64,000 bases of DNA from Waterburya sp. (GTDB lineage Bacteria > Cyanobacteriota > Cyanobacteriia > Cyanobacteriales > Xenococcaceae): the NCBI GenBank assembly GCA_965217895.1, contig CBDCJV010000002.1:4224001-4288000 (forward strand). The letters are read 5' to 3'. The notes below the pieces were generated by a model. That model was not told the origin of the DNA. It saw only the letters and a list, made by a program, of their open reading frames with translations, and did no database searches. The position numbers and the translations under genes were made by a program. This document shows positions 1 through 64,000 of the stretch, piece after piece. Every line of letters begins with the position of its first letter. Within the stretch, counting starts at the first letter, position 1.

Positions 1-54
1 AATTTTGTATTTACGTAGCTAAGTAAATCGTACTTTATGCGTAGATCGTAGTGG

Positions 55-88
55 CTAAAAGCTAATAGCTAATAGCTAATAGCTGATA
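55..88. repeat. Heptamer tandem repeat (TAGCTAA-type, STRR-like)
   Basis: gctaaaagctaatagctaatagctaatagctgata; related runs near 6818 and 12595-12630. Confidence 0.7.
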
Positions 89-162
89 ACCAGTGAATCT
101 GAACGAAGTAATTCACATCAGGCGTACCTTTGTTGATATCTATTGGTAAGTGCTAACTTTAC

Positions 163-1899
163 ATGAAACTTTTATTATTAAAAACTTTATTACAGCGTCG
201 CGCCAGAGACGAAGGTTTTACTCTGCCAATGGTGATTGCCCTTGGTTTGGTGATGCTTCTTTTAGCCGCAGTAAGTATCACCACAGCTAATGAAGAGAAT
301 TTAACCGCTATCACTCAAAATTCAAAATCTGATGCTCTAGCGATCGCTGAAATTGGTGTTGCTCAGTATCGGGAAATGTTAGACAAAAACAGAATTTTGA
401 CTATTTATAATCGCGCTCAATGGACTAGCAATGACGTTAGCGGAGTAAATGTGGTTGGACAGAATTGTGATGTCATTAGTGGTACTGGAAATGGCTGGGC
501 AAGTAAAGAACCTGCAAATACAACATTTAGTGCTGCGAATTGGCGAGCAGTCAAATTAGACGAAACAATTGTTGGCAAAGATTTAAACAACGATGGTGAC
601 AGCACAGATACCGACGCTACCATAGGCTGGTATAAAATTGTAGACTACGAATATGATAATGATAGAACGCTTGCAGATAATGACGATGACGGAATATTTA
701 GCGTTATAAGTGATGTCAACAAAGATGATGATCCCTTAACCCTTGCTCCTGGTGTAACTGCAAACAGTATTACTGATGAGAATGACATAAATGATGATGG
801 TATTAGTGATACTAAAGGCATTTTAACTGTTAAGGGTCGTAGTAGCGATGGTAGCGAAGCTCAAATTCAAGTAGAAATTCCAATTCGCATCAATCTAGAT
901 GATATGACCAACCTTGCCCCTGCCTTATGGATTGGTAATAGTGGTATCACTGCTACCAATTTGGGGAATTTAACTATTGGAAATGGTAATGTTGTCATCA
1001 AAGATCAAGCGTCAGCAGATGGATGCAGTGGCTTTAGTTCTTTAGCCTCGGCAATCACAACAACCTCACCAGGAACAGTTATTAGCGATAGTCGCGATCT
1101 ACCTCTAATTAAAAAAATTTCCAATCCAACAGCAACAGTTCCTGCTGATTTTGGAGATGTTGAAAAAGCTAGGACTGGATTGTCTATACCTACAGGAAGT
1201 CCAATAAATAATCTTCCTCTCACTGTTTCAGAAACCACTACCAATGATGCAGGAGAAGTCGCTACTGTTTATAAAAAAGTTATATTTGGTTCTGCTGCCG
1301 ATAAAGGATATAACCTAAATGCAGTATCTCCCAATTTGCCTACTGATTGCTCTAGCACCAAAGTTAAATTATGTCGCTATTACTATGATCCTCCTGAAAC
1401 GACAGAATTGATTTATACAGATACAGATTTGTTAACTGATGGTGTAGCTAGAACCACCTTGCTATTAAATCGACCTCTTACTATTAAAGCGACAAATACT
1501 GCAATAACAGGTCAAAATGTAAAAATTGGTAGTACTAGTCCAGTTGCTAATGATTCTAATAGTTTTGAAATATACGTTAATGGCAATCACGACATTACTA
1601 TCGATGTAGCTAGTGGTAGAACTGTGACAATCAATGGTTTTATCCATGCCCCTGAGAGTACTTTAACTATTACTGGAGATGGCATAGTTAACATTAATGG
1701 TTCTGTTTGGGTTAACGATTTTGATAATAGTGACGGAGCTACTGTAAATATTTCTCCAGACACGATTAGCAGAGAACCTACTCCTGATAATCCTTCAACT
1801 TCGGGTAAAGGTTATGAGTTTTATAGCACAACCGCCAGCAGAACTCCCAGACCGATAACTGGTAGCCCAACTAACTGGAAAACGGAGAAAGTAGATTAA
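163..1899 (+). CDS. PilX-like minor pilin / pilus assembly protein with large C-terminal domain
   Basis: Prepilin-like G|FTLPMVIALG lacking Glu5 (PilX trait), hydrophobic helix, ALAIAEIG motif, Asp-rich DxNxDG motifs. Confidence 0.75.
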   Translation: MKLLLLKTLLQRRARDEGFTLPMVIALGLVMLLLAAVSITTANEENLTAITQNSKSDALAIAEIGVAQYREMLDKNRILTIYNRAQWTSNDVSGVNVVGQNCDVISGTGNGWASKEPANTTFSAANWRAVKLDETIVGKDLNNDGDSTDTDATIGWYKIVDYEYDNDRTLADNDDDGIFSVISDVNKDDDPLTLAPGVTANSITDENDINDDGISDTKGILTVKGRSSDGSEAQIQVEIPIRINLDDMTNLAPALWIGNSGITATNLGNLTIGNGNVVIKDQASADGCSGFSSLASAITTTSPGTVISDSRDLPLIKKISNPTATVPADFGDVEKARTGLSIPTGSPINNLPLTVSETTTNDAGEVATVYKKVIFGSAADKGYNLNAVSPNLPTDCSSTKVKLCRYYYDPPETTELIYTDTDLLTDGVARTTLLLNRPLTIKATNTAITGQNVKIGSTSPVANDSNSFEIYVNGNHDITIDVASGRTVTINGFIHAPESTLTITGDGIVNINGSVWVNDFDNSDGATVNISPDTISREPTPDNPSTSGKGYEFYSTTASRTPRPITGSPTNWKTEKVD

Positions 1900-1905
1900 A
1901 TTGTC

Positions 1906-2766
1906 ATGAATAAATTATTGAAATTGAAAGCAATATCTTTTAAAAAGCCGTCTGAAAAGTGCGATTTGCCACACCGAAGCCCCCTAAATCCCCCAAGCTT
2001 GGGGGACTTCCAATCATACATGCGGCAAAAGCCTTTGTCCCCCCAGAATTGGGGGGCGGGGGGGACAAAAGTTAGCGAAAATCTCTTAAAAATAGCTTTT
2101 CTCAAATCTTCTCGCAAAGATGCAGGTTTTACTACCTTTGAAATTCTTATTTCGCTGCTAATTGCTTTGCTCTTTGTTGCTGTATCTATGCAAAGCTTGG
2201 TCTATGCTATGGCAATGAAGGTGCAGGCACAAGAAAAGCAACGAGCTAATGAACTAATCCAGGAAGATATTGAAAGGATTAATCGACTAGGTAGCACATT
2301 AACACCAGGAGCTACAGCAAGTACAACGACTATAGCAACTCCACCATATTGCAATCCAGTAAATACGCCTGCAAGAGCTGCTGCACCATCAGCAACTCCT
2401 CCCATACCTACTGCAATTCCAGCAAGAACAGCTTATGAAAACAGCTATGCACAGGCACTTTGGAATTCTCTGCAAACGTCAGCCCCAAGTACTTCAAACT
2501 CTTTAAAAAAAACCTTGATCAAAAAAGTTGATTCCACCACTGGAGCAACACAGACACAGGGAAAAACCCTCGCTTTAAAACGTTTTCATGTTAGTGGAGG
2601 TAGTAGTACCGCGCCTCATAGAACTTTAAAAGTTGGCTATCAAGTCTGGAATTGGAACGGGACTACTTTTACCAACAAAAATAACGGGACAATTACTACT
2701 GGAGATGAACCGATCGCAGAAACTTATGTGGAGATCATACCCGATGTCGCTTTACGCTGCCCGTAA
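1906..2766 (+). CDS. PilV-like minor pilin with repeat insertion in its leader
   Basis: G|FTTFEILISLLI prepilin motif at 2125-2160; follows the PilX-like gene. Confidence 0.75.
   Translation: MNKLLKLKAISFKKPSEKCDLPHRSPLNPPSLGDFQSYMRQKPLSPQNWGAGGTKVSENLLKIAFLKSSRKDAGFTTFEILISLLIALLFVAVSMQSLVYAMAMKVQAQEKQRANELIQEDIERINRLGSTLTPGATASTTTIATPPYCNPVNTPARAAAPSATPPIPTAIPARTAYENSYAQALWNSLQTSAPSTSNSLKKTLIKKVDSTTGATQTQGKTLALKRFHVSGGSSTAPHRTLKVGYQVWNWNGTTFTNKNNGTITTGDEPIAETYVEIIPDVALRCP
1945..2090. repeat. Cyanobacterial small dispersed repeat / MITE-like element inside pilin leader
   Basis: GC-rich hairpins TCCCCCAAGCTTGGGGGA and TTTGTCCCCCC..GGGGGACAAA encoding PLNPPSLGD..PQNWGAGG; degenerate copy near 6700-6730; ends approximate. 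Confidence 0.65.
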
Positions 2767-3247
2767 ATCTAACTCTGGCTTTACCTTAATTGAAATGCTC
2801 GTCACATTCATTATTATTGGGGTGATTGCTGCGATCGCTGCTCCTAATTTTCTTGGCTTGCTCAATCGTAATCGAGTCAATCAGGCACAAAGGCAAGTAG
2901 AAGGAGCGTTAAAAGAAGCTCAAAGGCAAGCTATGCGTAAAGGAAAGCAATGCTCTATTAATGTTAATATTACTGATAGTGCTATTTCTGGTGGATGCTT
3001 GTTAAGCAATAGAGAATTAAACACCGATAGTTATAAAATTCAACTAAACTCTACTACAACCCCAATTACTTTTTCAGGTAAAGGCAATATAACTGGGGCG
3101 ACTCCTCTTTTAGTTGTCTCGATTCCTAATGGCACAGATTCTCGAAAATGTGTGGTTATAGATAGTCTATTGGGTTCGCAGAGATCGGGAGATTATTCTG
3201 AAGCTATTGCTGCGGGTGCAACACCTGTATATGCTAAATGTCAATAA
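2744..3247 (+). CDS. FimT/GspH-like minor pilin
   Basis: G|FTLIEMLVTFIIIGVIAAIAAP; ATG 2744 with GGAG upstream preferred over ORF-track start 2633. Confidence 0.85.
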   Translation: MSLYAARKSNSGFTLIEMLVTFIIIGVIAAIAAPNFLGLLNRNRVNQAQRQVEGALKEAQRQAMRKGKQCSINVNITDSAISGGCLLSNRELNTDSYKIQLNSTTTPITFSGKGNITGATPLLVVSIPNGTDSRKCVVIDSLLGSQRSGDYSEAIAAGATPVYAKCQ

Positions 3248-3288
3248 ATACAATTGTTTTATATTGCTAGATTATTAAACCAGAGAAA

Positions 3289-3798
3289 TTGATAATGCTA
3301 CAGTCAGCAAAAAAGCGCGATCGCGGTTATACTTTGGCAGAACTGATGATTACTCTTGTTATTGTTGGTATCATTGCTGCGATCGCTGTTCCTAACTTTC
3401 TTGGTTTACTTAGTCGTATTAGATTGGAAGGAGCATTGCAACAGCTATTGGGTGCAATCAACGAAACCCAAAGGCTGGCTATGGTTCGAGGTAAATCCTG
3501 TCGGATTAATATCAATCCCAGCACTAATAATATTACTGCTAACTCAGCAGGATGTTTATTGAGTAACCGTAATCTGAATGACGAAATAACTGTCCGCAGC
3601 AATTTTACAGGCTCAACAAATATTACTTTTTCTTATAAAGGCAGCACCACTAGAGCGGGTACTATTGTTTTATCTTCAGACTATACTGACTTACAAAAAT
3701 GCTTTGTAATCTCTCTGGGTACTGGTATTAAAAGAGTTGGTAACTATAACGGCAGTAAAACTGGCTCTGTTTATTACACCAATTGCAAGACAGAATAA
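3289..3798 (+). CDS. FimT/GspH-like minor pilin (paralog of preceding gene)
   Basis: G|YTLAELMITLVIVGIIAAIAVPNFLGLL; shares GCLLSNR, ITFS.KG and KC.VI motifs with 2744-3247. Confidence 0.85.
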   Translation: MIMLQSAKKRDRGYTLAELMITLVIVGIIAAIAVPNFLGLLSRIRLEGALQQLLGAINETQRLAMVRGKSCRININPSTNNITANSAGCLLSNRNLNDEITVRSNFTGSTNITFSYKGSTTRAGTIVLSSDYTDLQKCFVISLGTGIKRVGNYNGSKTGSVYYTNCKTE

Positions 3799-3901
3799 TA
3801 ATAAATTCTGTTTCCATAGGTCACTTTAAGGTGATATAAGTCACAAAGGCTTTAGCCGCATATAGTCAGAAGAACTGAGGTTACATTAAGGAAAGAGTAT
3901 T

Positions 3902-4168
3902 CTAATAATGATACCTAGCTTGCAAAAATTCGCTAAATCTTGCGGTTACTCGATAAACTAACTTATGTTCCTGAGTAATTCTTCTCGACCAAACATCACT
4001 TGCTATATGCCTTAAGGGTTCAGGCTTGCCAATACCTTTAAATGGATCTTCAGTCACTGCTTCTATCAAATCTAGAATTTTCTTGGCTTTAGCCTTGTCT
4101 TTTCTAAACCACCAGCCTAGATCTTCCCGCAACCCTTGGTTAAAGATAATCTTACGGTTGACATTCAT
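3902..4168 (-). CDS. yoeB: Txe/YoeB family toxin
   Basis: [27 protein letters not shown] signature. Confidence 0.9.
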   Translation of the reverse strand: MNVNRKIIFNQGLREDLGWWFRKDKAKAKKILDLIEAVTEDPFKGIGKPEPLRHIASDVWSRRITQEHKLVYRVTARFSEFLQARYHY

Positions 4169-4452
4169 CGATTAATTCTGACAAACTTTCGCTCTCAATT
4201 AATTCATCAGGCAGTTCATCCCTAACTCTAGATTCCTCTAAAGCTGCAAACAATCGCTCGGCATTTTTTGGCGATCGCACGCAGTAAATGTAAACTTTCT
4301 AAAATAGTAGTCAGTTCATCAGCAGGTAAAATGGCAATATCCTTATATCCTCTTCTCGTAATAAGAGCGATCGCATTTTCCTATTCAATTCTATTTAATA
4401 AGGTAGCCAAATTTTGTCTGGCATCAGTATAGGAAGTAGATATAGAAAACAT
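4152..4452 (-). pseudogene. yefM: YefM/Phd antitoxin pseudogene
   Basis: Own translation: SYTDARQNLATLLNRIE*..ITRRG..; TAG at 4381-4383 plus a 4-bp insertion near 4278 relative to the second copy. Confidence 0.85.
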
Positions 4453-4624
4453 TTCTTTTGTACATACATTCTATACATATTATTATGACAAATAACGATT
4501 TACAGAACTTTTAGCCTCAAGCAGGTTGAAGATTAAAAATCTGAATTAAGACACTTGTTGTCTCGTCTATTTTAAGTTTGTCTGTATATTCTTTTTCAAT
4601 TTGAAAACATAACACATTATTTTT

Positions 4625-4652
4625 GTAGGGGTGAACAGCCGTTCGCCCTTAC
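4625..4652. repeat. GTAG-type REP-like palindrome
   Basis: GTAGGGGTGAACAGCCGTTCGCCCTTAC imperfect hairpin. Confidence 0.6.
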
Positions 4653-4723
4653 GATTAATCTGCGGTAAAGACAGTTTGATTTGATATTAGAAACGTAATA
4701 AACAATAATTATTGACTTATGGG

Positions 4724-6403
4724 TTAGGTTGGGGTGGGTCTGCCTGTAGCAGCAGAGCATGCAGTACCAGAAAAACAACTAGGAGCAAATTTTTTCTCAA
4801 ATACGTCTGAGGTAACAATAAAAATATTATCTTGTAAATCAAATCCAGGTTCTGTAGTAGAAGCATGGACACCAATTTCAAACCCAACGATTCTTTGATC
4901 TTCCCCTAGAAGTTTTAATCTTGCCTTTTGTGCTGTCTCTTCTGATGCTGTCAAACTCAATGAGTCTACATAAGTGTTGATCTCAGCCACAGAAGTTGGA
5001 ATTTTAAATTTTGTGTTTCGGTTATTCAGGATTTCAGCCTGGGTACCTGTAGTAGTATTATTAGCGAGATCGATAATTGCCCAACCTTTGTCATACAAAA
5101 ATCTGCCTAAAGTTTTTTGTCCTAATTCATTACTGCCATAGTTGGGAACACTAGAACCTTGTTTAAAAAATTGAACAGTTTCCTGGTGGGATTGACCAGA
5201 TGCATCCGTGACTTGTTCTGGATGGGCATCTGAAGGACAACTACCTCCTGTTTCTAGAGTAGAATCGCACACACCATTAAATGTTTTAGGTTTACCAAAG
5301 TTTATAGTGTGAGGTACTGGATCTTGACTACTATTACAGCCCGTCCCATTTATAGGGTTAGAAGTAATTGTTAAAGGTTTATCGGATTTTATTTCAATTG
5401 GTTGGGGTTGAGCTTGTGTAGTGCTAGTTGGATCTTGAGTCCAACTAACTTTATCAGGATCTGTAGTAGGAGATGCAGAATTACTAAAATCAGTTCGCAT
5501 AGACCACATATCTGGTGTACCACCTGCAACATCCTTGCATTTATAATCACCCCCTAAACCTTCAACACTCCAGGTAACAGATTTATTTTCATCCGTTTTA
5601 GATGCAAGAGTTTTTCTTGCTCTAGCTACAACTTGGGTATTATTAGTTTGGCTATCATTATTTACCCCACTAGCAGTTTTAGTTTGTCCTGTGAGATATA
5701 ACTGTGCAGTATTTCGGGGATTATAATCTTTTGATGTAATATCTGGTTCGTAGGATTTTGTAGAATCTTGGAGAGAAAGACAGGCATAAAAGCCTTTAGG
5801 ATTAGTTGGTGTAACTGTTCCAGTGGTACAGGGTGAAGATACTACTTTTGTATCATCTTCTTCATTTATACCAATACCATCAATTAATGCTTCATACTGC
5901 CATGCGCTGGCATTCGTAAAGTTACCGTTGGCATCAACAGGTGTATAATTTCCATTAGCATCAAGAGGTGGTCCCCACCTGTATAAAACTTGAGGCCCTT
6001 TCCAGTTGCCGTTATCATTTGACTGTAAATAATAAACTATTCTTCCTCTTGTACCGACTGTCGTAGTAGAAGTTATTTCTGGAATATCTAATGCGAAAAC
6101 AATTGTTTTACCAGTAGAATTAAAAGCAGTACCAGCATTAGCAGCATCTGTTTCGATATTTTTAGCTTGTCTAACCTCATCAGAGATGAAATCTAAAGCG
6201 CGAGAGTTTTCAGTTCGGGCTTTTACTTTAGAATTTTCACTTTGAGTAGTGCTTAATACGGTTACTAAACCAAAGCCCAATGCACCAATTACAAAGATGC
6301 TCATAAATAAGCCAACCAGTAATTCAGTTAGAGTAAAACCAGAATTAGTATTAAATTTATTTTTTTTTATTTTTAAAAGTTTATAAAACTCTTTATTTTT
6401 CAT
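4724..6403 (-). CDS. PilW-like minor pilin with C-terminal extension
   Basis: G|FTLTELLVGL; RALDFISDEVRQA and LYRWGPP motifs of cyanobacterial PilW-like proteins. Confidence 0.75.
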   Translation of the reverse strand: MKNKEFYKLLKIKKNKFNTNSGFTLTELLVGLFMSIFVIGALGFGLVTVLSTTQSENSKVKARTENSRALDFISDEVRQAKNIETDAANAGTAFNSTGKTIVFALDIPEITSTTTVGTRGRIVYYLQSNDNGNWKGPQVLYRWGPPLDANGNYTPVDANGNFTNASAWQYEALIDGIGINEEDDTKVVSSPCTTGTVTPTNPKGFYACLSLQDSTKSYEPDITSKDYNPRNTAQLYLTGQTKTASGVNNDSQTNNTQVVARARKTLASKTDENKSVTWSVEGLGGDYKCKDVAGGTPDMWSMRTDFSNSASPTTDPDKVSWTQDPTSTTQAQPQPIEIKSDKPLTITSNPINGTGCNSSQDPVPHTINFGKPKTFNGVCDSTLETGGSCPSDAHPEQVTDASGQSHQETVQFFKQGSSVPNYGSNELGQKTLGRFLYDKGWAIIDLANNTTTGTQAEILNNRNTKFKIPTSVAEINTYVDSLSLTASEETAQKARLKLLGEDQRIVGFEIGVHASTTEPGFDLQDNIFIVTSDVFEKKFAPSCFSGTACSAATGRPTPT

Positions 6404-6963
6404 ATTAAAGAAAGCTTTTTGTATATAAAACTAAAAATATTTATTTGGTATTTAAGCGAAGCAATTTAGATTGGATAAAAAAATTTATTACCGTCTACAC
6501 TTGTCGCCGTTTATACTATTACTAACCCAATATAGTTGTATCGATCAAAGAGTGTAAATTCGTAAACACACTGATTTACAGATGAAGCGGAGATGAATAT
6601 CAGGTAAATTACTTTGATTTTTTAGCTATTAGCTTTTAGTCCATAGCTTATTTAACAGCGAATTTTATCTAGAAAAATAACTGTTTATAAAGTAAACAAA
6701 AAGTTCCCCAAATTTGGAGGATTTAGCGGTTGTCTTAAATATCAAGTCCATTTTGAAAAATAAGGCGATATACTACGCTTTTCAGATGAGTAGACCATAA
6801 TAGTCAAATTAAAAAAAGCTAATAGCTGATAGCTACGAACTAAATAGAGGAGTAGGGTCGATAGAGAAGTAGGGTCGATCTTTGGAGTAATTACCTCAAA
6901 CACCTCACCACCACAAATACCTCATTACCCCAAACACCCTACTACCCAGTCTTCACAGATTGA

Positions 6964-7062
6964 TAAAAGCGATCGCTTAAAAGAAGTCCACGATTGCAGA
7001 GACTGGTAAAAAAATTCTAGTATTCTAGTAATGATATCTAGCTTGCAAAAATTCGCTAAATC
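6964..7062. repeat. About 100-bp duplicate of 9673-9779, containing the 3' end of yoeB
   Basis: taaaagcgatcgctt.aaagaagtccacgattgcagagactgg..attcgctaaatc present at both sites. Confidence 0.85.
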
Positions 7063-7148
7063 ATAGTTTTCTATTCTTAATTCAGCAACGCCAAAATTAA
7101 TTTAGATTAGGTTGATATACTTTGCTTTAGTAGTATCGCCCAATTTAT

Positions 7149-7499
7149 ATGAAGTTAGGAGATGTTGCCAGTCGTATAATCATCGACCCTCGAAAGCTAA
7201 CGGAATATGCACTTAATCTAGATAACCCCAAAGGAGTAAACAAAGCAATAATGTTTGAACGTCATCTTGGTTTTACCAAAGATAACCACCAACTGCTACT
7301 ACAGCAAATTGAGTCAAAAGTACTCGATGCTGAGGCGATTTTACAAACAATAGACGTACACGGACAAAGATATCAGGTAGATTTAGAAATAGAAGGAGTT
7401 GAATTAGGGCAAATAGAAACTGTGCGAACTGGATGGATCGTTGAATTGAAAAACGATATAGCAAGGTTAGTTACTCTTTATGTGAGGAAAAGAAAATGA
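7149..7499 (+). CDS. DUF6883-like putative toxin
   Basis: IDPRKLTEYALN..KG.NKA..F..LGF..VRTGWI..RLVTLY pattern. Confidence 0.65.
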   Translation: MKLGDVASRIIIDPRKLTEYALNLDNPKGVNKAIMFERHLGFTKDNHQLLLQQIESKVLDAEAILQTIDVHGQRYQVDLEIEGVELGQIETVRTGWIVELKNDIARLVTLYVRKRK

Positions 7500-7807
7500 C
7501 TCAGCCAGAATTATTTGATGTTGTTGAGTTATTGATAGATTTGCCTAAATCAAATCTCCGTGCAGGAGTTCAAGGGGCAATTGTTGAATGCTATCAAGAT
7601 AATAATTATGAAGTAGAGTTTTCCAATTCTGAAGGAGAAACATTAGCACTTTGTACTTTGTCTGCTCGACAATTCGTTGTTGTTTGGTCAGCTAAAACAA
7701 AAACTTGGCTAACTATCTCGGAAAGAGTCGCTGCTATTCTTAACAATTTAGATAATCATCGACAAGAAGAAGTTTTGGATTTTGCTCGGTTTTTATATCA
7801 TAAATAG
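7496..7807 (+). CDS. DUF4926-like putative antitoxin/immunity protein
   Basis: ELFDVVELL.DLP..L.AG..GAIVE..YEVEF..GETLAL; ATGA overlap with upstream gene. Confidence 0.7.
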   Translation: MTQPELFDVVELLIDLPKSNLRAGVQGAIVECYQDNNYEVEFSNSEGETLALCTLSARQFVVVWSAKTKTWLTISERVAAILNNLDNHRQEEVLDFARFLYHK

Positions 7808-7912
7808 GTGTTGCTGATTGGAAGTATGAATTGATAATGCTACTGTTATTAGCTTTTTAAGAATAGAATCAAAATGCTAAATGCTCCGTTCATATCTTAA
7901 TTTAGCAACGCC
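7807..7912. mobile_element. 106-bp MITE with terminal inverted repeats and TA flanks
   Basis: GGTGTTGCTGATTGGAAGTATGAA ... TTCATATCTTAATTTAGCAACGCC, TA on both sides; solo end at 7074-7092. Confidence 0.7.
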
Positions 7913-7919
7913 TAGTATT

Positions 7920-8186
7920 CTAGTAATGGTATCTAGCTTGCAAAAATTAGACAAATCTTTCGGTTACTCGATAAACTAATCTATGTTCTTGGGTAATTCT
8001 TCTCGACCAAACATCACTTGCTATATGCTTCAAGGATTCAGGCTTGCCAATACCTTTAAATGGATTTTCAGTCACTGCTTCTATCAAATCCAGAATTTTC
8101 TTGGCTTTAGCCTTGTCTTTTCTAAACCACTAGCCCAAATCTTCCCGAAACCCTTGGTTAAAGATAATCTTACGGTTGGCATTCAT
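7920..8186 (-). pseudogene. yoeB: Second yoeB copy, nonsense-inactivated
   Basis: Same length as and closely similar to 3902-4168; TGG->TAG at 8130-8132. Confidence 0.85.
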
Positions 8187-8466
8187 CGATCAATTCTGAC
8201 AAACTTTCGCTCTCAATCAATTCATCAGGCAGTTCATCCCGAACTCTAGATTCCTCTAAGGCTGCAAACAATCGCTCGGCATTTTTGGGCGATCGCAGTA
8301 AATGTAAACTTTCTAAAATAGTAGTCAGTTCATCAGCAGGTAAAATGGCAATATCCTTATATCCTCTTCTAGTAATAAGAGCGATCGCATTTTCCTATTC
8401 AATTCGATTCAATAAGGTAGCCAAATTTTGTCTGGCATCAGTATAGGAAGTAGATATAGGAAACAT
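8170..8466 (-). pseudogene. yefM: Second yefM copy, nonsense-inactivated
   Basis: LHLLRSPKNAERL motif in frame; TAG at 8395-8397, same codon as in copy 1. Confidence 0.85.
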
Positions 8467-8568
8467 TTTTTCTGTACATATTATCATGGCAAATAACGAT
8501 TTACAGAACTTTTAGCCTTAAGTTAACTCTAAGCGCGATCGCGCTACTCAAGAATTTTTCAATGACAA

Positions 8569-8976
8569 TTAGCTGATATTAAGCGCAATAGTCTTAACAA
8601 AAGAATAATCAAGTATTTTTTTGTCAACTGTCACCACGGGAATATTAGATACTCTTGCTGTTGCCACAATTATCCTATCTGCTGGATCTTTATGAAAATC
8701 ACCTGGTAAAGTTTGTGCATCGATTGCGATCGCAGGAGTGATACTAATTAAAATTATTCCTTCTTGTGACAAGGCGATTTCAAACCATTTTTGAATCGGT
8801 AAAGGGAGAATAATTCTTTCAGCACTAACCAGTCTGGCTATCTCAATCAGGCTGATGGTAGAAATTCCTAGTTCATGTTCTCTTTCTTTTTCAATAACCT
8901 GACTGTGATAATTGGTCAATCTAGGATCGTTTTGATTCAGCCACACAAAAATATGAGTATCTAATACAATCATCAA
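8569..8976 (-). CDS. vapC: PIN-domain VapC toxin
   Basis: IVLDTHIFVW..S.ISL.EI..HKDPADRIIVATA..VTVD. Confidence 0.9.
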   Translation of the reverse strand: MMIVLDTHIFVWLNQNDPRLTNYHSQVIEKEREHELGISTISLIEIARLVSAERIILPLPIQKWFEIALSQEGIILISITPAIAIDAQTLPGDFHKDPADRIIVATARVSNIPVVTVDKKILDYSFVKTIALNIS

Positions 8977-9257
8977 ATCTCTTCATCGAAGTTTTCCATA
9001 TTCCAATCTTCTTGAGGAATAGCGGGTTGTTCGGGATCGGCATAATAGGCGTAGGGTTGCATATTTGCCAAAGGATTAGGGCTATATTTTTTTTTCACTG
9101 CTGCATTAGTATTGATTTGAGAAAACTTATTTTGAATACTTTCATTTAGTATTTCTGAAGCAAGGGTTTCTACAGAAACTTTTCTCTCGGCAGCAGCTTC
9201 GATCAAAAGTTTTTGAGCTTTTTTACTGATATTGACGTTTGTTCCAACCATAATCAA
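8973..9257 (-). CDS. Putative antitoxin of VapC
   Basis: Small gene overlapping vapC start; acidic tail DPEQPAIPQEDW; start may be 9251. Confidence 0.6.
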   Translation of the reverse strand: MIMVGTNVNISKKAQKLLIEAAAERKVSVETLASEILNESIQNKFSQINTNAAVKKKYSPNPLANMQPYAYYADPEQPAIPQEDWNMENFDEEI

Positions 9258-9279
9258 ACAAGCAAACTATATTTATTCT

Positions 9280-9428
9280 ATGCTACTGAAAATATATTCG
9301 ATAGCAAAGATTCCCAAGCAGCAAGAAAACTTGACCAGCTTAACGCAGTGACTTTGTTAGAAGAACTAACAATACCCCCTGGGAATCGTCTAGAAGCACT
9401 CAAAGGAAATAGAAGTAGAAATAGTTGA
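9280..9428 (+). pseudogene. higB: HigB (RelE/ParE) toxin remnant
   Basis: ATENIFD..AARKLDQL..PPGNRLEALKG then truncated. Confidence 0.7.
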
Positions 9429-9449
9429 TTATCATTAAAATATCAGTTT

Positions 9450-9689
9450 ATGAAAATACCCAAATATAGATCGCCAACCCATCCAGGGGAAATGTTACTC
9501 AAAGAGTTTTTAGAGCCAATGCAAATTACTCAACAAGCATTAGCTCAAGCAATTGGCGTACCCTACCAACGAGTCAATGAACTAGTAAACCAAAAAAGAG
9601 GTGTTACCCCTTTATCTGTCAAATACTCAACTTCAAACATATTAATTGTTAAATCACCGATGAGTTTTATTATAAAAGCGATCGCTTGA
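9450..9689 (+). pseudogene. higA: HigA antitoxin, C-terminally disrupted
   Basis: PTHPGEML..EFL..TQ..LA.AIGV..RVNELVN.KRGVTP then unrelated sequence. Confidence 0.75.
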
Positions 9690-9741
9690 AAGAAGTCCAC
9701 GATTGCAGAGACTGGTAAAAAAATTCTAGTATTCTAGTATT

Positions 9742-9874
9742 CTAGTAATGATATCTAGCTTGCAAAAATTCGCTAAATCTTGCGGTTACTCGATAAACTA
9801 ATCTATGTTCCTGAGTAATTCTTCTCGACCAAACATTACTTGCTATATGCTTCAAGGGTTCAGGCTTGCCAATA
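9742..9874 (-). pseudogene. yoeB: 3' fragment of a further yoeB copy
   Basis: Matches 3902-4034 closely. Confidence 0.8.
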
Positions 9875-9936
9875 TCTAGCATTAACCTTAGATGCAAATA
9901 GACTGAACTCAAGTTAGATATTTTTAATTAATCTAA

Positions 9937-10734
9937 TCAAATATCCATGCGCTTAATATATACGTCCATGTTATTTAATTGAGTAGCACCAAAAACCGTA
10001 GCAAATGCTGCATCAACTGCATCTCTACCTGTGCCAATCCTGACTAAGCCATCAGTAGGTGCGAGGCGAGTTCCGTCAAAATAATACCATTGATTTCCTA
10101 GATATGCCTCAAAGCAAGCATGAAAATCTGGTGGCTGTAGTTGCCAAGCATAAGCTGAGACAAACCTGGCGGGAATATTTAAAGCACGACAAAAAGTAAT
10201 GCCTAGATGGGCAAAATCACGGCATACTCCTGCCCTTTCGGTGACGGTATCAAAAGCAGAGGTATGAGAATCTGTGCTGCCAGACATATATGTTATTTTG
10301 TCGTAAATCCAGTCGCAAATAGCCTGAACTCTGGCGTATCCTGGCTGACAATCACCAAATTCATCCTGTGCTAACCTCATCAGGCGATCGCTTTGGCAGT
10401 ATCGTGAAGGATATAAATAGGGAACAATATCTAAGGGTATGTCTGCGGGTGAATTTTCTATAGCTTTTGACGGATGATGCTGCTGCCCAATTAGTTCTAC
10501 CGTTGCCTGATAGGAAAGTTTGAGATTTCCTTCGGGTGCTTCTAGTCTAAAATAGCTATTTGCTAGATCGCTTTCTTGATAGGTTTCATAATCTAACTCA
10601 GGTTCTATTTGCAAATTTTGCTGGATGATTTGCTGCTGTTTATTGGCTACCGCCCGAATATTAAAGATTAAGGTGCTAGCAGTGGAAATCTCATAATCTA
10701 GATCGCATCCAACTTTAAATTTCATGGCGGTCAA
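9937..10734 (-). CDS. Transglutaminase-like family protein
   Basis: YLYPSRYC.SD, GVCRDFAHL..CRALNIPAR, DFHA.FE..W..FD catalytic Cys-His-Asp. Confidence 0.9.
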   Translation of the reverse strand: MTAMKFKVGCDLDYEISTASTLIFNIRAVANKQQQIIQQNLQIEPELDYETYQESDLANSYFRLEAPEGNLKLSYQATVELIGQQHHPSKAIENSPADIPLDIVPYLYPSRYCQSDRLMRLAQDEFGDCQPGYARVQAICDWIYDKITYMSGSTDSHTSAFDTVTERAGVCRDFAHLGITFCRALNIPARFVSAYAWQLQPPDFHACFEAYLGNQWYYFDGTRLAPTDGLVRIGTGRDAVDAAFATVFGATQLNNMDVYIKRMDI

Positions 10735-10766
10735 TACTGAATTAGATAGTCGAACATATATATCAT

Positions 10767-10790
10767 AAGGGTTTTTCGCTAAAAACCCTT
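10767..10790. terminator. Hairpin after GH13 gene
   Basis: AAGGGTTTTT-cgct-AAAAACCCTT. Confidence 0.55.
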
Positions 10791-10799
10791 GCTGTTTAA

Positions 10800-12449
10800 T
10801 TATTTGACAAATACCTGAGCTTCATATTCGGGTAAATCAATCGTAATCTGACCATCGCCAGCTTCAATATTATAATTACCAGTCCATTCGTGCCAAGTAC
10901 CATCGGCAGGGAAGTTAGGAATCGTACAATCAGCTAAAAAGTTGTCAGAGAAGTTAACCACAACTACTATTTGTGAGCCTTCATCATTCCAGCGAGTATA
11001 TGCCATCACCTTCGATTCTGCATCTTCATAGAAGAAATCGATATTTTCTGTATATAAGGCGTGATTTTCTTTACGGAGATGAATCAGGCCTTTGTAATGA
11101 GCAAAAAGATGCTGGTTTCGATCTCCTGCAAATAGCGTCCAATCGATTTTACTCGATTCTTGGTTTAGTGGCTGATAGTCGCCAAACTCTTCACCCATCC
11201 AAATCATCGGAATACCTACTGCGGTCATTAATAAAGCTGCACCTAGCTTTACTCGCTTAAAGGCAGCCTCGTCTACAATAGCGCGATTGCCCAACTCGAC
11301 CATTAATCTTGTCTGGTCATGATTACTAAGATAGTTGACTACGTTTGTTGCCCCTAAAAAGCCTTTTCGCTTACAGTCAAGCACGTCTTTTAACTCTTCT
11401 GGGTCATAGCGATCGCCACAAAGATGGGCAACTACGTTAGCATAGAAGCTATAGTGCCAACAGCTATCCATCGGTCCATCTTCATTAGTAATTGCTGCTT
11501 TTTCAGGAATGTGTTCGGCGACATTAAAAAATGGCTTCATTCCGCCATATTCTTTAGTGCGATCGACAATCCAGTGCATAAAATCGTAGTTATCGATTTG
11601 CTTGGCTGCATCGTAGCGGATGCCGTCAATGTGATATTCACCGATCCAAAAATTCACATTTTCACCAATGAATTTCCAGGCTGGTTTAATATCTAGATTT
11701 TGATCGTACATTTCGTAATTAAATTCTGGTCCCCAGCTATTGTCAGGATCGGTAGGGTCGTGATGAAACCAGTAGTCGTGGTCTATTTGCGTCAAAGGAC
11801 AGTCGGTATTGGCATGATTGTAAATTCCATCCAGAAATACTCGAATTCCTTTGCCATGACATTCATCAATCAAGTGCTTTAATTCGTATGTTGTGCCGTA
11901 ATTAGATTCGGCAGCAAAAAAATGTTGGGGACTATAACCCCAACTATAGGTGCCTGGATTTTCTTTGACGGGCATCAATTCAATGGCATTAATACCCAAA
12001 TCAGTTAGATAGTCTAGCTTTTCAATTACGTGCTGATATCTTCCTCTGGCTTTGGGATCATCTTCTCCACCTGAAAAGTCGCCGACATGGAGTTCATAAA
12101 TGATTAATTGATTATCTGCGGGTAAAGGTTTATCGTCATGCTGCCAGACATAAGTATCGACAATTTTTACGCCATCTTTAATAGTTATTGTCCCGTTTTG
12201 GCTCTCTGGAGCGATATCTACCGCATAAGGGTCGATTATTTCTACCCATTCATCTGGTTCTAGAAACCAGCTAAGAGAACGAACGCGAAACTTATATTCG
12301 TATTTTCCATCTTCTAGTTCCACTTCAGTCTTAAAATAACCATCGTCGCCCTTGGACATTGCCACAGGTTGCCAATCAGAAAAACAACCAATAACGGCAA
12401 CTTCTTTATTATATGGAGCAAATAACTTGAACTCTATTAAATTAGTCAT
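10800..12449 (-). CDS. GH13 alpha-amylase family glycosidase with N-terminal CBM48
   Basis: IYELHVGDF, AIELMPV, WGY, DGIRYDA, AEH, YLSNHD conserved regions. Confidence 0.9.
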   Translation of the reverse strand: MTNLIEFKLFAPYNKEVAVIGCFSDWQPVAMSKGDDGYFKTEVELEDGKYEYKFRVRSLSWFLEPDEWVEIIDPYAVDIAPESQNGTITIKDGVKIVDTYVWQHDDKPLPADNQLIIYELHVGDFSGGEDDPKARGRYQHVIEKLDYLTDLGINAIELMPVKENPGTYSWGYSPQHFFAAESNYGTTYELKHLIDECHGKGIRVFLDGIYNHANTDCPLTQIDHDYWFHHDPTDPDNSWGPEFNYEMYDQNLDIKPAWKFIGENVNFWIGEYHIDGIRYDAAKQIDNYDFMHWIVDRTKEYGGMKPFFNVAEHIPEKAAITNEDGPMDSCWHYSFYANVVAHLCGDRYDPEELKDVLDCKRKGFLGATNVVNYLSNHDQTRLMVELGNRAIVDEAAFKRVKLGAALLMTAVGIPMIWMGEEFGDYQPLNQESSKIDWTLFAGDRNQHLFAHYKGLIHLRKENHALYTENIDFFYEDAESKVMAYTRWNDEGSQIVVVVNFSDNFLADCTIPNFPADGTWHEWTGNYNIEAGDGQITIDLPEYEAQVFVK

Positions 12450-12722
12450 AGTAATAAATGTCCCAGGGTAATTGTAAATATCGGGACTATGGATGCAAGT
12501 ATAAAAAAATTAACAATTGCCAACATCTATCAAGAGAATGAGTCGCTTTGCTCCATTTGAAATTATTAATCTTTCTCTAAAAGCATTTTTGTTTAAAAGC
12601 CAAAAGCTGAAAGCTAAGAGCTATCAGCTACGAATAGTACTATATTGTAAATCATTCGCCTTTGTAAACTTTGAACTTTTAAGTAAGTGTGCAAAATTAA
12701 TTACACTAAGGTTGTTATCAAA

Positions 12723-12905
12723 TTTTTAGATATATTCGTTAAAAAAATTAATAAATCAACTGTAATAGTATTAGATAAGGCTCTAATTCATAAAAGTAAA
12801 GCTTTTCAAAAAAAGATTATTGAATAACGTAAAAAGAAATTAGAAATATTTAGGCTGGCGAATTACTCTGCGCAGTTAAATTTAATCGAAATATTATGGC
12901 GATCG
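12723..12905 (+). pseudogene. IS630-family transposase DDE fragment
   Basis: Own translation: TVIVLDKALIH..E*..LANYSAQLNLIEILWR (cf. IVLDNA..H / LPxYSPELNxIE..W); internal stop. Confidence 0.7.
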
Positions 12906-12931
12906 CTAATTAATTTTGCCTAGGTACGTAC

Positions 12932-13176
12932 TTATATTGTCGACTCTGAACGCCCCATGACTACAGCTAAATATCTAATTGTCTCTACCGCTTGTATTTT
13001 TAGTAGATATAAAGCTTGTATCTTGGCGTGACTCAACGCTTTTTTCTGCTTCTTCATCAAAGATTTTAAGCTAGATGCTGATTCGGCGATCGCTATTTTG
13101 GATACTCCTGACATAAATTTTGCTAGTTCTTTTTCTTCTATACTAAGTCTCCAGTTACTTTTGAGAATTGGTATTA
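12932..13176 (-). mobile_element. IS630-family N-terminal (HTH) fragment with probable IS end
   Basis: MSGV.KI.I.ES...L..L......IQALYLLK..A...GRSESTI, truncated. Confidence 0.65.
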
Positions 13177-13339
13177 TAAAAAACTACATTTGCTAACCAT
13201 CCAAATTAGTAGCATTAATACTGAACTTCCAACCTATTTTTATTTATAAAATAAAGAGCTACAACCTTCTATTTCATTAAGTTATAGATTATTTTCGCTA
13301 ATGATTCAATTCAATGATATGATCAATATCGTATAAAAA

Positions 13340-13413
13340 CGGGGCGTAGCGCAGCTTGGTAGCGTACCACTTTGGGGTAGTGGGGGTCGTGGGTTCAAAT
13401 CCCGCCGCTCCGA
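13340..13413 (+). tRNA. trnP: tRNA-Pro (GGG)
   Basis: Cloverleaf; anticodon arm CCACT-TTGGGGT-AGTGG; GGTTCAAATCC T-arm; CCA not encoded. Confidence 0.97.
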
Positions 13414-13417
13414 TACA
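13368..13417 (+). repeat. attL (3' part of tRNA-Pro)
   Basis: 48/50 identical to 46406-46455. Confidence 0.93.
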
Positions 13418-13421
13418 TTTG

Positions 13422-13445
13422 AAACCTTCTCCTAGAGAGGGTTTT
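13422..13445 (+). terminator. Hairpin after tRNA
   Basis: AAACCTTCTC-cta-GAGAGGGTTTT; similar sequence follows attR. Confidence 0.6.
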
Positions 13446-13532
13446 GTTGTTTCTAGATATATTTACAACTCCCTTTTTATTCTCAATAAGTAAGCCTTTT
13501 TTGGTGTTTTTCAGGGGGTTTAGAGCTAAAAT

Positions 13533-13620
13533 TGGTAGAAGATTGGTAGACGGATTTTAGCCCTTGAACCCCCCATGAATCCAAGCAAACAAGATATTAG
13601 TGGTAGACAAAGTGGTAGAC
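13533..13620 (+). promoter_or_regulatory. Putative integrase arm-type binding sites
   Basis: TGGTAGA(A/C) at 13533, 13544, 13601, 13613; matching pair at 46329 and 46340. Confidence 0.65.
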
Positions 13621-14774
13621 GGAAGAAAAAGGCGAAAGGAACAGTCAAGATTGAATCAGATAAAGGTTGGCTGAGACTAAGATTTACTCACGCTGGCAAA
13701 AGACGTGCCTTTGCTCTTGGATTACCAGACTCTAATATCAATTGTAAATTTGCCGAACAAAAAGCCAGGCAGATAGAATTAGATATCCTTTCAAGCAATT
13801 TTGATACTACCCTACAAAAATATAAACCCCAGAAAACCCAAGAGGAGATTGAAGCAGAGCTAATCACTACAGAAGAACTAATACTGAAATTCATTGAATA
13901 CAAGTCTAAGTTTGTATCTTCACCTCGTTCCTTAGAAAAATATCAATCTGTCCTAACTCATTTAAGATCTTTTAATTTAAAAGGCAAAAATGCCCTAGGT
14001 TCTTTAGTAACTCAATTTGCTGTTGATTTCAAACCAGATTATTCAGAGCAATTTTATCAATATTTATCAGGGAAATTGGCATCCCTTACTTTAAAACAGT
14101 CTATTGTCTGGCTATCTGCTTGTTGGCAATGGGGCATTGGGCAAGAAATAGTTGAATCCGATCCTTGGAAACCTCTAATTAAGAGAGTCAAAGTTCCACC
14201 CAAGCAAATGCCCAAGCCCTTTACTTCAGAAGAAATTAAGGCGATTATTCAAGGATTTGACCAAGATAGATATTACTCACATTATGCTGAGTTTGTTGAG
14301 TTTTTATTTGGTACAGGTTGCAGAACAGGAGAAGCAATTGGCTTGTGCTGGAAACATTTGAATGACGACTGTTCCACTGTTTGGATTGGGGAGAGTTTGA
14401 GTCGAGGTATTAGGAAAGCAACCAAAACCAATAGAGCTAGAACAATTACCCTAACAGCTAGACTGCGATCGCTTTTACTATCGATGAGGTCTGAAAATTT
14501 AGATTTAGATCGACCTGTTTTTACTTCTCCCAAAGGTAATCCCATTGATGACCATAATTTTAGAAATAGAGCCTGGAAATCTGTCTTATCTAAAGTAGGT
14601 GTGGAATATAGAAAGCCTTATAATACTCGTCATACTCTTATTAGCCACGCGTTAAATCAAGGAATGAATCCAGTTGAAGTCGCTCAACTAACTGGACATG
14701 ATGTTCAAACACTATATGAAAATTATGCAGGAAATGTGAATAGTCGTCCCAGACTTCCAGAGATTATCCTGTAA
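13575..14774 (+). CDS. int: Tyrosine integrase with N-terminal arm-binding domain
   Basis: TGCRTGE (R), KT, YNTRHT, LTGH..Y catalytic residues; next to tRNA. Confidence 0.95.
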   Translation: MNPSKQDISGRQSGRRKKKAKGTVKIESDKGWLRLRFTHAGKRRAFALGLPDSNINCKFAEQKARQIELDILSSNFDTTLQKYKPQKTQEEIEAELITTEELILKFIEYKSKFVSSPRSLEKYQSVLTHLRSFNLKGKNALGSLVTQFAVDFKPDYSEQFYQYLSGKLASLTLKQSIVWLSACWQWGIGQEIVESDPWKPLIKRVKVPPKQMPKPFTSEEIKAIIQGFDQDRYYSHYAEFVEFLFGTGCRTGEAIGLCWKHLNDDCSTVWIGESLSRGIRKATKTNRARTITLTARLRSLLLSMRSENLDLDRPVFTSPKGNPIDDHNFRNRAWKSVLSKVGVEYRKPYNTRHTLISHALNQGMNPVEVAQLTGHDVQTLYENYAGNVNSRPRLPEIIL

Positions 14775-14882
14775 TTTTTTTACATTAAAATTCTTCAGTA
14801 CTCAATATTGCATTTCAATCCTAATAGAAAAAAACTGTGATGATACAATAGAAATCTAAACATATGAGGTACTACTTGAGCT

Positions 14883-15065
14883 ATGGATATTCGAGAACTC
14901 ACCAAAAAGGTAAAAGAGTCAGCATCTAAAATGACTCGCGAGGAGAAAATACAACTGCTGAAAGATGCCAAGATAATTGACGAGTCTGGCTACTACTGTG
15001 AAGAATTCTTTTCAGCAGAAACAGTCGCTAAAGACAGAGCAAATGGCAAACCACTAGTAATTTAA
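14883..15065 (+). CDS. Small protein, candidate antitoxin
   Basis: GAGGT RBS, TAATG coupling to downstream gene. Confidence 0.6.
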   Translation: MDIRELTKKVKESASKMTREEKIQLLKDAKIIDESGYYCEEFFSAETVAKDRANGKPLVI

Positions 15066-15670
15066 TGTATTCGACAAAACCGAGTTTTGTTTATGGTTTT
15101 CACGGGATAGACAGAGATATTGCTATCCGTATCTTGAATCAAGAAGAAAATTTTCGTCACAGCAATAACTCCTATGATTGGCTGGGAAATGGAATCTACT
15201 TTTGGGAAAATAACTATCAAAGAGCTATTCAATACGCCCAAGAAGACAGCAACAGGTCTAATTCAACGATAACAACCCCTTTTGTTTTGGGTGCTGTTCT
15301 CGATTTAGGCAATTGTCTCGATCTGTTAGACCAAAAGTATATTGACTTTTTGTCGATTTCTTTTAAATTTTTCAAAGAAACTCTAGAAGAGGAAGGAAAA
15401 CCCCTTCCTAAAAACTCATCCTTTGGCAAATCGGATTTTGATTTTAAAAAAAGAGAATTAGACTGCGCTGTAATTCGTTTTACTCATCAACTAGCAGAGA
15501 AAAAAGGTATATATTTTGATTCTGTTAGAGCAGCTTTTTTAGAAGGAGAGCCTTTGTACCCAGGTTCGATGTTTAGAAAACAAAACCATATTCAAATAGC
15601 GATTATTAATCCCAACTGTATTAAAGGAATATTTTTACCAAGAGGGGAAGAACCCTTCCCCTCTTGGTAA
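15065..15670 (+). CDS. Putative ADP-ribosyltransferase-fold toxin
   Basis: GFHG ... DWLGNGIYFWE ... HIQI resembling His-Tyr class ART motifs. Confidence 0.55.
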   Translation: MYSTKPSFVYGFHGIDRDIAIRILNQEENFRHSNNSYDWLGNGIYFWENNYQRAIQYAQEDSNRSNSTITTPFVLGAVLDLGNCLDLLDQKYIDFLSISFKFFKETLEEEGKPLPKNSSFGKSDFDFKKRELDCAVIRFTHQLAEKKGIYFDSVRAAFLEGEPLYPGSMFRKQNHIQIAIINPNCIKGIFLPRGEEPFPSW

Positions 15671-15703
15671 TTTCAATGATTAAAAATGTCTTCTAAAAAG
15701 ATT

Positions 15704-16570
15704 CTAAGCAAACTCTTTAAGAGAGCGAATCATCCCACAAGACTTATCAAACAGCACTTCTGCCGTCCCCGTATCTCCATGCCTCGCCTTTGCCAAAATC
15801 AACTCTAAAATTCCAGGTTGAGAGGTAGCAGGATCGTAATATTCATCCCGATAAGCAAAGATAATATTATCTGCTACCATCTCCAAAATTCCTGACTGAG
15901 AAAGATCTGACATCATTGGACGCTTATTCTGTCTGACTTCTACCCCTCTACCGACTTGAGATAAAGCCAAAACTGGTACTTCCAATTCTCCAGCTAGTTG
16001 ATATAGTCCTCGACCCACATCACCCAATTCATAACTGCGATTACCACCATTATCAGATTCCATCATTTGTAGATAATCTACAATAACTAAACCTAGCTTG
16101 CCTTCTCGTGCTTTAACTTGACGAGCCTCAGAAGCAATTCCAGCTACGTTGATTCCTCGATTATCATTCATGTATAGAGGCAAATCTACAGCAACCTCAA
16201 CAATCTTGGCTATGCTCTCCATTTCCTTTTCAGTAAGAGAAGATAATCCAGCGCGATGTTGACGAAGGCGATGTCCATTAATTGGAACTAAATCTAGATG
16301 CTGATAGCAATCCATGCGACTCATCAAGCTCCAAAGCCGATACTCCATCTGATGTTTGGTCATCTCTAGAGAAAAGATGATTACAGGCAATTTATGTAGA
16401 ATCATCTGTTGCAAGCCGAGATAGAGAGAAATCGCACTTTTGCCCATCGATGCTCTAGCAGCCAAGAGGGTCAAGGTCCCTGGCTCAAATCCAATAATTA
16501 GTTTATCGAGTTCTGGAATACCAGTAGGATAAATCGGATTTTCTTCATCAAGCTGATTAAAAGCAGACAT
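15704..16570 (-). CDS. dnaB: DnaB helicase, C-terminal ATPase part (split gene)
   Basis: TG..ELD, AARASMGKS, FSLEM, VDYLQ, ALSQ, RP.MSDL.SG..E..AD, AKARHG.TG. Confidence 0.85.
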   Translation of the reverse strand: MSAFNQLDEENPIYPTGIPELDKLIIGFEPGTLTLLAARASMGKSAISLYLGLQQMILHKLPVIIFSLEMTKHQMEYRLWSLMSRMDCYQHLDLVPINGHRLRQHRAGLSSLTEKEMESIAKIVEVAVDLPLYMNDNRGINVAGIASEARQVKAREGKLGLVIVDYLQMMESDNGGNRSYELGDVGRGLYQLAGELEVPVLALSQVGRGVEVRQNKRPMMSDLSQSGILEMVADNIIFAYRDEYYDPATSQPGILELILAKARHGDTGTAEVLFDKSCGMIRSLKEFA

Positions 16571-17055
16571 AGCAATCTCGCTGTTTTGGTCTGTCTGAGA
16601 TCCCTTTGTTGAGTAACGCTGAATATTTCCTGCTCTGAATTATTCAAAAGCTTTTCTAATTCAAGAGTGGAATCATAGCCTAGATCGACAATTTTATGAC
16701 CGACTTCAATTACTTTTCGTCGATAGTATTTATCCATCACCAAGTCAACATAACGATCAATGTTAACTGCTGAAATAGTACGGTTCAACAATTGAGCCAA
16801 TTTAGCTGTTCCACCTACTTTGTCTAATCTGTCTCTATCTGCAAGATAGGTACTGATAGCCATGAAATCTGTCGGATTGCCTTGATAATAGAGTTTTAAA
16901 GCAGTCTGATAAATTTCCTGATGAGCCGAAACATAAAAAGCAGAAGGAATTAAAGAGGCTTCAACACGAGAGATTGCTTTAGGATCGAATAAAATTCCGC
17001 CTAAAATAGCTTCTTCAGCTTCAATATTGGCGGGAGGTAGATTTGCTTCTTTCAT
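16498..17055 (-). CDS. dnaB: DnaB N-terminal domain (split gene, frameshift in linker)
   Basis: PPANIEAEEAILGGIL..FY..AHQ.IY; reading frame departs from DnaB near 16580-16610. Confidence 0.85.
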   Translation of the reverse strand: MKEANLPPANIEAEEAILGGILFDPKAISRVEASLIPSAFYVSAHQEIYQTALKLYYQGNPTDFMAISTYLADRDRLDKVGGTAKLAQLLNRTISAVNIDRYVDLVMDKYYRRKVIEVGHKIVDLGYDSTLELEKLLNNSEQEIFSVTQQRDLRQTKTARLLCLLLISLMKKIRFILLVFQNSIN

Positions 17056-18050
17056 GCTAAACCTCTTTGAATTGATTCATTATCAAAAAAGCTTTTCATT
17101 CTCAGGTTACGTAAATGTTCGCAGCCCTCAGAAACGTGTTTGCCTAACGGTTTAGAAATCAGTTTTGATTGACTCTTTAGTTTGTCGATTCTTTTAATTT
17201 GGTTGTCAGGATTATCTAATAGTCGATTAAATTCTGATGTAGATATTTCACTCCCAGTTTTTCGATAGCCGTTTTTTTCCTGGTTTAACTGTTTCTGATA
17301 GTTGGCGATCGCTTTTTGTTTAGCGTTACCAACAACTGAACTCGAATCAGAATAGGATTTACGAGCTTTATTTTCCTTTTGGTACTTCTGATAATAAACT
17401 TCCCAACGATTTTGCCCTGCTTTAGTTTGACTGGCTAACCAAGCTTCTAAATCGTGTATTGGTTGTTGGAAGTTTTTAATTGCCTCTTTGACAAACTTAA
17501 AAAAATTCTCGCTCTCACCTTCTGAGAGAGTCTTTTTAAAGTCTATATAAGTCTTAGAGATCTTAGTAATTTCAAACCTTTGCTCTGAGCCAGTTTCAGA
17601 CGATGATGACGACACTAGTGTCGTCAGAGCGATCTTGCTGTCGTCTAAGCGATCCTGATGTCGCTGAAGCGACGCTGGTGTCGTCAAAACGATCTCGTTG
17701 TCGTCTGACGATTCTGATGTCGCTAATTGTGAATCGTCTTTTACTTCAGAATTGTTTTTACTATTGGTTGCAGACTTGGACTTGAGACGATATTTAAATT
17801 TGCTAATTACAAGTTCAATTAAGCTCTCTTGTTGCAACTTGGATAGAGCGCGTTGAGCAGTGCGACGGCTGATTCCTAGATCTTCAGCGATTTTTTGAGT
17901 ATCGGCTTCGATGAGTTTTCCTCCAAAAGGATCGTTAGTTTTCAACCATAGGTAGATAGAAAGCTCTGACTGAGTAAGGATTTGATTGAGTTGGAGAAAT
18001 TCTTGATGCTGAAGTGGATAAAACTTGCCTTGGACTTTTTTGGTAGACAT
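17052..18050 (-). CDS. Putative replication initiator (N-terminal winged HTH) with internal iterons
   Basis: IYLWL..IAEDLGISRRTAQRALSKL HTH; ATGA-coupled to dnaB; internal 20-bp repeats. Confidence 0.65.
   Translation of the reverse strand: MSTKKVQGKFYPLQHQEFLQLNQILTQSELSIYLWLKTNDPFGGKLIEADTQKIAEDLGISRRTAQRALSKLQQESLIELVISKFKYRLKSKSATNSKNNSEVKDDSQLATSESSDDNEIVLTTPASLQRHQDRLDDSKIALTTLVSSSSSETGSEQRFEITKISKTYIDFKKTLSEGESENFFKFVKEAIKNFQQPIHDLEAWLASQTKAGQNRWEVYYQKYQKENKARKSYSDSSSVVGNAKQKAIANYQKQLNQEKNGYRKTGSEISTSEFNRLLDNPDNQIKRIDKLKSQSKLISKPLGKHVSEGCEHLRNLRMKSFFDNESIQRGLA
17610..17726. repeat. Six 20-bp-period palindromic repeats (putative origin iterons)
   Basis: CGAY-N5-TGTCG starting at 17610, 17630, 17650, 17670, 17690, 17709. 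Confidence 0.8.
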
Positions 18051-18130
18051 GATGTAAAAAAAAATGTGTGGCGAATCAATGCCCCTGTTATCTATTGCAA
18101 GAGCATTGTTTAGTTATTGGAAGATCTAAT

Positions 18131-18424
18131 TTACTTAGATTTACGATTGCGCTTTTTCTGTTGATTAGAAAGCAGAGTAGCTAGGTACACCTCAATCCCT
18201 TTTTGGTGAGCTTGGGGATCGGAAAAATTAGCAAACCAATCTCGTAAAAGCCCTTCGTGATACCTAATAGTTCTAGAATTTAAACACTGAAAATGAATAC
18301 CTTGAGTCCAGAACTTTTTCCGATAGACTTGAAGTGTCCAAGTTGATATACCTAGCAACTGGGCAGCATCATTTTTGTCCAGCCAATTTTTATGAGTCAA
18401 GGTAACAGATGTTTGAGTTGTCAT
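18131..18424 (-). CDS. Excisionase/AlpA-like HTH protein
   Basis: WL...DAAQLLGIS..TL..YR...G.HF......IRY. Confidence 0.7.
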   Translation of the reverse strand: MTTQTSVTLTHKNWLDKNDAAQLLGISTWTLQVYRKKFWTQGIHFQCLNSRTIRYHEGLLRDWFANFSDPQAHQKGIEVYLATLLSNQQKKRNRKSK

Positions 18425-18735
18425 GATGTCCTCTTATTTGTAGTGTGCCGAGATACAGAACACGCAACTCTCTGAAGGTAAATGCTTACTAAGCTAAGAT
18501 CTATTTCTCTAAGGTCGAGTAAAATATAGATAGCACAGCGCAAGCTGTCTCTAAAGAGTCGAGCTTTACAGGGATCTTTTCATTTTGGTCGGTGAACCCT
18601 ATCTGTCTCGGCTCTTTTAAATTTATCAAAAAATTACTAATAAAACCAGTTTTATAGCAAATATTACAAAGTAATAATTTTATTTTGTTCAATATTGTGT
18701 AATATTATTTCAGGGCAACTGTTCTATTAAATACT

Positions 18736-19761
18736 GTGACTTCATCGGAATTATTGAATTTACCATTATCAGAATTAATCAAAACGGCGAGAAAGGCTAA
18801 CAACCTTACTCAAAATGATTTTGGCAAATTTTTTGAGCCTTCAATAGCCCAACCGACAATAGCAAGATGGGAAAAAGGAGATCTTCTACCAGATCGGAAG
18901 CATTTTCCAAAAATAGCATCTTTGCTTAATTTGACACTAGAAGAGTTATTAAACCTTGTTCAAGTGCAATTAGAGGAAGACGCAAATACTTCTTGTGAGT
19001 CGGAAGAGGAAACTTACATTTACGATAGTCGTCACTTAAAAGTTCTTAATAAGGGAGCAAAAGTATGGAATCGCTGGAGAGACAAAAACGACGAAATACT
19101 TCCACAGCTAGAAGGAGCAGAACCAAAAGAAGATTATCTTGATGAAATCGACTTACATAGTGCTTATTTGAGGAAAACGCATTTCAAAGGAAAATCATTA
19201 ATAAGAGCAGAATTTCGAGGAGCAGATCTGAGCGAAGCAAATCTGAGCAATGCTGATTTGAGCGGTGCTGATTTACGGTTTACAAATTTAACTAAATCGA
19301 ACCTGAGAAAGACAAATCTAAATAACGCTAATTTATTTGGCGCAGATCTTAGCGAAGCTATCCTTGTAGGTACTATTTTGTGCGATGCCAATTTAAAAGA
19401 GGCAAACTTGAGCAATGCCGATCTTACTCATGCTGATATGAGGGGAGCAAATTTAAATCAGGCAAATCTTGAATATGCGATCCTCAAATATTGCTATGTC
19501 TATGGAATATCCGATTGGAATATCAATCTAAATGGAGCAGTTCAGAAACAATTATCTATTTGCCAATATAGAACACAGTCAATATACGTTGATTGCATAG
19601 AGAATGCGCGCCTTAAATTATTAGAGATAAATAGTCGCGATCTTCCAGAAATACATAAATGTGTAAATAAATTGCAGACAGCTATTAGTGAAAATAGAGC
19701 TAGTTTTAAAGAAAAGCTGGAAAGATTACAGAAGTCAAAGGGAGTTGAGAATGAAACTTGA
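18736..19761 (+). CDS. XRE-family HTH repressor fused to pentapeptide repeats
   Basis: IKTARK...LTQ..F....QPTIARWEKG...P; A(D/N)Lxx repeats; divergent from xis. Confidence 0.85.
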   Translation: MTSSELLNLPLSELIKTARKANNLTQNDFGKFFEPSIAQPTIARWEKGDLLPDRKHFPKIASLLNLTLEELLNLVQVQLEEDANTSCESEEETYIYDSRHLKVLNKGAKVWNRWRDKNDEILPQLEGAEPKEDYLDEIDLHSAYLRKTHFKGKSLIRAEFRGADLSEANLSNADLSGADLRFTNLTKSNLRKTNLNNANLFGADLSEAILVGTILCDANLKEANLSNADLTHADMRGANLNQANLEYAILKYCYVYGISDWNINLNGAVQKQLSICQYRTQSIYVDCIENARLKLLEINSRDLPEIHKCVNKLQTAISENRASFKEKLERLQKSKGVENET

Positions 19762-20938
19762 AATCGAATTTATTCCAGGTGAAATAAATATTGAAAATGC
19801 AGATAAATGTAAAATATCAAGATGCATTTATCATTTTCAAGATTCATGCGTAGACACTTATTGTTTAATTAGAATTTTTGAGTTTACGTCAAAAACCATA
19901 GTAATAGCCAGTCAAATATTGGGAATAACTGGAGGCAATCGGCATTTGATTAAAAATATTATTGAATATTTTAATCTAGATTGCGAAAATTTATATTGGA
20001 TAAATCATGATGGATTTTTCAGTTGCTATATGTCAGAAGAAGAATTTATTCATACTGTGTTTTTCAATAAGAAAAATTCTTTGTTCTCTCAAAAAGAGAT
20101 TGAAATTATAGAAGAAAGAAAAATTAGCATCGAAGTAGTTGAAAAATTAATTGACTCTTCTCTAAAGCCTGTTGAATCATGGTTAGGACTTGACTCAAGA
20201 GCTGAAAATAGATTTAGAAGAGCTAGAGAGGAAAGAACTTTTGAATTACTTTATTGGTATCTAAAAGATAATATTGAACATTTATACAAGCAGAAAGAAA
20301 TAATAGAGATATTAGGTCAATCTCGTCCTGGTGCAATCTTCTTTTATCCAAATCAGAGTAGAAAATTTGAGTTTATTGATTATACAGAATTATTAAATTG
20401 CAGCGATAATTCACGAAGAAAATCATTAACATATATAAATAAATCTTTTCCTGATAAAGAAATAGTGATTTGTGTTTGTATTGACAATTACGATCCATTC
20501 TGTGCGATCTTTCGTAAAGATTTTTTTGTAAATCCAGCCAAAATCAACTCTTATTCAATAGAAAAGTTAGTAGAATGCGAAATTGAGTCATCAGACACAG
20601 TAAAGTTTGATGTTGATCGGTATTGCGAAAAAATTGAATTAGGTAAAGAAAGATTAGAGAGTTTGCTGCAATTATATTTGGAACCTAAGTCTGAGCGACT
20701 CAAATCTGTATTTGAACAAATGGAATCAGCTCGATCAAAATTAGAAACTCAGCGTGGCGCACTTTTTTACTATCCAGAACACAACCAGTGTCTATTTTAT
20801 TTTAAGCAAGAACTTACTAGTGCGTTTGAAAAATTAGCAGTACCCTACGTCGACAAATATGATGTCGAAACTCAAATGGTAATTTGCTTTAGTATTTTTA
20901 ATGAATTGAGCGTCTGTGGAATTTTCCCTAAATTTTAG
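19751..20938 (+). CDS. Hypothetical protein with duplicated C-terminal domain
   Basis: ATG 19751 after GGAG; GAIFFYP..IVIC and GALFYYP..MVIC repeats. Confidence 0.65.
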   Translation: MKLEIEFIPGEINIENADKCKISRCIYHFQDSCVDTYCLIRIFEFTSKTIVIASQILGITGGNRHLIKNIIEYFNLDCENLYWINHDGFFSCYMSEEEFIHTVFFNKKNSLFSQKEIEIIEERKISIEVVEKLIDSSLKPVESWLGLDSRAENRFRRAREERTFELLYWYLKDNIEHLYKQKEIIEILGQSRPGAIFFYPNQSRKFEFIDYTELLNCSDNSRRKSLTYINKSFPDKEIVICVCIDNYDPFCAIFRKDFFVNPAKINSYSIEKLVECEIESSDTVKFDVDRYCEKIELGKERLESLLQLYLEPKSERLKSVFEQMESARSKLETQRGALFYYPEHNQCLFYFKQELTSAFEKLAVPYVDKYDVETQMVICFSIFNELSVCGIFPKF

Positions 20939-21085
20939 GCTATTATCAATATTTATTATTCGAGTCAGTCGGCGAAGCGAATCGGGCGTGCGAAGAGATA
21001 GATGATATCTCCAACATTTCCTTAGCGAACCATCGCAGCCCGACGACTGGCAACTATCTTATTCTTCAAAATCCTTCCACTGCTC

Positions 21086-22630
21086 CTAAATACTTTGTTT
21101 CTCGATCCTTGTAGCTGAATCAGTTAGTGGAACAAATTTTTTAGCACGAGGAACAAACTTCTTCGGCTTGAGCTTAATCGGAGCGCAATATTGAGCAATC
21201 TTAAGATATCCCTGAAGGTCTGGTAGATTACCCAACTCATCAGGCATCACAGCATAACTCTCTCGAAGCTGCTCGTTTAGGGTTACAGTTCTACCATTAC
21301 CGCTTCTACCAGAATTACGAGAGCGACTATGATTCTCCGCCAGATAACGAAACTCTTGTTTACCAATAATCTTCGCCATTGCTTCTGCTGTCTGAGGGTC
21401 AGCACAGTTTAAAATCAACTTAGTCTTCGTTCCCTGCAACATAGTCCGCGTTTGTTGTAGTCCGTATTTGTCAATTATCTGAGCCTCAGTTTGCGTACCC
21501 AAGATAGGACACCCCTGATACTTACGGCTCTCACTCAGTAACCTGTGGAGACTTGGCAACTGATTCAACGCTCCAAGCTCATCGATAATAATTGCGGTCT
21601 TTATTTCCCTATCTTCATTAGATAGCAAACCTTTAAGCATCAACTCAAAAATCAAGCTGTGGAGAGGCTTTAGCAATTCCGACTCATCTTCTCTTAAAGT
21701 AATAAATATCCAACGGGGACTATCACTTCTTGCCCAGTCATAAAAACTTAAAGCCTGATTATGAGGCTGAGTTAGGCAGTCATAGAACTGACAGTAATTA
21801 GCAGCAGTAGACAGTACAGAAGTTGCGGCTCTTTCTTCTCCAAGATATTTAGCAGCTAAAGTTCCTGAGACAAATGAGCTTAGTGCTTGAGTATCGCTGG
21901 TTAATAACGACCACAACTCCTGATTACTTTTAGTCTGGCGAAACAACTCAGCCATCACTGCCCTGCCAGCATTGGAGAAAAAAGGCTCCTTGGCAGAATC
22001 AATAGGAATCAAGCCTGCTGCCATAGTTTCAGGTCTAGCTGGCTCATGAACATGGCTCCAGTGAACCGACCGAGCGTCAAAAGGATTAAAGATGAAATCT
22101 CGTTGGGGATCGTAGAACTTCTGCAACATATCCCCATCGCGGTCGAAGATAATCGCCCGAAAATCGCTTCGCTGTCTAATAAGAGCCGTCATCTGGCTAA
22201 TAGCTTGAGTTTTACCAGTCCCAGGAGAACCGAACATGAAGAAACCACGATTTTCTTGCTGTTCGGGAATAGGTAGACCTGCTAATACTAGCTGAGGCTT
22301 ATATTTTGATTTTGGTTCTCTTTTGAGTATGGTTTTGAGTTGACGGGTAGGTATTACCTTTCCACCTCTTAAGACATTTTGATTGTGGTGATGGAGATTT
22401 CTCTTCGGCTTAATCAACAAGAGTGAAAACATAAAAATCATGATTACTGCCCCACCAAACAGCTTGAGATAGCCGAATTTATCGATTAGATAGGACAGGA
22501 TTAGTTCTGGGTTTTCCATTAGCAATAGAGCAACTTTCGTGTTGTCTACTGCCCACAAAGCTACTGAGAGAAAGATAAGTAAAAAAAATGATGCTACGAG
22601 AGTCTGATAGAAGTTATTTTTGGCTTTCAT
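21086..22630 (-). CDS. Type IV coupling protein (TrwB/TraD family)
   Basis: Two TM helices, GSPGTGKT, FNPFDARS..W, IDELGAL, RKY.G. Confidence 0.92.
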   Translation of the reverse strand: MKAKNNFYQTLVASFFLLIFLSVALWAVDNTKVALLLMENPELILSYLIDKFGYLKLFGGAVIMIFMFSLLLIKPKRNLHHHNQNVLRGGKVIPTRQLKTILKREPKSKYKPQLVLAGLPIPEQQENRGFFMFGSPGTGKTQAISQMTALIRQRSDFRAIIFDRDGDMLQKFYDPQRDFIFNPFDARSVHWSHVHEPARPETMAAGLIPIDSAKEPFFSNAGRAVMAELFRQTKSNQELWSLLTSDTQALSSFVSGTLAAKYLGEERAATSVLSTAANYCQFYDCLTQPHNQALSFYDWARSDSPRWIFITLREDESELLKPLHSLIFELMLKGLLSNEDREIKTAIIIDELGALNQLPSLHRLLSESRKYQGCPILGTQTEAQIIDKYGLQQTRTMLQGTKTKLILNCADPQTAEAMAKIIGKQEFRYLAENHSRSRNSGRSGNGRTVTLNEQLRESYAVMPDELGNLPDLQGYLKIAQYCAPIKLKPKKFVPRAKKFVPLTDSATRIEKQSI

Positions 22631-25536
22631 TATCTGCCGATGGTTCTAGAGTGACTTGAAGTACGAGTAAGTTTGAGGTGCTGCTGCATCTCGATTGTTC
22701 TAGTTTTAATTTGCTGTTTGAGTTCGTTAGTAGAAAAAGTGTTCCTGACTGTGGCGTTGTCTCGGTCGAATTTTAATTTCTGACCTTTGTGGCTGATAGT
22801 CAGTGAATCTCGATCGCGTTTGATCTCTGTTCCATCTAATGTTCTAAAGCTTTTTATTTGAGGATTTTGAAGATCTGATTTACCCTGACTTTCTACTAGA
22901 TATTTAGCAGCAACGAGTAATTTAAACTCTTGTTCTCTCGATGGAGTAGATAATTGTCGATCTATTTGTTGTTTGATAACGAGGCTAAGAGCGTTTTCTT
23001 GCCCTCTGGATTTCTCTACTGATAGCCCTAGAGCTTTAGTGCTAGCGGTATACACTTTGAATTCATGTTTGGCTCGTGATGCTGCCACATAAAAACTTTC
23101 TTTTCCTACCGTCAAAGATTTACCCGAACCCGCAGCATAAATACAGTAGTTGGCAGTTTTCCCCTGGCTACTGTGGACTGTATCGACATAGCGATAGTCG
23201 GAATAAAGCAGAGCATCAGGATTGACTGTCTGAGTTTTTCCCTTAGTCTTTATTTCTATTTGTCCATTAGTGTTGAAGTCATTAACCTCAAATTGCTGCC
23301 CATTAATCTGCTTCTGTTGATTCTGATAATGGTTGCGGGTGAACTTCATCTGTTCGCCAATGCGAAGTTGGCGAGTTTCGGATTTAAATACCGCACGGTC
23401 TTTATAAGTATTTAGTTCTAAATCCTGTTTATGGTTCAGGCTATCTCTAAGAGTTAATGTTCCAGTATTTTTGTAGATGACATCAACACGGTAATATAGG
23501 TCTTTACTAAACCTGGCTGTAGTGTGACCAAACTTGATTATGTCTCCTACTTCGTAGCTACTGGCTTGGGTCAGGCTAAATTTATCTAAATCTTTAGGTT
23601 TAAGTACATTGATTTGCTGTGATTGCTGACTCAATTTATCCTGCTCAGTTAAGCCTTGGCGTATCTGTTTGGTAATGGCATCTTTTTCTTTATTCGTGCC
23701 AGCTAGAATTAATGTCTGCTTTTGAGTTATGTCGTCTCTTGCTAAGTAGTCATTGACCACTGCTTTCAGTCTCAAACTATCAATGGGTATCTGCTTAATA
23801 CTTCCTTGTTCGTTAAGCTTTTCATATCCTTGTCTTATCTCTCCTGCGGATAAAAGATCGACAACTTCTTTTAGCTGAATATTCTGCTGTCTAACATTTT
23901 TATCGATTCTAATTGTTGGCAGTTTGGCTTTTTCTTGAAGTAGTTTAAAAGGTGAGCCTGCCTGTACCGCAGCTAGCTGTTTGGTATCGCCAATTAGGAG
24001 TATGCGGGAGCTTGTTTGTTCACATCTTTCTAGCAGGTTTTTCATTTGAGTACTGCTAATCATCCCCGCTTCATCCACCACAATTAATTCATTCTTGGGC
24101 AGTGACTTTATCGGGATATTTAAATAGGCATCTAAGGTTTGAGAGTTTATATCTGCTCCCTTACTTAATTCGCTAGCAGCAGAGGCACTGGGAGCTAAAC
24201 CCCGCATATTGACATCAGACGAGATGGTTTCTTTTAAGGCTTTGACAGTATAGGTTTTACCTACTCCTGCATCACCTTGGCAAAGTATTACACCATCCCG
24301 ATTATTCACAAAATACTCTAGAGCAGAAGCTTGTACTTTATTTAGTCCTAGTTTTTGAGCTTGATGTTTAGCTATTTCTGTATTGGCTAGAGAAAGATAT
24401 CTATCTTTGCTGTTTCTAGTCAAATGTAGGATCTGCTTTTCTCTGTCAATGGCAGTTTGAGTAGTTAATCTGCCATCCTTTATTTTGACCAGACTTTTAT
24501 TCTGATTAATTTCTCTTTCTATATCTTCAAGACTATAGCTACCCTGTGATTGTCGTAGAGATTCTTTGAGCAGTATATGTTTAGGAAAAGCGATTTGTCT
24601 CTCGCTCACTACTTCCGTAGCTTCAATCACTAGATTGCTTTTATCTTTTAGATTATCAACCTGCTGATATCGATAATTGGCTTCAGGATGTTTGATATCT
24701 AACTGTTCGGCTCTTTGCTGCCACCTGAGCTTTAATTCTTTCCTTTCTGACTCCGCCTGATATATTTTGCTTTTACGTGTTGTAGTGCAGGCTCTGGCTT
24801 TGGTTGCTGCGTTAGCTCTCTGTCCTACGGCTTTTTCTATCTCCTGTTTACGAGTGCTAAATTCCTTCAGTTGTGACTGACTATAACCTCGAACATCAAA
24901 TGTCCCATCGCGGTTCCAGTCGAGTTCATAGCCGAGAGTTTGTAGTTCTCTGCCAAGTTCATGATGATAGACCATACCAATAGTCATCTTCTGCTGGTAA
25001 AGTTGGCGGTTGTCCATTGAACGCCATTTGCCATCTGCTCCTTGTGTCTGATTGAAAATCACGCAGTGGCTATGGAGTTGAGGATCTAGGTTGCGATTAT
25101 CATCGTGTTGAAAGATGGCGAATAAGGCATTATCTGTCTGAATCTGATTAGCTCCCCCTTTACCCGTTCGGGTGAAGATACAGTTTTGCTCTATGTAAGC
25201 AAGAGTAATTTTTACTGCTTTGTCATGAGCTTTAATTACGGCTTTATCTTCTTTTACTAGACCAAGTAGCGTCACTGATTTGGGAGCAGATAACGTAATA
25301 TCTCTGCCTGGGTTATATTTTTTTCCTGATTGCCTTTGGCGTAAGGAATTGCCTTGAGTATCCAGTCCTTGATAGGCATTGTTATATTCGACCGTTGAAA
25401 CGCGACCATTAAGGCTTAGTATTTCTGCACCTTGTCCGTACCACTGACTATTGGCTAATCCTTGGTTTTGAGTGTAGTAATTGTCAGTCGCATAGTCGTT
25501 TACCTTGGCGTAAAGTCTACCAATTGAGCAAACCAT
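22630..25536 (-). CDS. mobF: MOBF relaxase-helicase (TrwC/TraI-like)
   Basis: Y..DNYY, DITLSAPKSV, H...R..DPQLHSH, FSTR, QGDAGVGKT, VDEAGM, TVHSSQGKT. Confidence 0.95.
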   Translation of the reverse strand: MVCSIGRLYAKVNDYATDNYYTQNQGLANSQWYGQGAEILSLNGRVSTVEYNNAYQGLDTQGNSLRQRQSGKKYNPGRDITLSAPKSVTLLGLVKEDKAVIKAHDKAVKITLAYIEQNCIFTRTGKGGANQIQTDNALFAIFQHDDNRNLDPQLHSHCVIFNQTQGADGKWRSMDNRQLYQQKMTIGMVYHHELGRELQTLGYELDWNRDGTFDVRGYSQSQLKEFSTRKQEIEKAVGQRANAATKARACTTTRKSKIYQAESERKELKLRWQQRAEQLDIKHPEANYRYQQVDNLKDKSNLVIEATEVVSERQIAFPKHILLKESLRQSQGSYSLEDIEREINQNKSLVKIKDGRLTTQTAIDREKQILHLTRNSKDRYLSLANTEIAKHQAQKLGLNKVQASALEYFVNNRDGVILCQGDAGVGKTYTVKALKETISSDVNMRGLAPSASAASELSKGADINSQTLDAYLNIPIKSLPKNELIVVDEAGMISSTQMKNLLERCEQTSSRILLIGDTKQLAAVQAGSPFKLLQEKAKLPTIRIDKNVRQQNIQLKEVVDLLSAGEIRQGYEKLNEQGSIKQIPIDSLRLKAVVNDYLARDDITQKQTLILAGTNKEKDAITKQIRQGLTEQDKLSQQSQQINVLKPKDLDKFSLTQASSYEVGDIIKFGHTTARFSKDLYYRVDVIYKNTGTLTLRDSLNHKQDLELNTYKDRAVFKSETRQLRIGEQMKFTRNHYQNQQKQINGQQFEVNDFNTNGQIEIKTKGKTQTVNPDALLYSDYRYVDTVHSSQGKTANYCIYAAGSGKSLTVGKESFYVAASRAKHEFKVYTASTKALGLSVEKSRGQENALSLVIKQQIDRQLSTPSREQEFKLLVAAKYLVESQGKSDLQNPQIKSFRTLDGTEIKRDRDSLTISHKGQKLKFDRDNATVRNTFSTNELKQQIKTRTIEMQQHLKLTRTSSHSRTIGR

Positions 25537-25707
25537 GAGGATTTATTTTGCTTGTTTAATCTTTTTTGATAGTGACATTTTTAATTAGTTAAAACTACTG
25601 TTTAAAGAGTAATTTACATTTCTTATTATTGAGGTTTAAAAATATCCAAAAATACCCAATCTATATTTATTTATAAAATTCAGATAATTTATTTTATTCT
25701 CACTAAG

Positions 25708-25726
25708 GGTGCATCAGGTGTGGAAA
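25708..25726 (+). other. Putative oriT nic site
   Basis: GGTGCATCAGGTGT^GG resembles MOBF nic sites; between relaxase and divergent stb-like operon. Confidence 0.55.
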
Positions 25727-25858
25727 TTTAATCAGTATAAATTTAGCTGGGGAAATTGCAAGTTTATCTACTGAAGGTGAATCTTTACTGGTTCAAAAAG
25801 TTGTTTGTTTGACAAAAAAACTGGCACAATAAATAAAAATGAGTCTAAAAAATAATCA

Positions 25859-26248
25859 ATGAATCAGTCGGAATTAAGTCCCATAGAAAAAGCGATCGCG
25901 CGTAAGATAGATAAGACTAAAGATAAGGCATCAAAACCTGGATATTTAAGAACGCTAGTGGCTAAGTTGCACTTGAGGATTGAAGCAGCCTTAGCTAGAG
26001 GATGTGAATATGATGACTTGGCTGAATCGATAACGGAGAGTGGAGTGAAGATTAGTTCGGCTACCTTGAAGCAATATCACACTGAGTATCGTCGTTCTTT
26101 GAATGAAGAGGCAGAAGAGACATCTAACACTGTTAAGTCGATATTGCCGACCGAACTACCTAAAGAAATTGAAGAAGAAATATACACCAAGGAGAATCAA
26201 CCAGATAGAAAGCAGTCGGCAGTAGATAAGTTATTTGCGAGTAAGTAA
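25859..26248 (+). CDS. Small DNA-binding mobilization/stability protein (StbA-like position)
   Basis: IEAAL.RG..Y..LA......GV.IS.ATL..Y HTH-like; first gene divergent from relaxase. Confidence 0.5.
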   Translation: MNQSELSPIEKAIARKIDKTKDKASKPGYLRTLVAKLHLRIEAALARGCEYDDLAESITESGVKISSATLKQYHTEYRRSLNEEAEETSNTVKSILPTELPKEIEEEIYTKENQPDRKQSAVDKLFASK

Positions 26249-26254
26249 ATCATC

Positions 26255-27016
26255 ATGGTCAAGGTCAAAATAGACAAGACAGAATCGACATCTATAATTA
26301 TTCCAACTCGTCCTGGTATTCAGATATCTAACTGTAAGAAAGGTGGCGTAGGGAAGACTTTGCTATCTAAATTAAAGGCTGCTTACTGTTTGGAATCGGG
26401 ATTAGATTTCTATGCGGTGGATGCGGATCGGCAGGAGAGCTTTTTAAAAGCCTATCCTGAGTTTGCTCTGCCAACTCGCTTTAGTGAGTTGGATAGGAAT
26501 CTGAAGATACCCGATCGCATTTTAGATTTGGCTTTAGAGAAATTAGTATTGGTAGATTTGCCTGGAAATGTAGAAGAGGCATTTAATCATTGGCTGACGG
26601 CTAGCGATATTTTAGAGGCTTCAAAAGATCTGGGAGTGGAGATTCAGAATTGGTACGTGCTGGATGATTCAACTGAATGTTATGAAGGGTTTTTAAGAAC
26701 TCTGGAGTTTGTCAAAGATAATGCGACTCATATATTAGTCAGGAATTTAGGTCGATGTGAAGATTGGGAAAGCTTCGAGCGGGTCATTACGCCTCAGTTA
26801 ATTACTGAATATAAATTGAAGGTAATTGACCTTCCAAAGCTGAGGTTGGATACAGCGACGACTGTGTATAAGAATGCTCTGAGTTTTACTGAAGCCAGAA
26901 GACATGGCGAGTTTAGTACGGCTCAGTTAGCGGGATTGAGAGGGTATATGCGACGAGTTTATAAAGTGTTTGATGATGCTGGTTTTAATGTTGAAACTTT
27001 GAGGTTAAATCCTTGA
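26255..27016 (+). CDS. ParA/StbB/MobD-like ATPase
   Basis: KKGGVGKT deviant Walker A, VDAD, LVDLPG. Confidence 0.75.
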   Translation: MVKVKIDKTESTSIIIPTRPGIQISNCKKGGVGKTLLSKLKAAYCLESGLDFYAVDADRQESFLKAYPEFALPTRFSELDRNLKIPDRILDLALEKLVLVDLPGNVEEAFNHWLTASDILEASKDLGVEIQNWYVLDDSTECYEGFLRTLEFVKDNATHILVRNLGRCEDWESFERVITPQLITEYKLKVIDLPKLRLDTATTVYKNALSFTEARRHGEFSTAQLAGLRGYMRRVYKVFDDAGFNVETLRLNP

Positions 27017-27591
27017 GTTATTTAAAGAAGCCAACTTTATCGCAGCAGCAGAATGAGCTAAAAGAATTTATCGAGCGAAGGCTGAGTACGGAACAAGCAA
27101 AGATTAGACAGAGAGTATATCAATGGCTAAATAATAATCAGTATTTTGTCGATAATGAGTTGTTTGATTTCTATTTCTGTGTTGCTCAGAATATCGCTGC
27201 TGTTGAAGTATTAGGAGCTTCTGGAGAAAAGATAGTTAAGGCAAAAACAGAGTTGGAAAAATCGGCAGAAGCTTATACGACTCAGATAGTTGATACATCT
27301 AACTGGATAAATGAGAAATTAGAGAGTCAGTTAGCCAGCATTCAGCAAAATCAACAGAAATTAGATACTAAACTGATTCAAGTCTTGGAGGGATTGAGCA
27401 GAGAGCATCAGAATTTACAAACCGTCTCTACTGGCTTGGTTAACTCGACTTCAGTTTTGTTAAAGAAGCAGAAGCAGTTAGTGATTCAGACCGAAGTAAC
27501 TAGAAAACATGTTCATCAAACAGTGATGACAGCTTGGATAATTCCTATTGTGATATTGCTGGGAAGCATATTAACGTTATTTTTGAGTTAA
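27013..27591 (+). CDS. Coiled-coil protein with C-terminal membrane anchor
   Basis: Overlaps upstream stop; hydrophobic C-terminus. Confidence 0.6.
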   Translation: MSYLKKPTLSQQQNELKEFIERRLSTEQAKIRQRVYQWLNNNQYFVDNELFDFYFCVAQNIAAVEVLGASGEKIVKAKTELEKSAEAYTTQIVDTSNWINEKLESQLASIQQNQQKLDTKLIQVLEGLSREHQNLQTVSTGLVNSTSVLLKKQKQLVIQTEVTRKHVHQTVMTAWIIPIVILLGSILTLFLS

Positions 27592-27664
27592 ATACCATGT
27601 TAAAGTCAGAACACATCGTTTACATGAAGATTGATAAGTTAGTTGACGGTGGGATGTGTATTAA

Positions 27665-27701
27665 AGCCATTTACTATGGCGAGCAACCATAGTAAATGGC
27701 T
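27665..27701. terminator. Perfect 15-bp stem hairpin
   Basis: AGCCATTTACTATGG-cgagcaa-CCATAGTAAATGGCT. Confidence 0.7.
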
Positions 27702-27913
27702 GCTCTTTAAATGTCCTAGTTTATGAAGATCAGTTTCTCGTTTCTGCTGAGTGGATTTATGGTAGATCTCACAAGTGCAAAATGAAAGTATAGTTCGATG
27801 GCAAAGAGGCAAAAGCCATATTGAACATTATGTAATTTTAAAACAAGGTTAGAAGTCGAATATAATTTTAATTTTGGCAGTAACTTGTTATTGTAAGACA
27901 AGTAGGATGATTA

Positions 27914-28942
27914 ATGAATCAGTTAACTATTTCCAACATGGCGATTACACAGGGCGAGGAAACCTCGCCCTGTGTAATCGCCATCAATTTAGCAAGTCAG
28001 CATTCTGATAACAATCCAGTTGAGCCAATCTTTGCTCGCCACGAGACTTTTCATCCCCGTTTTGGCTGGCTTAAAAAAGGTTTCGATCTAGTAACACAAG
28101 ATCCAGATGTTTTTCAGAAAGACGATGCACCCGTTCAGCTAGGCGTAGGAAAGAATATGGTGCGTTCTATTCGCTATTGGTGCAACACATTTAAAGTTTT
28201 ATTAGACAACAAACCTAACGAATTTGGAAACAGGCTTTTTGCCGATGGTGGTTGGGATTCATTTCTTGAAGACCCAGCCTCTTTGTGGTTATTGCATTGG
28301 AATCTGCTCAAGCCTACTTGTGAAGCTGCTGCTTGGTATTTTACTTTTTTTGAATTTAAAAAAGTTGAGTTTACTACCGATGAATTACTCAATGAATTAA
28401 ATGAGTGGCAACAAGCTTTTAAGAAGCAAGTAGTGGAATCTTCGCTGAAAAAAGATATTTCCTGCATTCTGCGGATGTATGGTTCGGAAGAGGGTAATGC
28501 TGGTTTCCTTGAAGATTCAATTGATAGTCCTTTTCAACAGTTAGGAATCATTCAAAATCTAGGCAATAAAGGATATAGTTTTAAAACTGGAGCAAAAGCA
28601 AACTTACCTGCGTCCATTGTTGTGGCTGCTTGTTTGGAATATGCCAGCTGGATGAGCAAAACTGCTAAAACAATCGCCGTATCTCGTCTCGTGTACGATC
28701 CTGGTAGTCCAGGTATGGCATTCAAACTATCAGAGAATGTTCTTTGCGAAGCAATTGAAAAAATAGTTCGTTCTCATAATGAGTTGGATCTTTCTGATAC
28801 GGCAGGATTAATTCAATTTTCTTTTAAAAGCGATCCAAAACAGTTAGCAGAGGATATCCTAAATGAGTATTATCAGCGAGGAAGCTCGACGAACCAAGTT
28901 CGTCGAGCTTCCTCGCTTAAGTTCAGAGGCAGAGGGGAATAA
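27914..28942 (+). CDS. sspB: DUF4007 protein, SspB-like nickase
   Basis: FARHETFHPRFGWLKKG, LGVGKNMVRSIRYW, D.FLED..SLWLLHW. Confidence 0.85.
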   Translation: MNQLTISNMAITQGEETSPCVIAINLASQHSDNNPVEPIFARHETFHPRFGWLKKGFDLVTQDPDVFQKDDAPVQLGVGKNMVRSIRYWCNTFKVLLDNKPNEFGNRLFADGGWDSFLEDPASLWLLHWNLLKPTCEAAAWYFTFFEFKKVEFTTDELLNELNEWQQAFKKQVVESSLKKDISCILRMYGSEEGNAGFLEDSIDSPFQQLGIIQNLGNKGYSFKTGAKANLPASIVVAACLEYASWMSKTAKTIAVSRLVYDPGSPGMAFKLSENVLCEAIEKIVRSHNELDLSDTAGLIQFSFKSDPKQLAEDILNEYYQRGSSTNQVRRASSLKFRGRGE

Positions 28943-28944
28943 TA

Positions 28945-31900
28945 ATGGCGATTACGGCTAATACACTTGCTGATATTTTTAGCGTTAAGCGTCGCTATTC
29001 TCGTTCCGTCAACTTAGAGAGAGATTTAGAACAATCCGATGCGCTGCAAGGATACATCCTGACTGAAAGATCGGTTGATGCTCTGCGGAGAGTTCTATCT
29101 GGATTAGGTGAAGGTACTAGTAATGCCTGGACGTTGACTAGCGTTTATGGAACGGGAAAATCTGCTTTTGCTCATTATTTAGCTTCTCTATGTGCGCCCT
29201 CTAAGAGCAAAATGCGATCGTTTTCTTTAGAAATTACTCAAGCTGCTTTAGGAGCTGAAAGTGAAGAGTATCAAGCTTTAGAATCATCTATTCCCCAACA
29301 GGGGTATCTTCGTGCTGTAGCTGTAGCTCAAAGAGAGCCAATTAGTAACACAGTTGTTCGGGCATTACTTAGGGGTGCAGAAACATTTTGGACTCCTGCA
29401 AAACGAAAAAAGATTGAGGCGGTATCTAAATTACAAGAATTAGCAGCAGAAATAGAGCTAGGTAATAAAATTGATGGCAACGAAATTCCTGCTTTGCTTA
29501 AGGAACTAGCTAAAGCTTCTAAGACGGGACTTTTCCTAATTGTCGATGAGTTGGGCAAAAACTTAGAATATGCCTCTAATAATCAAGGTGCTGAAGACTT
29601 ATATCTCCTACAGCAACTAGCGGAGCTTCCTAGAGACGGTAAGCATCCTATTTATATTCTGGGAATTTTACACCAAGCTTTTGCTGATTACAGTCAAAGA
29701 TTAGCCTCCATTCAGCGTAATGAATGGTCAAAAATTCAGGGGCGATTTGAGGATATTCCCTTTACCGAATCAGCAGGTCAAATGATGCGATTAATCGGTA
29801 AGGCGATCAATCAGACCAGTACAGATACTTACGCTTGTGCGTTACATAATCAGGCTCAAGAATGGTTTGCGCGTTTAGATAATGTTTTTGGGAGAGAGGA
29901 ACTGAATGCAGAGATTTTAGAGCAAGTATATCCCTTACATCCTGTGTCTGCTCTAGTTTTACCGATTTTATGCCAACGGTATGCTCAAAACGATCGCTCT
30001 TTGTTTACTTTCCTGACAAGTTCTGAACCCTATTCCTTCAATAATTATTTGTCAGAGATGACAGTTGAAGGTGATAGGTTGCCATCCCTCAAGCTAGATA
30101 GGCTATATGACTACTTTATTGAAGCAGCAGGAATGGGACTAGCCTCTCGCCCAAATTTACAAAGATGGGTAGAGATTCAGGATTTGATAGCTGATGCTAG
30201 GCATCGCGATCCAGATATACTTAGAGTTCTCAAAACTATTGGAATTCTTAATTTAGTAACTATCACTGGCTTAACAAGGGCTACTCGTAAACTAGTTACA
30301 TTTGCCATGTGCGATCGCCCTGATGATATAAAAGAAATTGAATCTTGGGATCGGGTCATTGGCGAATTGCTAGAAAAAGGTTTAATCACCCACCGTCGTC
30401 AATTAGACGAACTGCGTATTTGGCAGGGTTCTGACTTTAATGTAGACAATGAGCTAATACGCTATCGAGAAGAAAACCGAGAACCATTGTTTGAGCTGTT
30501 GTCTTCGATTCGCCCTCTAAAGCCTTTGGTCGCTCAACGGCACAGCTATCAAACAGGAACGTTGCGTTATTTCGAGCGTTGTTATTTAGACAGTTCGGGC
30601 GATTTAAATGAGTTGGCTTCTTCTAGCAATGAAAGCGATGGACTTATTGGTTATTGGGTAGACGACATAAAACCCGAAACAGTGCCAAATTTAACTGCTG
30701 ATGGTAAACCACTAATAATATCGTGTGCTGCCGAACTGGAATCTTTGCGGATAAGAGCTAGGGAATATGCAGCATTGAAAAAGATTCAGAAAACATCTCC
30801 CGAATTACAAACTGATGGTGTTGCTAGAAGAGAAGTTCGCTACAGAATTACACAAGCAGAGCAATTGCTGTACGAATCTCTTCAAGAATCTTTTGAACTG
30901 GCAAATGATAAAAATGATTGCTGGATTGAAGGAAAACAGGAAACCATTCGTAATATCACCGAATTTAATTCCCACCTTTCGGCAGTATGCGATCGCATTT
31001 ACAATCTCAGTCCCAAAATTTGGAACGAACTAATCAACCGTCGTCAGCTTACTTCTCAAGGAGCTAAAGCCAGGCGACAATTAATTGAAGCTCTGATCGA
31101 AAATTCTGGCGTAGAAAAACTTGGATTAGAAGGATATGGTCCCGAAGTTACCATGTATCATTCTCTTCTTGGAGAAACCAGAATTCACAGGGAAGAAGAT
31201 GGGTATTGGGATATTTATCCGCCAGAGAAAGGATCGGGAGTATGGACGTTATGGCAAGCTGTTGATAAATTTTGTTTGGCTGCCAAAGAAAAACCGCAAA
31301 CTCTAGACCGTCTCTATCAAAAATTGGCAAATCCGCCTTATGGAATCAAGCAGGGAATGATTCCTATATTAATAGCTGCGGTATTGATCTATCACCTTGA
31401 TGATGTAGGTGTTTATCAAGACGGTACATTTATTCCTCTTCTGGGAATAGAGCATTTTGAGTTGTTGCTCAAAGATCCCTCTCGTTTTGCGGTCAAATCC
31501 TTTGAATTTATGGGGTTGCGATCGCAAGTTTTTAAAGAACTTGAGGCTATTTTACGCAGCTCTAAAGCTAAAAAAACTGGTAAATTGCGGAATGCGACTC
31601 TTTTAACCGTTGTGACTCCCCTCTATCAGTTTGTAAATAAGCTACCAAACTACACAAAACAAACTAAACGCTTGAGTCCAGAAGCAGTAGCTGTTTTACA
31701 AGACTTACAGAAAACAGTAGAACCAGACAAACTTCTGTTTACAGAACTTCCTCAAGCCTGTGGTTTACCTGCTATTGGCACGGAAGAAGCTGATGATGGC
31801 ACTACAGCTAAGGAATTGCGTGTAAACTTAGTCAAGGTTATTAAAGAGCTTAATCAAGCATACGATAACTTATTGGCTGAGTGTCAAAGTCTACTTCTCG

Positions 31901-32481
31901 ATGCTTTTGGAGTTCGCAGGGGAGAGTCAAAATTAAGAGAAGATTTACGAGTCAGATCTAACTATTTAATTGACAAGTGTATCGAACCAACTCTGAAACG
32001 TTTTACTAAAGCTGCCGTAGATGAAAAGGCAGACGATGAAGAATGGTTGAGAGCATTAGTGATGATCGTAGCCGACAAGCCTGCTGCTTCTTGGACAGAC
32101 CAGGATGTAACTCGGTTTGAGATCGAATTAGCGGATTTAGTCAGAAAGTTTCAAAATCTGGAAGCTCTACAGAAAGAAACAACTGCTAAAGGTGAAGGGT
32201 TTGAAGCTCGTCGCATTACCGTGACTCATGCAGATGGGCAGGAAACTCATCGTGTAGTTTGGGTTGATAACGAGCAGGAAAAACAGGTAGAGCAGTTAGT
32301 AATAGAGGTTATGAAGGTTTTGCCACAAGACCCTCAATTGCAGCAAGCTGTACTAACTAAACTTACTGAAAGAATTTTAAATGCTTCTTCAGAGTCTAAT
32401 AAAGAAATAACCAAGATTTCGAGGAAGCGCAAGGTTAAAGAAACTCAAACATCAAATAAATCTGAAAAAGCAGCAAAATAA
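28945..32481 (+). CDS. sspC: Large P-loop ATPase, SspC-like
   Basis: RSVNLERD, VYGTGKS, IVDELGK.LE, EW.KIQGRF, YPLHP, AQNDRSLFTFL, PPYGIK.G. Confidence 0.8.
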   Translation: MAITANTLADIFSVKRRYSRSVNLERDLEQSDALQGYILTERSVDALRRVLSGLGEGTSNAWTLTSVYGTGKSAFAHYLASLCAPSKSKMRSFSLEITQAALGAESEEYQALESSIPQQGYLRAVAVAQREPISNTVVRALLRGAETFWTPAKRKKIEAVSKLQELAAEIELGNKIDGNEIPALLKELAKASKTGLFLIVDELGKNLEYASNNQGAEDLYLLQQLAELPRDGKHPIYILGILHQAFADYSQRLASIQRNEWSKIQGRFEDIPFTESAGQMMRLIGKAINQTSTDTYACALHNQAQEWFARLDNVFGREELNAEILEQVYPLHPVSALVLPILCQRYAQNDRSLFTFLTSSEPYSFNNYLSEMTVEGDRLPSLKLDRLYDYFIEAAGMGLASRPNLQRWVEIQDLIADARHRDPDILRVLKTIGILNLVTITGLTRATRKLVTFAMCDRPDDIKEIESWDRVIGELLEKGLITHRRQLDELRIWQGSDFNVDNELIRYREENREPLFELLSSIRPLKPLVAQRHSYQTGTLRYFERCYLDSSGDLNELASSSNESDGLIGYWVDDIKPETVPNLTADGKPLIISCAAELESLRIRAREYAALKKIQKTSPELQTDGVARREVRYRITQAEQLLYESLQESFELANDKNDCWIEGKQETIRNITEFNSHLSAVCDRIYNLSPKIWNELINRRQLTSQGAKARRQLIEALIENSGVEKLGLEGYGPEVTMYHSLLGETRIHREEDGYWDIYPPEKGSGVWTLWQAVDKFCLAAKEKPQTLDRLYQKLANPPYGIKQGMIPILIAAVLIYHLDDVGVYQDGTFIPLLGIEHFELLLKDPSRFAVKSFEFMGLRSQVFKELEAILRSSKAKKTGKLRNATLLTVVTPLYQFVNKLPNYTKQTKRLSPEAVAVLQDLQKTVEPDKLLFTELPQACGLPAIGTEEADDGTTAKELRVNLVKVIKELNQAYDNLLAECQSLLLDAFGVRRGESKLREDLRVRSNYLIDKCIEPTLKRFTKAAVDEKADDEEWLRALVMIVADKPAASWTDQDVTRFEIELADLVRKFQNLEALQKETTAKGEGFEARRITVTHADGQETHRVVWVDNEQEKQVEQLVIEVMKVLPQDPQLQQAVLTKLTERILNASSESNKEITKISRKRKVKETQTSNKSEKAAK

Positions 32482-32556
32482 TTTAAAAATTATTTTAGCA
32501 ACTAAGGCTTTCTTGTATAGGAAAACAATAGAGACATGTGTTAAGGAATAATACTC

Positions 32557-33288
32557 GTGAAAATAGACGGTTTTATTGAGATTTTAGATAGATATTTTTT
32601 GGATTTTATTGGTACAGTTATTCCAGGTACTGCGTTTATAACAGAAATTTATATACTTTTAAAACAGCCACTACTGTCTAATAAAATAATAGTATCAAAC
32701 AGTGGAGCAACTTGAATTTTTTGCATCATCTTAGGATATATAGTGGGACACGCATTGAGTAGTATTGGAAATTACGTAATTATTGAACTTTTAGAACACT
32801 TAAAAGCTCACCAATATACTAAATGGTTATTGCCAAGGTTTATCACCCCAAAAAAGCAGCTTTTTGAAAAAATACAAAAGCGAATAGATTACAAGCAATT
32901 AGTTAGTCAAGCAATAAAGTATTTTTCTATTGAAGTAGAAGCAGAAAGTGATTTTAGTTCTTGGCGAAATATAGCAATGTCTTTAGCAGAAGATAATTCC
33001 TTAGCATATCGTTTTATGTTCCTTTCTTTAATGAATTTAGGTATAGCGACTAGTATTCTGCTAACAGATTTATTGTGGATTCTACTACATCTAATAAATG
33101 GTCGTTTTGGAATTAACCTTAATTTGCTTAATTTCAATTTGGTATCATTTATTTTAATTTTTTTAGTTAGCTTGCCATTTTTGGAAAGATACTATCAATT
33201 TTATAGATATTCTATGGAAGTTCCTTTCTCTAAAGCTCTAGTAAAGCTTAAAGAGCTAGAACAAACCTCCAATGAAAGAGATACCTGA
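32557..33288 (+). pseudogene. Multi-pass membrane protein with in-frame TGA
   Basis: GTG 32557 after AAGGA; FLDFIGTVIPG..T*IFCIILGYIVGH; TGA at 32713-32715 in frame with ORF 32743-33288. Confidence 0.65.
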
Positions 33289-35362
33289 CGATATTATGTC
33301 TGATGTGATCGCCTGTTTTCCGCAAATAATTAAATTGTGCCGTCAGAGTAAAGTCGGCAAGATTTTACCTGATGCCTTTTACATTCATATCAGCGCGATC
33401 GCAGAACTGGACGATCTTGTCATTGCTTATGAGGCTAAAGCTAGAGAGTTACTAGGCAAGAGAGACAATGACTACAATATTCTGAAATTTGGGTTGTCAA
33501 AGCCCCAAATATCTTATTTGTCCTATCCTAAATTCGAGTCAGATCCCCATCCTCGTCTGAAATCCAGCCTAATTGTCAATCTTCAAACTAAGGATATTGT
33601 TTATCGAGATTATACGGATTCTAAAAATCCCCCCATCCTGCACAGAAAAGAAACCTTCATCTCCAAACAGCACCATCTATACGATAAATTTAGTCACCTA
33701 ACTAAGTGCGAACAAGAAATTGGGTTACTCAAGCCTGCTAAACAGATTGGATTTCTTAAACAATGGCAGCAGTTTCTCGCTCTCAACCACATTCAATTTG
33801 AGGATCACTATTTAGCTTGCGCGATCGATAAGGCTGGCAATAACAACAAACTTCTGGAAATAGATCGTCATAAAGCAGCGATTGTTCGTAACGATCTGTC
33901 CCGTCCTGTAAAACTGGCTTTTGAGGCTAATTTGCTTTCAGATAAAGTCAGTTTTTTTGATTATGGGTGCGGTCATGGAGGAGATGTTAGCAGACTTACC
34001 GATCGAGGAATTGAGAGTGCAGGATGGGACCCCCATTACTTTTCAGAACATCCATTGAATTCGGCTGATGTTGTTAACGTCGGATACGTAATCAATGTCA
34101 TTGAAAATCTTGCCGAACGCAGACAAGCCTTAATAAATGCTTGGAATTTGACTAAAAAGGTTTTAATCGTCTCGGCTCAAGTATTGGTAAGTGATGCCAG
34201 TAGAAACTGGGTTGCTTATGGTGACGGAGTAGTGACAAGTCGCAATACCTTTCAAAAATATTTTGAACAGGAAGAACTAAAGCTTTATATAGATCAAGTT
34301 TTAGAAGTAGATTCAATTCCTTCTGCTTTGGGAGTATATTTTGTTTTTCGCGATCCGATTGAGGCTGAAAAGTTTCGTTCTTCTCGTTTTCGCTCTCGTG
34401 CTAGAACTCCTAGAGTTCAGCTAAGAGTTAATTACTTTGAGGAATATAAACATTTACTTGCTCCCTTGATGGAGTTTATGACCGAACGAGGTCGTTTACC
34501 CGTTAAAGGAGAATTGGATAGTGAATCAGAGATTAAAGCCAAATTCGGTAGCCTACGTAAAGCATTTAACTTAATACTGAAGGCGACTAGTGAAGATGAA
34601 TGGTCGGCGATCGCCGAAAAAAGAAGCCAGGAATTGTTAATTTATTTGGCATTGAGTAATTTTCATAAACGCCCCAAATGCAGACAGCTATCCTCAGACG
34701 TACAAGAAGATATAAAAGCATTATTTGGCAGCTACAAACAAGTCTGTACAGAAGCTGATGCCATGCTACTAAGTTTGGGCAACTTGGAAAATATCGCACG
34801 GGCAGCAAATGAAAGTTCGATTGGGAAAAAACTAACTAACTCATTACTCATTCATATCAGTGCTTTGGAACAGCTAGACCCGTTGCTGAGACTTTATGAG
34901 GGATGCGCTAGTAGAACTATTGGACGTTTAGAAGATGTCAACGTTATCAAATTCTATACTAGTAAGCCTCAAATTTCCTATCTTCATTACCCAAATTTCG
35001 ACGACGATCCCCATCCATTTTTGAAAACCAGTATGCAAATTAGGTTACGTGACTTGCGAGTATACTATCGCGATTATGAATTACAAGGCGACACGCCTAT
35101 TTTGCATCAGAAAGATCTATTAGTTACAGAGGATTACCCTGGCTACGAAAAATTTGCTAAATTAACAGCTCAAGAAAATAATTGGGATTTATTGAGTAAC
35201 TGGCAGCAAATCAGGTCTTATGGGGGTTGGCAAGCTTGCTTAGAGGAACATTGTGCCGAGCTTAAAGGTCATCGAGTCTACTTCCAAAATGATGCCGACC
35301 CCTATAAATTAAAGATTCTAAAATCTGGAATTCAGAAAAGGCGCAAACAAAACCAAGGATGA
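33272..35362 (+). CDS. DNA phosphorothioation-associated putative methyltransferase
   Basis: RHKAAI.R..LSRP, FDYGCGHGGD SAM motif, GWDP, GYVINVIE, T.RNTFQK; duplicated YP.F..DPHP..ILH.K domain. Confidence 0.85.
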   Translation: MKEIPDDIMSDVIACFPQIIKLCRQSKVGKILPDAFYIHISAIAELDDLVIAYEAKARELLGKRDNDYNILKFGLSKPQISYLSYPKFESDPHPRLKSSLIVNLQTKDIVYRDYTDSKNPPILHRKETFISKQHHLYDKFSHLTKCEQEIGLLKPAKQIGFLKQWQQFLALNHIQFEDHYLACAIDKAGNNNKLLEIDRHKAAIVRNDLSRPVKLAFEANLLSDKVSFFDYGCGHGGDVSRLTDRGIESAGWDPHYFSEHPLNSADVVNVGYVINVIENLAERRQALINAWNLTKKVLIVSAQVLVSDASRNWVAYGDGVVTSRNTFQKYFEQEELKLYIDQVLEVDSIPSALGVYFVFRDPIEAEKFRSSRFRSRARTPRVQLRVNYFEEYKHLLAPLMEFMTERGRLPVKGELDSESEIKAKFGSLRKAFNLILKATSEDEWSAIAEKRSQELLIYLALSNFHKRPKCRQLSSDVQEDIKALFGSYKQVCTEADAMLLSLGNLENIARAANESSIGKKLTNSLLIHISALEQLDPLLRLYEGCASRTIGRLEDVNVIKFYTSKPQISYLHYPNFDDDPHPFLKTSMQIRLRDLRVYYRDYELQGDTPILHQKDLLVTEDYPGYEKFAKLTAQENNWDLLSNWQQIRSYGGWQACLEEHCAELKGHRVYFQNDADPYKLKILKSGIQKRRKQNQG

Positions 35363-35523
35363 TAATATTTTTTTCTCTAGAGTAAATTTTACTTTTACTT
35401 TAGGGAACTATTTAAGTAACCCTTATAGTTGGTATTCAAAAAGCCGTTAATGCAATTGGGACAAGAGTAGTATAGTAAACATATGCTGGTATTTTGAAAT
35501 CAGACCGTTATTTATAATTGAGA

Positions 35524-36324
35524 ATGAGTGAAAAAAAAGTTAGGCATGTATTAGGACTCTCAGGAGGTAAGGACTCAACTGCCTTAGCTATTTTGCTGCA
35601 TCAAGAAATTCCTGACATGGAATACTTTTTTTGTGACACTCATAAGGAATTACCCGAAACTTACGAATATTTAGATCGTATTAAGGCTCGCTTGGGCATT
35701 AAAATCAACTACTTAAGTGAAAAAAGAGGTTTCGATCATTGGTTAGCTCTTCACGATGGTCTATTGCCCTCGCCTCAAATGCGGTGGTGTACCATCAAAA
35801 TGAAAATTAAGCCTTTTGAAGAGTTTGTGGGCAATGATGAAGCAATCAGCTATATTGGCATTCGTGCTGATGAAAATCGTGATGGCTATCTATCTACTAA
35901 ACCAAATCTAAAGCCTGTATTTCCTTTTAAGGAAAGAGGATTAGTCAAAGCAGATATTATCCGCTTACTAGAAGACAGCGGTATTGGTCTACCCGATTAC
36001 TATCGCTGGCGCAGTCGCTCGGGCTGTTTTTTTTGTTTCTTTCAGCGTAAATATGAGTGGGTAATGCTAGCCCAAGAACATCCAGATTTGTTCGCTAAAG
36101 CAATTGAATATGAGCAGAATCATGCCGATGGTCGAACCTATACCTGGACACAGGGAGAAACGTTATCGGAACTTTTAGAACGTAAGGATGAAATTATTGC
36201 TAACCATGACAAGGCAATAAACAAAACTAAAAAAGCTGCTCCTAATCGTCCTTTAGCCGAAGCTTTAGAGTCAGTTTTGGATGACGAAGATGATGGTTTG
36301 CCCTGTTTAGCTTGTCATTTATAA
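35524..36324 (+). CDS. sspD: PAPS-reductase family protein, SspD-like
   Basis: SGGKDS, RWCT..K..P, GIRADE, RSRSGCFFCF, terminal CLACHL. Confidence 0.85.
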   Translation: MSEKKVRHVLGLSGGKDSTALAILLHQEIPDMEYFFCDTHKELPETYEYLDRIKARLGIKINYLSEKRGFDHWLALHDGLLPSPQMRWCTIKMKIKPFEEFVGNDEAISYIGIRADENRDGYLSTKPNLKPVFPFKERGLVKADIIRLLEDSGIGLPDYYRWRSRSGCFFCFFQRKYEWVMLAQEHPDLFAKAIEYEQNHADGRTYTWTQGETLSELLERKDEIIANHDKAINKTKKAAPNRPLAEALESVLDDEDDGLPCLACHL

Positions 36325-36327
36325 CTT

Positions 36328-38187
36328 ATGAATACTTACCCTTCTTCTATTAAATCTAAATGGATTGATTTTCTCAGACATTACGGGCCAATTCCTCGCA
36401 ATGACAATATGTATGATGAGGTTATTCAACGAACCTTAAAAAGAAAAAAAGTTGACCCTATTATTTTTGATACAGAATATCTTAATGAGTTAATTGAAAA
36501 TTTTCAAGGAAGTTCGCCTAAATCAGTAATTTTAACGGGAACGGCTGGAGATGGTAAAACATTTTGTTGTCGTCAGATTTGGGAAGCATTAAACGGTCAA
36601 TCCGAAGATTGGGAAAAAGACCAAAAAGTTTATCAATTAGAAATTGGAAATAAACAACTATTCGTTGTTAAAGACCTAAGCGAATTAGAAGATCATCGTA
36701 AAACGAACTTATTAACTAAAATGGCTGACTCTATTGTTCAGCCTTCTTCTTCAGATATTTATCTAATTGCAGCTAATGATGGACAACTAATAGAAGCATG
36801 GAAAAAAGCTCAAGATACGCCTAGCGTAAAAGAAGTTCGTCAAGTTATTGAAGAGTTATTAGTTACTGATACCAAAGAAAAATCTAATTACAATTTACAT
36901 TTATATAATCTCAGTCGTTTAAGTGCTGCCAAAATTGTCCTCAAAATCCTAGATGCAGTATTAAATCATTCTGGTTGGCAGGAATGCCATCAGTGTTCTT
37001 ATTACAACCCTCCTAGCCAGAACGAAAAATGTCCTATTTGGGAAAACAAAATAAGACTTGAAGGTACAGAGAATAACAAAACGCTCCAAAGCAGATTAGT
37101 CGATCTTCTTGAATTAGCTGAACTTAATGAAATGCACCTTCCTATTCGGCAATTACTTTTGCTTATTGCCAATATTTTACTTGGTCATCCTGATGGTAAA
37201 GATAAACTTTTAAACTGTAGAAAAATTCCTGCTATTGTTGGACAAGGAACCAGTCATAATGCCAGCCTATATCGCAATATTTTTGGTGCAAATTTATCTC
37301 TTAGAAAAAGGACTTCTATCGAAGTTTTTAAAGTATTGAATTATTTTGGTATAGGAACTGAAACCAGCAATCAAATTGATAATATCCTTATTTTTGGCTC
37401 TGACGATCCTAACTTTAAAGATGACTATAACTCTTTGATTGAAACCGATACTTTTTATGGTGCATATCGTAATTTTTATTTAAAACAAAAAAGCTATCTT
37501 GAAGGAAATTACTCAGAAGATAGAAATGATTTTTTAGTAATGCTTCAATCTCAAAGGCAAAGACTATTTTTTGTTATTTCACTCGAACAAGAATTAAGCC
37601 TTGATTTCTGGAATTTAACAGTATTTCAATATGCAGGAGAATATTTAAATGATGTCTATCGAGTCTTAAAAAATAACCAACAAATTTCTCAAATTATAAT
37701 TGGACGTTTAATCAGAGGACTTAATCGTATTTTTACAGGAATGTTGGTTAAAAATCAAGATAAATTAATTATTGCAACGTCAGGAAGTTACTCTCAAGCA
37801 AGAATCAGTAAAGTTTATGAAGATGAAATATCCGTTAGAAAAAAAAGAGGTGAAGAAGTTACTATAGAACTAGAAACAAACCAAAATAAACTAAATTTAG
37901 TGGTTTATCTTTCCTCGAATCAAGAATTGTTTCCCATTAAATTAGGTCTTAATTTAACTCGCTATGAATACCTAAGTAGAGTAGCAGAAGGTACATTACC
38001 TAGCAGTTTTTCTAAAGAGTGTTATGAAGACATATTAGCTTTTAAAACTCAAGTTTTACAACAAATTGAACAAAGAAAACGTCTTGAAGGGGAAGAGGAA
38101 ATAGACTCGGAAAATTATATGTTACTTCAATTACTTGAAGTCAAAGATGAAATTGCTCATTCTGTTCAAGTAGAAATTAAGATATGA
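36328..38187 (+). CDS. sspF: PT-linked restriction protein F-like ATPase (SspF/DptF-like)
   Basis: VILTGTAGDGKT, VKD.SE, IAANDG.L; position in cluster. Confidence 0.7.
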   Translation: MNTYPSSIKSKWIDFLRHYGPIPRNDNMYDEVIQRTLKRKKVDPIIFDTEYLNELIENFQGSSPKSVILTGTAGDGKTFCCRQIWEALNGQSEDWEKDQKVYQLEIGNKQLFVVKDLSELEDHRKTNLLTKMADSIVQPSSSDIYLIAANDGQLIEAWKKAQDTPSVKEVRQVIEELLVTDTKEKSNYNLHLYNLSRLSAAKIVLKILDAVLNHSGWQECHQCSYYNPPSQNEKCPIWENKIRLEGTENNKTLQSRLVDLLELAELNEMHLPIRQLLLLIANILLGHPDGKDKLLNCRKIPAIVGQGTSHNASLYRNIFGANLSLRKRTSIEVFKVLNYFGIGTETSNQIDNILIFGSDDPNFKDDYNSLIETDTFYGAYRNFYLKQKSYLEGNYSEDRNDFLVMLQSQRQRLFFVISLEQELSLDFWNLTVFQYAGEYLNDVYRVLKNNQQISQIIIGRLIRGLNRIFTGMLVKNQDKLIIATSGSYSQARISKVYEDEISVRKKRGEEVTIELETNQNKLNLVVYLSSNQELFPIKLGLNLTRYEYLSRVAEGTLPSSFSKECYEDILAFKTQVLQQIEQRKRLEGEEEIDSENYMLLQLLEVKDEIAHSVQVEIKI

Positions 38188-39770
38188 ATAAAAATATTTT
38201 ACCTCGTCCTCAACAAATATCAGATCAATTTGAAATGTGGGTTGATGAAGCCATTTGGGGACATCGCCTTTATGACGAACAAACACCTTGGTTAACTCTG
38301 TTAGAATTTTTGGGTATTCTTCAATCTCAAATTGAAATTGGTAAAGGATTTATAGAAGAAGAAAATCAGCTAAATTATTTAAACTATTATTATTATTCTC
38401 GTCTTTCTTTGCGTAATATATTATTTAATAATCCTTATTTGGAAGCTATTAGTGATGAATTTTTTAACGATGATGACTGTTGGCAAAAATGGGAATTATA
38501 CATGATTAAAAGTTGTGGTGGTATTAATCCTCCCGTAGACTTTAGTTATTTAAAAGAGCGGTTTTCTTCCTTTAAAGATTTTGTAAAAATTGTCCATTTT
38601 CTTCAAACTAATGCTATTGAAGGCGATAGTAATAAACGATGGACTTCTAAATTTATTTTTCCTTATGGTCCAGATTGTTTGTATTCTGATTTAAGAGTTA
38701 AAGGGACAAATTTTAGTCAAGATCGTCGTTTTTTTGCAAGAACAGGAGAATTACTCTATTTAATGCTTTGTCGCAGTGGGAAAAGAGAAGAATTAAAAAC
38801 TGCTCTTATTAACTTAAGAATTGTTGCAGAACCAGATAATAAACATCAAACTTCAAAATGGAATCATCTCGTTGTAATGTTACAACCAGAATCTGAACTT
38901 AAAAAGGATAATACAAGAAAAAGTGGTAATCCTCCCTATCTTCCATATAAAGAACTTCCTGAATATACTGCTTTAGCTGAAGATTGGCTAAATATTTTAC
39001 ATTACAACTTACCAGATTATGATGCTATTCCCTATCTAGTTACTCTAACGGGACTTCATCTAGTTATTTACTTATTAAAAAGGGCAAAAGCTGTTTTAGA
39101 AATTGCTGAATCTCCTCAATTTGTTTTGGAAATTGTTGCTCCAAAAAAAACCGTGGTGCGTGATTTAGCTTCTAGCTCTTTTTTAGAGAATAATAACTTA
39201 TCTTACCAAGCAATAGAAAATTATATTCTAAGTATTACGACAACATTAGACTGGGAACAGTGTAAAACTTCTTCTAATGCTGTTCACGATACTTTAGAGC
39301 TTATCCAAAAAGGATTTGCTTGGAATTTAAAAAAAGCCGGTAAGATACCAGAAAATTCCTCGCCTGATGAAATTCTTAAAATATTCCGTGAAAAAGCAAT
39401 TTCTCGCCATAAGCAGCATATTGGCAACTGTCATAGTAGTTGGTCAAAAGAAATTGGACTAGCTTCTAGTAGGGGAAGTCGCAGAATTCGTTATGCTCCT
39501 ACTGATTCACTATTAAAAACCTTAGTCTTATGTACTGTACCGCATCGCTTAGAATTTCAAAATTTCCTAGCTAAATTATCAGAAACATACGGTTTTATTA
39601 TTGGAGACCGCCAAGCTACCAAATTTATTGAAACAGGGGAAGCAGATCGAGAGGCGTTTGCTAGTAATGCAGAACGTTTAGAACAGCGTCTTGCCAGTTT
39701 AGGCTTATTGAAACGACTTTCAGATGCTTGTGCCTATGTACAAAATCCTTTTGCGGTGGAGTCAGTATAA
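38184..39770 (+). CDS. sspG: PT-linked restriction protein G-like (SspG/DptG-like)
   Basis: C-terminal L..LGLL.RLSDACAYV.NP; coupled between F-like and H-like genes. Confidence 0.7.
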   Translation: MNKNILPRPQQISDQFEMWVDEAIWGHRLYDEQTPWLTLLEFLGILQSQIEIGKGFIEEENQLNYLNYYYYSRLSLRNILFNNPYLEAISDEFFNDDDCWQKWELYMIKSCGGINPPVDFSYLKERFSSFKDFVKIVHFLQTNAIEGDSNKRWTSKFIFPYGPDCLYSDLRVKGTNFSQDRRFFARTGELLYLMLCRSGKREELKTALINLRIVAEPDNKHQTSKWNHLVVMLQPESELKKDNTRKSGNPPYLPYKELPEYTALAEDWLNILHYNLPDYDAIPYLVTLTGLHLVIYLLKRAKAVLEIAESPQFVLEIVAPKKTVVRDLASSSFLENNNLSYQAIENYILSITTTLDWEQCKTSSNAVHDTLELIQKGFAWNLKKAGKIPENSSPDEILKIFREKAISRHKQHIGNCHSSWSKEIGLASSRGSRRIRYAPTDSLLKTLVLCTVPHRLEFQNFLAKLSETYGFIIGDRQATKFIETGEADREAFASNAERLEQRLASLGLLKRLSDACAYVQNPFAVESV

Positions 39771-42700
39771 TGAAGTCTTTAAAATTAATTGGCAAAGTAA
39801 CAACACAATATCTTAAAAGCTTTAGTTCAACAGAGGAAGAAGAAACCGACGATGGTGTGGCTCGTTTTCTGTTAGATTGCCTAACCCCAGAGCAAGTTGC
39901 TGAAATCTGTCGTCAAATTCTTAAAGATCCTCATTTATCATCTCAAATTAAGATTCAAGTTCCCCGCACCCTTATTCATAATTTTGATGATTTAACTACA
40001 GAAATCATGACCGATGAGCGAACGGTTCATTTACGTCATGCCTCTTGTGACAAACCTATTTTATTGCTTGCTAATACTAATGACGACCAAGGACAATCTT
40101 TACAAGACATTACCTGTATTGGCGCAAGTGAACTAAAAGCTGAAAATGATATCTGGGTTGAAGTTGCTAGTCGAGATATACCCTTATCAGAGGAACAGAT
40201 TAAGTATTGGCAAAAAGCTTTAAAAGGATTACAGGCTGCTATAAATTTGAGCTTAGATAATCTCGCTCAGTATATTGTTGATACTCATTCCAGAATTGAA
40301 AATGAAAGTGAACCAATTATTAACGCATTGGGATGGGCTTTGCCATCTCTAAAAATTCCCCGTGATTCTAGTTATTTTGAAGCTATCCCTGAAAACAAAC
40401 GAGGTCATTATCAGCGTTGGCAAAGTCTTTTTCAACAAGCAATTTCCAAGCGAGGGTGTTACTTAATAAAGCAAATGCCTAATCTCAAACCTATAGAAGA
40501 AAAAGAGCTAGAAAATGCTTTTACCAAAGCCAAAGAGCAGATTCCAAAAATAGCCCATTCAACTATTGATGAGTTTATTCATAGTCCTTCTGGTTGGCAT
40601 CAACAAGCATCTAATCTGGCTCAATTTGAATGGGAAAGAGATAATATTGATTCTATCTTTATTGGATTAAAACCTCCCAAAACAGATTTAGCTTCTTTAA
40701 CTATTCAACTTTTTGAAGATGAATATCCTGATACTTTAACAGAGGCTGAAGAACAATATTTAAAAGCCCTTAAAAAGCGTTCTGCTACTAAAAATCCCAA
40801 TGAAGATGACGAAAAATTTTATGAAAATTATCGACAATCTTTAGAACAAAACCCAAAATTAAAAGCTAAATGGGATAAATTTGTTTATGGACAACCAGTT
40901 GAATGTTATGATTTTCTTATTGGATTAATACAAGCTTTTGAAAGACTATATGCTCAATCTGAATCTAAAGAAGGACAACAAACATTAATTATCAAAACCC
41001 AAAAAGGTGTTCGTAAAAGTAAATGGCTTGAAGAACTTAATGTAGAAGTTGGTCTTTACTTTTGTACGAGATATAGAGGGATTGAAAAACTTACCTCGCC
41101 AGAAATTGAATGGGAAACCCATTGGTTATTCAAGTACGACGAGCTATTAGAAGAAAACCAAAAACGACAGCAAAAATATAAGGAAAGTAAATCTGTTAGT
41201 AAAGCAGCCACAGAAATCAAATTCTATGTCGAGCTTCACTCTTCATCTTCAGATAATCCTAAAATTCAATTAATTTGGAAATGTAACCCGAATGCTATCG
41301 GACTAGAACTTCGTCAAGACTTAGAAAGACTTACTGATTCGGCTAAATCAGCCTTTATTCAATCTCAAATAGCACGGGAATTAGTTAGTAAAAAAGGTCG
41401 TCTTCAAGGAATATCTTTAAATGATGTTGGAACGTTAATGGCTGCTTTTGGACAAGATAGAGGTTCTTTAATTCCTAAATATGAGCCGAAACTTGACCTA
41501 GCTAAAACCTTTCCTAAAAAGATTAAAAACGCAGTTGAAGAAAAACGCTTGTCCTCAGAAGCTGCCGAACAAATTAATAATCTTTGGCATAAATTTACCG
41601 CAATATATCAAAAAGCCCTAAAAAGTTGGCTCAGCGAAGAAGGAATTTATAGTAAAAAGTTCTTAGAACAAGGTCAAGCCTACCAAGAATTATTAGAAAC
41701 ACTTTTAAACAATGCTTGTGGAGATCGAAACCGAATTGAACTTTATCAACCTTTACTCAATTTAGGATGTATTCAAGTAGAAAGAGGAAATTCTGCTGCT
41801 ATTATTGCTCCTTGGCATCCTTTAAGACTAGTATCCATAGCTGTTAAGGCTCGTCAAATATCAGGATTGCTCAAATATATTCTCCGTACCGAACAAGTTG
41901 AATTTGGGGATTCTCGTCTTTTCTTTTCCGATTTGACCACAGAATTAGCTCATCCTTACTATCCCGAAGTTGCTGTAGGATATCAAGGTTCTCAACCGAT
42001 TCTTTTATCTTTATCTGATTCAGTTAATGATTATAGTTTATTAGAACAACCAACTTGGGCAGTAAAAAATCAAATTACTAATGAAGACCCCACTGAAGCA
42101 GCTTCCAAATTAATTAAATTAGTACAACGATATTTAGAATTACTTCCCCATGAAAAAACTAATTTAAGTTTAGTTCTTTATCAATGTGATTCTATTAAAC
42201 TACCCCAAGCAGTTGTTAATCAATTAGCTAAATTACAAGAAAATCAAGAAGAATCACGTTGTCATATTATTTTGCGACATCGAGAATCAGAAAAACTTAG
42301 TCGTTTATACGAACAAATGATTGAAAGTTCTGATGCAGATCCAGATACTTTTATTGCCAGTGAAGCTTCACAAGATTTTATGGCAAAACTTCGGATCAGT
42401 GTTATTTCTGACTCAAGTTCAATTAATAATAGCAGCGAAGGAAAATCTGCCGATCTTGTTTTCCTACAAGATGTTATCTCTAGAAATGCTCAGGTAGTTT
42501 GGCAAGCTTCACCGATTGAAAAAACAACTCCCCATTTATTAGATCATGTACCACCAAGATGGGCAAGAAAACGCCCTGTTGCTAAAGATGAATTAAAATC
42601 AACGGTTTATTTGGTTTGTCCTAGTCAACCACAAGAATCTAAAAATTATTTAGATGCAATTTATAGTGTGATTGAAGGACAAGAGCTATCTCCTGAAAAA

Positions 42701-45082
42701 TATTTCCTTCCTGCACGACAAATTTCTTTTCAAAATGATACTATCAAAACTGTATTTGAAGAAGTCCATCGTCTGGGAGAATGGGTTGTTAATTATGATG
42801 ATTTATTAGAAAGACGACAACTTGTCAATCAAGGAGTACAAGTTATTCGTTATCAACAACATCGTACTGATGAGCGCAATCTATTAGTTTCTTCTCAAGT
42901 TCCTTTGAATTTATTACAAGTCCTAATTAAACGGCGATTAGAATCATTAAATTTAAATCTTGACGAGCAAGAATTAAAAGATTTATCTCAACGTTTTCTT
43001 GATGAAGCCAATGAATTATCGGGAGATATTGTTCTTAGAGCAGCTAAATGCGGTCATTTTGTAAGCGAACTAATTGGTGTAGTTTTGAGTAAATCTTTAA
43101 TTAGATCAGAACTAAATCATAGTGATGCTTTAGGATGGTATTTTTTAGATGATTATGCTACATGGTTAGGGCAAAAAGAAGGACAAATTGCTGATATTTT
43201 AGCAATCAGCCCTCAAATAATAGATGAGAAGCCTGTTTTAAAAATTATTATTTCAGAAGCTAAATATGTTATTGCTTCTGGTATAGCTGATGCTAGAAAA
43301 AAATCACAAAAACAGCTACGAGATACTGTACAGCGTATTGCTAATGCTCTTTTTATTACTCCAGGCCGTTTAGATCGTGACTTATGGTTATCTCGTTTAG
43401 GTGATTTAATGCTAGAAGGCATTGAATTTAGTTCTCAATCTTCTATTTCTCTCGAACAATGGCGTGAAGAAATCCGTTATGGTCAAATTGAGATTGATTT
43501 ATCGGGTTACTCTCATGTTTTTGTTTCTGGACCTAATGATACCTCTGTTACCAGCGAACAAATTGTTATTCCTAAAGTAGAACGATGTTTTCAAGAAATT
43601 TTTAGTCGTGGAGATGTAAGACAATTAATTCTGGCTTATTACTCTGGAAAATCATTATTAACTGTTCGGGAAAAATTAGGAGATGAAAAACCTTGGGCTA
43701 TTTCAAAGCCTCAATTTCCAGCCGAGCGAGTTATTTGGACTGACACTATTACAGAGGAAATAAAAGCAACTGACACTGAACAAGAATTAACTTCAAAACA
43801 ACCAAAACAAACCAATAATTCTTCTAGTCCTGATGAATCTAATCGAGCTTTGCCAACTACAACAATATCAGAGCAACAATCTGTTATTCAACCAACAAGC
43901 AATGAATGGACAAGTCTAACTTTAAGTACTTGGCTCAATCATAATTCTACCTCCTCTACCGATAAAACAGAAGAAGAGCAATGGCTCAATGATGTTGTTA
44001 ATTCTCTTCGTCAAGCCTTATTAAGCTACGATCTTCAAGCCAAAGTTTTAGAAAAAAGATTAACTCCTAATGCAGCTTTAATTCAATTTCAAGGCTCAGA
44101 TCGTCTCAATATTTCTGATATCGAACGTCGTCGTTCTTCATTATTAACAACTCATGGTTTAAATGTAATTAATATCTCTGGACAACCAGGTAAAATTGTT
44201 ATTTCTGTTGCTCGTCCTCAACGTCAAGTTATTTCTCTGCAAGAAGTATGGCAGAAACGTAAACTCAATCGTTCAAATACAGATATTAATCTTAGTTTTG
44301 TGATTGGAATTAGAGAACTTGATGGAGAAATACTATACCTAAACCTAGGAAGTGAATTTGAAAAGTTGCAAAGTCATGCACCTCATACTTTAATTGCTGG
44401 AACAACTGGAAGTGGTAAATCTGTTCTGTTAACAAATCTGTTAATTGATGCTTGCGCCACTAACAGTCCAGACAAGCTGAAAATATATCTTATTGATGCT
44501 AAACAAGGGATAGATTATTCTGCCTTAAAAAAACTTCCCCATCTTCAAAAAGGAATTATTGTCGAGCGAGAGCATGCAATAAATATTCTGGAAGAAGTTG
44601 TGGAGGAAATGGAGCAAAGATATTTTAAATTTAGCCAAGCAAATGCTAAGAATCTATTTGTCTATAATCAAAAAGTTTCCCCAGAAAAACAACTACCTGT
44701 TTTATTAGTTGTTCATGATGAATTTGCTGACTGGATGTTAATTGATGAATATAAAGATGCTGTTTCTTCTGCTGTGCAAAGATTGGGAGTTAAAGCAAGA
44801 GCAGCTGGAATTCATTTGATTTTTGCAGCTCAACGTCCTGATAATCAAGTGTTTCCCATGCAACTAAGAGATAATCTAGGTAATCGTTTAATTTTGAAAG
44901 TTGAAAGTGTAGGAACGTCAGAATTTTCTTTGGGACAAAAAGGAGCAGAAAATCTTTTAGGAAAAGGCCACTTGGTTGCAAAATTATATGGAGAATCAGA
45001 CCTGATTTATGCTCAAGTTCCTTTTCTTTCTGATGATGATTTTGATTTAGTAACTAGAGCAATTCAGCAAGATTATGATTAG
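39770..45082 (+). CDS. sspH: PT-linked restriction protein H-like with C-terminal FtsK ATPase
   Basis: ATG 39770 overlaps upstream stop; PHTLIAGTTGSGKS, HDEFADW, ARAAGIHLI.A.QRP, GAE.LLGKGH. Confidence 0.75.
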   Translation: MKSLKLIGKVTTQYLKSFSSTEEEETDDGVARFLLDCLTPEQVAEICRQILKDPHLSSQIKIQVPRTLIHNFDDLTTEIMTDERTVHLRHASCDKPILLLANTNDDQGQSLQDITCIGASELKAENDIWVEVASRDIPLSEEQIKYWQKALKGLQAAINLSLDNLAQYIVDTHSRIENESEPIINALGWALPSLKIPRDSSYFEAIPENKRGHYQRWQSLFQQAISKRGCYLIKQMPNLKPIEEKELENAFTKAKEQIPKIAHSTIDEFIHSPSGWHQQASNLAQFEWERDNIDSIFIGLKPPKTDLASLTIQLFEDEYPDTLTEAEEQYLKALKKRSATKNPNEDDEKFYENYRQSLEQNPKLKAKWDKFVYGQPVECYDFLIGLIQAFERLYAQSESKEGQQTLIIKTQKGVRKSKWLEELNVEVGLYFCTRYRGIEKLTSPEIEWETHWLFKYDELLEENQKRQQKYKESKSVSKAATEIKFYVELHSSSSDNPKIQLIWKCNPNAIGLELRQDLERLTDSAKSAFIQSQIARELVSKKGRLQGISLNDVGTLMAAFGQDRGSLIPKYEPKLDLAKTFPKKIKNAVEEKRLSSEAAEQINNLWHKFTAIYQKALKSWLSEEGIYSKKFLEQGQAYQELLETLLNNACGDRNRIELYQPLLNLGCIQVERGNSAAIIAPWHPLRLVSIAVKARQISGLLKYILRTEQVEFGDSRLFFSDLTTELAHPYYPEVAVGYQGSQPILLSLSDSVNDYSLLEQPTWAVKNQITNEDPTEAASKLIKLVQRYLELLPHEKTNLSLVLYQCDSIKLPQAVVNQLAKLQENQEESRCHIILRHRESEKLSRLYEQMIESSDADPDTFIASEASQDFMAKLRISVISDSSSINNSSEGKSADLVFLQDVISRNAQVVWQASPIEKTTPHLLDHVPPRWARKRPVAKDELKSTVYLVCPSQPQESKNYLDAIYSVIEGQELSPEKYFLPARQISFQNDTIKTVFEEVHRLGEWVVNYDDLLERRQLVNQGVQVIRYQQHRTDERNLLVSSQVPLNLLQVLIKRRLESLNLNLDEQELKDLSQRFLDEANELSGDIVLRAAKCGHFVSELIGVVLSKSLIRSELNHSDALGWYFLDDYATWLGQKEGQIADILAISPQIIDEKPVLKIIISEAKYVIASGIADARKKSQKQLRDTVQRIANALFITPGRLDRDLWLSRLGDLMLEGIEFSSQSSISLEQWREEIRYGQIEIDLSGYSHVFVSGPNDTSVTSEQIVIPKVERCFQEIFSRGDVRQLILAYYSGKSLLTVREKLGDEKPWAISKPQFPAERVIWTDTITEEIKATDTEQELTSKQPKQTNNSSSPDESNRALPTTTISEQQSVIQPTSNEWTSLTLSTWLNHNSTSSTDKTEEEQWLNDVVNSLRQALLSYDLQAKVLEKRLTPNAALIQFQGSDRLNISDIERRRSSLLTTHGLNVINISGQPGKIVISVARPQRQVISLQEVWQKRKLNRSNTDINLSFVIGIRELDGEILYLNLGSEFEKLQSHAPHTLIAGTTGSGKSVLLTNLLIDACATNSPDKLKIYLIDAKQGIDYSALKKLPHLQKGIIVEREHAINILEEVVEEMEQRYFKFSQANAKNLFVYNQKVSPEKQLPVLLVVHDEFADWMLIDEYKDAVSSAVQRLGVKARAAGIHLIFAAQRPDNQVFPMQLRDNLGNRLILKVESVGTSEFSLGQKGAENLLGKGHLVAKLYGESDLIYAQVPFLSDDDFDLVTRAIQQDYD

Positions 45083-46271
45083 AAATATGTTTGAAAAATC
45101 TAGTTTCTTATCTAAATCAATTTACCTTGATTATCATTCTACTACTCCTGTAGACCCTAGAGTAGCAGACCGAATGCTATATTATATGACTACTGCATTT
45201 GGTAATGCTAGCAGTACAGACCATATCTACGGCGATGAAGCAGCAAAAGCTGTATCTGAGGCACGTCGTCAAGTTGCTGAATTAGTCGGTGCATCAGAAA
45301 GAGAAGTGATTTTCACCTCTGGGGCAACAGAAAGTATTAACTTAGCTATTCAAGGAACGGTATTCAAGCACATTGATAACAAGAGTAAACCTCGCATTGC
45401 TTTCTCCCTACTCGAACACAAAGCAGTACTAGATACCTGTCAGGCGATCGCCAAAAAAGGATTAGCAGATATTGTTAGTCTTCGAGTTGATTCCCAAGGC
45501 AGACTAGACCTAAAGTATCTAGAACAAGTCTGTAAGCAGGGATTATCTCTGCTGTGTGTTATGGCTGCCAATAATGAAATCGGTAATATTTATCCAGTTC
45601 AAGAAATTGGTAACATAGCTCAAAAATATGAGATTTCTTTTCTTTGTGATGCTTCTCAGGCAGTAGGAAAAATACCAATTGATTTTGAACAATGGGGAAT
45701 TACTTATCTAGCCATCTCTGGTCACAAATTTTATGCACCCAAAGGAGTAGGCGCATTAGTGGTTAGAAAAGGACATCAACTAGAACCAATTATTTTTGGT
45801 GGCGGTCATCAAAAAGGAATGCGTTCTGGAACGCTTAATGTCCCTGGCATTGTTGGTTTAGGGGAAGCCTGTAAGTTAAGGCAATTAGAGATGATAGAAG
45901 ATGAAAAAGCGATCGCCCTACTGCGAGACAAATTGCAGAATTTGCTTCAAGAAAAAATTCCCAACTTAATAGTAAACGGCGATCTAGACTCTCGACTAGC
46001 AGGCAACCTGCATATTTCTATCCCAGGCATACCGAATAGTCCCATTATTGCTAGAATCCGCCATTGCCTCGCTATTTCGACTGGTTCCGCCTGTTCTTCT
46101 GGGGTTGCAGCACCCTCTCATGTTTTGCGTGCTATGAACTTATCTGAAGAATTAATCGAAGGTTCACTAAGAATAGGATTAGGCAAGTTCACCACTAACC
46201 GAGAGATAGAAAAATCAGTCAAAATTCTTTCTGATGCAGTCGAACAAGTTTTTCAAGCAATGCACATTTAA
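45075..46271 (+). CDS. sspA: Cysteine desulfurase (SspA/DndA/IscS family)
   Basis: YLDY.STTP, FTSGATE, ANNEIG, DA.QA.GK, SGHK.Y.PKG.G, STGSACSS. Confidence 0.9.
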   Translation: MIRNMFEKSSFLSKSIYLDYHSTTPVDPRVADRMLYYMTTAFGNASSTDHIYGDEAAKAVSEARRQVAELVGASEREVIFTSGATESINLAIQGTVFKHIDNKSKPRIAFSLLEHKAVLDTCQAIAKKGLADIVSLRVDSQGRLDLKYLEQVCKQGLSLLCVMAANNEIGNIYPVQEIGNIAQKYEISFLCDASQAVGKIPIDFEQWGITYLAISGHKFYAPKGVGALVVRKGHQLEPIIFGGGHQKGMRSGTLNVPGIVGLGEACKLRQLEMIEDEKAIALLRDKLQNLLQEKIPNLIVNGDLDSRLAGNLHISIPGIPNSPIIARIRHCLAISTGSACSSGVAAPSHVLRAMNLSEELIEGSLRIGLGKFTTNREIEKSVKILSDAVEQVFQAMHI

Positions 46272-46405
46272 GTGTAAAAGAAAATAATAATGATTCTAGA
46301 GTAAGTTTACATTAACCACACACTGAAATGGTAGAAAATCGGTAGACAAAGTTATTCTCAACAAGCAAAAAGCAATATATAAAAAGCATTGAACAATCAT
46401 ATATA

Positions 46406-46455
46406 CACTTTGGGGTAGTGGGGGTCATGGGTTCAAATCCCGTCGCTCCGATACA
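46406..46455 (+). repeat. attR (displaced tRNA-Pro 3' part)
   Basis: CACTTTGGGGTAGTGGGGGTCATGGGTTCAAATCCCGTCGCTCCGATACA. Confidence 0.93.
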
Positions 46456-46495
46456 ATTCAAACCTTCTCTGAGAGAGGGCTTAACCGTTGTTAAT

Positions 46496-46590
46496 TGTGC
46501 ATTAACAAATTATTTGTCATCAGTAACAGATTACTGTCGTTTTAACATATTGAGTGTCATCGATAACAATTTGTTTGGTGACAAACAAAT
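46496..46590 (+). mobile_element. Relic left end of a type V-K CAST / Tn7-like transposon
   Basis: Starts TGT; TGTC..TAACA motifs at 46515, 46535, 46555 (TnsB-site-like); 62 bp from a GTT PAM in attR. Confidence 0.75.
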
Positions 46591-46628
46591 TTAAACCCTC
46601 ACAACTTAAATATTGAATATTATAGTTG

Positions 46629-46657
46629 CGGAGCGACGAGATTTGCTTTCATTCATT
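46629..46657 (-). CRISPR. Delocalized homing mini-crRNA (partial repeat + 17-nt anti-tRNA spacer)
   Basis: Minus strand ..TGAAAG-CAAATCTCGTCGCTCCG; 16/17 match to 46434-46450. Confidence 0.75.
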
Positions 46658-46870
46658 TTGAGGTGCGGATTGAATAAAAATGATTAAGCGTTTTTTTTAT
46701 TATACAAAGCGATCGCCATATCTTGAGCTTTTAGGGATAAAATCTTGCTTATTCGGTTTTATATTTAATTCTGCCTACCTACTTATTTAGCAATCCTAAA
46801 TCGGAAAACCAATAATTTAGAATTGCTGTACCTATTTTTTCCTTCACTCTAAACTTGTCTTTTTGTCACT

Positions 46871-49084
46871 TTACAATAATTTATCTAGCGTGATTGGTAA
46901 ATCTCGTACTCGCTTACCAGTGGCATGATGAACTGCATTGGCAATGGCTGCTGCTACTCCAACTATCGCTATTTCGCCGATTCCCCTAGCACCGAGAGGA
47001 TTGGCATGATAATCTGGTTCACCGCAGAAGATCGCTTCAATTTCGGGAATGTCGGCATTGACTGGTACAAGATATTCTCCTAAGTTAGCGTTGACATAGT
47101 TACCATAACGCGAATCAAGATAAGTATGCTCCTGTAGTGCCATGCCGATACCGCCAACAACTCCACCAATGGTTTGAGACTTGGCTGTTTTAGGGTTAAT
47201 AATGCGTCCCACATCTACAGCAGAAACTACCCGCGCTACGTTAATATCTCCTAGTAGTTCATCAACCCGCACCTCCACAAAAGTAGCCCCAAAAGAGTGC
47301 ATTGAAAATTTTTCTTTTTCCGAACCTGGTTCTGATGTCGCCTCGGCTTCAATAGATTCCTGGTTAGCTTGGGCAAGAATTTCAGCATAGCTTAAGCTTT
47401 GGGATAAGTTTTGCCGATCGAATATTTTTCCATCTTCAGCTTTTAAGTCGTCTTGTTTAGTTCTAGCCAGAGGAGAATCTATCTGTTTAGCTAATGCTAA
47501 AGCCTGCGATCGCGCTTTTTTACAAGCAGCTTGAACCGCCGAACCGACTGAAGCTACTGTCATCGAACCACCGTGAGCAGGGGCAAAAGGAAAATTAGAA
47601 TCGCCTAGCTCGAAAGAAATGCGATCACTTGGTATACCTAAAGCATCTGAGGCAATTATGGTCATTGTGGTATACGTTCCAGGACCCATATCAGAAGCAG
47701 CACTTTGTACCACCGCCGTACCATTCCTTAAAATACGGGCTTTAGCAGTAGCTGGTCTGCGTACCATTGGGTAGGTGGAAGTTGCCATACCGTAACCGAT
47801 TAGAATGCCGTTTTCTTGTTGCGATCGCGGTTGAGGATTGCGTTGATTCCAGCCAAATGCTGATGCACCCTGCTCATAGCATTCTCTTAAGGCTTTTGAC
47901 GACCAGGGTAAATTAGATTCTGGGTCTTGTTCGGCATAATTAATCTGTCTCAACTCAAGGGGATCGATTCCCAATTCGTAAGCCAATTCATCTAGTGCCG
48001 ACTCCAAAGCATAAACTCCCTGTGCCTCTCCTGGCGCACGCATAAAGGTAGGTGCAGAAATATCTAGCTTTGCCAGTCTGTATTTAGTCTGCGCGTTAGG
48101 ACAGGCATACAAAAAACGAGAAGCATTAAGTACGTTTTCGGTGTAGGTTTCAAACTGTGCCACCTCACCTGTCGCTTCATGAATAATCGAAGTTAAAGTA
48201 CCATCTTTATTAGCTCCCAAAGCAACGCGCTGAGTTGTATAAGGACGATGCCCCGTCATGCTAAACATCTGCTTGCGAGATAAAACCAGTTTGACAGGAC
48301 GATTAACAACTTTGGCAGCAATTGGCGCGATCGTAGTTTGCTGCCAGATACGTCCCGCACAGCCAAAAGCCCCGCCGACAAAAGGCGAAACGACTTCAAC
48401 ATTGTCTTGGGGAATGCCAAATACTGAACCTAAATGCTGTTGAACGCTTTTAACCCACTGAGTTTTGTCATAAATTTTCAACTTGTCCCCCGACCAGACA
48501 GCAATAGTTGCATGAGGTTCGATGGGATTATGATGCTCTGTGGGGACTGTATAATTAGCATCAATACTAACTTCAGCATTAGATAAGGCAGATTCTGGAT
48601 TACCGCGAGACTTGTCTGCTTCACTTTCGGGTATGGTCACTTGACCGTTTGCTTTGGCTTTATGTACACTGACGCTGTGTTGCTGTTTTTGATACTCAAC
48701 TCGAATTAAAGAAGCAGCTTGTTCGGCTTGTTCTAGAGTTTCGGCAACCGTAACAGCTACTGGTTGCCCATAAAAATAAATGCTATCCGTATAGAGAGTG
48801 TGGGGATACTCTCCCGATGGTGCGGTGGTAATTTTCTGTTCTGGCGGAATTGGCCTAAATGGCAGCTTAGGGGCATTTTGATAAGTAATAATCGCAATTA
48901 CTCCTGGTACTGCCTGAGCCTTTCGGGTATCGATGTTAGCAATACGTCCTTTGGCAACTGTACTAGTAGTTATAACTCCATGAGTTACATTTTCAACAGG
49001 AAATTCAGCAGCGTATTTCGCACCGCCCGTAACTTTAAGCTTTCCCGTGACTCGTTTTTTAGCCTGACCGATAATTTGATTCAT
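46871..49084 (-). CDS. Xanthine dehydrogenase family molybdopterin subunit (PaoC/YagR-like)
   Basis: KVTG.A.YA.E, VGGAFG, MRAPGE, GARGIGE, AIANAV..ATGKR.RDLPIT. Confidence 0.93.
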   Translation of the reverse strand: MNQIIGQAKKRVTGKLKVTGGAKYAAEFPVENVTHGVITTSTVAKGRIANIDTRKAQAVPGVIAIITYQNAPKLPFRPIPPEQKITTAPSGEYPHTLYTDSIYFYGQPVAVTVAETLEQAEQAASLIRVEYQKQQHSVSVHKAKANGQVTIPESEADKSRGNPESALSNAEVSIDANYTVPTEHHNPIEPHATIAVWSGDKLKIYDKTQWVKSVQQHLGSVFGIPQDNVEVVSPFVGGAFGCAGRIWQQTTIAPIAAKVVNRPVKLVLSRKQMFSMTGHRPYTTQRVALGANKDGTLTSIIHEATGEVAQFETYTENVLNASRFLYACPNAQTKYRLAKLDISAPTFMRAPGEAQGVYALESALDELAYELGIDPLELRQINYAEQDPESNLPWSSKALRECYEQGASAFGWNQRNPQPRSQQENGILIGYGMATSTYPMVRRPATAKARILRNGTAVVQSAASDMGPGTYTTMTIIASDALGIPSDRISFELGDSNFPFAPAHGGSMTVASVGSAVQAACKKARSQALALAKQIDSPLARTKQDDLKAEDGKIFDRQNLSQSLSYAEILAQANQESIEAEATSEPGSEKEKFSMHSFGATFVEVRVDELLGDINVARVVSAVDVGRIINPKTAKSQTIGGVVGGIGMALQEHTYLDSRYGNYVNANLGEYLVPVNADIPEIEAIFCGEPDYHANPLGARGIGEIAIVGVAAAIANAVHHATGKRVRDLPITLDKLL

Positions 49085-49094
49085 GATTTATAAT

Positions 49095-50084
49095 TTATGC
49101 TACTCTTGCTGCAACCGTAGATAATGCTCTAACGATCGCTCGTTTTCCTAGTTCGACCTTAAAGGCGTTGTGTTCGTAAGTTTTGGCTTTTGCTAAAGCT
49201 GCTGCTGCGGCTTTGGTAAAAGTTGCTTCGTTGGGCTGCTTGCCTACCAGTATTTGTTCGGCTTCGCTGGCGCGCCAGGGTTTGTGTGCCACACCTCCCA
49301 TAGCCACCCTCGCATCTTGAATAATATTGTCTTGAATATTCAAAGCAGCAGCTACAGAAACTAAAGCAAAAGCATAGGAATTGCGATCGCGCACCTTTAA
49401 ATAATAAGATTTATTAGTCCAATCAGCAGCAGGTAAATCTACTGCCGTAATTAGTTCCCCTGGCTGTAGTTCAGTTTCAATTTCTGGAGTATCTCCTGGT
49501 AAACGATGAAATTCAGTAAGGGGAATTTCTCTTTTTCCATTACTTCCTTGTACTTGCACTACAGCATCCAAAGCTGCTAATGCCACGCACATATCAGAAG
49601 GATTAGTAGCAATACACTGTTGACTCGTTCCCAAGATGGCATGAATGCGATTAAAACCTTCAATAGCTGCACAACCCGAACCAGGTTCGCGTTTGTTACA
49701 GGGCATGGAAGTATCGGTAAAGTAATAACAGCGAGTCCGCTGCATCAAGTTTCCACCGACGGTTGCCATATTCCTAAGCTGCGGTGACGCACCAGCTAAA
49801 AAAGCTTGAGATAAAACGGGATAGCGTTGGCGAATTAAAGGATGATTAGCAGTATCGCTATTACGTGCCATCGAACCAATTCTAACTCCCCCGTCTGATA
49901 ATTCCTCTATTTTGGCTAAAGACAAGCGAGTGACATCAACTAAATGGTCTGGCTGTTCAACACCATCTTTCATCAAATCTATTAAATTTGTGCCACCACC
50001 AAGAAACTTTGCCTGTTCAATGCTATTAATTACCGATACCGCTTCCTCTGTGCTGCTAGCGCGAGTATAATCAAAAGTTTTCAT
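49095..50084 (-). CDS. Xanthine dehydrogenase family FAD subunit (PaoB/YagS-like)
   Basis: GGGTNL.DLMK, GASPQLRNMAT.GGN, CNKR.PGSGC. Confidence 0.93.
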   Translation of the reverse strand: MKTFDYTRASSTEEAVSVINSIEQAKFLGGGTNLIDLMKDGVEQPDHLVDVTRLSLAKIEELSDGGVRIGSMARNSDTANHPLIRQRYPVLSQAFLAGASPQLRNMATVGGNLMQRTRCYYFTDTSMPCNKREPGSGCAAIEGFNRIHAILGTSQQCIATNPSDMCVALAALDAVVQVQGSNGKREIPLTEFHRLPGDTPEIETELQPGELITAVDLPAADWTNKSYYLKVRDRNSYAFALVSVAAALNIQDNIIQDARVAMGGVAHKPWRASEAEQILVGKQPNEATFTKAAAAALAKAKTYEHNAFKVELGKRAIVRALSTVAARVA

Positions 50085-50222
50085 ATTATTAGCTCTCTCA
50101 AAGTCCTATTCGGTAATTAGCTCTATTTACTTTCTACTTTCTTGGTGCGCGTACATGCGGCTAAAGCCTTTGTCTTGCGCCTGACGGCGACGCGGGGTCG
50201 CACCGCTTTTTACTTTAAAAAC

Positions 50223-50870
50223 TTACGCCTGTTCATAAACTTCTCTAACCGAGGCAACGATACCAGGATAAGCACCACAACGGCAGAGATTACCACTCAT
50301 CCGTTCTTTTATTTCAGCATCGGTTAATTCAATAGGTGCTTCGATGTTGCTAATATCGGCGGTGACTATACTTGCTTCTCCTGCTGCGACTTCATCTAAC
50401 ATTGCCACAGCAGAACAAATTTGACCAGAGGTACAATAACCACATTGAAAACCATCGTTATTGATAAATGCTGTTTGTATTGAGCTTAACTCCTCACCAT
50501 TAGCTATGCCTTCGATGGTAGTAATTTCTACATCCTGATACTGAACCGCCAAAGCCAAACAAGAATTAATGCGTACCCCATCAGCTAATACCGTACAAGC
50601 ACCACATTGACCGTGATTGCAGCCTTTTTTTGTTCCTGTTAGTCCAGCTCTTTCCCGCAGTACATCGAGTAAAGTTACGCGAGGTTCGATATTGACGGTT
50701 TGTTGAACACCATTGATCTTAAAAGAAACTTCCGCCCCTTTGGTAGTTAGGGTAGGCGATGGTGATGTAGGTTGCGACCTAGCAGTTTTGAACCAGTCTC
50801 CAATCACAGTAAATATTGTACTGAGAAACATGAATTGACCGAAACGCCGTCTTTTGAATCTAATTTTCAT
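50223..50870 (-). CDS. 2Fe-2S subunit (PaoA/YagT-like) with Tat-like signal
   Basis: RRRF leader; GC..GQCGACT, QCGYCT, CRCG. Confidence 0.92.
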   Translation of the reverse strand: MKIRFKRRRFGQFMFLSTIFTVIGDWFKTARSQPTSPSPTLTTKGAEVSFKINGVQQTVNIEPRVTLLDVLRERAGLTGTKKGCNHGQCGACTVLADGVRINSCLALAVQYQDVEITTIEGIANGEELSSIQTAFINNDGFQCGYCTSGQICSAVAMLDEVAAGEASIVTADISNIEAPIELTDAEIKERMSGNLCRCGAYPGIVASVREVYEQA

Positions 50871-50875
50871 TATGT

Positions 50876-53461
50876 TTACTCATCATTTTTTGCTTCCAAC
50901 TTAGCCAAACGACTAGTCAAATCTAGATTAGCTTGCTTGAGCCGATCGACCTCTTGCCGCAACTCCTTCACCGCCTTGTCTGCACCCAAGTTTTTCTGAA
51001 CTTTAGTTACGGCCTCTTCTGCACGACGACGCACTCTACCATCGGCAGTTTGTTCTGCCAACCCATTGAGAATATTTATAGCTTGGGCGGTTTGCATTTG
51101 CCCCAAAGCACCAACGACTGCCACCTGAGTTAAGAAAAAAGACTCTCCTGCGATCGCTTCTAGCTGTTCTAAAATTTCTCCCAATTTCTCAGGAGTTTGA
51201 CCAGTAGATATCTCTCCTAAGCAGCGAATGGCGGTAAGCCTTAGAGCCTGGGGAGTATTTGGCTTAGTATATTCTAAGATAATATCCACTGCATCAGCAG
51301 AAGTTTTCATTTTGCTCAAGCCTGAAATTGCACCACCACGCACAACTTCATTCCAACCAGCACGCTGTTCTAAGATAGTTTTGAGTAAAGCGATCGCCTC
51401 TGGCTGTTTTGCCTTGAGATTTCCCCCTACCATACCGCCCAAACTACGGGCAGCAGCAGCCTCGTTGTAGTAGCTAGGATCTCCTTGCTGGAGAGAATCG
51501 GCAATAACTTGATAGCTAGCAGCATTTTTAAAGTTACTCAATGCCGTAATCACTGCCCGACGCACTCTGGCATCTTCATCTTTTAAGCCAGACTGCAAAG
51601 CATCCATTGCTTGATTGAGCTTGATTTTACCCAGCTTTTTGGCTACTTCTACCCGTACTCCCCAAAAGCGATCGCTCTTTAAAGATTCGGCTAAGGCTTT
51701 AACTGTTTCCAATCCACCTTTTTTAGCTAAAGCAGCAGCAGCATAGATACGGGAAATAGGATCGGGGTCGTGTTTTAGCTGTTTTTTAAGTTGGGCAACG
51801 GGATACTGTAAGGTAACTGTTTTGAGAAAGTTATTGCCCACGTCAAAGCTAATAAAATCAGGCTTACTTTCTAGGGGGAAATAAAAGCTTTGTTCTGCCT
51901 GATAGGTACGAAGGGAAAAGGTTTTGAATTCTGGAATATCAGATTTTTCAGCTACATAGCCAAAGGCTACGGGAATCTTGAGATCGAATAACTCTTTACT
52001 CTCACTATCTTTCTGCGCCTGTTTTTGAGTAACGGTCAACTTAGCCAAATTACTATCGCCATCCCAAGCATAAGCTACCTGATAATCGGGATGACCACCA
52101 CGAAAAACGTACTGATCGAACAAGAACATTAGGTTATAACCAGTGGCTTTATCGATCGCCCGCAGTAAATCTACTGTCTCAACTGTCTGGTGAGCATTAT
52201 CCTGGACAAAGGTTTGAATTGCCTTGTCAAATAGCTCATCTCCTAAAATTGCCCGAATCATGTGATAGACACAAGCACCCTTTTCATAAAGATGGCGGTC
52301 ATATAGTTCAATTGCTTCACGGTAAACATTCGTCACAATTGGACGGCGGTAACGAGTACTATCTTCATTGATATAGGTACGGGCTTCATTTAACAGATAA
52401 TAAGCAGCATCATCTTTACCATATTCCTCTTCTGTCCAAAACACCTCCGCATAGGAAGCCATCCCCTCTTTAATCCAGGCGTGTGACCAGTGTTTGATTA
52501 CTACCAAATCTCCAAACCACTGATGCGCTAGCTCGTGTAGCACTAAACTTTCAGTTCTCATGTTATCAGTTGCTGCTCGTTCATCTAACAAACAACGATC
52601 TGTTAATAAGGTAGTAGAAGTATTTTCCATCCCGCCAAAGATAAAGTCATCTACACACACCTGGGCATATTTAGGATAGGGATAGTCATAGCCATATTTG
52701 CGGGACAAAAACTCCACCATCCGAGGAGTTTTACCCATGCTGCGTTTACCGTCTGCTTCTCTTCCTTTTTCTACATAGTAGGTAATCGGTTTGCCTTTCC
52801 ATTCATCAGCAATCTCGGCAAAATCTCCCACCGCCAAAGTCATGAGGTAAGTAGGATGTACCTGCTGCTGTGACCAATGGTAGATCTCGCTATCTTCCGC
52901 TTTTTCAGTATTAATCAATTGCCCGTTAGAAATTGCCTTAAATCCTGCTGGTACTTGGACTCGAATTTCCGAAGTGGCTAATTGCCCAGGATAATCAAAG
53001 CAGGGAAACCAGAAGCGAGAATCTTCATCCTCTCCTTGTGTCCAAACCTGAGTCGGTTTATCAGGATAATATTCTGTAGGCGCAATAAAATATAGCCCTC
53101 GTTGGGGACGATCTACCGAATAGGCGATCGCTACGGCGAGCGCTTCTGTTGTAGTGGCTTGCTGTAAATGAATCTCAATTTGTGACCCATCGTAATCAAA
53201 ATTCTGACTAATACCATCAACTAATACGGATTCAATGGTTAAATCCACTGCATCCATCGTCAGTTGCTGAATACCTGGACGTACGGGAATAATAGTAGTA
53301 GTGCAAGTTCCTTGGAAACTTTGATTAGGGATATCGAGAATTAAATCAAGAAATATATGATCTACCTGTCCTGGGCGGTCTGGGTTGTAGTGAGGTTTCG
53401 CCCCTGGAAGCTCAAAAGATTTGCGTTGATTTTCTTCAGCATCGAAATAAAAATGAGACAT
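50876..53461 (-). CDS. pepN: M1 aminopeptidase with C-terminal HEAT repeats
   Basis: GGMEN, HELAHQWFG..EG, YEKG. Confidence 0.92.
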   Translation of the reverse strand: MSHFYFDAEENQRKSFELPGAKPHYNPDRPGQVDHIFLDLILDIPNQSFQGTCTTTIIPVRPGIQQLTMDAVDLTIESVLVDGISQNFDYDGSQIEIHLQQATTTEALAVAIAYSVDRPQRGLYFIAPTEYYPDKPTQVWTQGEDEDSRFWFPCFDYPGQLATSEIRVQVPAGFKAISNGQLINTEKAEDSEIYHWSQQQVHPTYLMTLAVGDFAEIADEWKGKPITYYVEKGREADGKRSMGKTPRMVEFLSRKYGYDYPYPKYAQVCVDDFIFGGMENTSTTLLTDRCLLDERAATDNMRTESLVLHELAHQWFGDLVVIKHWSHAWIKEGMASYAEVFWTEEEYGKDDAAYYLLNEARTYINEDSTRYRRPIVTNVYREAIELYDRHLYEKGACVYHMIRAILGDELFDKAIQTFVQDNAHQTVETVDLLRAIDKATGYNLMFLFDQYVFRGGHPDYQVAYAWDGDSNLAKLTVTQKQAQKDSESKELFDLKIPVAFGYVAEKSDIPEFKTFSLRTYQAEQSFYFPLESKPDFISFDVGNNFLKTVTLQYPVAQLKKQLKHDPDPISRIYAAAALAKKGGLETVKALAESLKSDRFWGVRVEVAKKLGKIKLNQAMDALQSGLKDEDARVRRAVITALSNFKNAASYQVIADSLQQGDPSYYNEAAAARSLGGMVGGNLKAKQPEAIALLKTILEQRAGWNEVVRGGAISGLSKMKTSADAVDIILEYTKPNTPQALRLTAIRCLGEISTGQTPEKLGEILEQLEAIAGESFFLTQVAVVGALGQMQTAQAINILNGLAEQTADGRVRRRAEEAVTKVQKNLGADKAVKELRQEVDRLKQANLDLTSRLAKLEAKNDE

Positions 53462-53641
53462 GGATTATCTGAATAATTGCAGTATACCTTTATAGATTAG
53501 GGTATCTAATTCAGCGAAATTTTACTTAAGATTTATTTTTGACTATCAAGATCAAAACTGACTAATTTTTAAAAGCAATATTTTAAAAGCGATCGATACT
53601 TTAACTGATTTAATTGCGATCAAAATCAAGCTAATACTCGA

Positions 53642-53986
53642 TCAATTCTCAAATTTGCCCATTTTTCCTAACCGTATCGTCATCAGTTCAACATCGGTAA
53701 TTGCCTTATGTTCTCCTTGGCGAGTATTGGCTGGTGTAATCCAAAATGTTCCCATACTGTAGCGTTGTCCACTAGTTTCAATTTCTCCTTTTAAAACATA
53801 AACATATTCGTCACAAGGATGAGTATGAAAGGGAATTATTGTACCTGCTTTCATCCGTAATCGATGAATTGAACCATGTTCTGTAGGTTCAGCTAAAGGT
53901 AAAAACTGTGTTCCTGGAAACTGTTCCAAATCTTGCCATAGTTCCTGGTCTGTCTGGATAAAAATTTGCGAGGTCATATTCAACAA
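53642..53986 (-). CDS. Cupin domain protein
   Basis: P.HTH..DE..YVL.G motif. Confidence 0.8.
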   Translation of the reverse strand: MLNMTSQIFIQTDQELWQDLEQFPGTQFLPLAEPTEHGSIHRLRMKAGTIIPFHTHPCDEYVYVLKGEIETSGQRYSMGTFWITPANTRQGEHKAITDVELMTIRLGKMGKFEN

Positions 53987-54229
53987 TTGACAATGAACAA
54001 TTATCCATTGATAAAATATACGTTTTGATTTAATATTTTAACTGAGAAAGTGAATAATATTCACTCGAATACTATAATCATAGAAAAAGCCGATATTGTC
54101 AAGCTAGGGGCAGAAAAGACAATGATTTACTTACCGCTAATTTACATTCATAAAAAGCTTTTGGTTTTTTGTTGAGAGTATGGCGATCGCTTTTAGGCTG
54201 TACATCAATAACATTTGACAGTTTGAACT

Positions 54230-54838
54230 ATGAACCAAACATCTAAACCTAGATATAATGTGGCGCAAAGATATACTGCTCTATTAGATGCGGGAGAAAT
54301 ATTATTTTGTCAGGGATACGATCGAGCACAGCCCAAGCTGATAGCAGAAAAAGCAAATGTATCTGTTGGTTTGTTTTATCGACATTTTAAAAATAAAAGA
54401 GAAATGCTGACAGAAATTATGGTGAAGCATTTAGACAAGCTGCATCGGCAAATTGCTAAAGCATTAGAACAAAACCTAGAGGTAGAAGCAGCACTAAATC
54501 TGGTTTTGCTACAGACTCTGCACTATTTTCATCAGCATCAGCAGATTATCAAACTTTTTTTCCTGCAAATTGGCTACGGAGATTTTGCCGCTACTACTAA
54601 ACTTAGCCAAGCTAGACAAACTTACCGAAGTTTTTTAAGCAATATTATTCAAGCAGGAATTGAACAAAAGATTTTTTTAGATTCTGAATTACTCGATATT
54701 GAACTAGCTATAAATAGTATTATCGGCACAATTAACTGGTCTATTTATGATTGTTTGGTAGTTAAAAATAAACCTTTAGAACCTGAAATATTTATCAAGA
54801 AGCTGTTACCTCATCTACTTAGAAGTCTACAAAGATAA
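54230..54838 (+). CDS. TetR family regulator
   Basis: IAEKANVSVGLFYRHFKNK. Confidence 0.9.
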   Translation: MNQTSKPRYNVAQRYTALLDAGEILFCQGYDRAQPKLIAEKANVSVGLFYRHFKNKREMLTEIMVKHLDKLHRQIAKALEQNLEVEAALNLVLLQTLHYFHQHQQIIKLFFLQIGYGDFAATTKLSQARQTYRSFLSNIIQAGIEQKIFLDSELLDIELAINSIIGTINWSIYDCLVVKNKPLEPEIFIKKLLPHLLRSLQR

Positions 54839-54853
54839 TATCTTTTAAATAAA

Positions 54854-56263
54854 ATGAATCAGATTTTTAGCTCTAAAAGTTGGGGTTATTTGTTATTAGC
54901 TGCTAGCCTATTTTGTATCTTTATCGCTACTTTGTCTCCTTTTGAGTTGGTTACTCCAGAGGGGTTTTCTGTGAGTTATATTATTGAAAAATTTAATTTT
55001 GGCAGCAGTCTCAAAGACTATTGGCAAAATATTCTGTTATTTATTCCTCTAGGAATTAGCTTATTTATAATTACCGCTAACAAACACCGCAATATCTGGT
55101 TAATTCTAATTGTTTGCTGTTTAGTTAGTGCCGTAATATCTACGGCGATAGAGTTGACTCAGCTATTTCTCCCCACCCGTGTATCTAACCTAACTGATAT
55201 TATTTTTAACACCTGTGGTGGATGTGTAGGAGGAATTATATATCTTTGGCGTAAGAATATTATTCAGTTTTTTGCTGGCATTCTAACTGGTAATCGTCAT
55301 AAACTTAGTTTAAAGTCTTTACTTACGGCGATCGCCATTTATTGTTCCATTGTTATTTTAGCAATCTGGGTCTTATTAAACAGCATCAACTTATTAAATT
55401 GGGATGATGATTATTATTTAGCAATTGGAAACGAGGTTACAGGCGATCGCCCTTGGCATGGTTCTATAAATAGCGTGTATATTTGCGATCGCGCTTTAAA
55501 TCAGTCAGAAGTGATTCAGGCTTTTGAAGATCGCAATAGTTTTCTGTCTCCACTGTCTAGTTTAATCACATCTTTTTCTTTTACAGATCTGCAAGAATAT
55601 TATCAAGATAAAAATCAAAATACTCCAGACTTAAAATTATCTAAATCTCCTCAAGCTGAAATTAAAGGAGATAAAAATAAGCAGACAGAAGATAATATAA
55701 TATATCAAAATCTGGGAATTTTATTAAATAAGAATCAGTGGCTAAAAACAAAAGACAGTGCAGTTTTCTTAAATAAAAGACTCAAGCAAACTAATGAATT
55801 TAGTTTTTTCCTGACGGTTGCCTCCAGAGATCTTCAGCAAACTGGGCCAGCTAGGATTATTTCTCTAGCCGATAGCACAATTGCTCAAAATATCATAATT
55901 GGTCAATCAGAAAAAAACTTAAGCTTACGGCTGCGAACTCCGACAACAGGAAGCAGCGCGAATCAACCTCATTTTGTAGTTCCCAATGTTTTTGATAACT
56001 ATGGTTTTCATCAAATATTGGTTACTTTTGCTGATAAGAAACTATCTGCTTATATTGATTATCCTAAAAATTTATACTCTTTTAAATTTGATGTTTATAA
56101 TAGTTCCTTGAGCTACTTACCATGGAATAGGCCAGGATGGAATATTAATTTGGCAGAATTTAATAACTTAAAATATAAGCTAGGTTTTTGCATAGTTGTC
56201 TTTTCACCATTAGCTATTTTAATTTATTATCTAATATCTCTACAGTTAGGACAGTTGAGGTAG
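54854..56263 (+). CDS. VanZ family membrane protein with extracellular beta-rich domain
   Basis: NILLFIPLG..IE..Q.FLP.R.....D...N..G. Confidence 0.8.
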   Translation: MNQIFSSKSWGYLLLAASLFCIFIATLSPFELVTPEGFSVSYIIEKFNFGSSLKDYWQNILLFIPLGISLFIITANKHRNIWLILIVCCLVSAVISTAIELTQLFLPTRVSNLTDIIFNTCGGCVGGIIYLWRKNIIQFFAGILTGNRHKLSLKSLLTAIAIYCSIVILAIWVLLNSINLLNWDDDYYLAIGNEVTGDRPWHGSINSVYICDRALNQSEVIQAFEDRNSFLSPLSSLITSFSFTDLQEYYQDKNQNTPDLKLSKSPQAEIKGDKNKQTEDNIIYQNLGILLNKNQWLKTKDSAVFLNKRLKQTNEFSFFLTVASRDLQQTGPARIISLADSTIAQNIIIGQSEKNLSLRLRTPTTGSSANQPHFVVPNVFDNYGFHQILVTFADKKLSAYIDYPKNLYSFKFDVYNSSLSYLPWNRPGWNINLAEFNNLKYKLGFCIVVFSPLAILIYYLISLQLGQLR

Positions 56264-56558
56264 TAGTCCGTCAAAATTGTTCTGAGGAGTAATTGGGGTA
56301 GTGAGGTAGTGGGGTAATACTTCTTCATCTCCTCTATTCATCCATCTGCAATACCTACAATACTTCCATCAATTTAAAGTTGATAGGCTAGTAGTTTTAG
56401 TCAAGATTTAAGACAAAGAAATATTACTAAGTGTAAAAAAATACGGGTTTTTCAACACATCTTGGCAGATTGTAGGTACAACCATTAGTGTTCCCGATAG
56501 TGTGACTGTCAACTAGTATAAAAATACTATCTATCTTACCAAGTCAAAACTGTAGTTC

Positions 56559-59500
56559 ATGGTTCACATAAAGCGCATCGAACTGTCTCACTTTAAATCT
56601 TTTGGTGGTATAACTAAAGTACCCATACTACCTGGTTTTACGGTAGTCTCTGGACCAAATGGTTCAGGAAAGTCCAATATCCTAGATGCGCTGCTATTTT
56701 GCTTGGGTTTAGCTAGTTCTAAGGGGATGCGTGCCGATCGCCTGCCCGATTTAGTTAATAATAAACATATTGGTAGTGGCAAGGCAGCAGAAGCAGTTGT
56801 TTCTGTAACCTTTGACTTGAGTGATTTAGGTGACTTAGAAGATGTGGTGACAACGGTAACCAATGTCCATGATTTGATACCTATTGACTCTTCACAAGAG
56901 TTAGCAGCAATAGGAGATAGTGATAATAATATCGGCAATAGTAATGGTAGTGGTCATGTAGAAGAGTCAGAAGAAACAGTCGCTACAGTAGATGAAGGCG
57001 ATAAAAAAATTGTCGCGATCGCCAACGGGAATAGTCTGGAGTGGAAGGTAACGCGCAGGCTAAGAGTGGCAAAAAAAGGCAACTACACTTCTACGTTTTA
57101 TGTGAACGGTGAAGTTGCCACCGCCACAGACGTTCATGAACAGCTACAAAAACTAAGAGTTTATCCCGAAGGCTATAACGTAGTGTTGCAGGGTGACGTT
57201 ACTAGCATCATTACGATGAACTCTAAAGAAAGACGAGAAATTATTGATGAGTTGGCGGGTGTAGCAGCTTTTGATCGCAAGATTCAGCAAACGCGGAAAA
57301 CCCTGGATAAGGTACAGGAAAGAGAAGAAAAGTGTCATATAATTGCTCAAGAATTGATTGCCAACCGCGATCGCCTGGCAGCAGATCGAGTAAAAGCGGA
57401 AAAGTACCGTAAGCTTAAAGAAAAGGTACAGGAAAAGAAAAATCAAGAAAAAGTTTTAGTATGGCGATCGCTTACTCAACAGCAAGAGGAGTTACAGTTA
57501 AAGTTAACAGGAGGAGAAACTGAGACGGTACAGTTAACGCAAAGCATTGCCAAGCTAGATATCGAGGTAAAAGAACACAGCGAAAAGTTAGAAGTTCTTA
57601 ATGCCCAGGTAAAAGCCTTGGGAGAGGATGAACAGCTATCGGTAGCATCAGATCTGGCTACTCAAAAAGCCAAACAGCATCAGCTAAAGCAAAAGCAAGA
57701 AGAGTTAACCAATACAAGCCAGCAAAAAAGATTGGCGTTGGTGCAAACGCAACAAAACCTAGAACAGTATCAGCTAGAAATCAAACAGCTTGAACAAGAA
57801 AAAAGCAAGCTAGAAAGCGAGACTATTCCTTATTTAACTCAAGAGGCTGTAGCAGCCAGAGAAATAGTTACCCAGAGTAAGGAAAATGCCAATGCGATCG
57901 CCGAAGCCTCCGAAGCTTGGGTACAAGAACAAGCGACTATTACCCGTCAAGCATCAGCTATTCAAGATGTTCTTAATCCTCAACGTACTGAACAAGCCAG
58001 AATTAGCGAGAGATTTAACCAGTTAGATAGCACTATCACTGAGCAAGCTGAGTCTTTAGAGGCGGTTGAAGCAGAATTAAAAGGCAAACAAATAGAATAT
58101 AATTCCCTATCTAGTCAGGTAACAAAAGAACAAGGTCATGTACAGAGAATTGCTCAACAGTTAACCGAAGCAGAAAGCGATCGCGCTTTGCAACAAGAAA
58201 CCCAACAGCGTCTTTTAATTGAGCAACGAGAGAAACAACGGGAGTTAGACAAGCTAGAAGCTACCACCCAAGCACAACAAGAAGTTCAGGGTACTTTTGC
58301 CAGCAAGATTATCTTGAACTCTAATTTAGCGGGGGTTGAGGGGTTAGTTGTGCAGTTAGGACAGGTGGAACAGCGTTACCGCTTGGCGTTAGAAACCGCA
58401 GCGGGAGGAAGATTAGGCTTTATTGTCGTCGAAAGCGATCGCGTGGCTGCACAGGGTATTGAGCTATTAAAAAGAGAACGGGGAGGTAGAGCAACATTTT
58501 TACCTTTAAATAAAATCCAAGCACCACGCTTGGGCAACATTGCCACCATGCGTTTTGGTCGAGGTTTTGTTGATTTAGCGGTTAATTTAGTTAATTGTGA
58601 CTCTCGCTATGATGAAATCTTTGCCTATGTGTTTGGCGGTACTATTGTCTTTGATACCCTTGATAATGCTCGTTCGAGCTTGGGTAAACATCGCATTGTT
58701 ACCTTAGAAGGAGAAATCTTGGAAGTCAGTGGGGCGATGACTGGAGGAAGTAAATCTAGCCGTTCTAGTTTGCATTTTGGTGGTGCTGCAAACCGTGAAT
58801 CAGGACAAGTAGAAGCACTAAAAGAGCGTTTGGCAGAAATAGAGCGCATCTTATCTAGCTATGACCAAAGAATAGCAAATCAGATTGCACAAATCAAGGA
58901 TTTGGCAGAAGAATTAACTGAGGCAAGACAGCTAGGTAGAGATAATAAAATGCTATCCGAACAGCTAGAGAAGGAAATTAAGCGTCTTACTGGACAAAAA
59001 GAACTATTAATTAATCAGCTAAACAATAATCGCCAGGAAAGAGCAACAATTCAATCTCGCCTGGAAATATTAAACGCAGCTATTGCCGAACAGGAAATCA
59101 AGTTACAAGCTTTACAACAACAGCTACAAGACTTAGAAGAATCTCATTCTCAAAGTGAATGGCAACAGGTACAGGCAATAATTAACAGTCAAGAAGAACA
59201 GCTACAGCAACAAGAACTAAATTTAAGACAGGCAGAAAGACAACTATTAGATTTAAGCAATAAATATCAACGCCTGAGTGAAAAAATCTCGGAAGCAGAA
59301 CAATACAATGAACAATTAAACAATGAACAATTATCAATTAGCAATCAACAATTAACAATTAACAATCAGCTAATAGAAATAGAAGTAAAAATAACCGAAA
59401 CCGAAACACAATTAGAACAACTAACAGCAAAACTAGGAGAAACAAAACAAGAACGCGATCGCACCGAAAACAATCTACAGGAGTCACGAGATCGCCATCA

Positions 59501-60335
59501 AAAACAAGTCTGGAAACTAGAAAAACTTCAGTCATCTCAGCAAGAAAGGCAAGCCACCTTACAAACTCTCCAGCAACAAATAGCTGAACAAGAGTTAGAA
59601 CTTCCCGATCCTATTCCTGAAATTTCACAGTTAGTAAATGAAGACGGTACTAAAGCAGGAGAATTAATTACCTTTGCCAATCTCCACGAACACGTTGAAC
59701 AACTTCAAAAGCAAATTCGTAATGGAGAAAAACGTCTTGAGGCAATGGAACCCGTCAATATGTTGGCGTTAGAAGAATACGAAAAAACCGAAGCTAGACT
59801 ACAAGAACTTTCTTATAAGTTAGATACTATTGAAGCAGAAAGAACAGAACTCCTGCTAAGAGTCGAGAAATTTACCACCTTACGTTTACGAGCGTTTAAA
59901 GAATCTTATGATGCGGTAAACGAAAACTTTCAAAAGATTTATGCCGAACTTTCTGATGGTGATGGACACCTACAGCTAGAAGATGAAAATGATCCCTTCA
60001 ACGGCGGTTTAAATCTAGTTGCTCACCCCAAAGGCAAAGCAGTACAAAAACTAAGTTCTATGTCTGGAGGCGAGAAATCTTTAACAGCACTCGGCTTTAT
60101 CTTTTCTCTCCAAAAATATCGCCCTTCCCCTTTTTATGCCTTTGATGAGGTAGATATGTTCCTCGATGGTGCAAACGTCGAAAAACTATCCCGCATGGTC
60201 AAAAAACAAGCACAGTCGGCACAATTTATTGTTGTAAGTCTACGTCGCCCAATGATTGAAGCTTCCGAAAGAACTATCGGCGTTACCCAAGCTAGAGGCG
60301 CACATACTCAGGTATTAGGAATTAAAATGAAGTAG
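56559..60335 (+). CDS. smc: Chromosome segregation protein SMC
   Basis: FKSF, GPNGSGKSN, hinge GRATFLPL, MSGGEKS, FDEVD. Confidence 0.97.
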   Translation: MVHIKRIELSHFKSFGGITKVPILPGFTVVSGPNGSGKSNILDALLFCLGLASSKGMRADRLPDLVNNKHIGSGKAAEAVVSVTFDLSDLGDLEDVVTTVTNVHDLIPIDSSQELAAIGDSDNNIGNSNGSGHVEESEETVATVDEGDKKIVAIANGNSLEWKVTRRLRVAKKGNYTSTFYVNGEVATATDVHEQLQKLRVYPEGYNVVLQGDVTSIITMNSKERREIIDELAGVAAFDRKIQQTRKTLDKVQEREEKCHIIAQELIANRDRLAADRVKAEKYRKLKEKVQEKKNQEKVLVWRSLTQQQEELQLKLTGGETETVQLTQSIAKLDIEVKEHSEKLEVLNAQVKALGEDEQLSVASDLATQKAKQHQLKQKQEELTNTSQQKRLALVQTQQNLEQYQLEIKQLEQEKSKLESETIPYLTQEAVAAREIVTQSKENANAIAEASEAWVQEQATITRQASAIQDVLNPQRTEQARISERFNQLDSTITEQAESLEAVEAELKGKQIEYNSLSSQVTKEQGHVQRIAQQLTEAESDRALQQETQQRLLIEQREKQRELDKLEATTQAQQEVQGTFASKIILNSNLAGVEGLVVQLGQVEQRYRLALETAAGGRLGFIVVESDRVAAQGIELLKRERGGRATFLPLNKIQAPRLGNIATMRFGRGFVDLAVNLVNCDSRYDEIFAYVFGGTIVFDTLDNARSSLGKHRIVTLEGEILEVSGAMTGGSKSSRSSLHFGGAANRESGQVEALKERLAEIERILSSYDQRIANQIAQIKDLAEELTEARQLGRDNKMLSEQLEKEIKRLTGQKELLINQLNNNRQERATIQSRLEILNAAIAEQEIKLQALQQQLQDLEESHSQSEWQQVQAIINSQEEQLQQQELNLRQAERQLLDLSNKYQRLSEKISEAEQYNEQLNNEQLSISNQQLTINNQLIEIEVKITETETQLEQLTAKLGETKQERDRTENNLQESRDRHQKQVWKLEKLQSSQQERQATLQTLQQQIAEQELELPDPIPEISQLVNEDGTKAGELITFANLHEHVEQLQKQIRNGEKRLEAMEPVNMLALEEYEKTEARLQELSYKLDTIEAERTELLLRVEKFTTLRLRAFKESYDAVNENFQKIYAELSDGDGHLQLEDENDPFNGGLNLVAHPKGKAVQKLSSMSGGEKSLTALGFIFSLQKYRPSPFYAFDEVDMFLDGANVEKLSRMVKKQAQSAQFIVVSLRRPMIEASERTIGVTQARGAHTQVLGIKMK

Positions 60336-60583
60336 TTTTTAGTTTCGCCTACAGCCCCTTGGAAACCCTTCCACCGCAACTGTCTCACCGCAGGCGCACT
60401 TCCGCATCTAAACGTAAAGGAATTCTCACCAAGACGGCTTAAAGCTCAAGGCTTAGAGCTTAGAACTATCTTAACTAATCAATTGTCTTAACCCGAACTG
60501 AGGTTAAATTATTAATTATTTAATAAAAAAAGCAAATTTTACGCCTACAATAGCGCACATAGATACTGTTCGCTTTTTTTCTA

Positions 60584-61570
60584 ATGCTGAACTTTCAAAT
60601 CCAGTCCGATAGTGATATACCAGCCTCCAAACAATTATTTGCTCAAATTCAATTTGCGATCGCTTCTGGACAATATCCCCCAGGACATCGCTTACCCAGT
60701 ACTAGGCAACTAGCTATGATTACGGGACTGCACCGCAACACAATCAGCAAAGTCTATCAACAGCTAGAAGAAAATGGATTGGTAGCATCAATAGCTGGTT
60801 CGGGAATCTATGTCAAAATTCACGAACGAGAAAATATTAATCATTCAGATTCTCCTATAGTTAATTCGGTTAATGCCATCAAAGATAATCTAGATCGGAT
60901 TTTAGAATTGGGCTGTAGCATTGAGCAAGTTAAAGAATTATTCCTAGAAGAAATAGACTGGCGCATTAGCTGTTGCGATCGCGTAATTGTTACCGTTCCT
61001 AAAAGAGACATCAGCGCAGGGGAAATTATGCAGCAAGAATTATGCAATTCTTTCTCTATGGAGATTGAATTGATTGAGTTAGAAAAATTACCCCAAATCT
61101 TAGAAAAAATTAATTTTGGGACGCTGGTGACAAATCGATATTTTATTCAAGAGGTTTTAGCCATTGTTCCTCCTAACTCTTTTCGCGTAATTCCTGTTGA
61201 TATTTATGATTACAAAAAAGAATTAGAAATGATTAAGGCTCTTCCTTCTCAAGCTTGTTTGGGCATTGTTAGCCTTAGTGAAGGTACTCTCGATATTGCC
61301 TCAAGTATCGTTAATAGTCAGCGAGGAGATGATTTACTAGTATTGACTGCTTCAATTGGCGATCGCGATCGCTTGAAGGCGGTTATTCGTGCTGCTCATA
61401 CGGTGATAGCTGGCTACACTAGCTATGATGCAGTCAAAGCAGAAATTATCGCCATGCGAGAGGATCTAATTCGGATTCCTGAAGTTATCCGTACTGATAG
61501 CTACATTAGCGAAAAGTCGATTAATTTATTGAAACGAGAATTGGGACTAGGCAATAGACAATTTATTTAA
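60584..61570 (+). CDS. plmA: GntR-family regulator PlmA
   Basis: IPAS.QL..QI.FAIA..QYPPGHRLPSTRQLA..TGLHRNTISKVY. Confidence 0.85.
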   Translation: MLNFQIQSDSDIPASKQLFAQIQFAIASGQYPPGHRLPSTRQLAMITGLHRNTISKVYQQLEENGLVASIAGSGIYVKIHERENINHSDSPIVNSVNAIKDNLDRILELGCSIEQVKELFLEEIDWRISCCDRVIVTVPKRDISAGEIMQQELCNSFSMEIELIELEKLPQILEKINFGTLVTNRYFIQEVLAIVPPNSFRVIPVDIYDYKKELEMIKALPSQACLGIVSLSEGTLDIASSIVNSQRGDDLLVLTASIGDRDRLKAVIRAAHTVIAGYTSYDAVKAEIIAMREDLIRIPEVIRTDSYISEKSINLLKRELGLGNRQFI

Positions 61571-61674
61571 CTGATGTTACGCACGTTCTCGATCGCTGAA
61601 GGCTGGTCAAAGGGGAAGGGGTAAGGGGAAAAGTATAGTCGTTTTAAATAGCAACCAGATTATCTTTGAAAAAA

Positions 61675-61706
61675 GTAGCAAGTAGCAAGTAGCAAGTAGC
61701 AAGTAA
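61675..61706. repeat. Heptamer tandem repeat (AGTAGCA)x4
   Basis: Direct reading. Confidence 0.8.
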
Positions 61707-61858
61707 TATTTAACCTTACAATCAATACAAAACTACCATAAGGAAATTAATTGGAATGACTATAATTCGAGCATTTCCTTGATATGAGCTATAGAGATAA
61801 TTTGCATAAACTATCAAATTTTTGTTGACTAATATTTCAATTAGTACTATATTACTAA

Positions 61859-61922
61859 CAGGGTTGGCAATTCCTATCATACGACTTTAATTAAGGGAAC
61901 AGGCTCTAAAGTTCCCTTTTTT
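61859..61922 (+). ncRNA. Candidate ~65-nt sRNA
   Basis: TTGACT-N17-TATATT promoter (61825-61853) and intrinsic terminator AAGGGAAC..GTTCCCTTTTTT. Confidence 0.45.
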
Positions 61923-62096
61923 ATTTTTTAAATTAATCAAACAACAATGGTTCGGACAAAATTTAATTATTAACGAAATAACAGCTATCGAAGCCCTTTT
62001 TGAGTTGAAGATAATCAACGGTAAATTGGGCTTGTCAACTGCTCTAACTGTTCTAACTGCTTAACTGTCCTAACTGTTGAAACAAGTCAGCGGTGG

Positions 62097-62657
62097 TTAT
62101 CTAACTGTTTCTGCACGACAATCTCTTAACCAAAGTTGAACTCCTTGACCAATAATGCCATTGGTAGTTTCTTTAGGAGGTGCTGGAGGGGTATTTGCTT
62201 GAGAATTGCCAAAACGAGAAAACATCATTACCATACGCCAACCACTATCAGTTTGAGTTAAAAATAGCCAATGGTAAGTTTGAATAGTAGTGATTTCATT
62301 ATTGTTATATTGCCTTTCGGCAACTGTAAAAAAGACTTGTTTGGGTTGGTTCTCGTTAAGAGGATTGTATTGAATACGAGGTAATTTTAAAGGTTCAAAC
62401 TCAACTCGATCGGCGGTAATAACATAGTTTCTAATTCCTGCTTCTTTATTCAGGCGTTGAGTTCGTTGGATTACTCGATTGCTGTAGTCTGGTAAATCTT
62501 TGAGTAATAAAGAGGTTAACTGATTAAGATCGTTAGGACAGCTAAAATTATCCTTTGAAGAACCAGCATTTTGGCTATGGGCTGGCGCGATCGGCACAAT
62601 CAATATAATTATCGCCAAGATACTTAACCGCCAGAATCTTAAAAAATTTACCTTCAC
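62097..62657 (-). CDS. Conserved cyanobacterial exported hypothetical protein
   Basis: Signal peptide; CP..L..L...LL.DLP.Y.NRVIQR..WLRDCR. Confidence 0.7.
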   Translation of the reverse strand: MKVNFLRFWRLSILAIIILIVPIAPAHSQNAGSSKDNFSCPNDLNQLTSLLLKDLPDYSNRVIQRTQRLNKEAGIRNYVITADRVEFEPLKLPRIQYNPLNENQPKQVFFTVAERQYNNNEITTIQTYHWLFLTQTDSGWRMVMMFSRFGNSQANTPPAPPKETTNGIIGQGVQLWLRDCRAETVR

Positions 62658-62670
62658 GCTTGATTGTTGC

Positions 62671-63894
62671 TTAGGAAACTAAGCGAATAAACTTTTTTTT
62701 GCCTACTTGTAACACTTTTCCTGCCAGATCATCGGCGGTTTCAAAGGTAAGATTGATATCGCCAAGGCGATCGCCTTCTAAACGAACAGCACCACCCTGT
62801 ATCTGTCTTCTTCCTTCCCCACTGCTTTTGCATAAGCCACTAGCACCTAAAACATAAAACAATTTAGCAGGAAACTCTACTTGAGACAGAGAATATTCAG
62901 GAATATCCCCACCTGCGGTATTTCCCTGAAGTACAATCTGTTCGGCGGTTTGCTTAGCTTGTAAGGCAGCATCTTGTCCATGAAATTGCGAAGTAACGGC
63001 GATCGCCAATTGCTTTTGAGCCTGCCTAGGGTTACCAGGTAATTCTGCCAAATCAGTATCGGTTAAAAGTTCAAAATAATCTTTAAGCAGATCATCAGGA
63101 GTTTTTTCTAGCTTAGAATACATCGATAGGGCATCTTCTTGCAGTCCTACATAGTTACCCAGAGATTTTGACATTTTTTGTACCCCGTCTGTGCCTAAGA
63201 GGATAGGCAGCAGCAAACCAAACTGAGTTTTTTTACCAAAATGCCTTTGCAAATCCCGTCCTACCGCAATATTAAACTTTTGGTCTGTTCCACCTAATTC
63301 CACATCAGCTTCTACGGCTACAGAATCATAACCCTGCATCAAAGGATATAAAAACTCATGGAGAAAAATAGGTTTTTCTTGGCTGTAGCGTTCTGCAAAA
63401 CCTTCTTTGGCTAGCATTTGTCCCACGGTCATAGTTGCCAGCAATTCCTGTATCTGAGCCAAATCCAGTTTACTAAGCCATTCGGAATTATAGCGAATTT
63501 CCAATCGTCCTGGGGTATCAAAATCTAAAATAGGACGTAGCTGATCTAAATAGCTTTGAGCGTTGGCTTTTACCTGTTCTGGGGTCAATTGACGGCGTAC
63601 ATCAGACTTGCCCGTAGGATCGCCAATCTGAGCGGTAAAGTCGCCAATAATAACCACTGCCGTATGTCCTGCATTTTGAAAAGCGCGCAGCTTACGGAAG
63701 GGAATACTATGACCCAAATGAATATCCGTGCCTGTAGGATCGATACCTAGCTTAACCCTCAATGGCTCAGAACTTTGGGCAAGGCGTTGGCTTAAATTTT
63801 CAGCTCGATCGTCTGAATCTTGACGATCTGGAAAGATTTCGCTTGTACCTCTAAATAGCCAATCTAAGTTTTTGCTTGAATCCGAAGAAGACAT
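62671..63894 (-). CDS. tyrS: Tyrosine--tRNA ligase
   Basis: [29 protein letters not shown]4-like C-terminus. Confidence 0.97.
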
Positions 63895-64000
63895 GACCGA
63901 TTACCCGTCTGACAGTGTTTGGTTTGAGTTTGCAGTGAGATTAGATTATTAACCTTATCAAACTATCTGTCCTAAAATCTAGAAACAAGCCCTTTCAAGG

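Follow-up and report, generated by a model that had tools for sequence, protein, structure and literature searches.

We found that positions 46496-46737 of the window (the whole 64,000-nt stretch of Waterburya sp. DNA that was analysed) probably represent the left tip of a Cas12k transposon (type V-K CAST) that has lost its body. The transposon would have belonged to a sub-lineage in which a second tracrRNA is fused to GAAAG and a 17-nt spacer, likely forming a natural single-guide RNA of about 250 nt (probability about 0.72). The guide remaining in the window is most likely the 3' end of such a tracrRNA-fused guide whose tracrRNA part was deleted, and not the free-standing mini-crRNA proposed in an earlier note on this DNA. 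The DNA evidence makes a natural single guide likely; its expression as one RNA, loading onto Cas12k and use in insertion are predicted.

The features of the window are listed in the table. On the minus strand, TGAAAG (46651-46646) is followed by a 17-mer (46645-46629) with one mismatch to the protospacer, at position 7. The left end begins 62 nt past the PAM with TTAAT directly before it, and its TGTC...ACA motifs start at 46515, 46535, and 46555. The earlier note had reported the 16/17 match to a GTT-preceded target as well as the TGT end with three 20-bp-spaced motifs 62 bp after the PAM, and both were confirmed. A regular expression for the triple TGTC...ACA cluster matched this left end only in the 5.3-Mb genome. 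Chance was checked on contig C2, where 3 of 2,646 TGAAAG sites had an adjoining 17-mer that matched, with at most 2 mismatches, a GTN-preceded site no more than 2 kb away. These comprised the window unit, the anchor belonging to an intact CAST at tRNA-Phe, and an unrelated match with 2 mismatches. As in V-K CASTs, a GTN PAM and a 17-nt anchor protospacer lie in tRNA sequence outside the left end, and the PAM-to-end distance of 62 nt falls in the reported range of 46-82 nt (PMC9938897, available text) and equals the mean given for V1 elements (PMC12416283, available text). The TGT-initiated end carries repeated TnsB-type sites and is homologous to the ends of intact elements, with one departure: its terminus is TGTGCA versus TGTACA in 36 of 36 other ends counted among the retrieved loci. 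A larger inverted att duplication, named in the earlier note as a possible source of the 17-mer pair, was ruled out because any extension of the inverted repeat is loose (24 nt, 83%) and stops on the PAM side.

Table. Features of the window relevant to the CAST relic and the tRNA-Pro island.
Feature	Position	Strand	Basis
Intact tRNA-Pro(ggg), attL junction of the island	13340..13413	+	ARAGORN, sole tRNA call in the window
Tyrosine integrase of the island	13575..14774	+	Pfam Phage_integrase and Arm-DNA-bind_2
TrwB-type coupling protein and TrwC relaxase (integrative mobilisable element)	21086..25536	-	
Island cargo: SspB, SspC, SspD, SspF, SspG, SspH and SspA/DndA-like cysteine desulfurase, phosphorothioate defence	27914..46271	+	PADLOC
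attR, 77 bp, 91% identical to 13368-13444 (tRNA-Pro 3' half and following hairpin)	46406..46482	+	
GTT PAM and 17-nt homing protospacer	46431-46433, 46434-46450	+	Sequence match to spacer
Type V-K CAST left end with three 20-nt-spaced putative TnsB sites, terminus TGTGCA instead of TGTACA	46496..46592	+	
Homing (anchor) spacer, 17 nt, 16/17 to the attR protospacer	46629-46645	-	Sequence match
GAAAG (46650-46646) preceded by AAAATGAAT, putative 3' linker arm of a tracrRNA-fused guide, the tracrRNA portion apparently lost at about 46660	46646..46659	-	
Remnant between cas12k and tracrRNA, putative tracrRNA promoter	46660..46683	-	Homologous to fused-class L057 and L028
Last 15 codons and stop of cas12k, KAQDMAIALYNKKNA	46684..46731	-	
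Dispersed miniature repeat element, right half	46732..46786	+	23 other matches in the genome

The CAST target lies in the attR copy belonging to a 33-kb integrase/relaxase island inserted in tRNA-Pro(ggg). The earlier placement of the target in the 3' end of tRNA-Pro thus stood as to tRNA 3' sequence; the site is an attR fragment instead of a tRNA gene, since ARAGORN called a tRNA at 13340-13413 only. The island (13414-46482) has its integrase beside the intact tRNA, its far end carries a duplicate of the tRNA 3' part, and the CAST end stands behind attR because the island occupies the stretch between the two. The spacer matches the attR copy at 16/17 positions and the intact gene at 15/17, and the site 62 nt behind the PAM of the intact gene is empty. 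The T stem of attR differs from the intact gene at two positions, giving a compensatory A-U pair that is also found in intact tRNAs of relatives. Islands that integrate into tRNA genes displace the old 3' half of the tRNA on insertion. For this reason insertion of the CAST before entry of the island is the simpler order of events, and we favour it moderately as an inferred order. The integrase island would then have entered the tRNA later, shifting the old 3' half together with the CAST 33 kb away. The allele match between spacer and attR was considered as proof of this order and rejected, because L034, a related locus, has the same spacer base despite another tRNA allele. A third, older island beneath the CAST was unsupported, because the attR of another genome (G008) also contains the hairpin. 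Gene order around tRNA-Pro was scrambled in 5 of 5 relatives searched, so that the xdh operon is no more than possible cargo. The island shares with tRNA-integrating mobilisable elements carrying SspABCD-SspFGH an integrase by the restored tRNA, a relaxase, a coupling protein, and a far-end duplicate of the tRNA 3' part. Nothing in it is unusual compared with them; it uses the same hotspot as the CAST and parts the relic from the tRNA gene. The SspABCD and SspFGH cluster looks complete, with two further, unassigned genes (32743-35362) between sspC and sspD, and a DnaB-like helicase of the island (15704-17055) is split into N- and C-terminal frames.

The same locus was then inspected in relatives, as the earlier note had proposed. 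A 341-nt stretch spanning tRNA, end, and spacer was searched against 41 genomes, and G006 was the sole match across all three. It holds a complete element at tRNA-Pro(ggg), with its end 62 nt from the PAM, a 17/17 spacer, cas12k, tnsB, tnsC, both ends, and AAAAG as target-site duplication. A scan of GTDB contigs for GAAAG plus the spacer gave 3 loci, namely the G006 contig, L034 (tRNA-Pro, CAST end, and a cas12k fragment), and L033, which was discarded as a chance match. The best alignments of the window end were to CAST ends at tRNA-Pro(ggg), reaching 79% over 132 nt in L034 and 81% over 97 nt in G006, in agreement with the earlier reading of an orphan left end from a deleted type V-K CAST. 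Decay of such elements was frequent in the family: 37 of 61 genomes had a cas12k match, many of them fragmentary, and fragments with stops were frequent. A relic of this kind is in itself ordinary.

We examined 34 distinct cas12k loci, and an anchor spacer was identifiable in 23. Fifteen anchors were free, seven were fused, and one (L034) was fused but split by an insertion sequence. All 15 free anchors had a purine-rich GG/GA repeat tail, and in the 10 with a recognised tracrRNA 3' stem the stem lay 329-868 nt from the spacer. In the seven fused loci the tracrRNA 3' stem was followed by TGAAAG and the spacer within 40 nt, so that a short hairpin is all that separates a second tracrRNA copy from GAAAG and the homing spacer. 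The insertion sequence of L034 (about 1.1 kb, L034:850-2014) lies precisely within the linker of this fused tRNA-Pro guide and is flanked by a TTATAAA duplication. A pattern consisting of the tracrRNA stem, 6-36 nt, and TGAAAG matched 14 of 401 genomes of the order, with 0 matches for the reversed pattern as control. One match (L064) was a chance match and not an anchor, leaving 13 of 401 genomes; 11 pattern matches fall in two families. A stricter pattern found 9 loci in metagenomes. All these counts are lower bounds, because three fused units (L029, L095, and L096) escaped the patterns. Among 21 distinct fused units, 18 had a GTN-preceded site in neighbouring DNA with 0-2 mismatches, and the targets comprised 9 tRNA types as judged by the neighbouring tRNA call. 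The PAM-to-end distance was 46-63 nt in the 14 measurable units, and the units were 237-265 nt long. Ten elements carried a free tracrRNA beside cas12k in addition to the fused copy, which in several elements came directly after the last array repeat. Rfam gave no family for the fused RNAs of 4 loci (tRNAs only), and a plasmid search with one fused guide gave no match. Most spacer mismatches in the fused units L027-L096, and also that at position 7 in the window, were C-to-T changes, for which rU:dG wobbles would be expected.

The linkers and the tracrRNA copies were compared. Four units, all from the second family, retain the anti-repeat:repeat duplex AATCCATY/RATGGATT in full (8 pairs), closed by a loop, which is the design of engineered single guides (PMC11906591, available text). 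In the first family this duplex has diverged into AT-rich hairpins. Compared with mononucleotide shuffles, 14 of 21 linkers had a better folding energy and 9 of 21 a better terminal stem; 7 of 21 were no better than shuffles, and 5 had no predicted hairpin, that of G006 included. The CTTTC anti-repeat and the helices were kept in the fused tracrRNA, and 10 of 55 predicted pairs had two-sided changes among 16 related sequences, a count inflated by kinship. By eye, no obvious conserved promoter was seen at the second tracrRNA copies. A quick Cas12k tree, which leaves out 4 short rows (L034, L059, L060, and L063), placed 12 of 14 fused elements in one clade (SH-aLRT 100) and the other two apart. 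The tracrRNA tree needed two origins, and one origin was allowed by 0% of 200 bootstrap trees. These trees suggested that the fused arrangement arose at least twice. We consider it rather probable that a Cas12k sub-lineage evolved natural homing single guides at least twice by duplication and fusion of the tracrRNA and retargeted them to at least nine tRNA genes, splitting one-piece homing from two-piece array-guided spread in a manner that is undescribed.

In the proposed mechanism, Cas12k with the fused guide would have recognised the GTT PAM together with the T-arm of tRNA-Pro(ggg), with TniQ, TnsC, and TnsB placing the left end 62 nt downstream. GAAAG would be bound by the internal CTTTC anti-repeat, as reported for the tracrRNA, in which a second duplex forms at the 3' end (PMC9486595, available text). 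The linker hairpin would substitute for this second repeat:anti-repeat duplex, so that homing would be independent of pairing with a separate crRNA. The first tracrRNA copy would serve the array and the fused copy homing. TniQ and S15 contact the tracrRNA part of a single guide of about 250 nt (PMC9798831, available text). The main rival to this mechanism is that the second tracrRNA and the anchor are transcribed together and then cut in the linker loop, giving an ordinary two-piece guide paired in cis. V-K crRNAs are indeed trimmed by a nuclease to a repeat tail of 12-14 nt (PMC9486595, available text), and the loops of the linkers, rich in A and T, range from 4 to about 13 nt. However, several linker stems consist of 4-6 weak pairs, which would hold poorly once cut, and the linkers have diverged in sequence from their elements' own array repeats, which would be expected if the link is covalent. 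We therefore regard cleavage in the linker as unlikely, although it deserves to be taken seriously.

The guide in the window probably belongs to the fused lineage, as indicated by its spacer, its tail, and the cas12k stub. The stub matched fused-class loci only (4 distinct). Four other elements have the spacer of the window (G006, L034, L085, and contig 21/17 of sequencing run X5), and all four are fused; in each the tracrRNA 3' stem, deleted in the window, is present within 40 nt of GAAAG and the anchor spacer. L085 is not independent support because the fused pattern led to it. The X5 contig shows 2 differences from window positions 46629-46661, and beyond this stretch it runs on into the tracrRNA 3' stem. 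Its alignment on L081 covered about 170 nt of tracrRNA; this evidence is a single 243-nt contig at depth 2.2. Because the elements sharing the spacer are fused and the X5 contig runs on into the tracrRNA, AAAATGAAT in the window is best read as the 3' arm of a linker. The earlier note had taken the unit for a conventional free mini-crRNA, which would pair in trans with the single tracrRNA of an ordinary V-K CAST. TGAAAG plus 17 nt near a left end is the published anchor architecture as far as the available texts describe it, and 15 of the 23 sampled anchors are of the free kind. Against this, the tail in the window (AAAATGAATGAAAG) lacks the purine-rich GG/GA motif common to the free anchors, the spacer-sharing elements are fused, and the independent X5 contig carries the tail of the window into tracrRNA. 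Nor does the tail resemble the free truncated repeat of about 12-13 nt that pairs with anti-repeat 2: its pairing with anti-repeat 2 of the only full tracrRNA in its own genome, the relic's own tracrRNA being deleted, amounted to -1.5 kcal/mol versus -19.2 kcal/mol for the anchor repeat of the tRNA-Phe CAST. The free mini-crRNA is thus largely refuted and very improbable, and the 3' end of a tracrRNA-fused guide is preferred.

The relic extends from 46496 to about 46737. The earlier note had reported no CAST genes in the window; the cas12k stub and the partial putative tracrRNA promoter correct this, and the rest of the body is absent as noted. Together the stub and the promoter remnant are 85% identical to L057 and 81% to L028, and cas12k, of which the last 15 codons alone remain, lies upstream of the guide region on the same strand as in V-K CASTs. 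The stub meets the miniature repeat over a common TAGGGA. We infer from these joints that two deletions shaped the relic. One would have removed both tracrRNAs and the array between promoter and linker, and the other would have removed the element from cas12k through the right end by joining to the miniature repeat. Dispersed miniature repeats with TAAGTAG-type ends occur at 46737-46786 and at about 50130-50215. Three other fused-class elements (L085, L068, and L079) are decayed in parallel to the window, with linker and spacer kept and part of the tracrRNA or cas12k lost. Run X1 had zero cover at about 46662-46748, a gap that proves nothing; three pieces elsewhere had 0 differences, and the run may be from the source sample. 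The relic does not belong to the V2 subgroup, for which the available text of PMC12416283 gives a V2 tracrRNA, an Arc_2 regulator, and an insertion distance of 54 nt: its distance is 62 nt, and the tracrRNAs of its relatives end in a V1-type stem.

A genome search of the kind proposed in the earlier note found the full gene set of a mobile V-K CAST in the tRNA-Phe CAST only, no second cas12k, tnsB, or tnsC of the lineage of the relic, and no right end with the TTAAT duplication. Two candidate partner right ends (C2:127 and C2:3483363) resembled the right end in G006 with a different flank, and a loose TTAAT match at C2:2578164 was without end structure; all were rejected. The least probable reading, for which we see very little room, is that the relic is still active, the promoter remnant driving GAAAG and the spacer for the tRNA-Phe CAST or the end being mobilised in trans. 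In its favour, cas12k, tnsB, and tnsC are present intact in the genome together with a tniQ-like gene, a CAAAAT hexamer sits immediately upstream of the tail, and V CASTs accept heterologous repeats (PMC11300857, available text). Against it, no right end was found, the terminus deviates from that of all other ends counted, the second anti-repeat pairing is absent, a promoter scan (3 sites versus 2.4 expected) gave no minus-strand site, and the position behind the PAM of the intact tRNA is empty. The relic is predicted to be inert, because it lacks a right end and its own tracrRNA, has a TGTGCA terminus, and pairs hardly at all with anti-repeat 2 of the tRNA-Phe CAST.

Other CAST elements were present in the source genome. 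The intact-looking V-K CAST at tRNA-Phe (C2:4477412-4508265; L001, L003, and L005) lies 200 kb away and contains a free anchor, a 2-repeat array, cas12k, tnsB, tnsC, and the tniQ-like gene. Its end is 54 nt from the PAM, its flanks are without a 5-bp duplication, and an integrase-like reading frame follows its right end. Inside it, just downstream of tniQ on the opposite strand, C2:4504685-4504829 resembles the 5' two-thirds of the fused-class tracrRNA copies, with no 3' stem and no spacer. A second relic (C2:2548391-2549280, L002) consists of a cas12k C-terminal stub cut by an insertion sequence, decayed repeats, a tRNA-Phe anchor spacer, and a left end; it adjoins a tRNA-Phe 3' fragment 1.9 Mb from the tRNA-Phe gene. 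A solo right-end-like CAST end occurs at C2:127-244 and C2:3483363 beside a 30-bp tRNA-Leu(taa) 3' fragment, in surroundings of 14-15 kb that are present twice in C2 at 99% identity, reflecting a duplication or an assembly artefact. Three CAST relics of the genome, that of the window included, stand behind tRNA att fragments.

Anchor spacers and decayed V-K elements have already been published (10.1101/2021.02.06.429022; PMC9938897; both as available). What is new here are the tracrRNA-fused homing guides, which are well supported at the DNA level. In the available texts, Hsieh and Peters reported no conserved motif beyond the crRNA unit (10.1101/2021.02.06.429022), and PMC9938897 and PMC12416283 describe a single tracrRNA beside cas12k with no mention of a second, two, or duplicated tracrRNA. 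A natural tracrRNA-anchor fusion was likewise not found in the available text of PMC11906591, PMC11406308, PMC9486595, PMC11300857, PMC9798831, PMC11656645, and 10.64898/2026.06.01.729453. A search of full-text literature gave no description of one; subscription journals and patents lay outside its scope, and prior notice is possible. The separation of homing and array guides and the origin of delocalised crRNAs were named as open in a 2024 review (PMC11656645, available text), and joining the homing spacer to a tracrRNA copy of its own is a new, testable answer. With such a guide, homing would neither depend on crRNA processing nor have to compete for one tracrRNA. The fused guide would also parallel, in nature, the engineered Cas12k single guide and would offer some 25 natural linker designs for genome-integration tools. 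The fused guides raise the question of how spacers are exchanged without an array.

Compared with published V-K anchor CASTs, the window has in common the GTN PAM, the 17-nt spacer read towards the left end, and the tRNA target (10.1101/2021.02.06.429022; PMC9938897; available texts), as well as the order tRNA - LE - guide - tracrRNA - cas12k and the frequent occurrence of decayed copies. Published anchors, as far as those texts go, have a free repeat tail of about 12-13 nt and one tracrRNA by cas12k, whereas the parent lineage of the window would have a whole second tracrRNA directly upstream and usually just TGAAAG of the repeat. The engineered Cas12k single guides (ShCAST and MG64-1; PMC9798831, PMC11906591, available texts) share with the fused units the succession of tracrRNA 3' end, loop, trimmed repeat of about 8-10 pairs, and spacer, and a length of about 250 nt. 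Unlike them, the fused units are natural, vary in linker length and sequence, and are known here as DNA. Natural single guides of Cas9, i.e. tracr-L (10.1101/2020.05.21.102756) and phage vsgRNAs (10.64898/2026.06.01.729453), similarly place scaffold and guide in one RNA; the available vsgRNA text does not mention Cas12k, V-K, or CAST. The tracr-L and vsgRNA guides repress transcription or block Cas9, whereas the fused units belong to Cas12k and would direct transposon homing.
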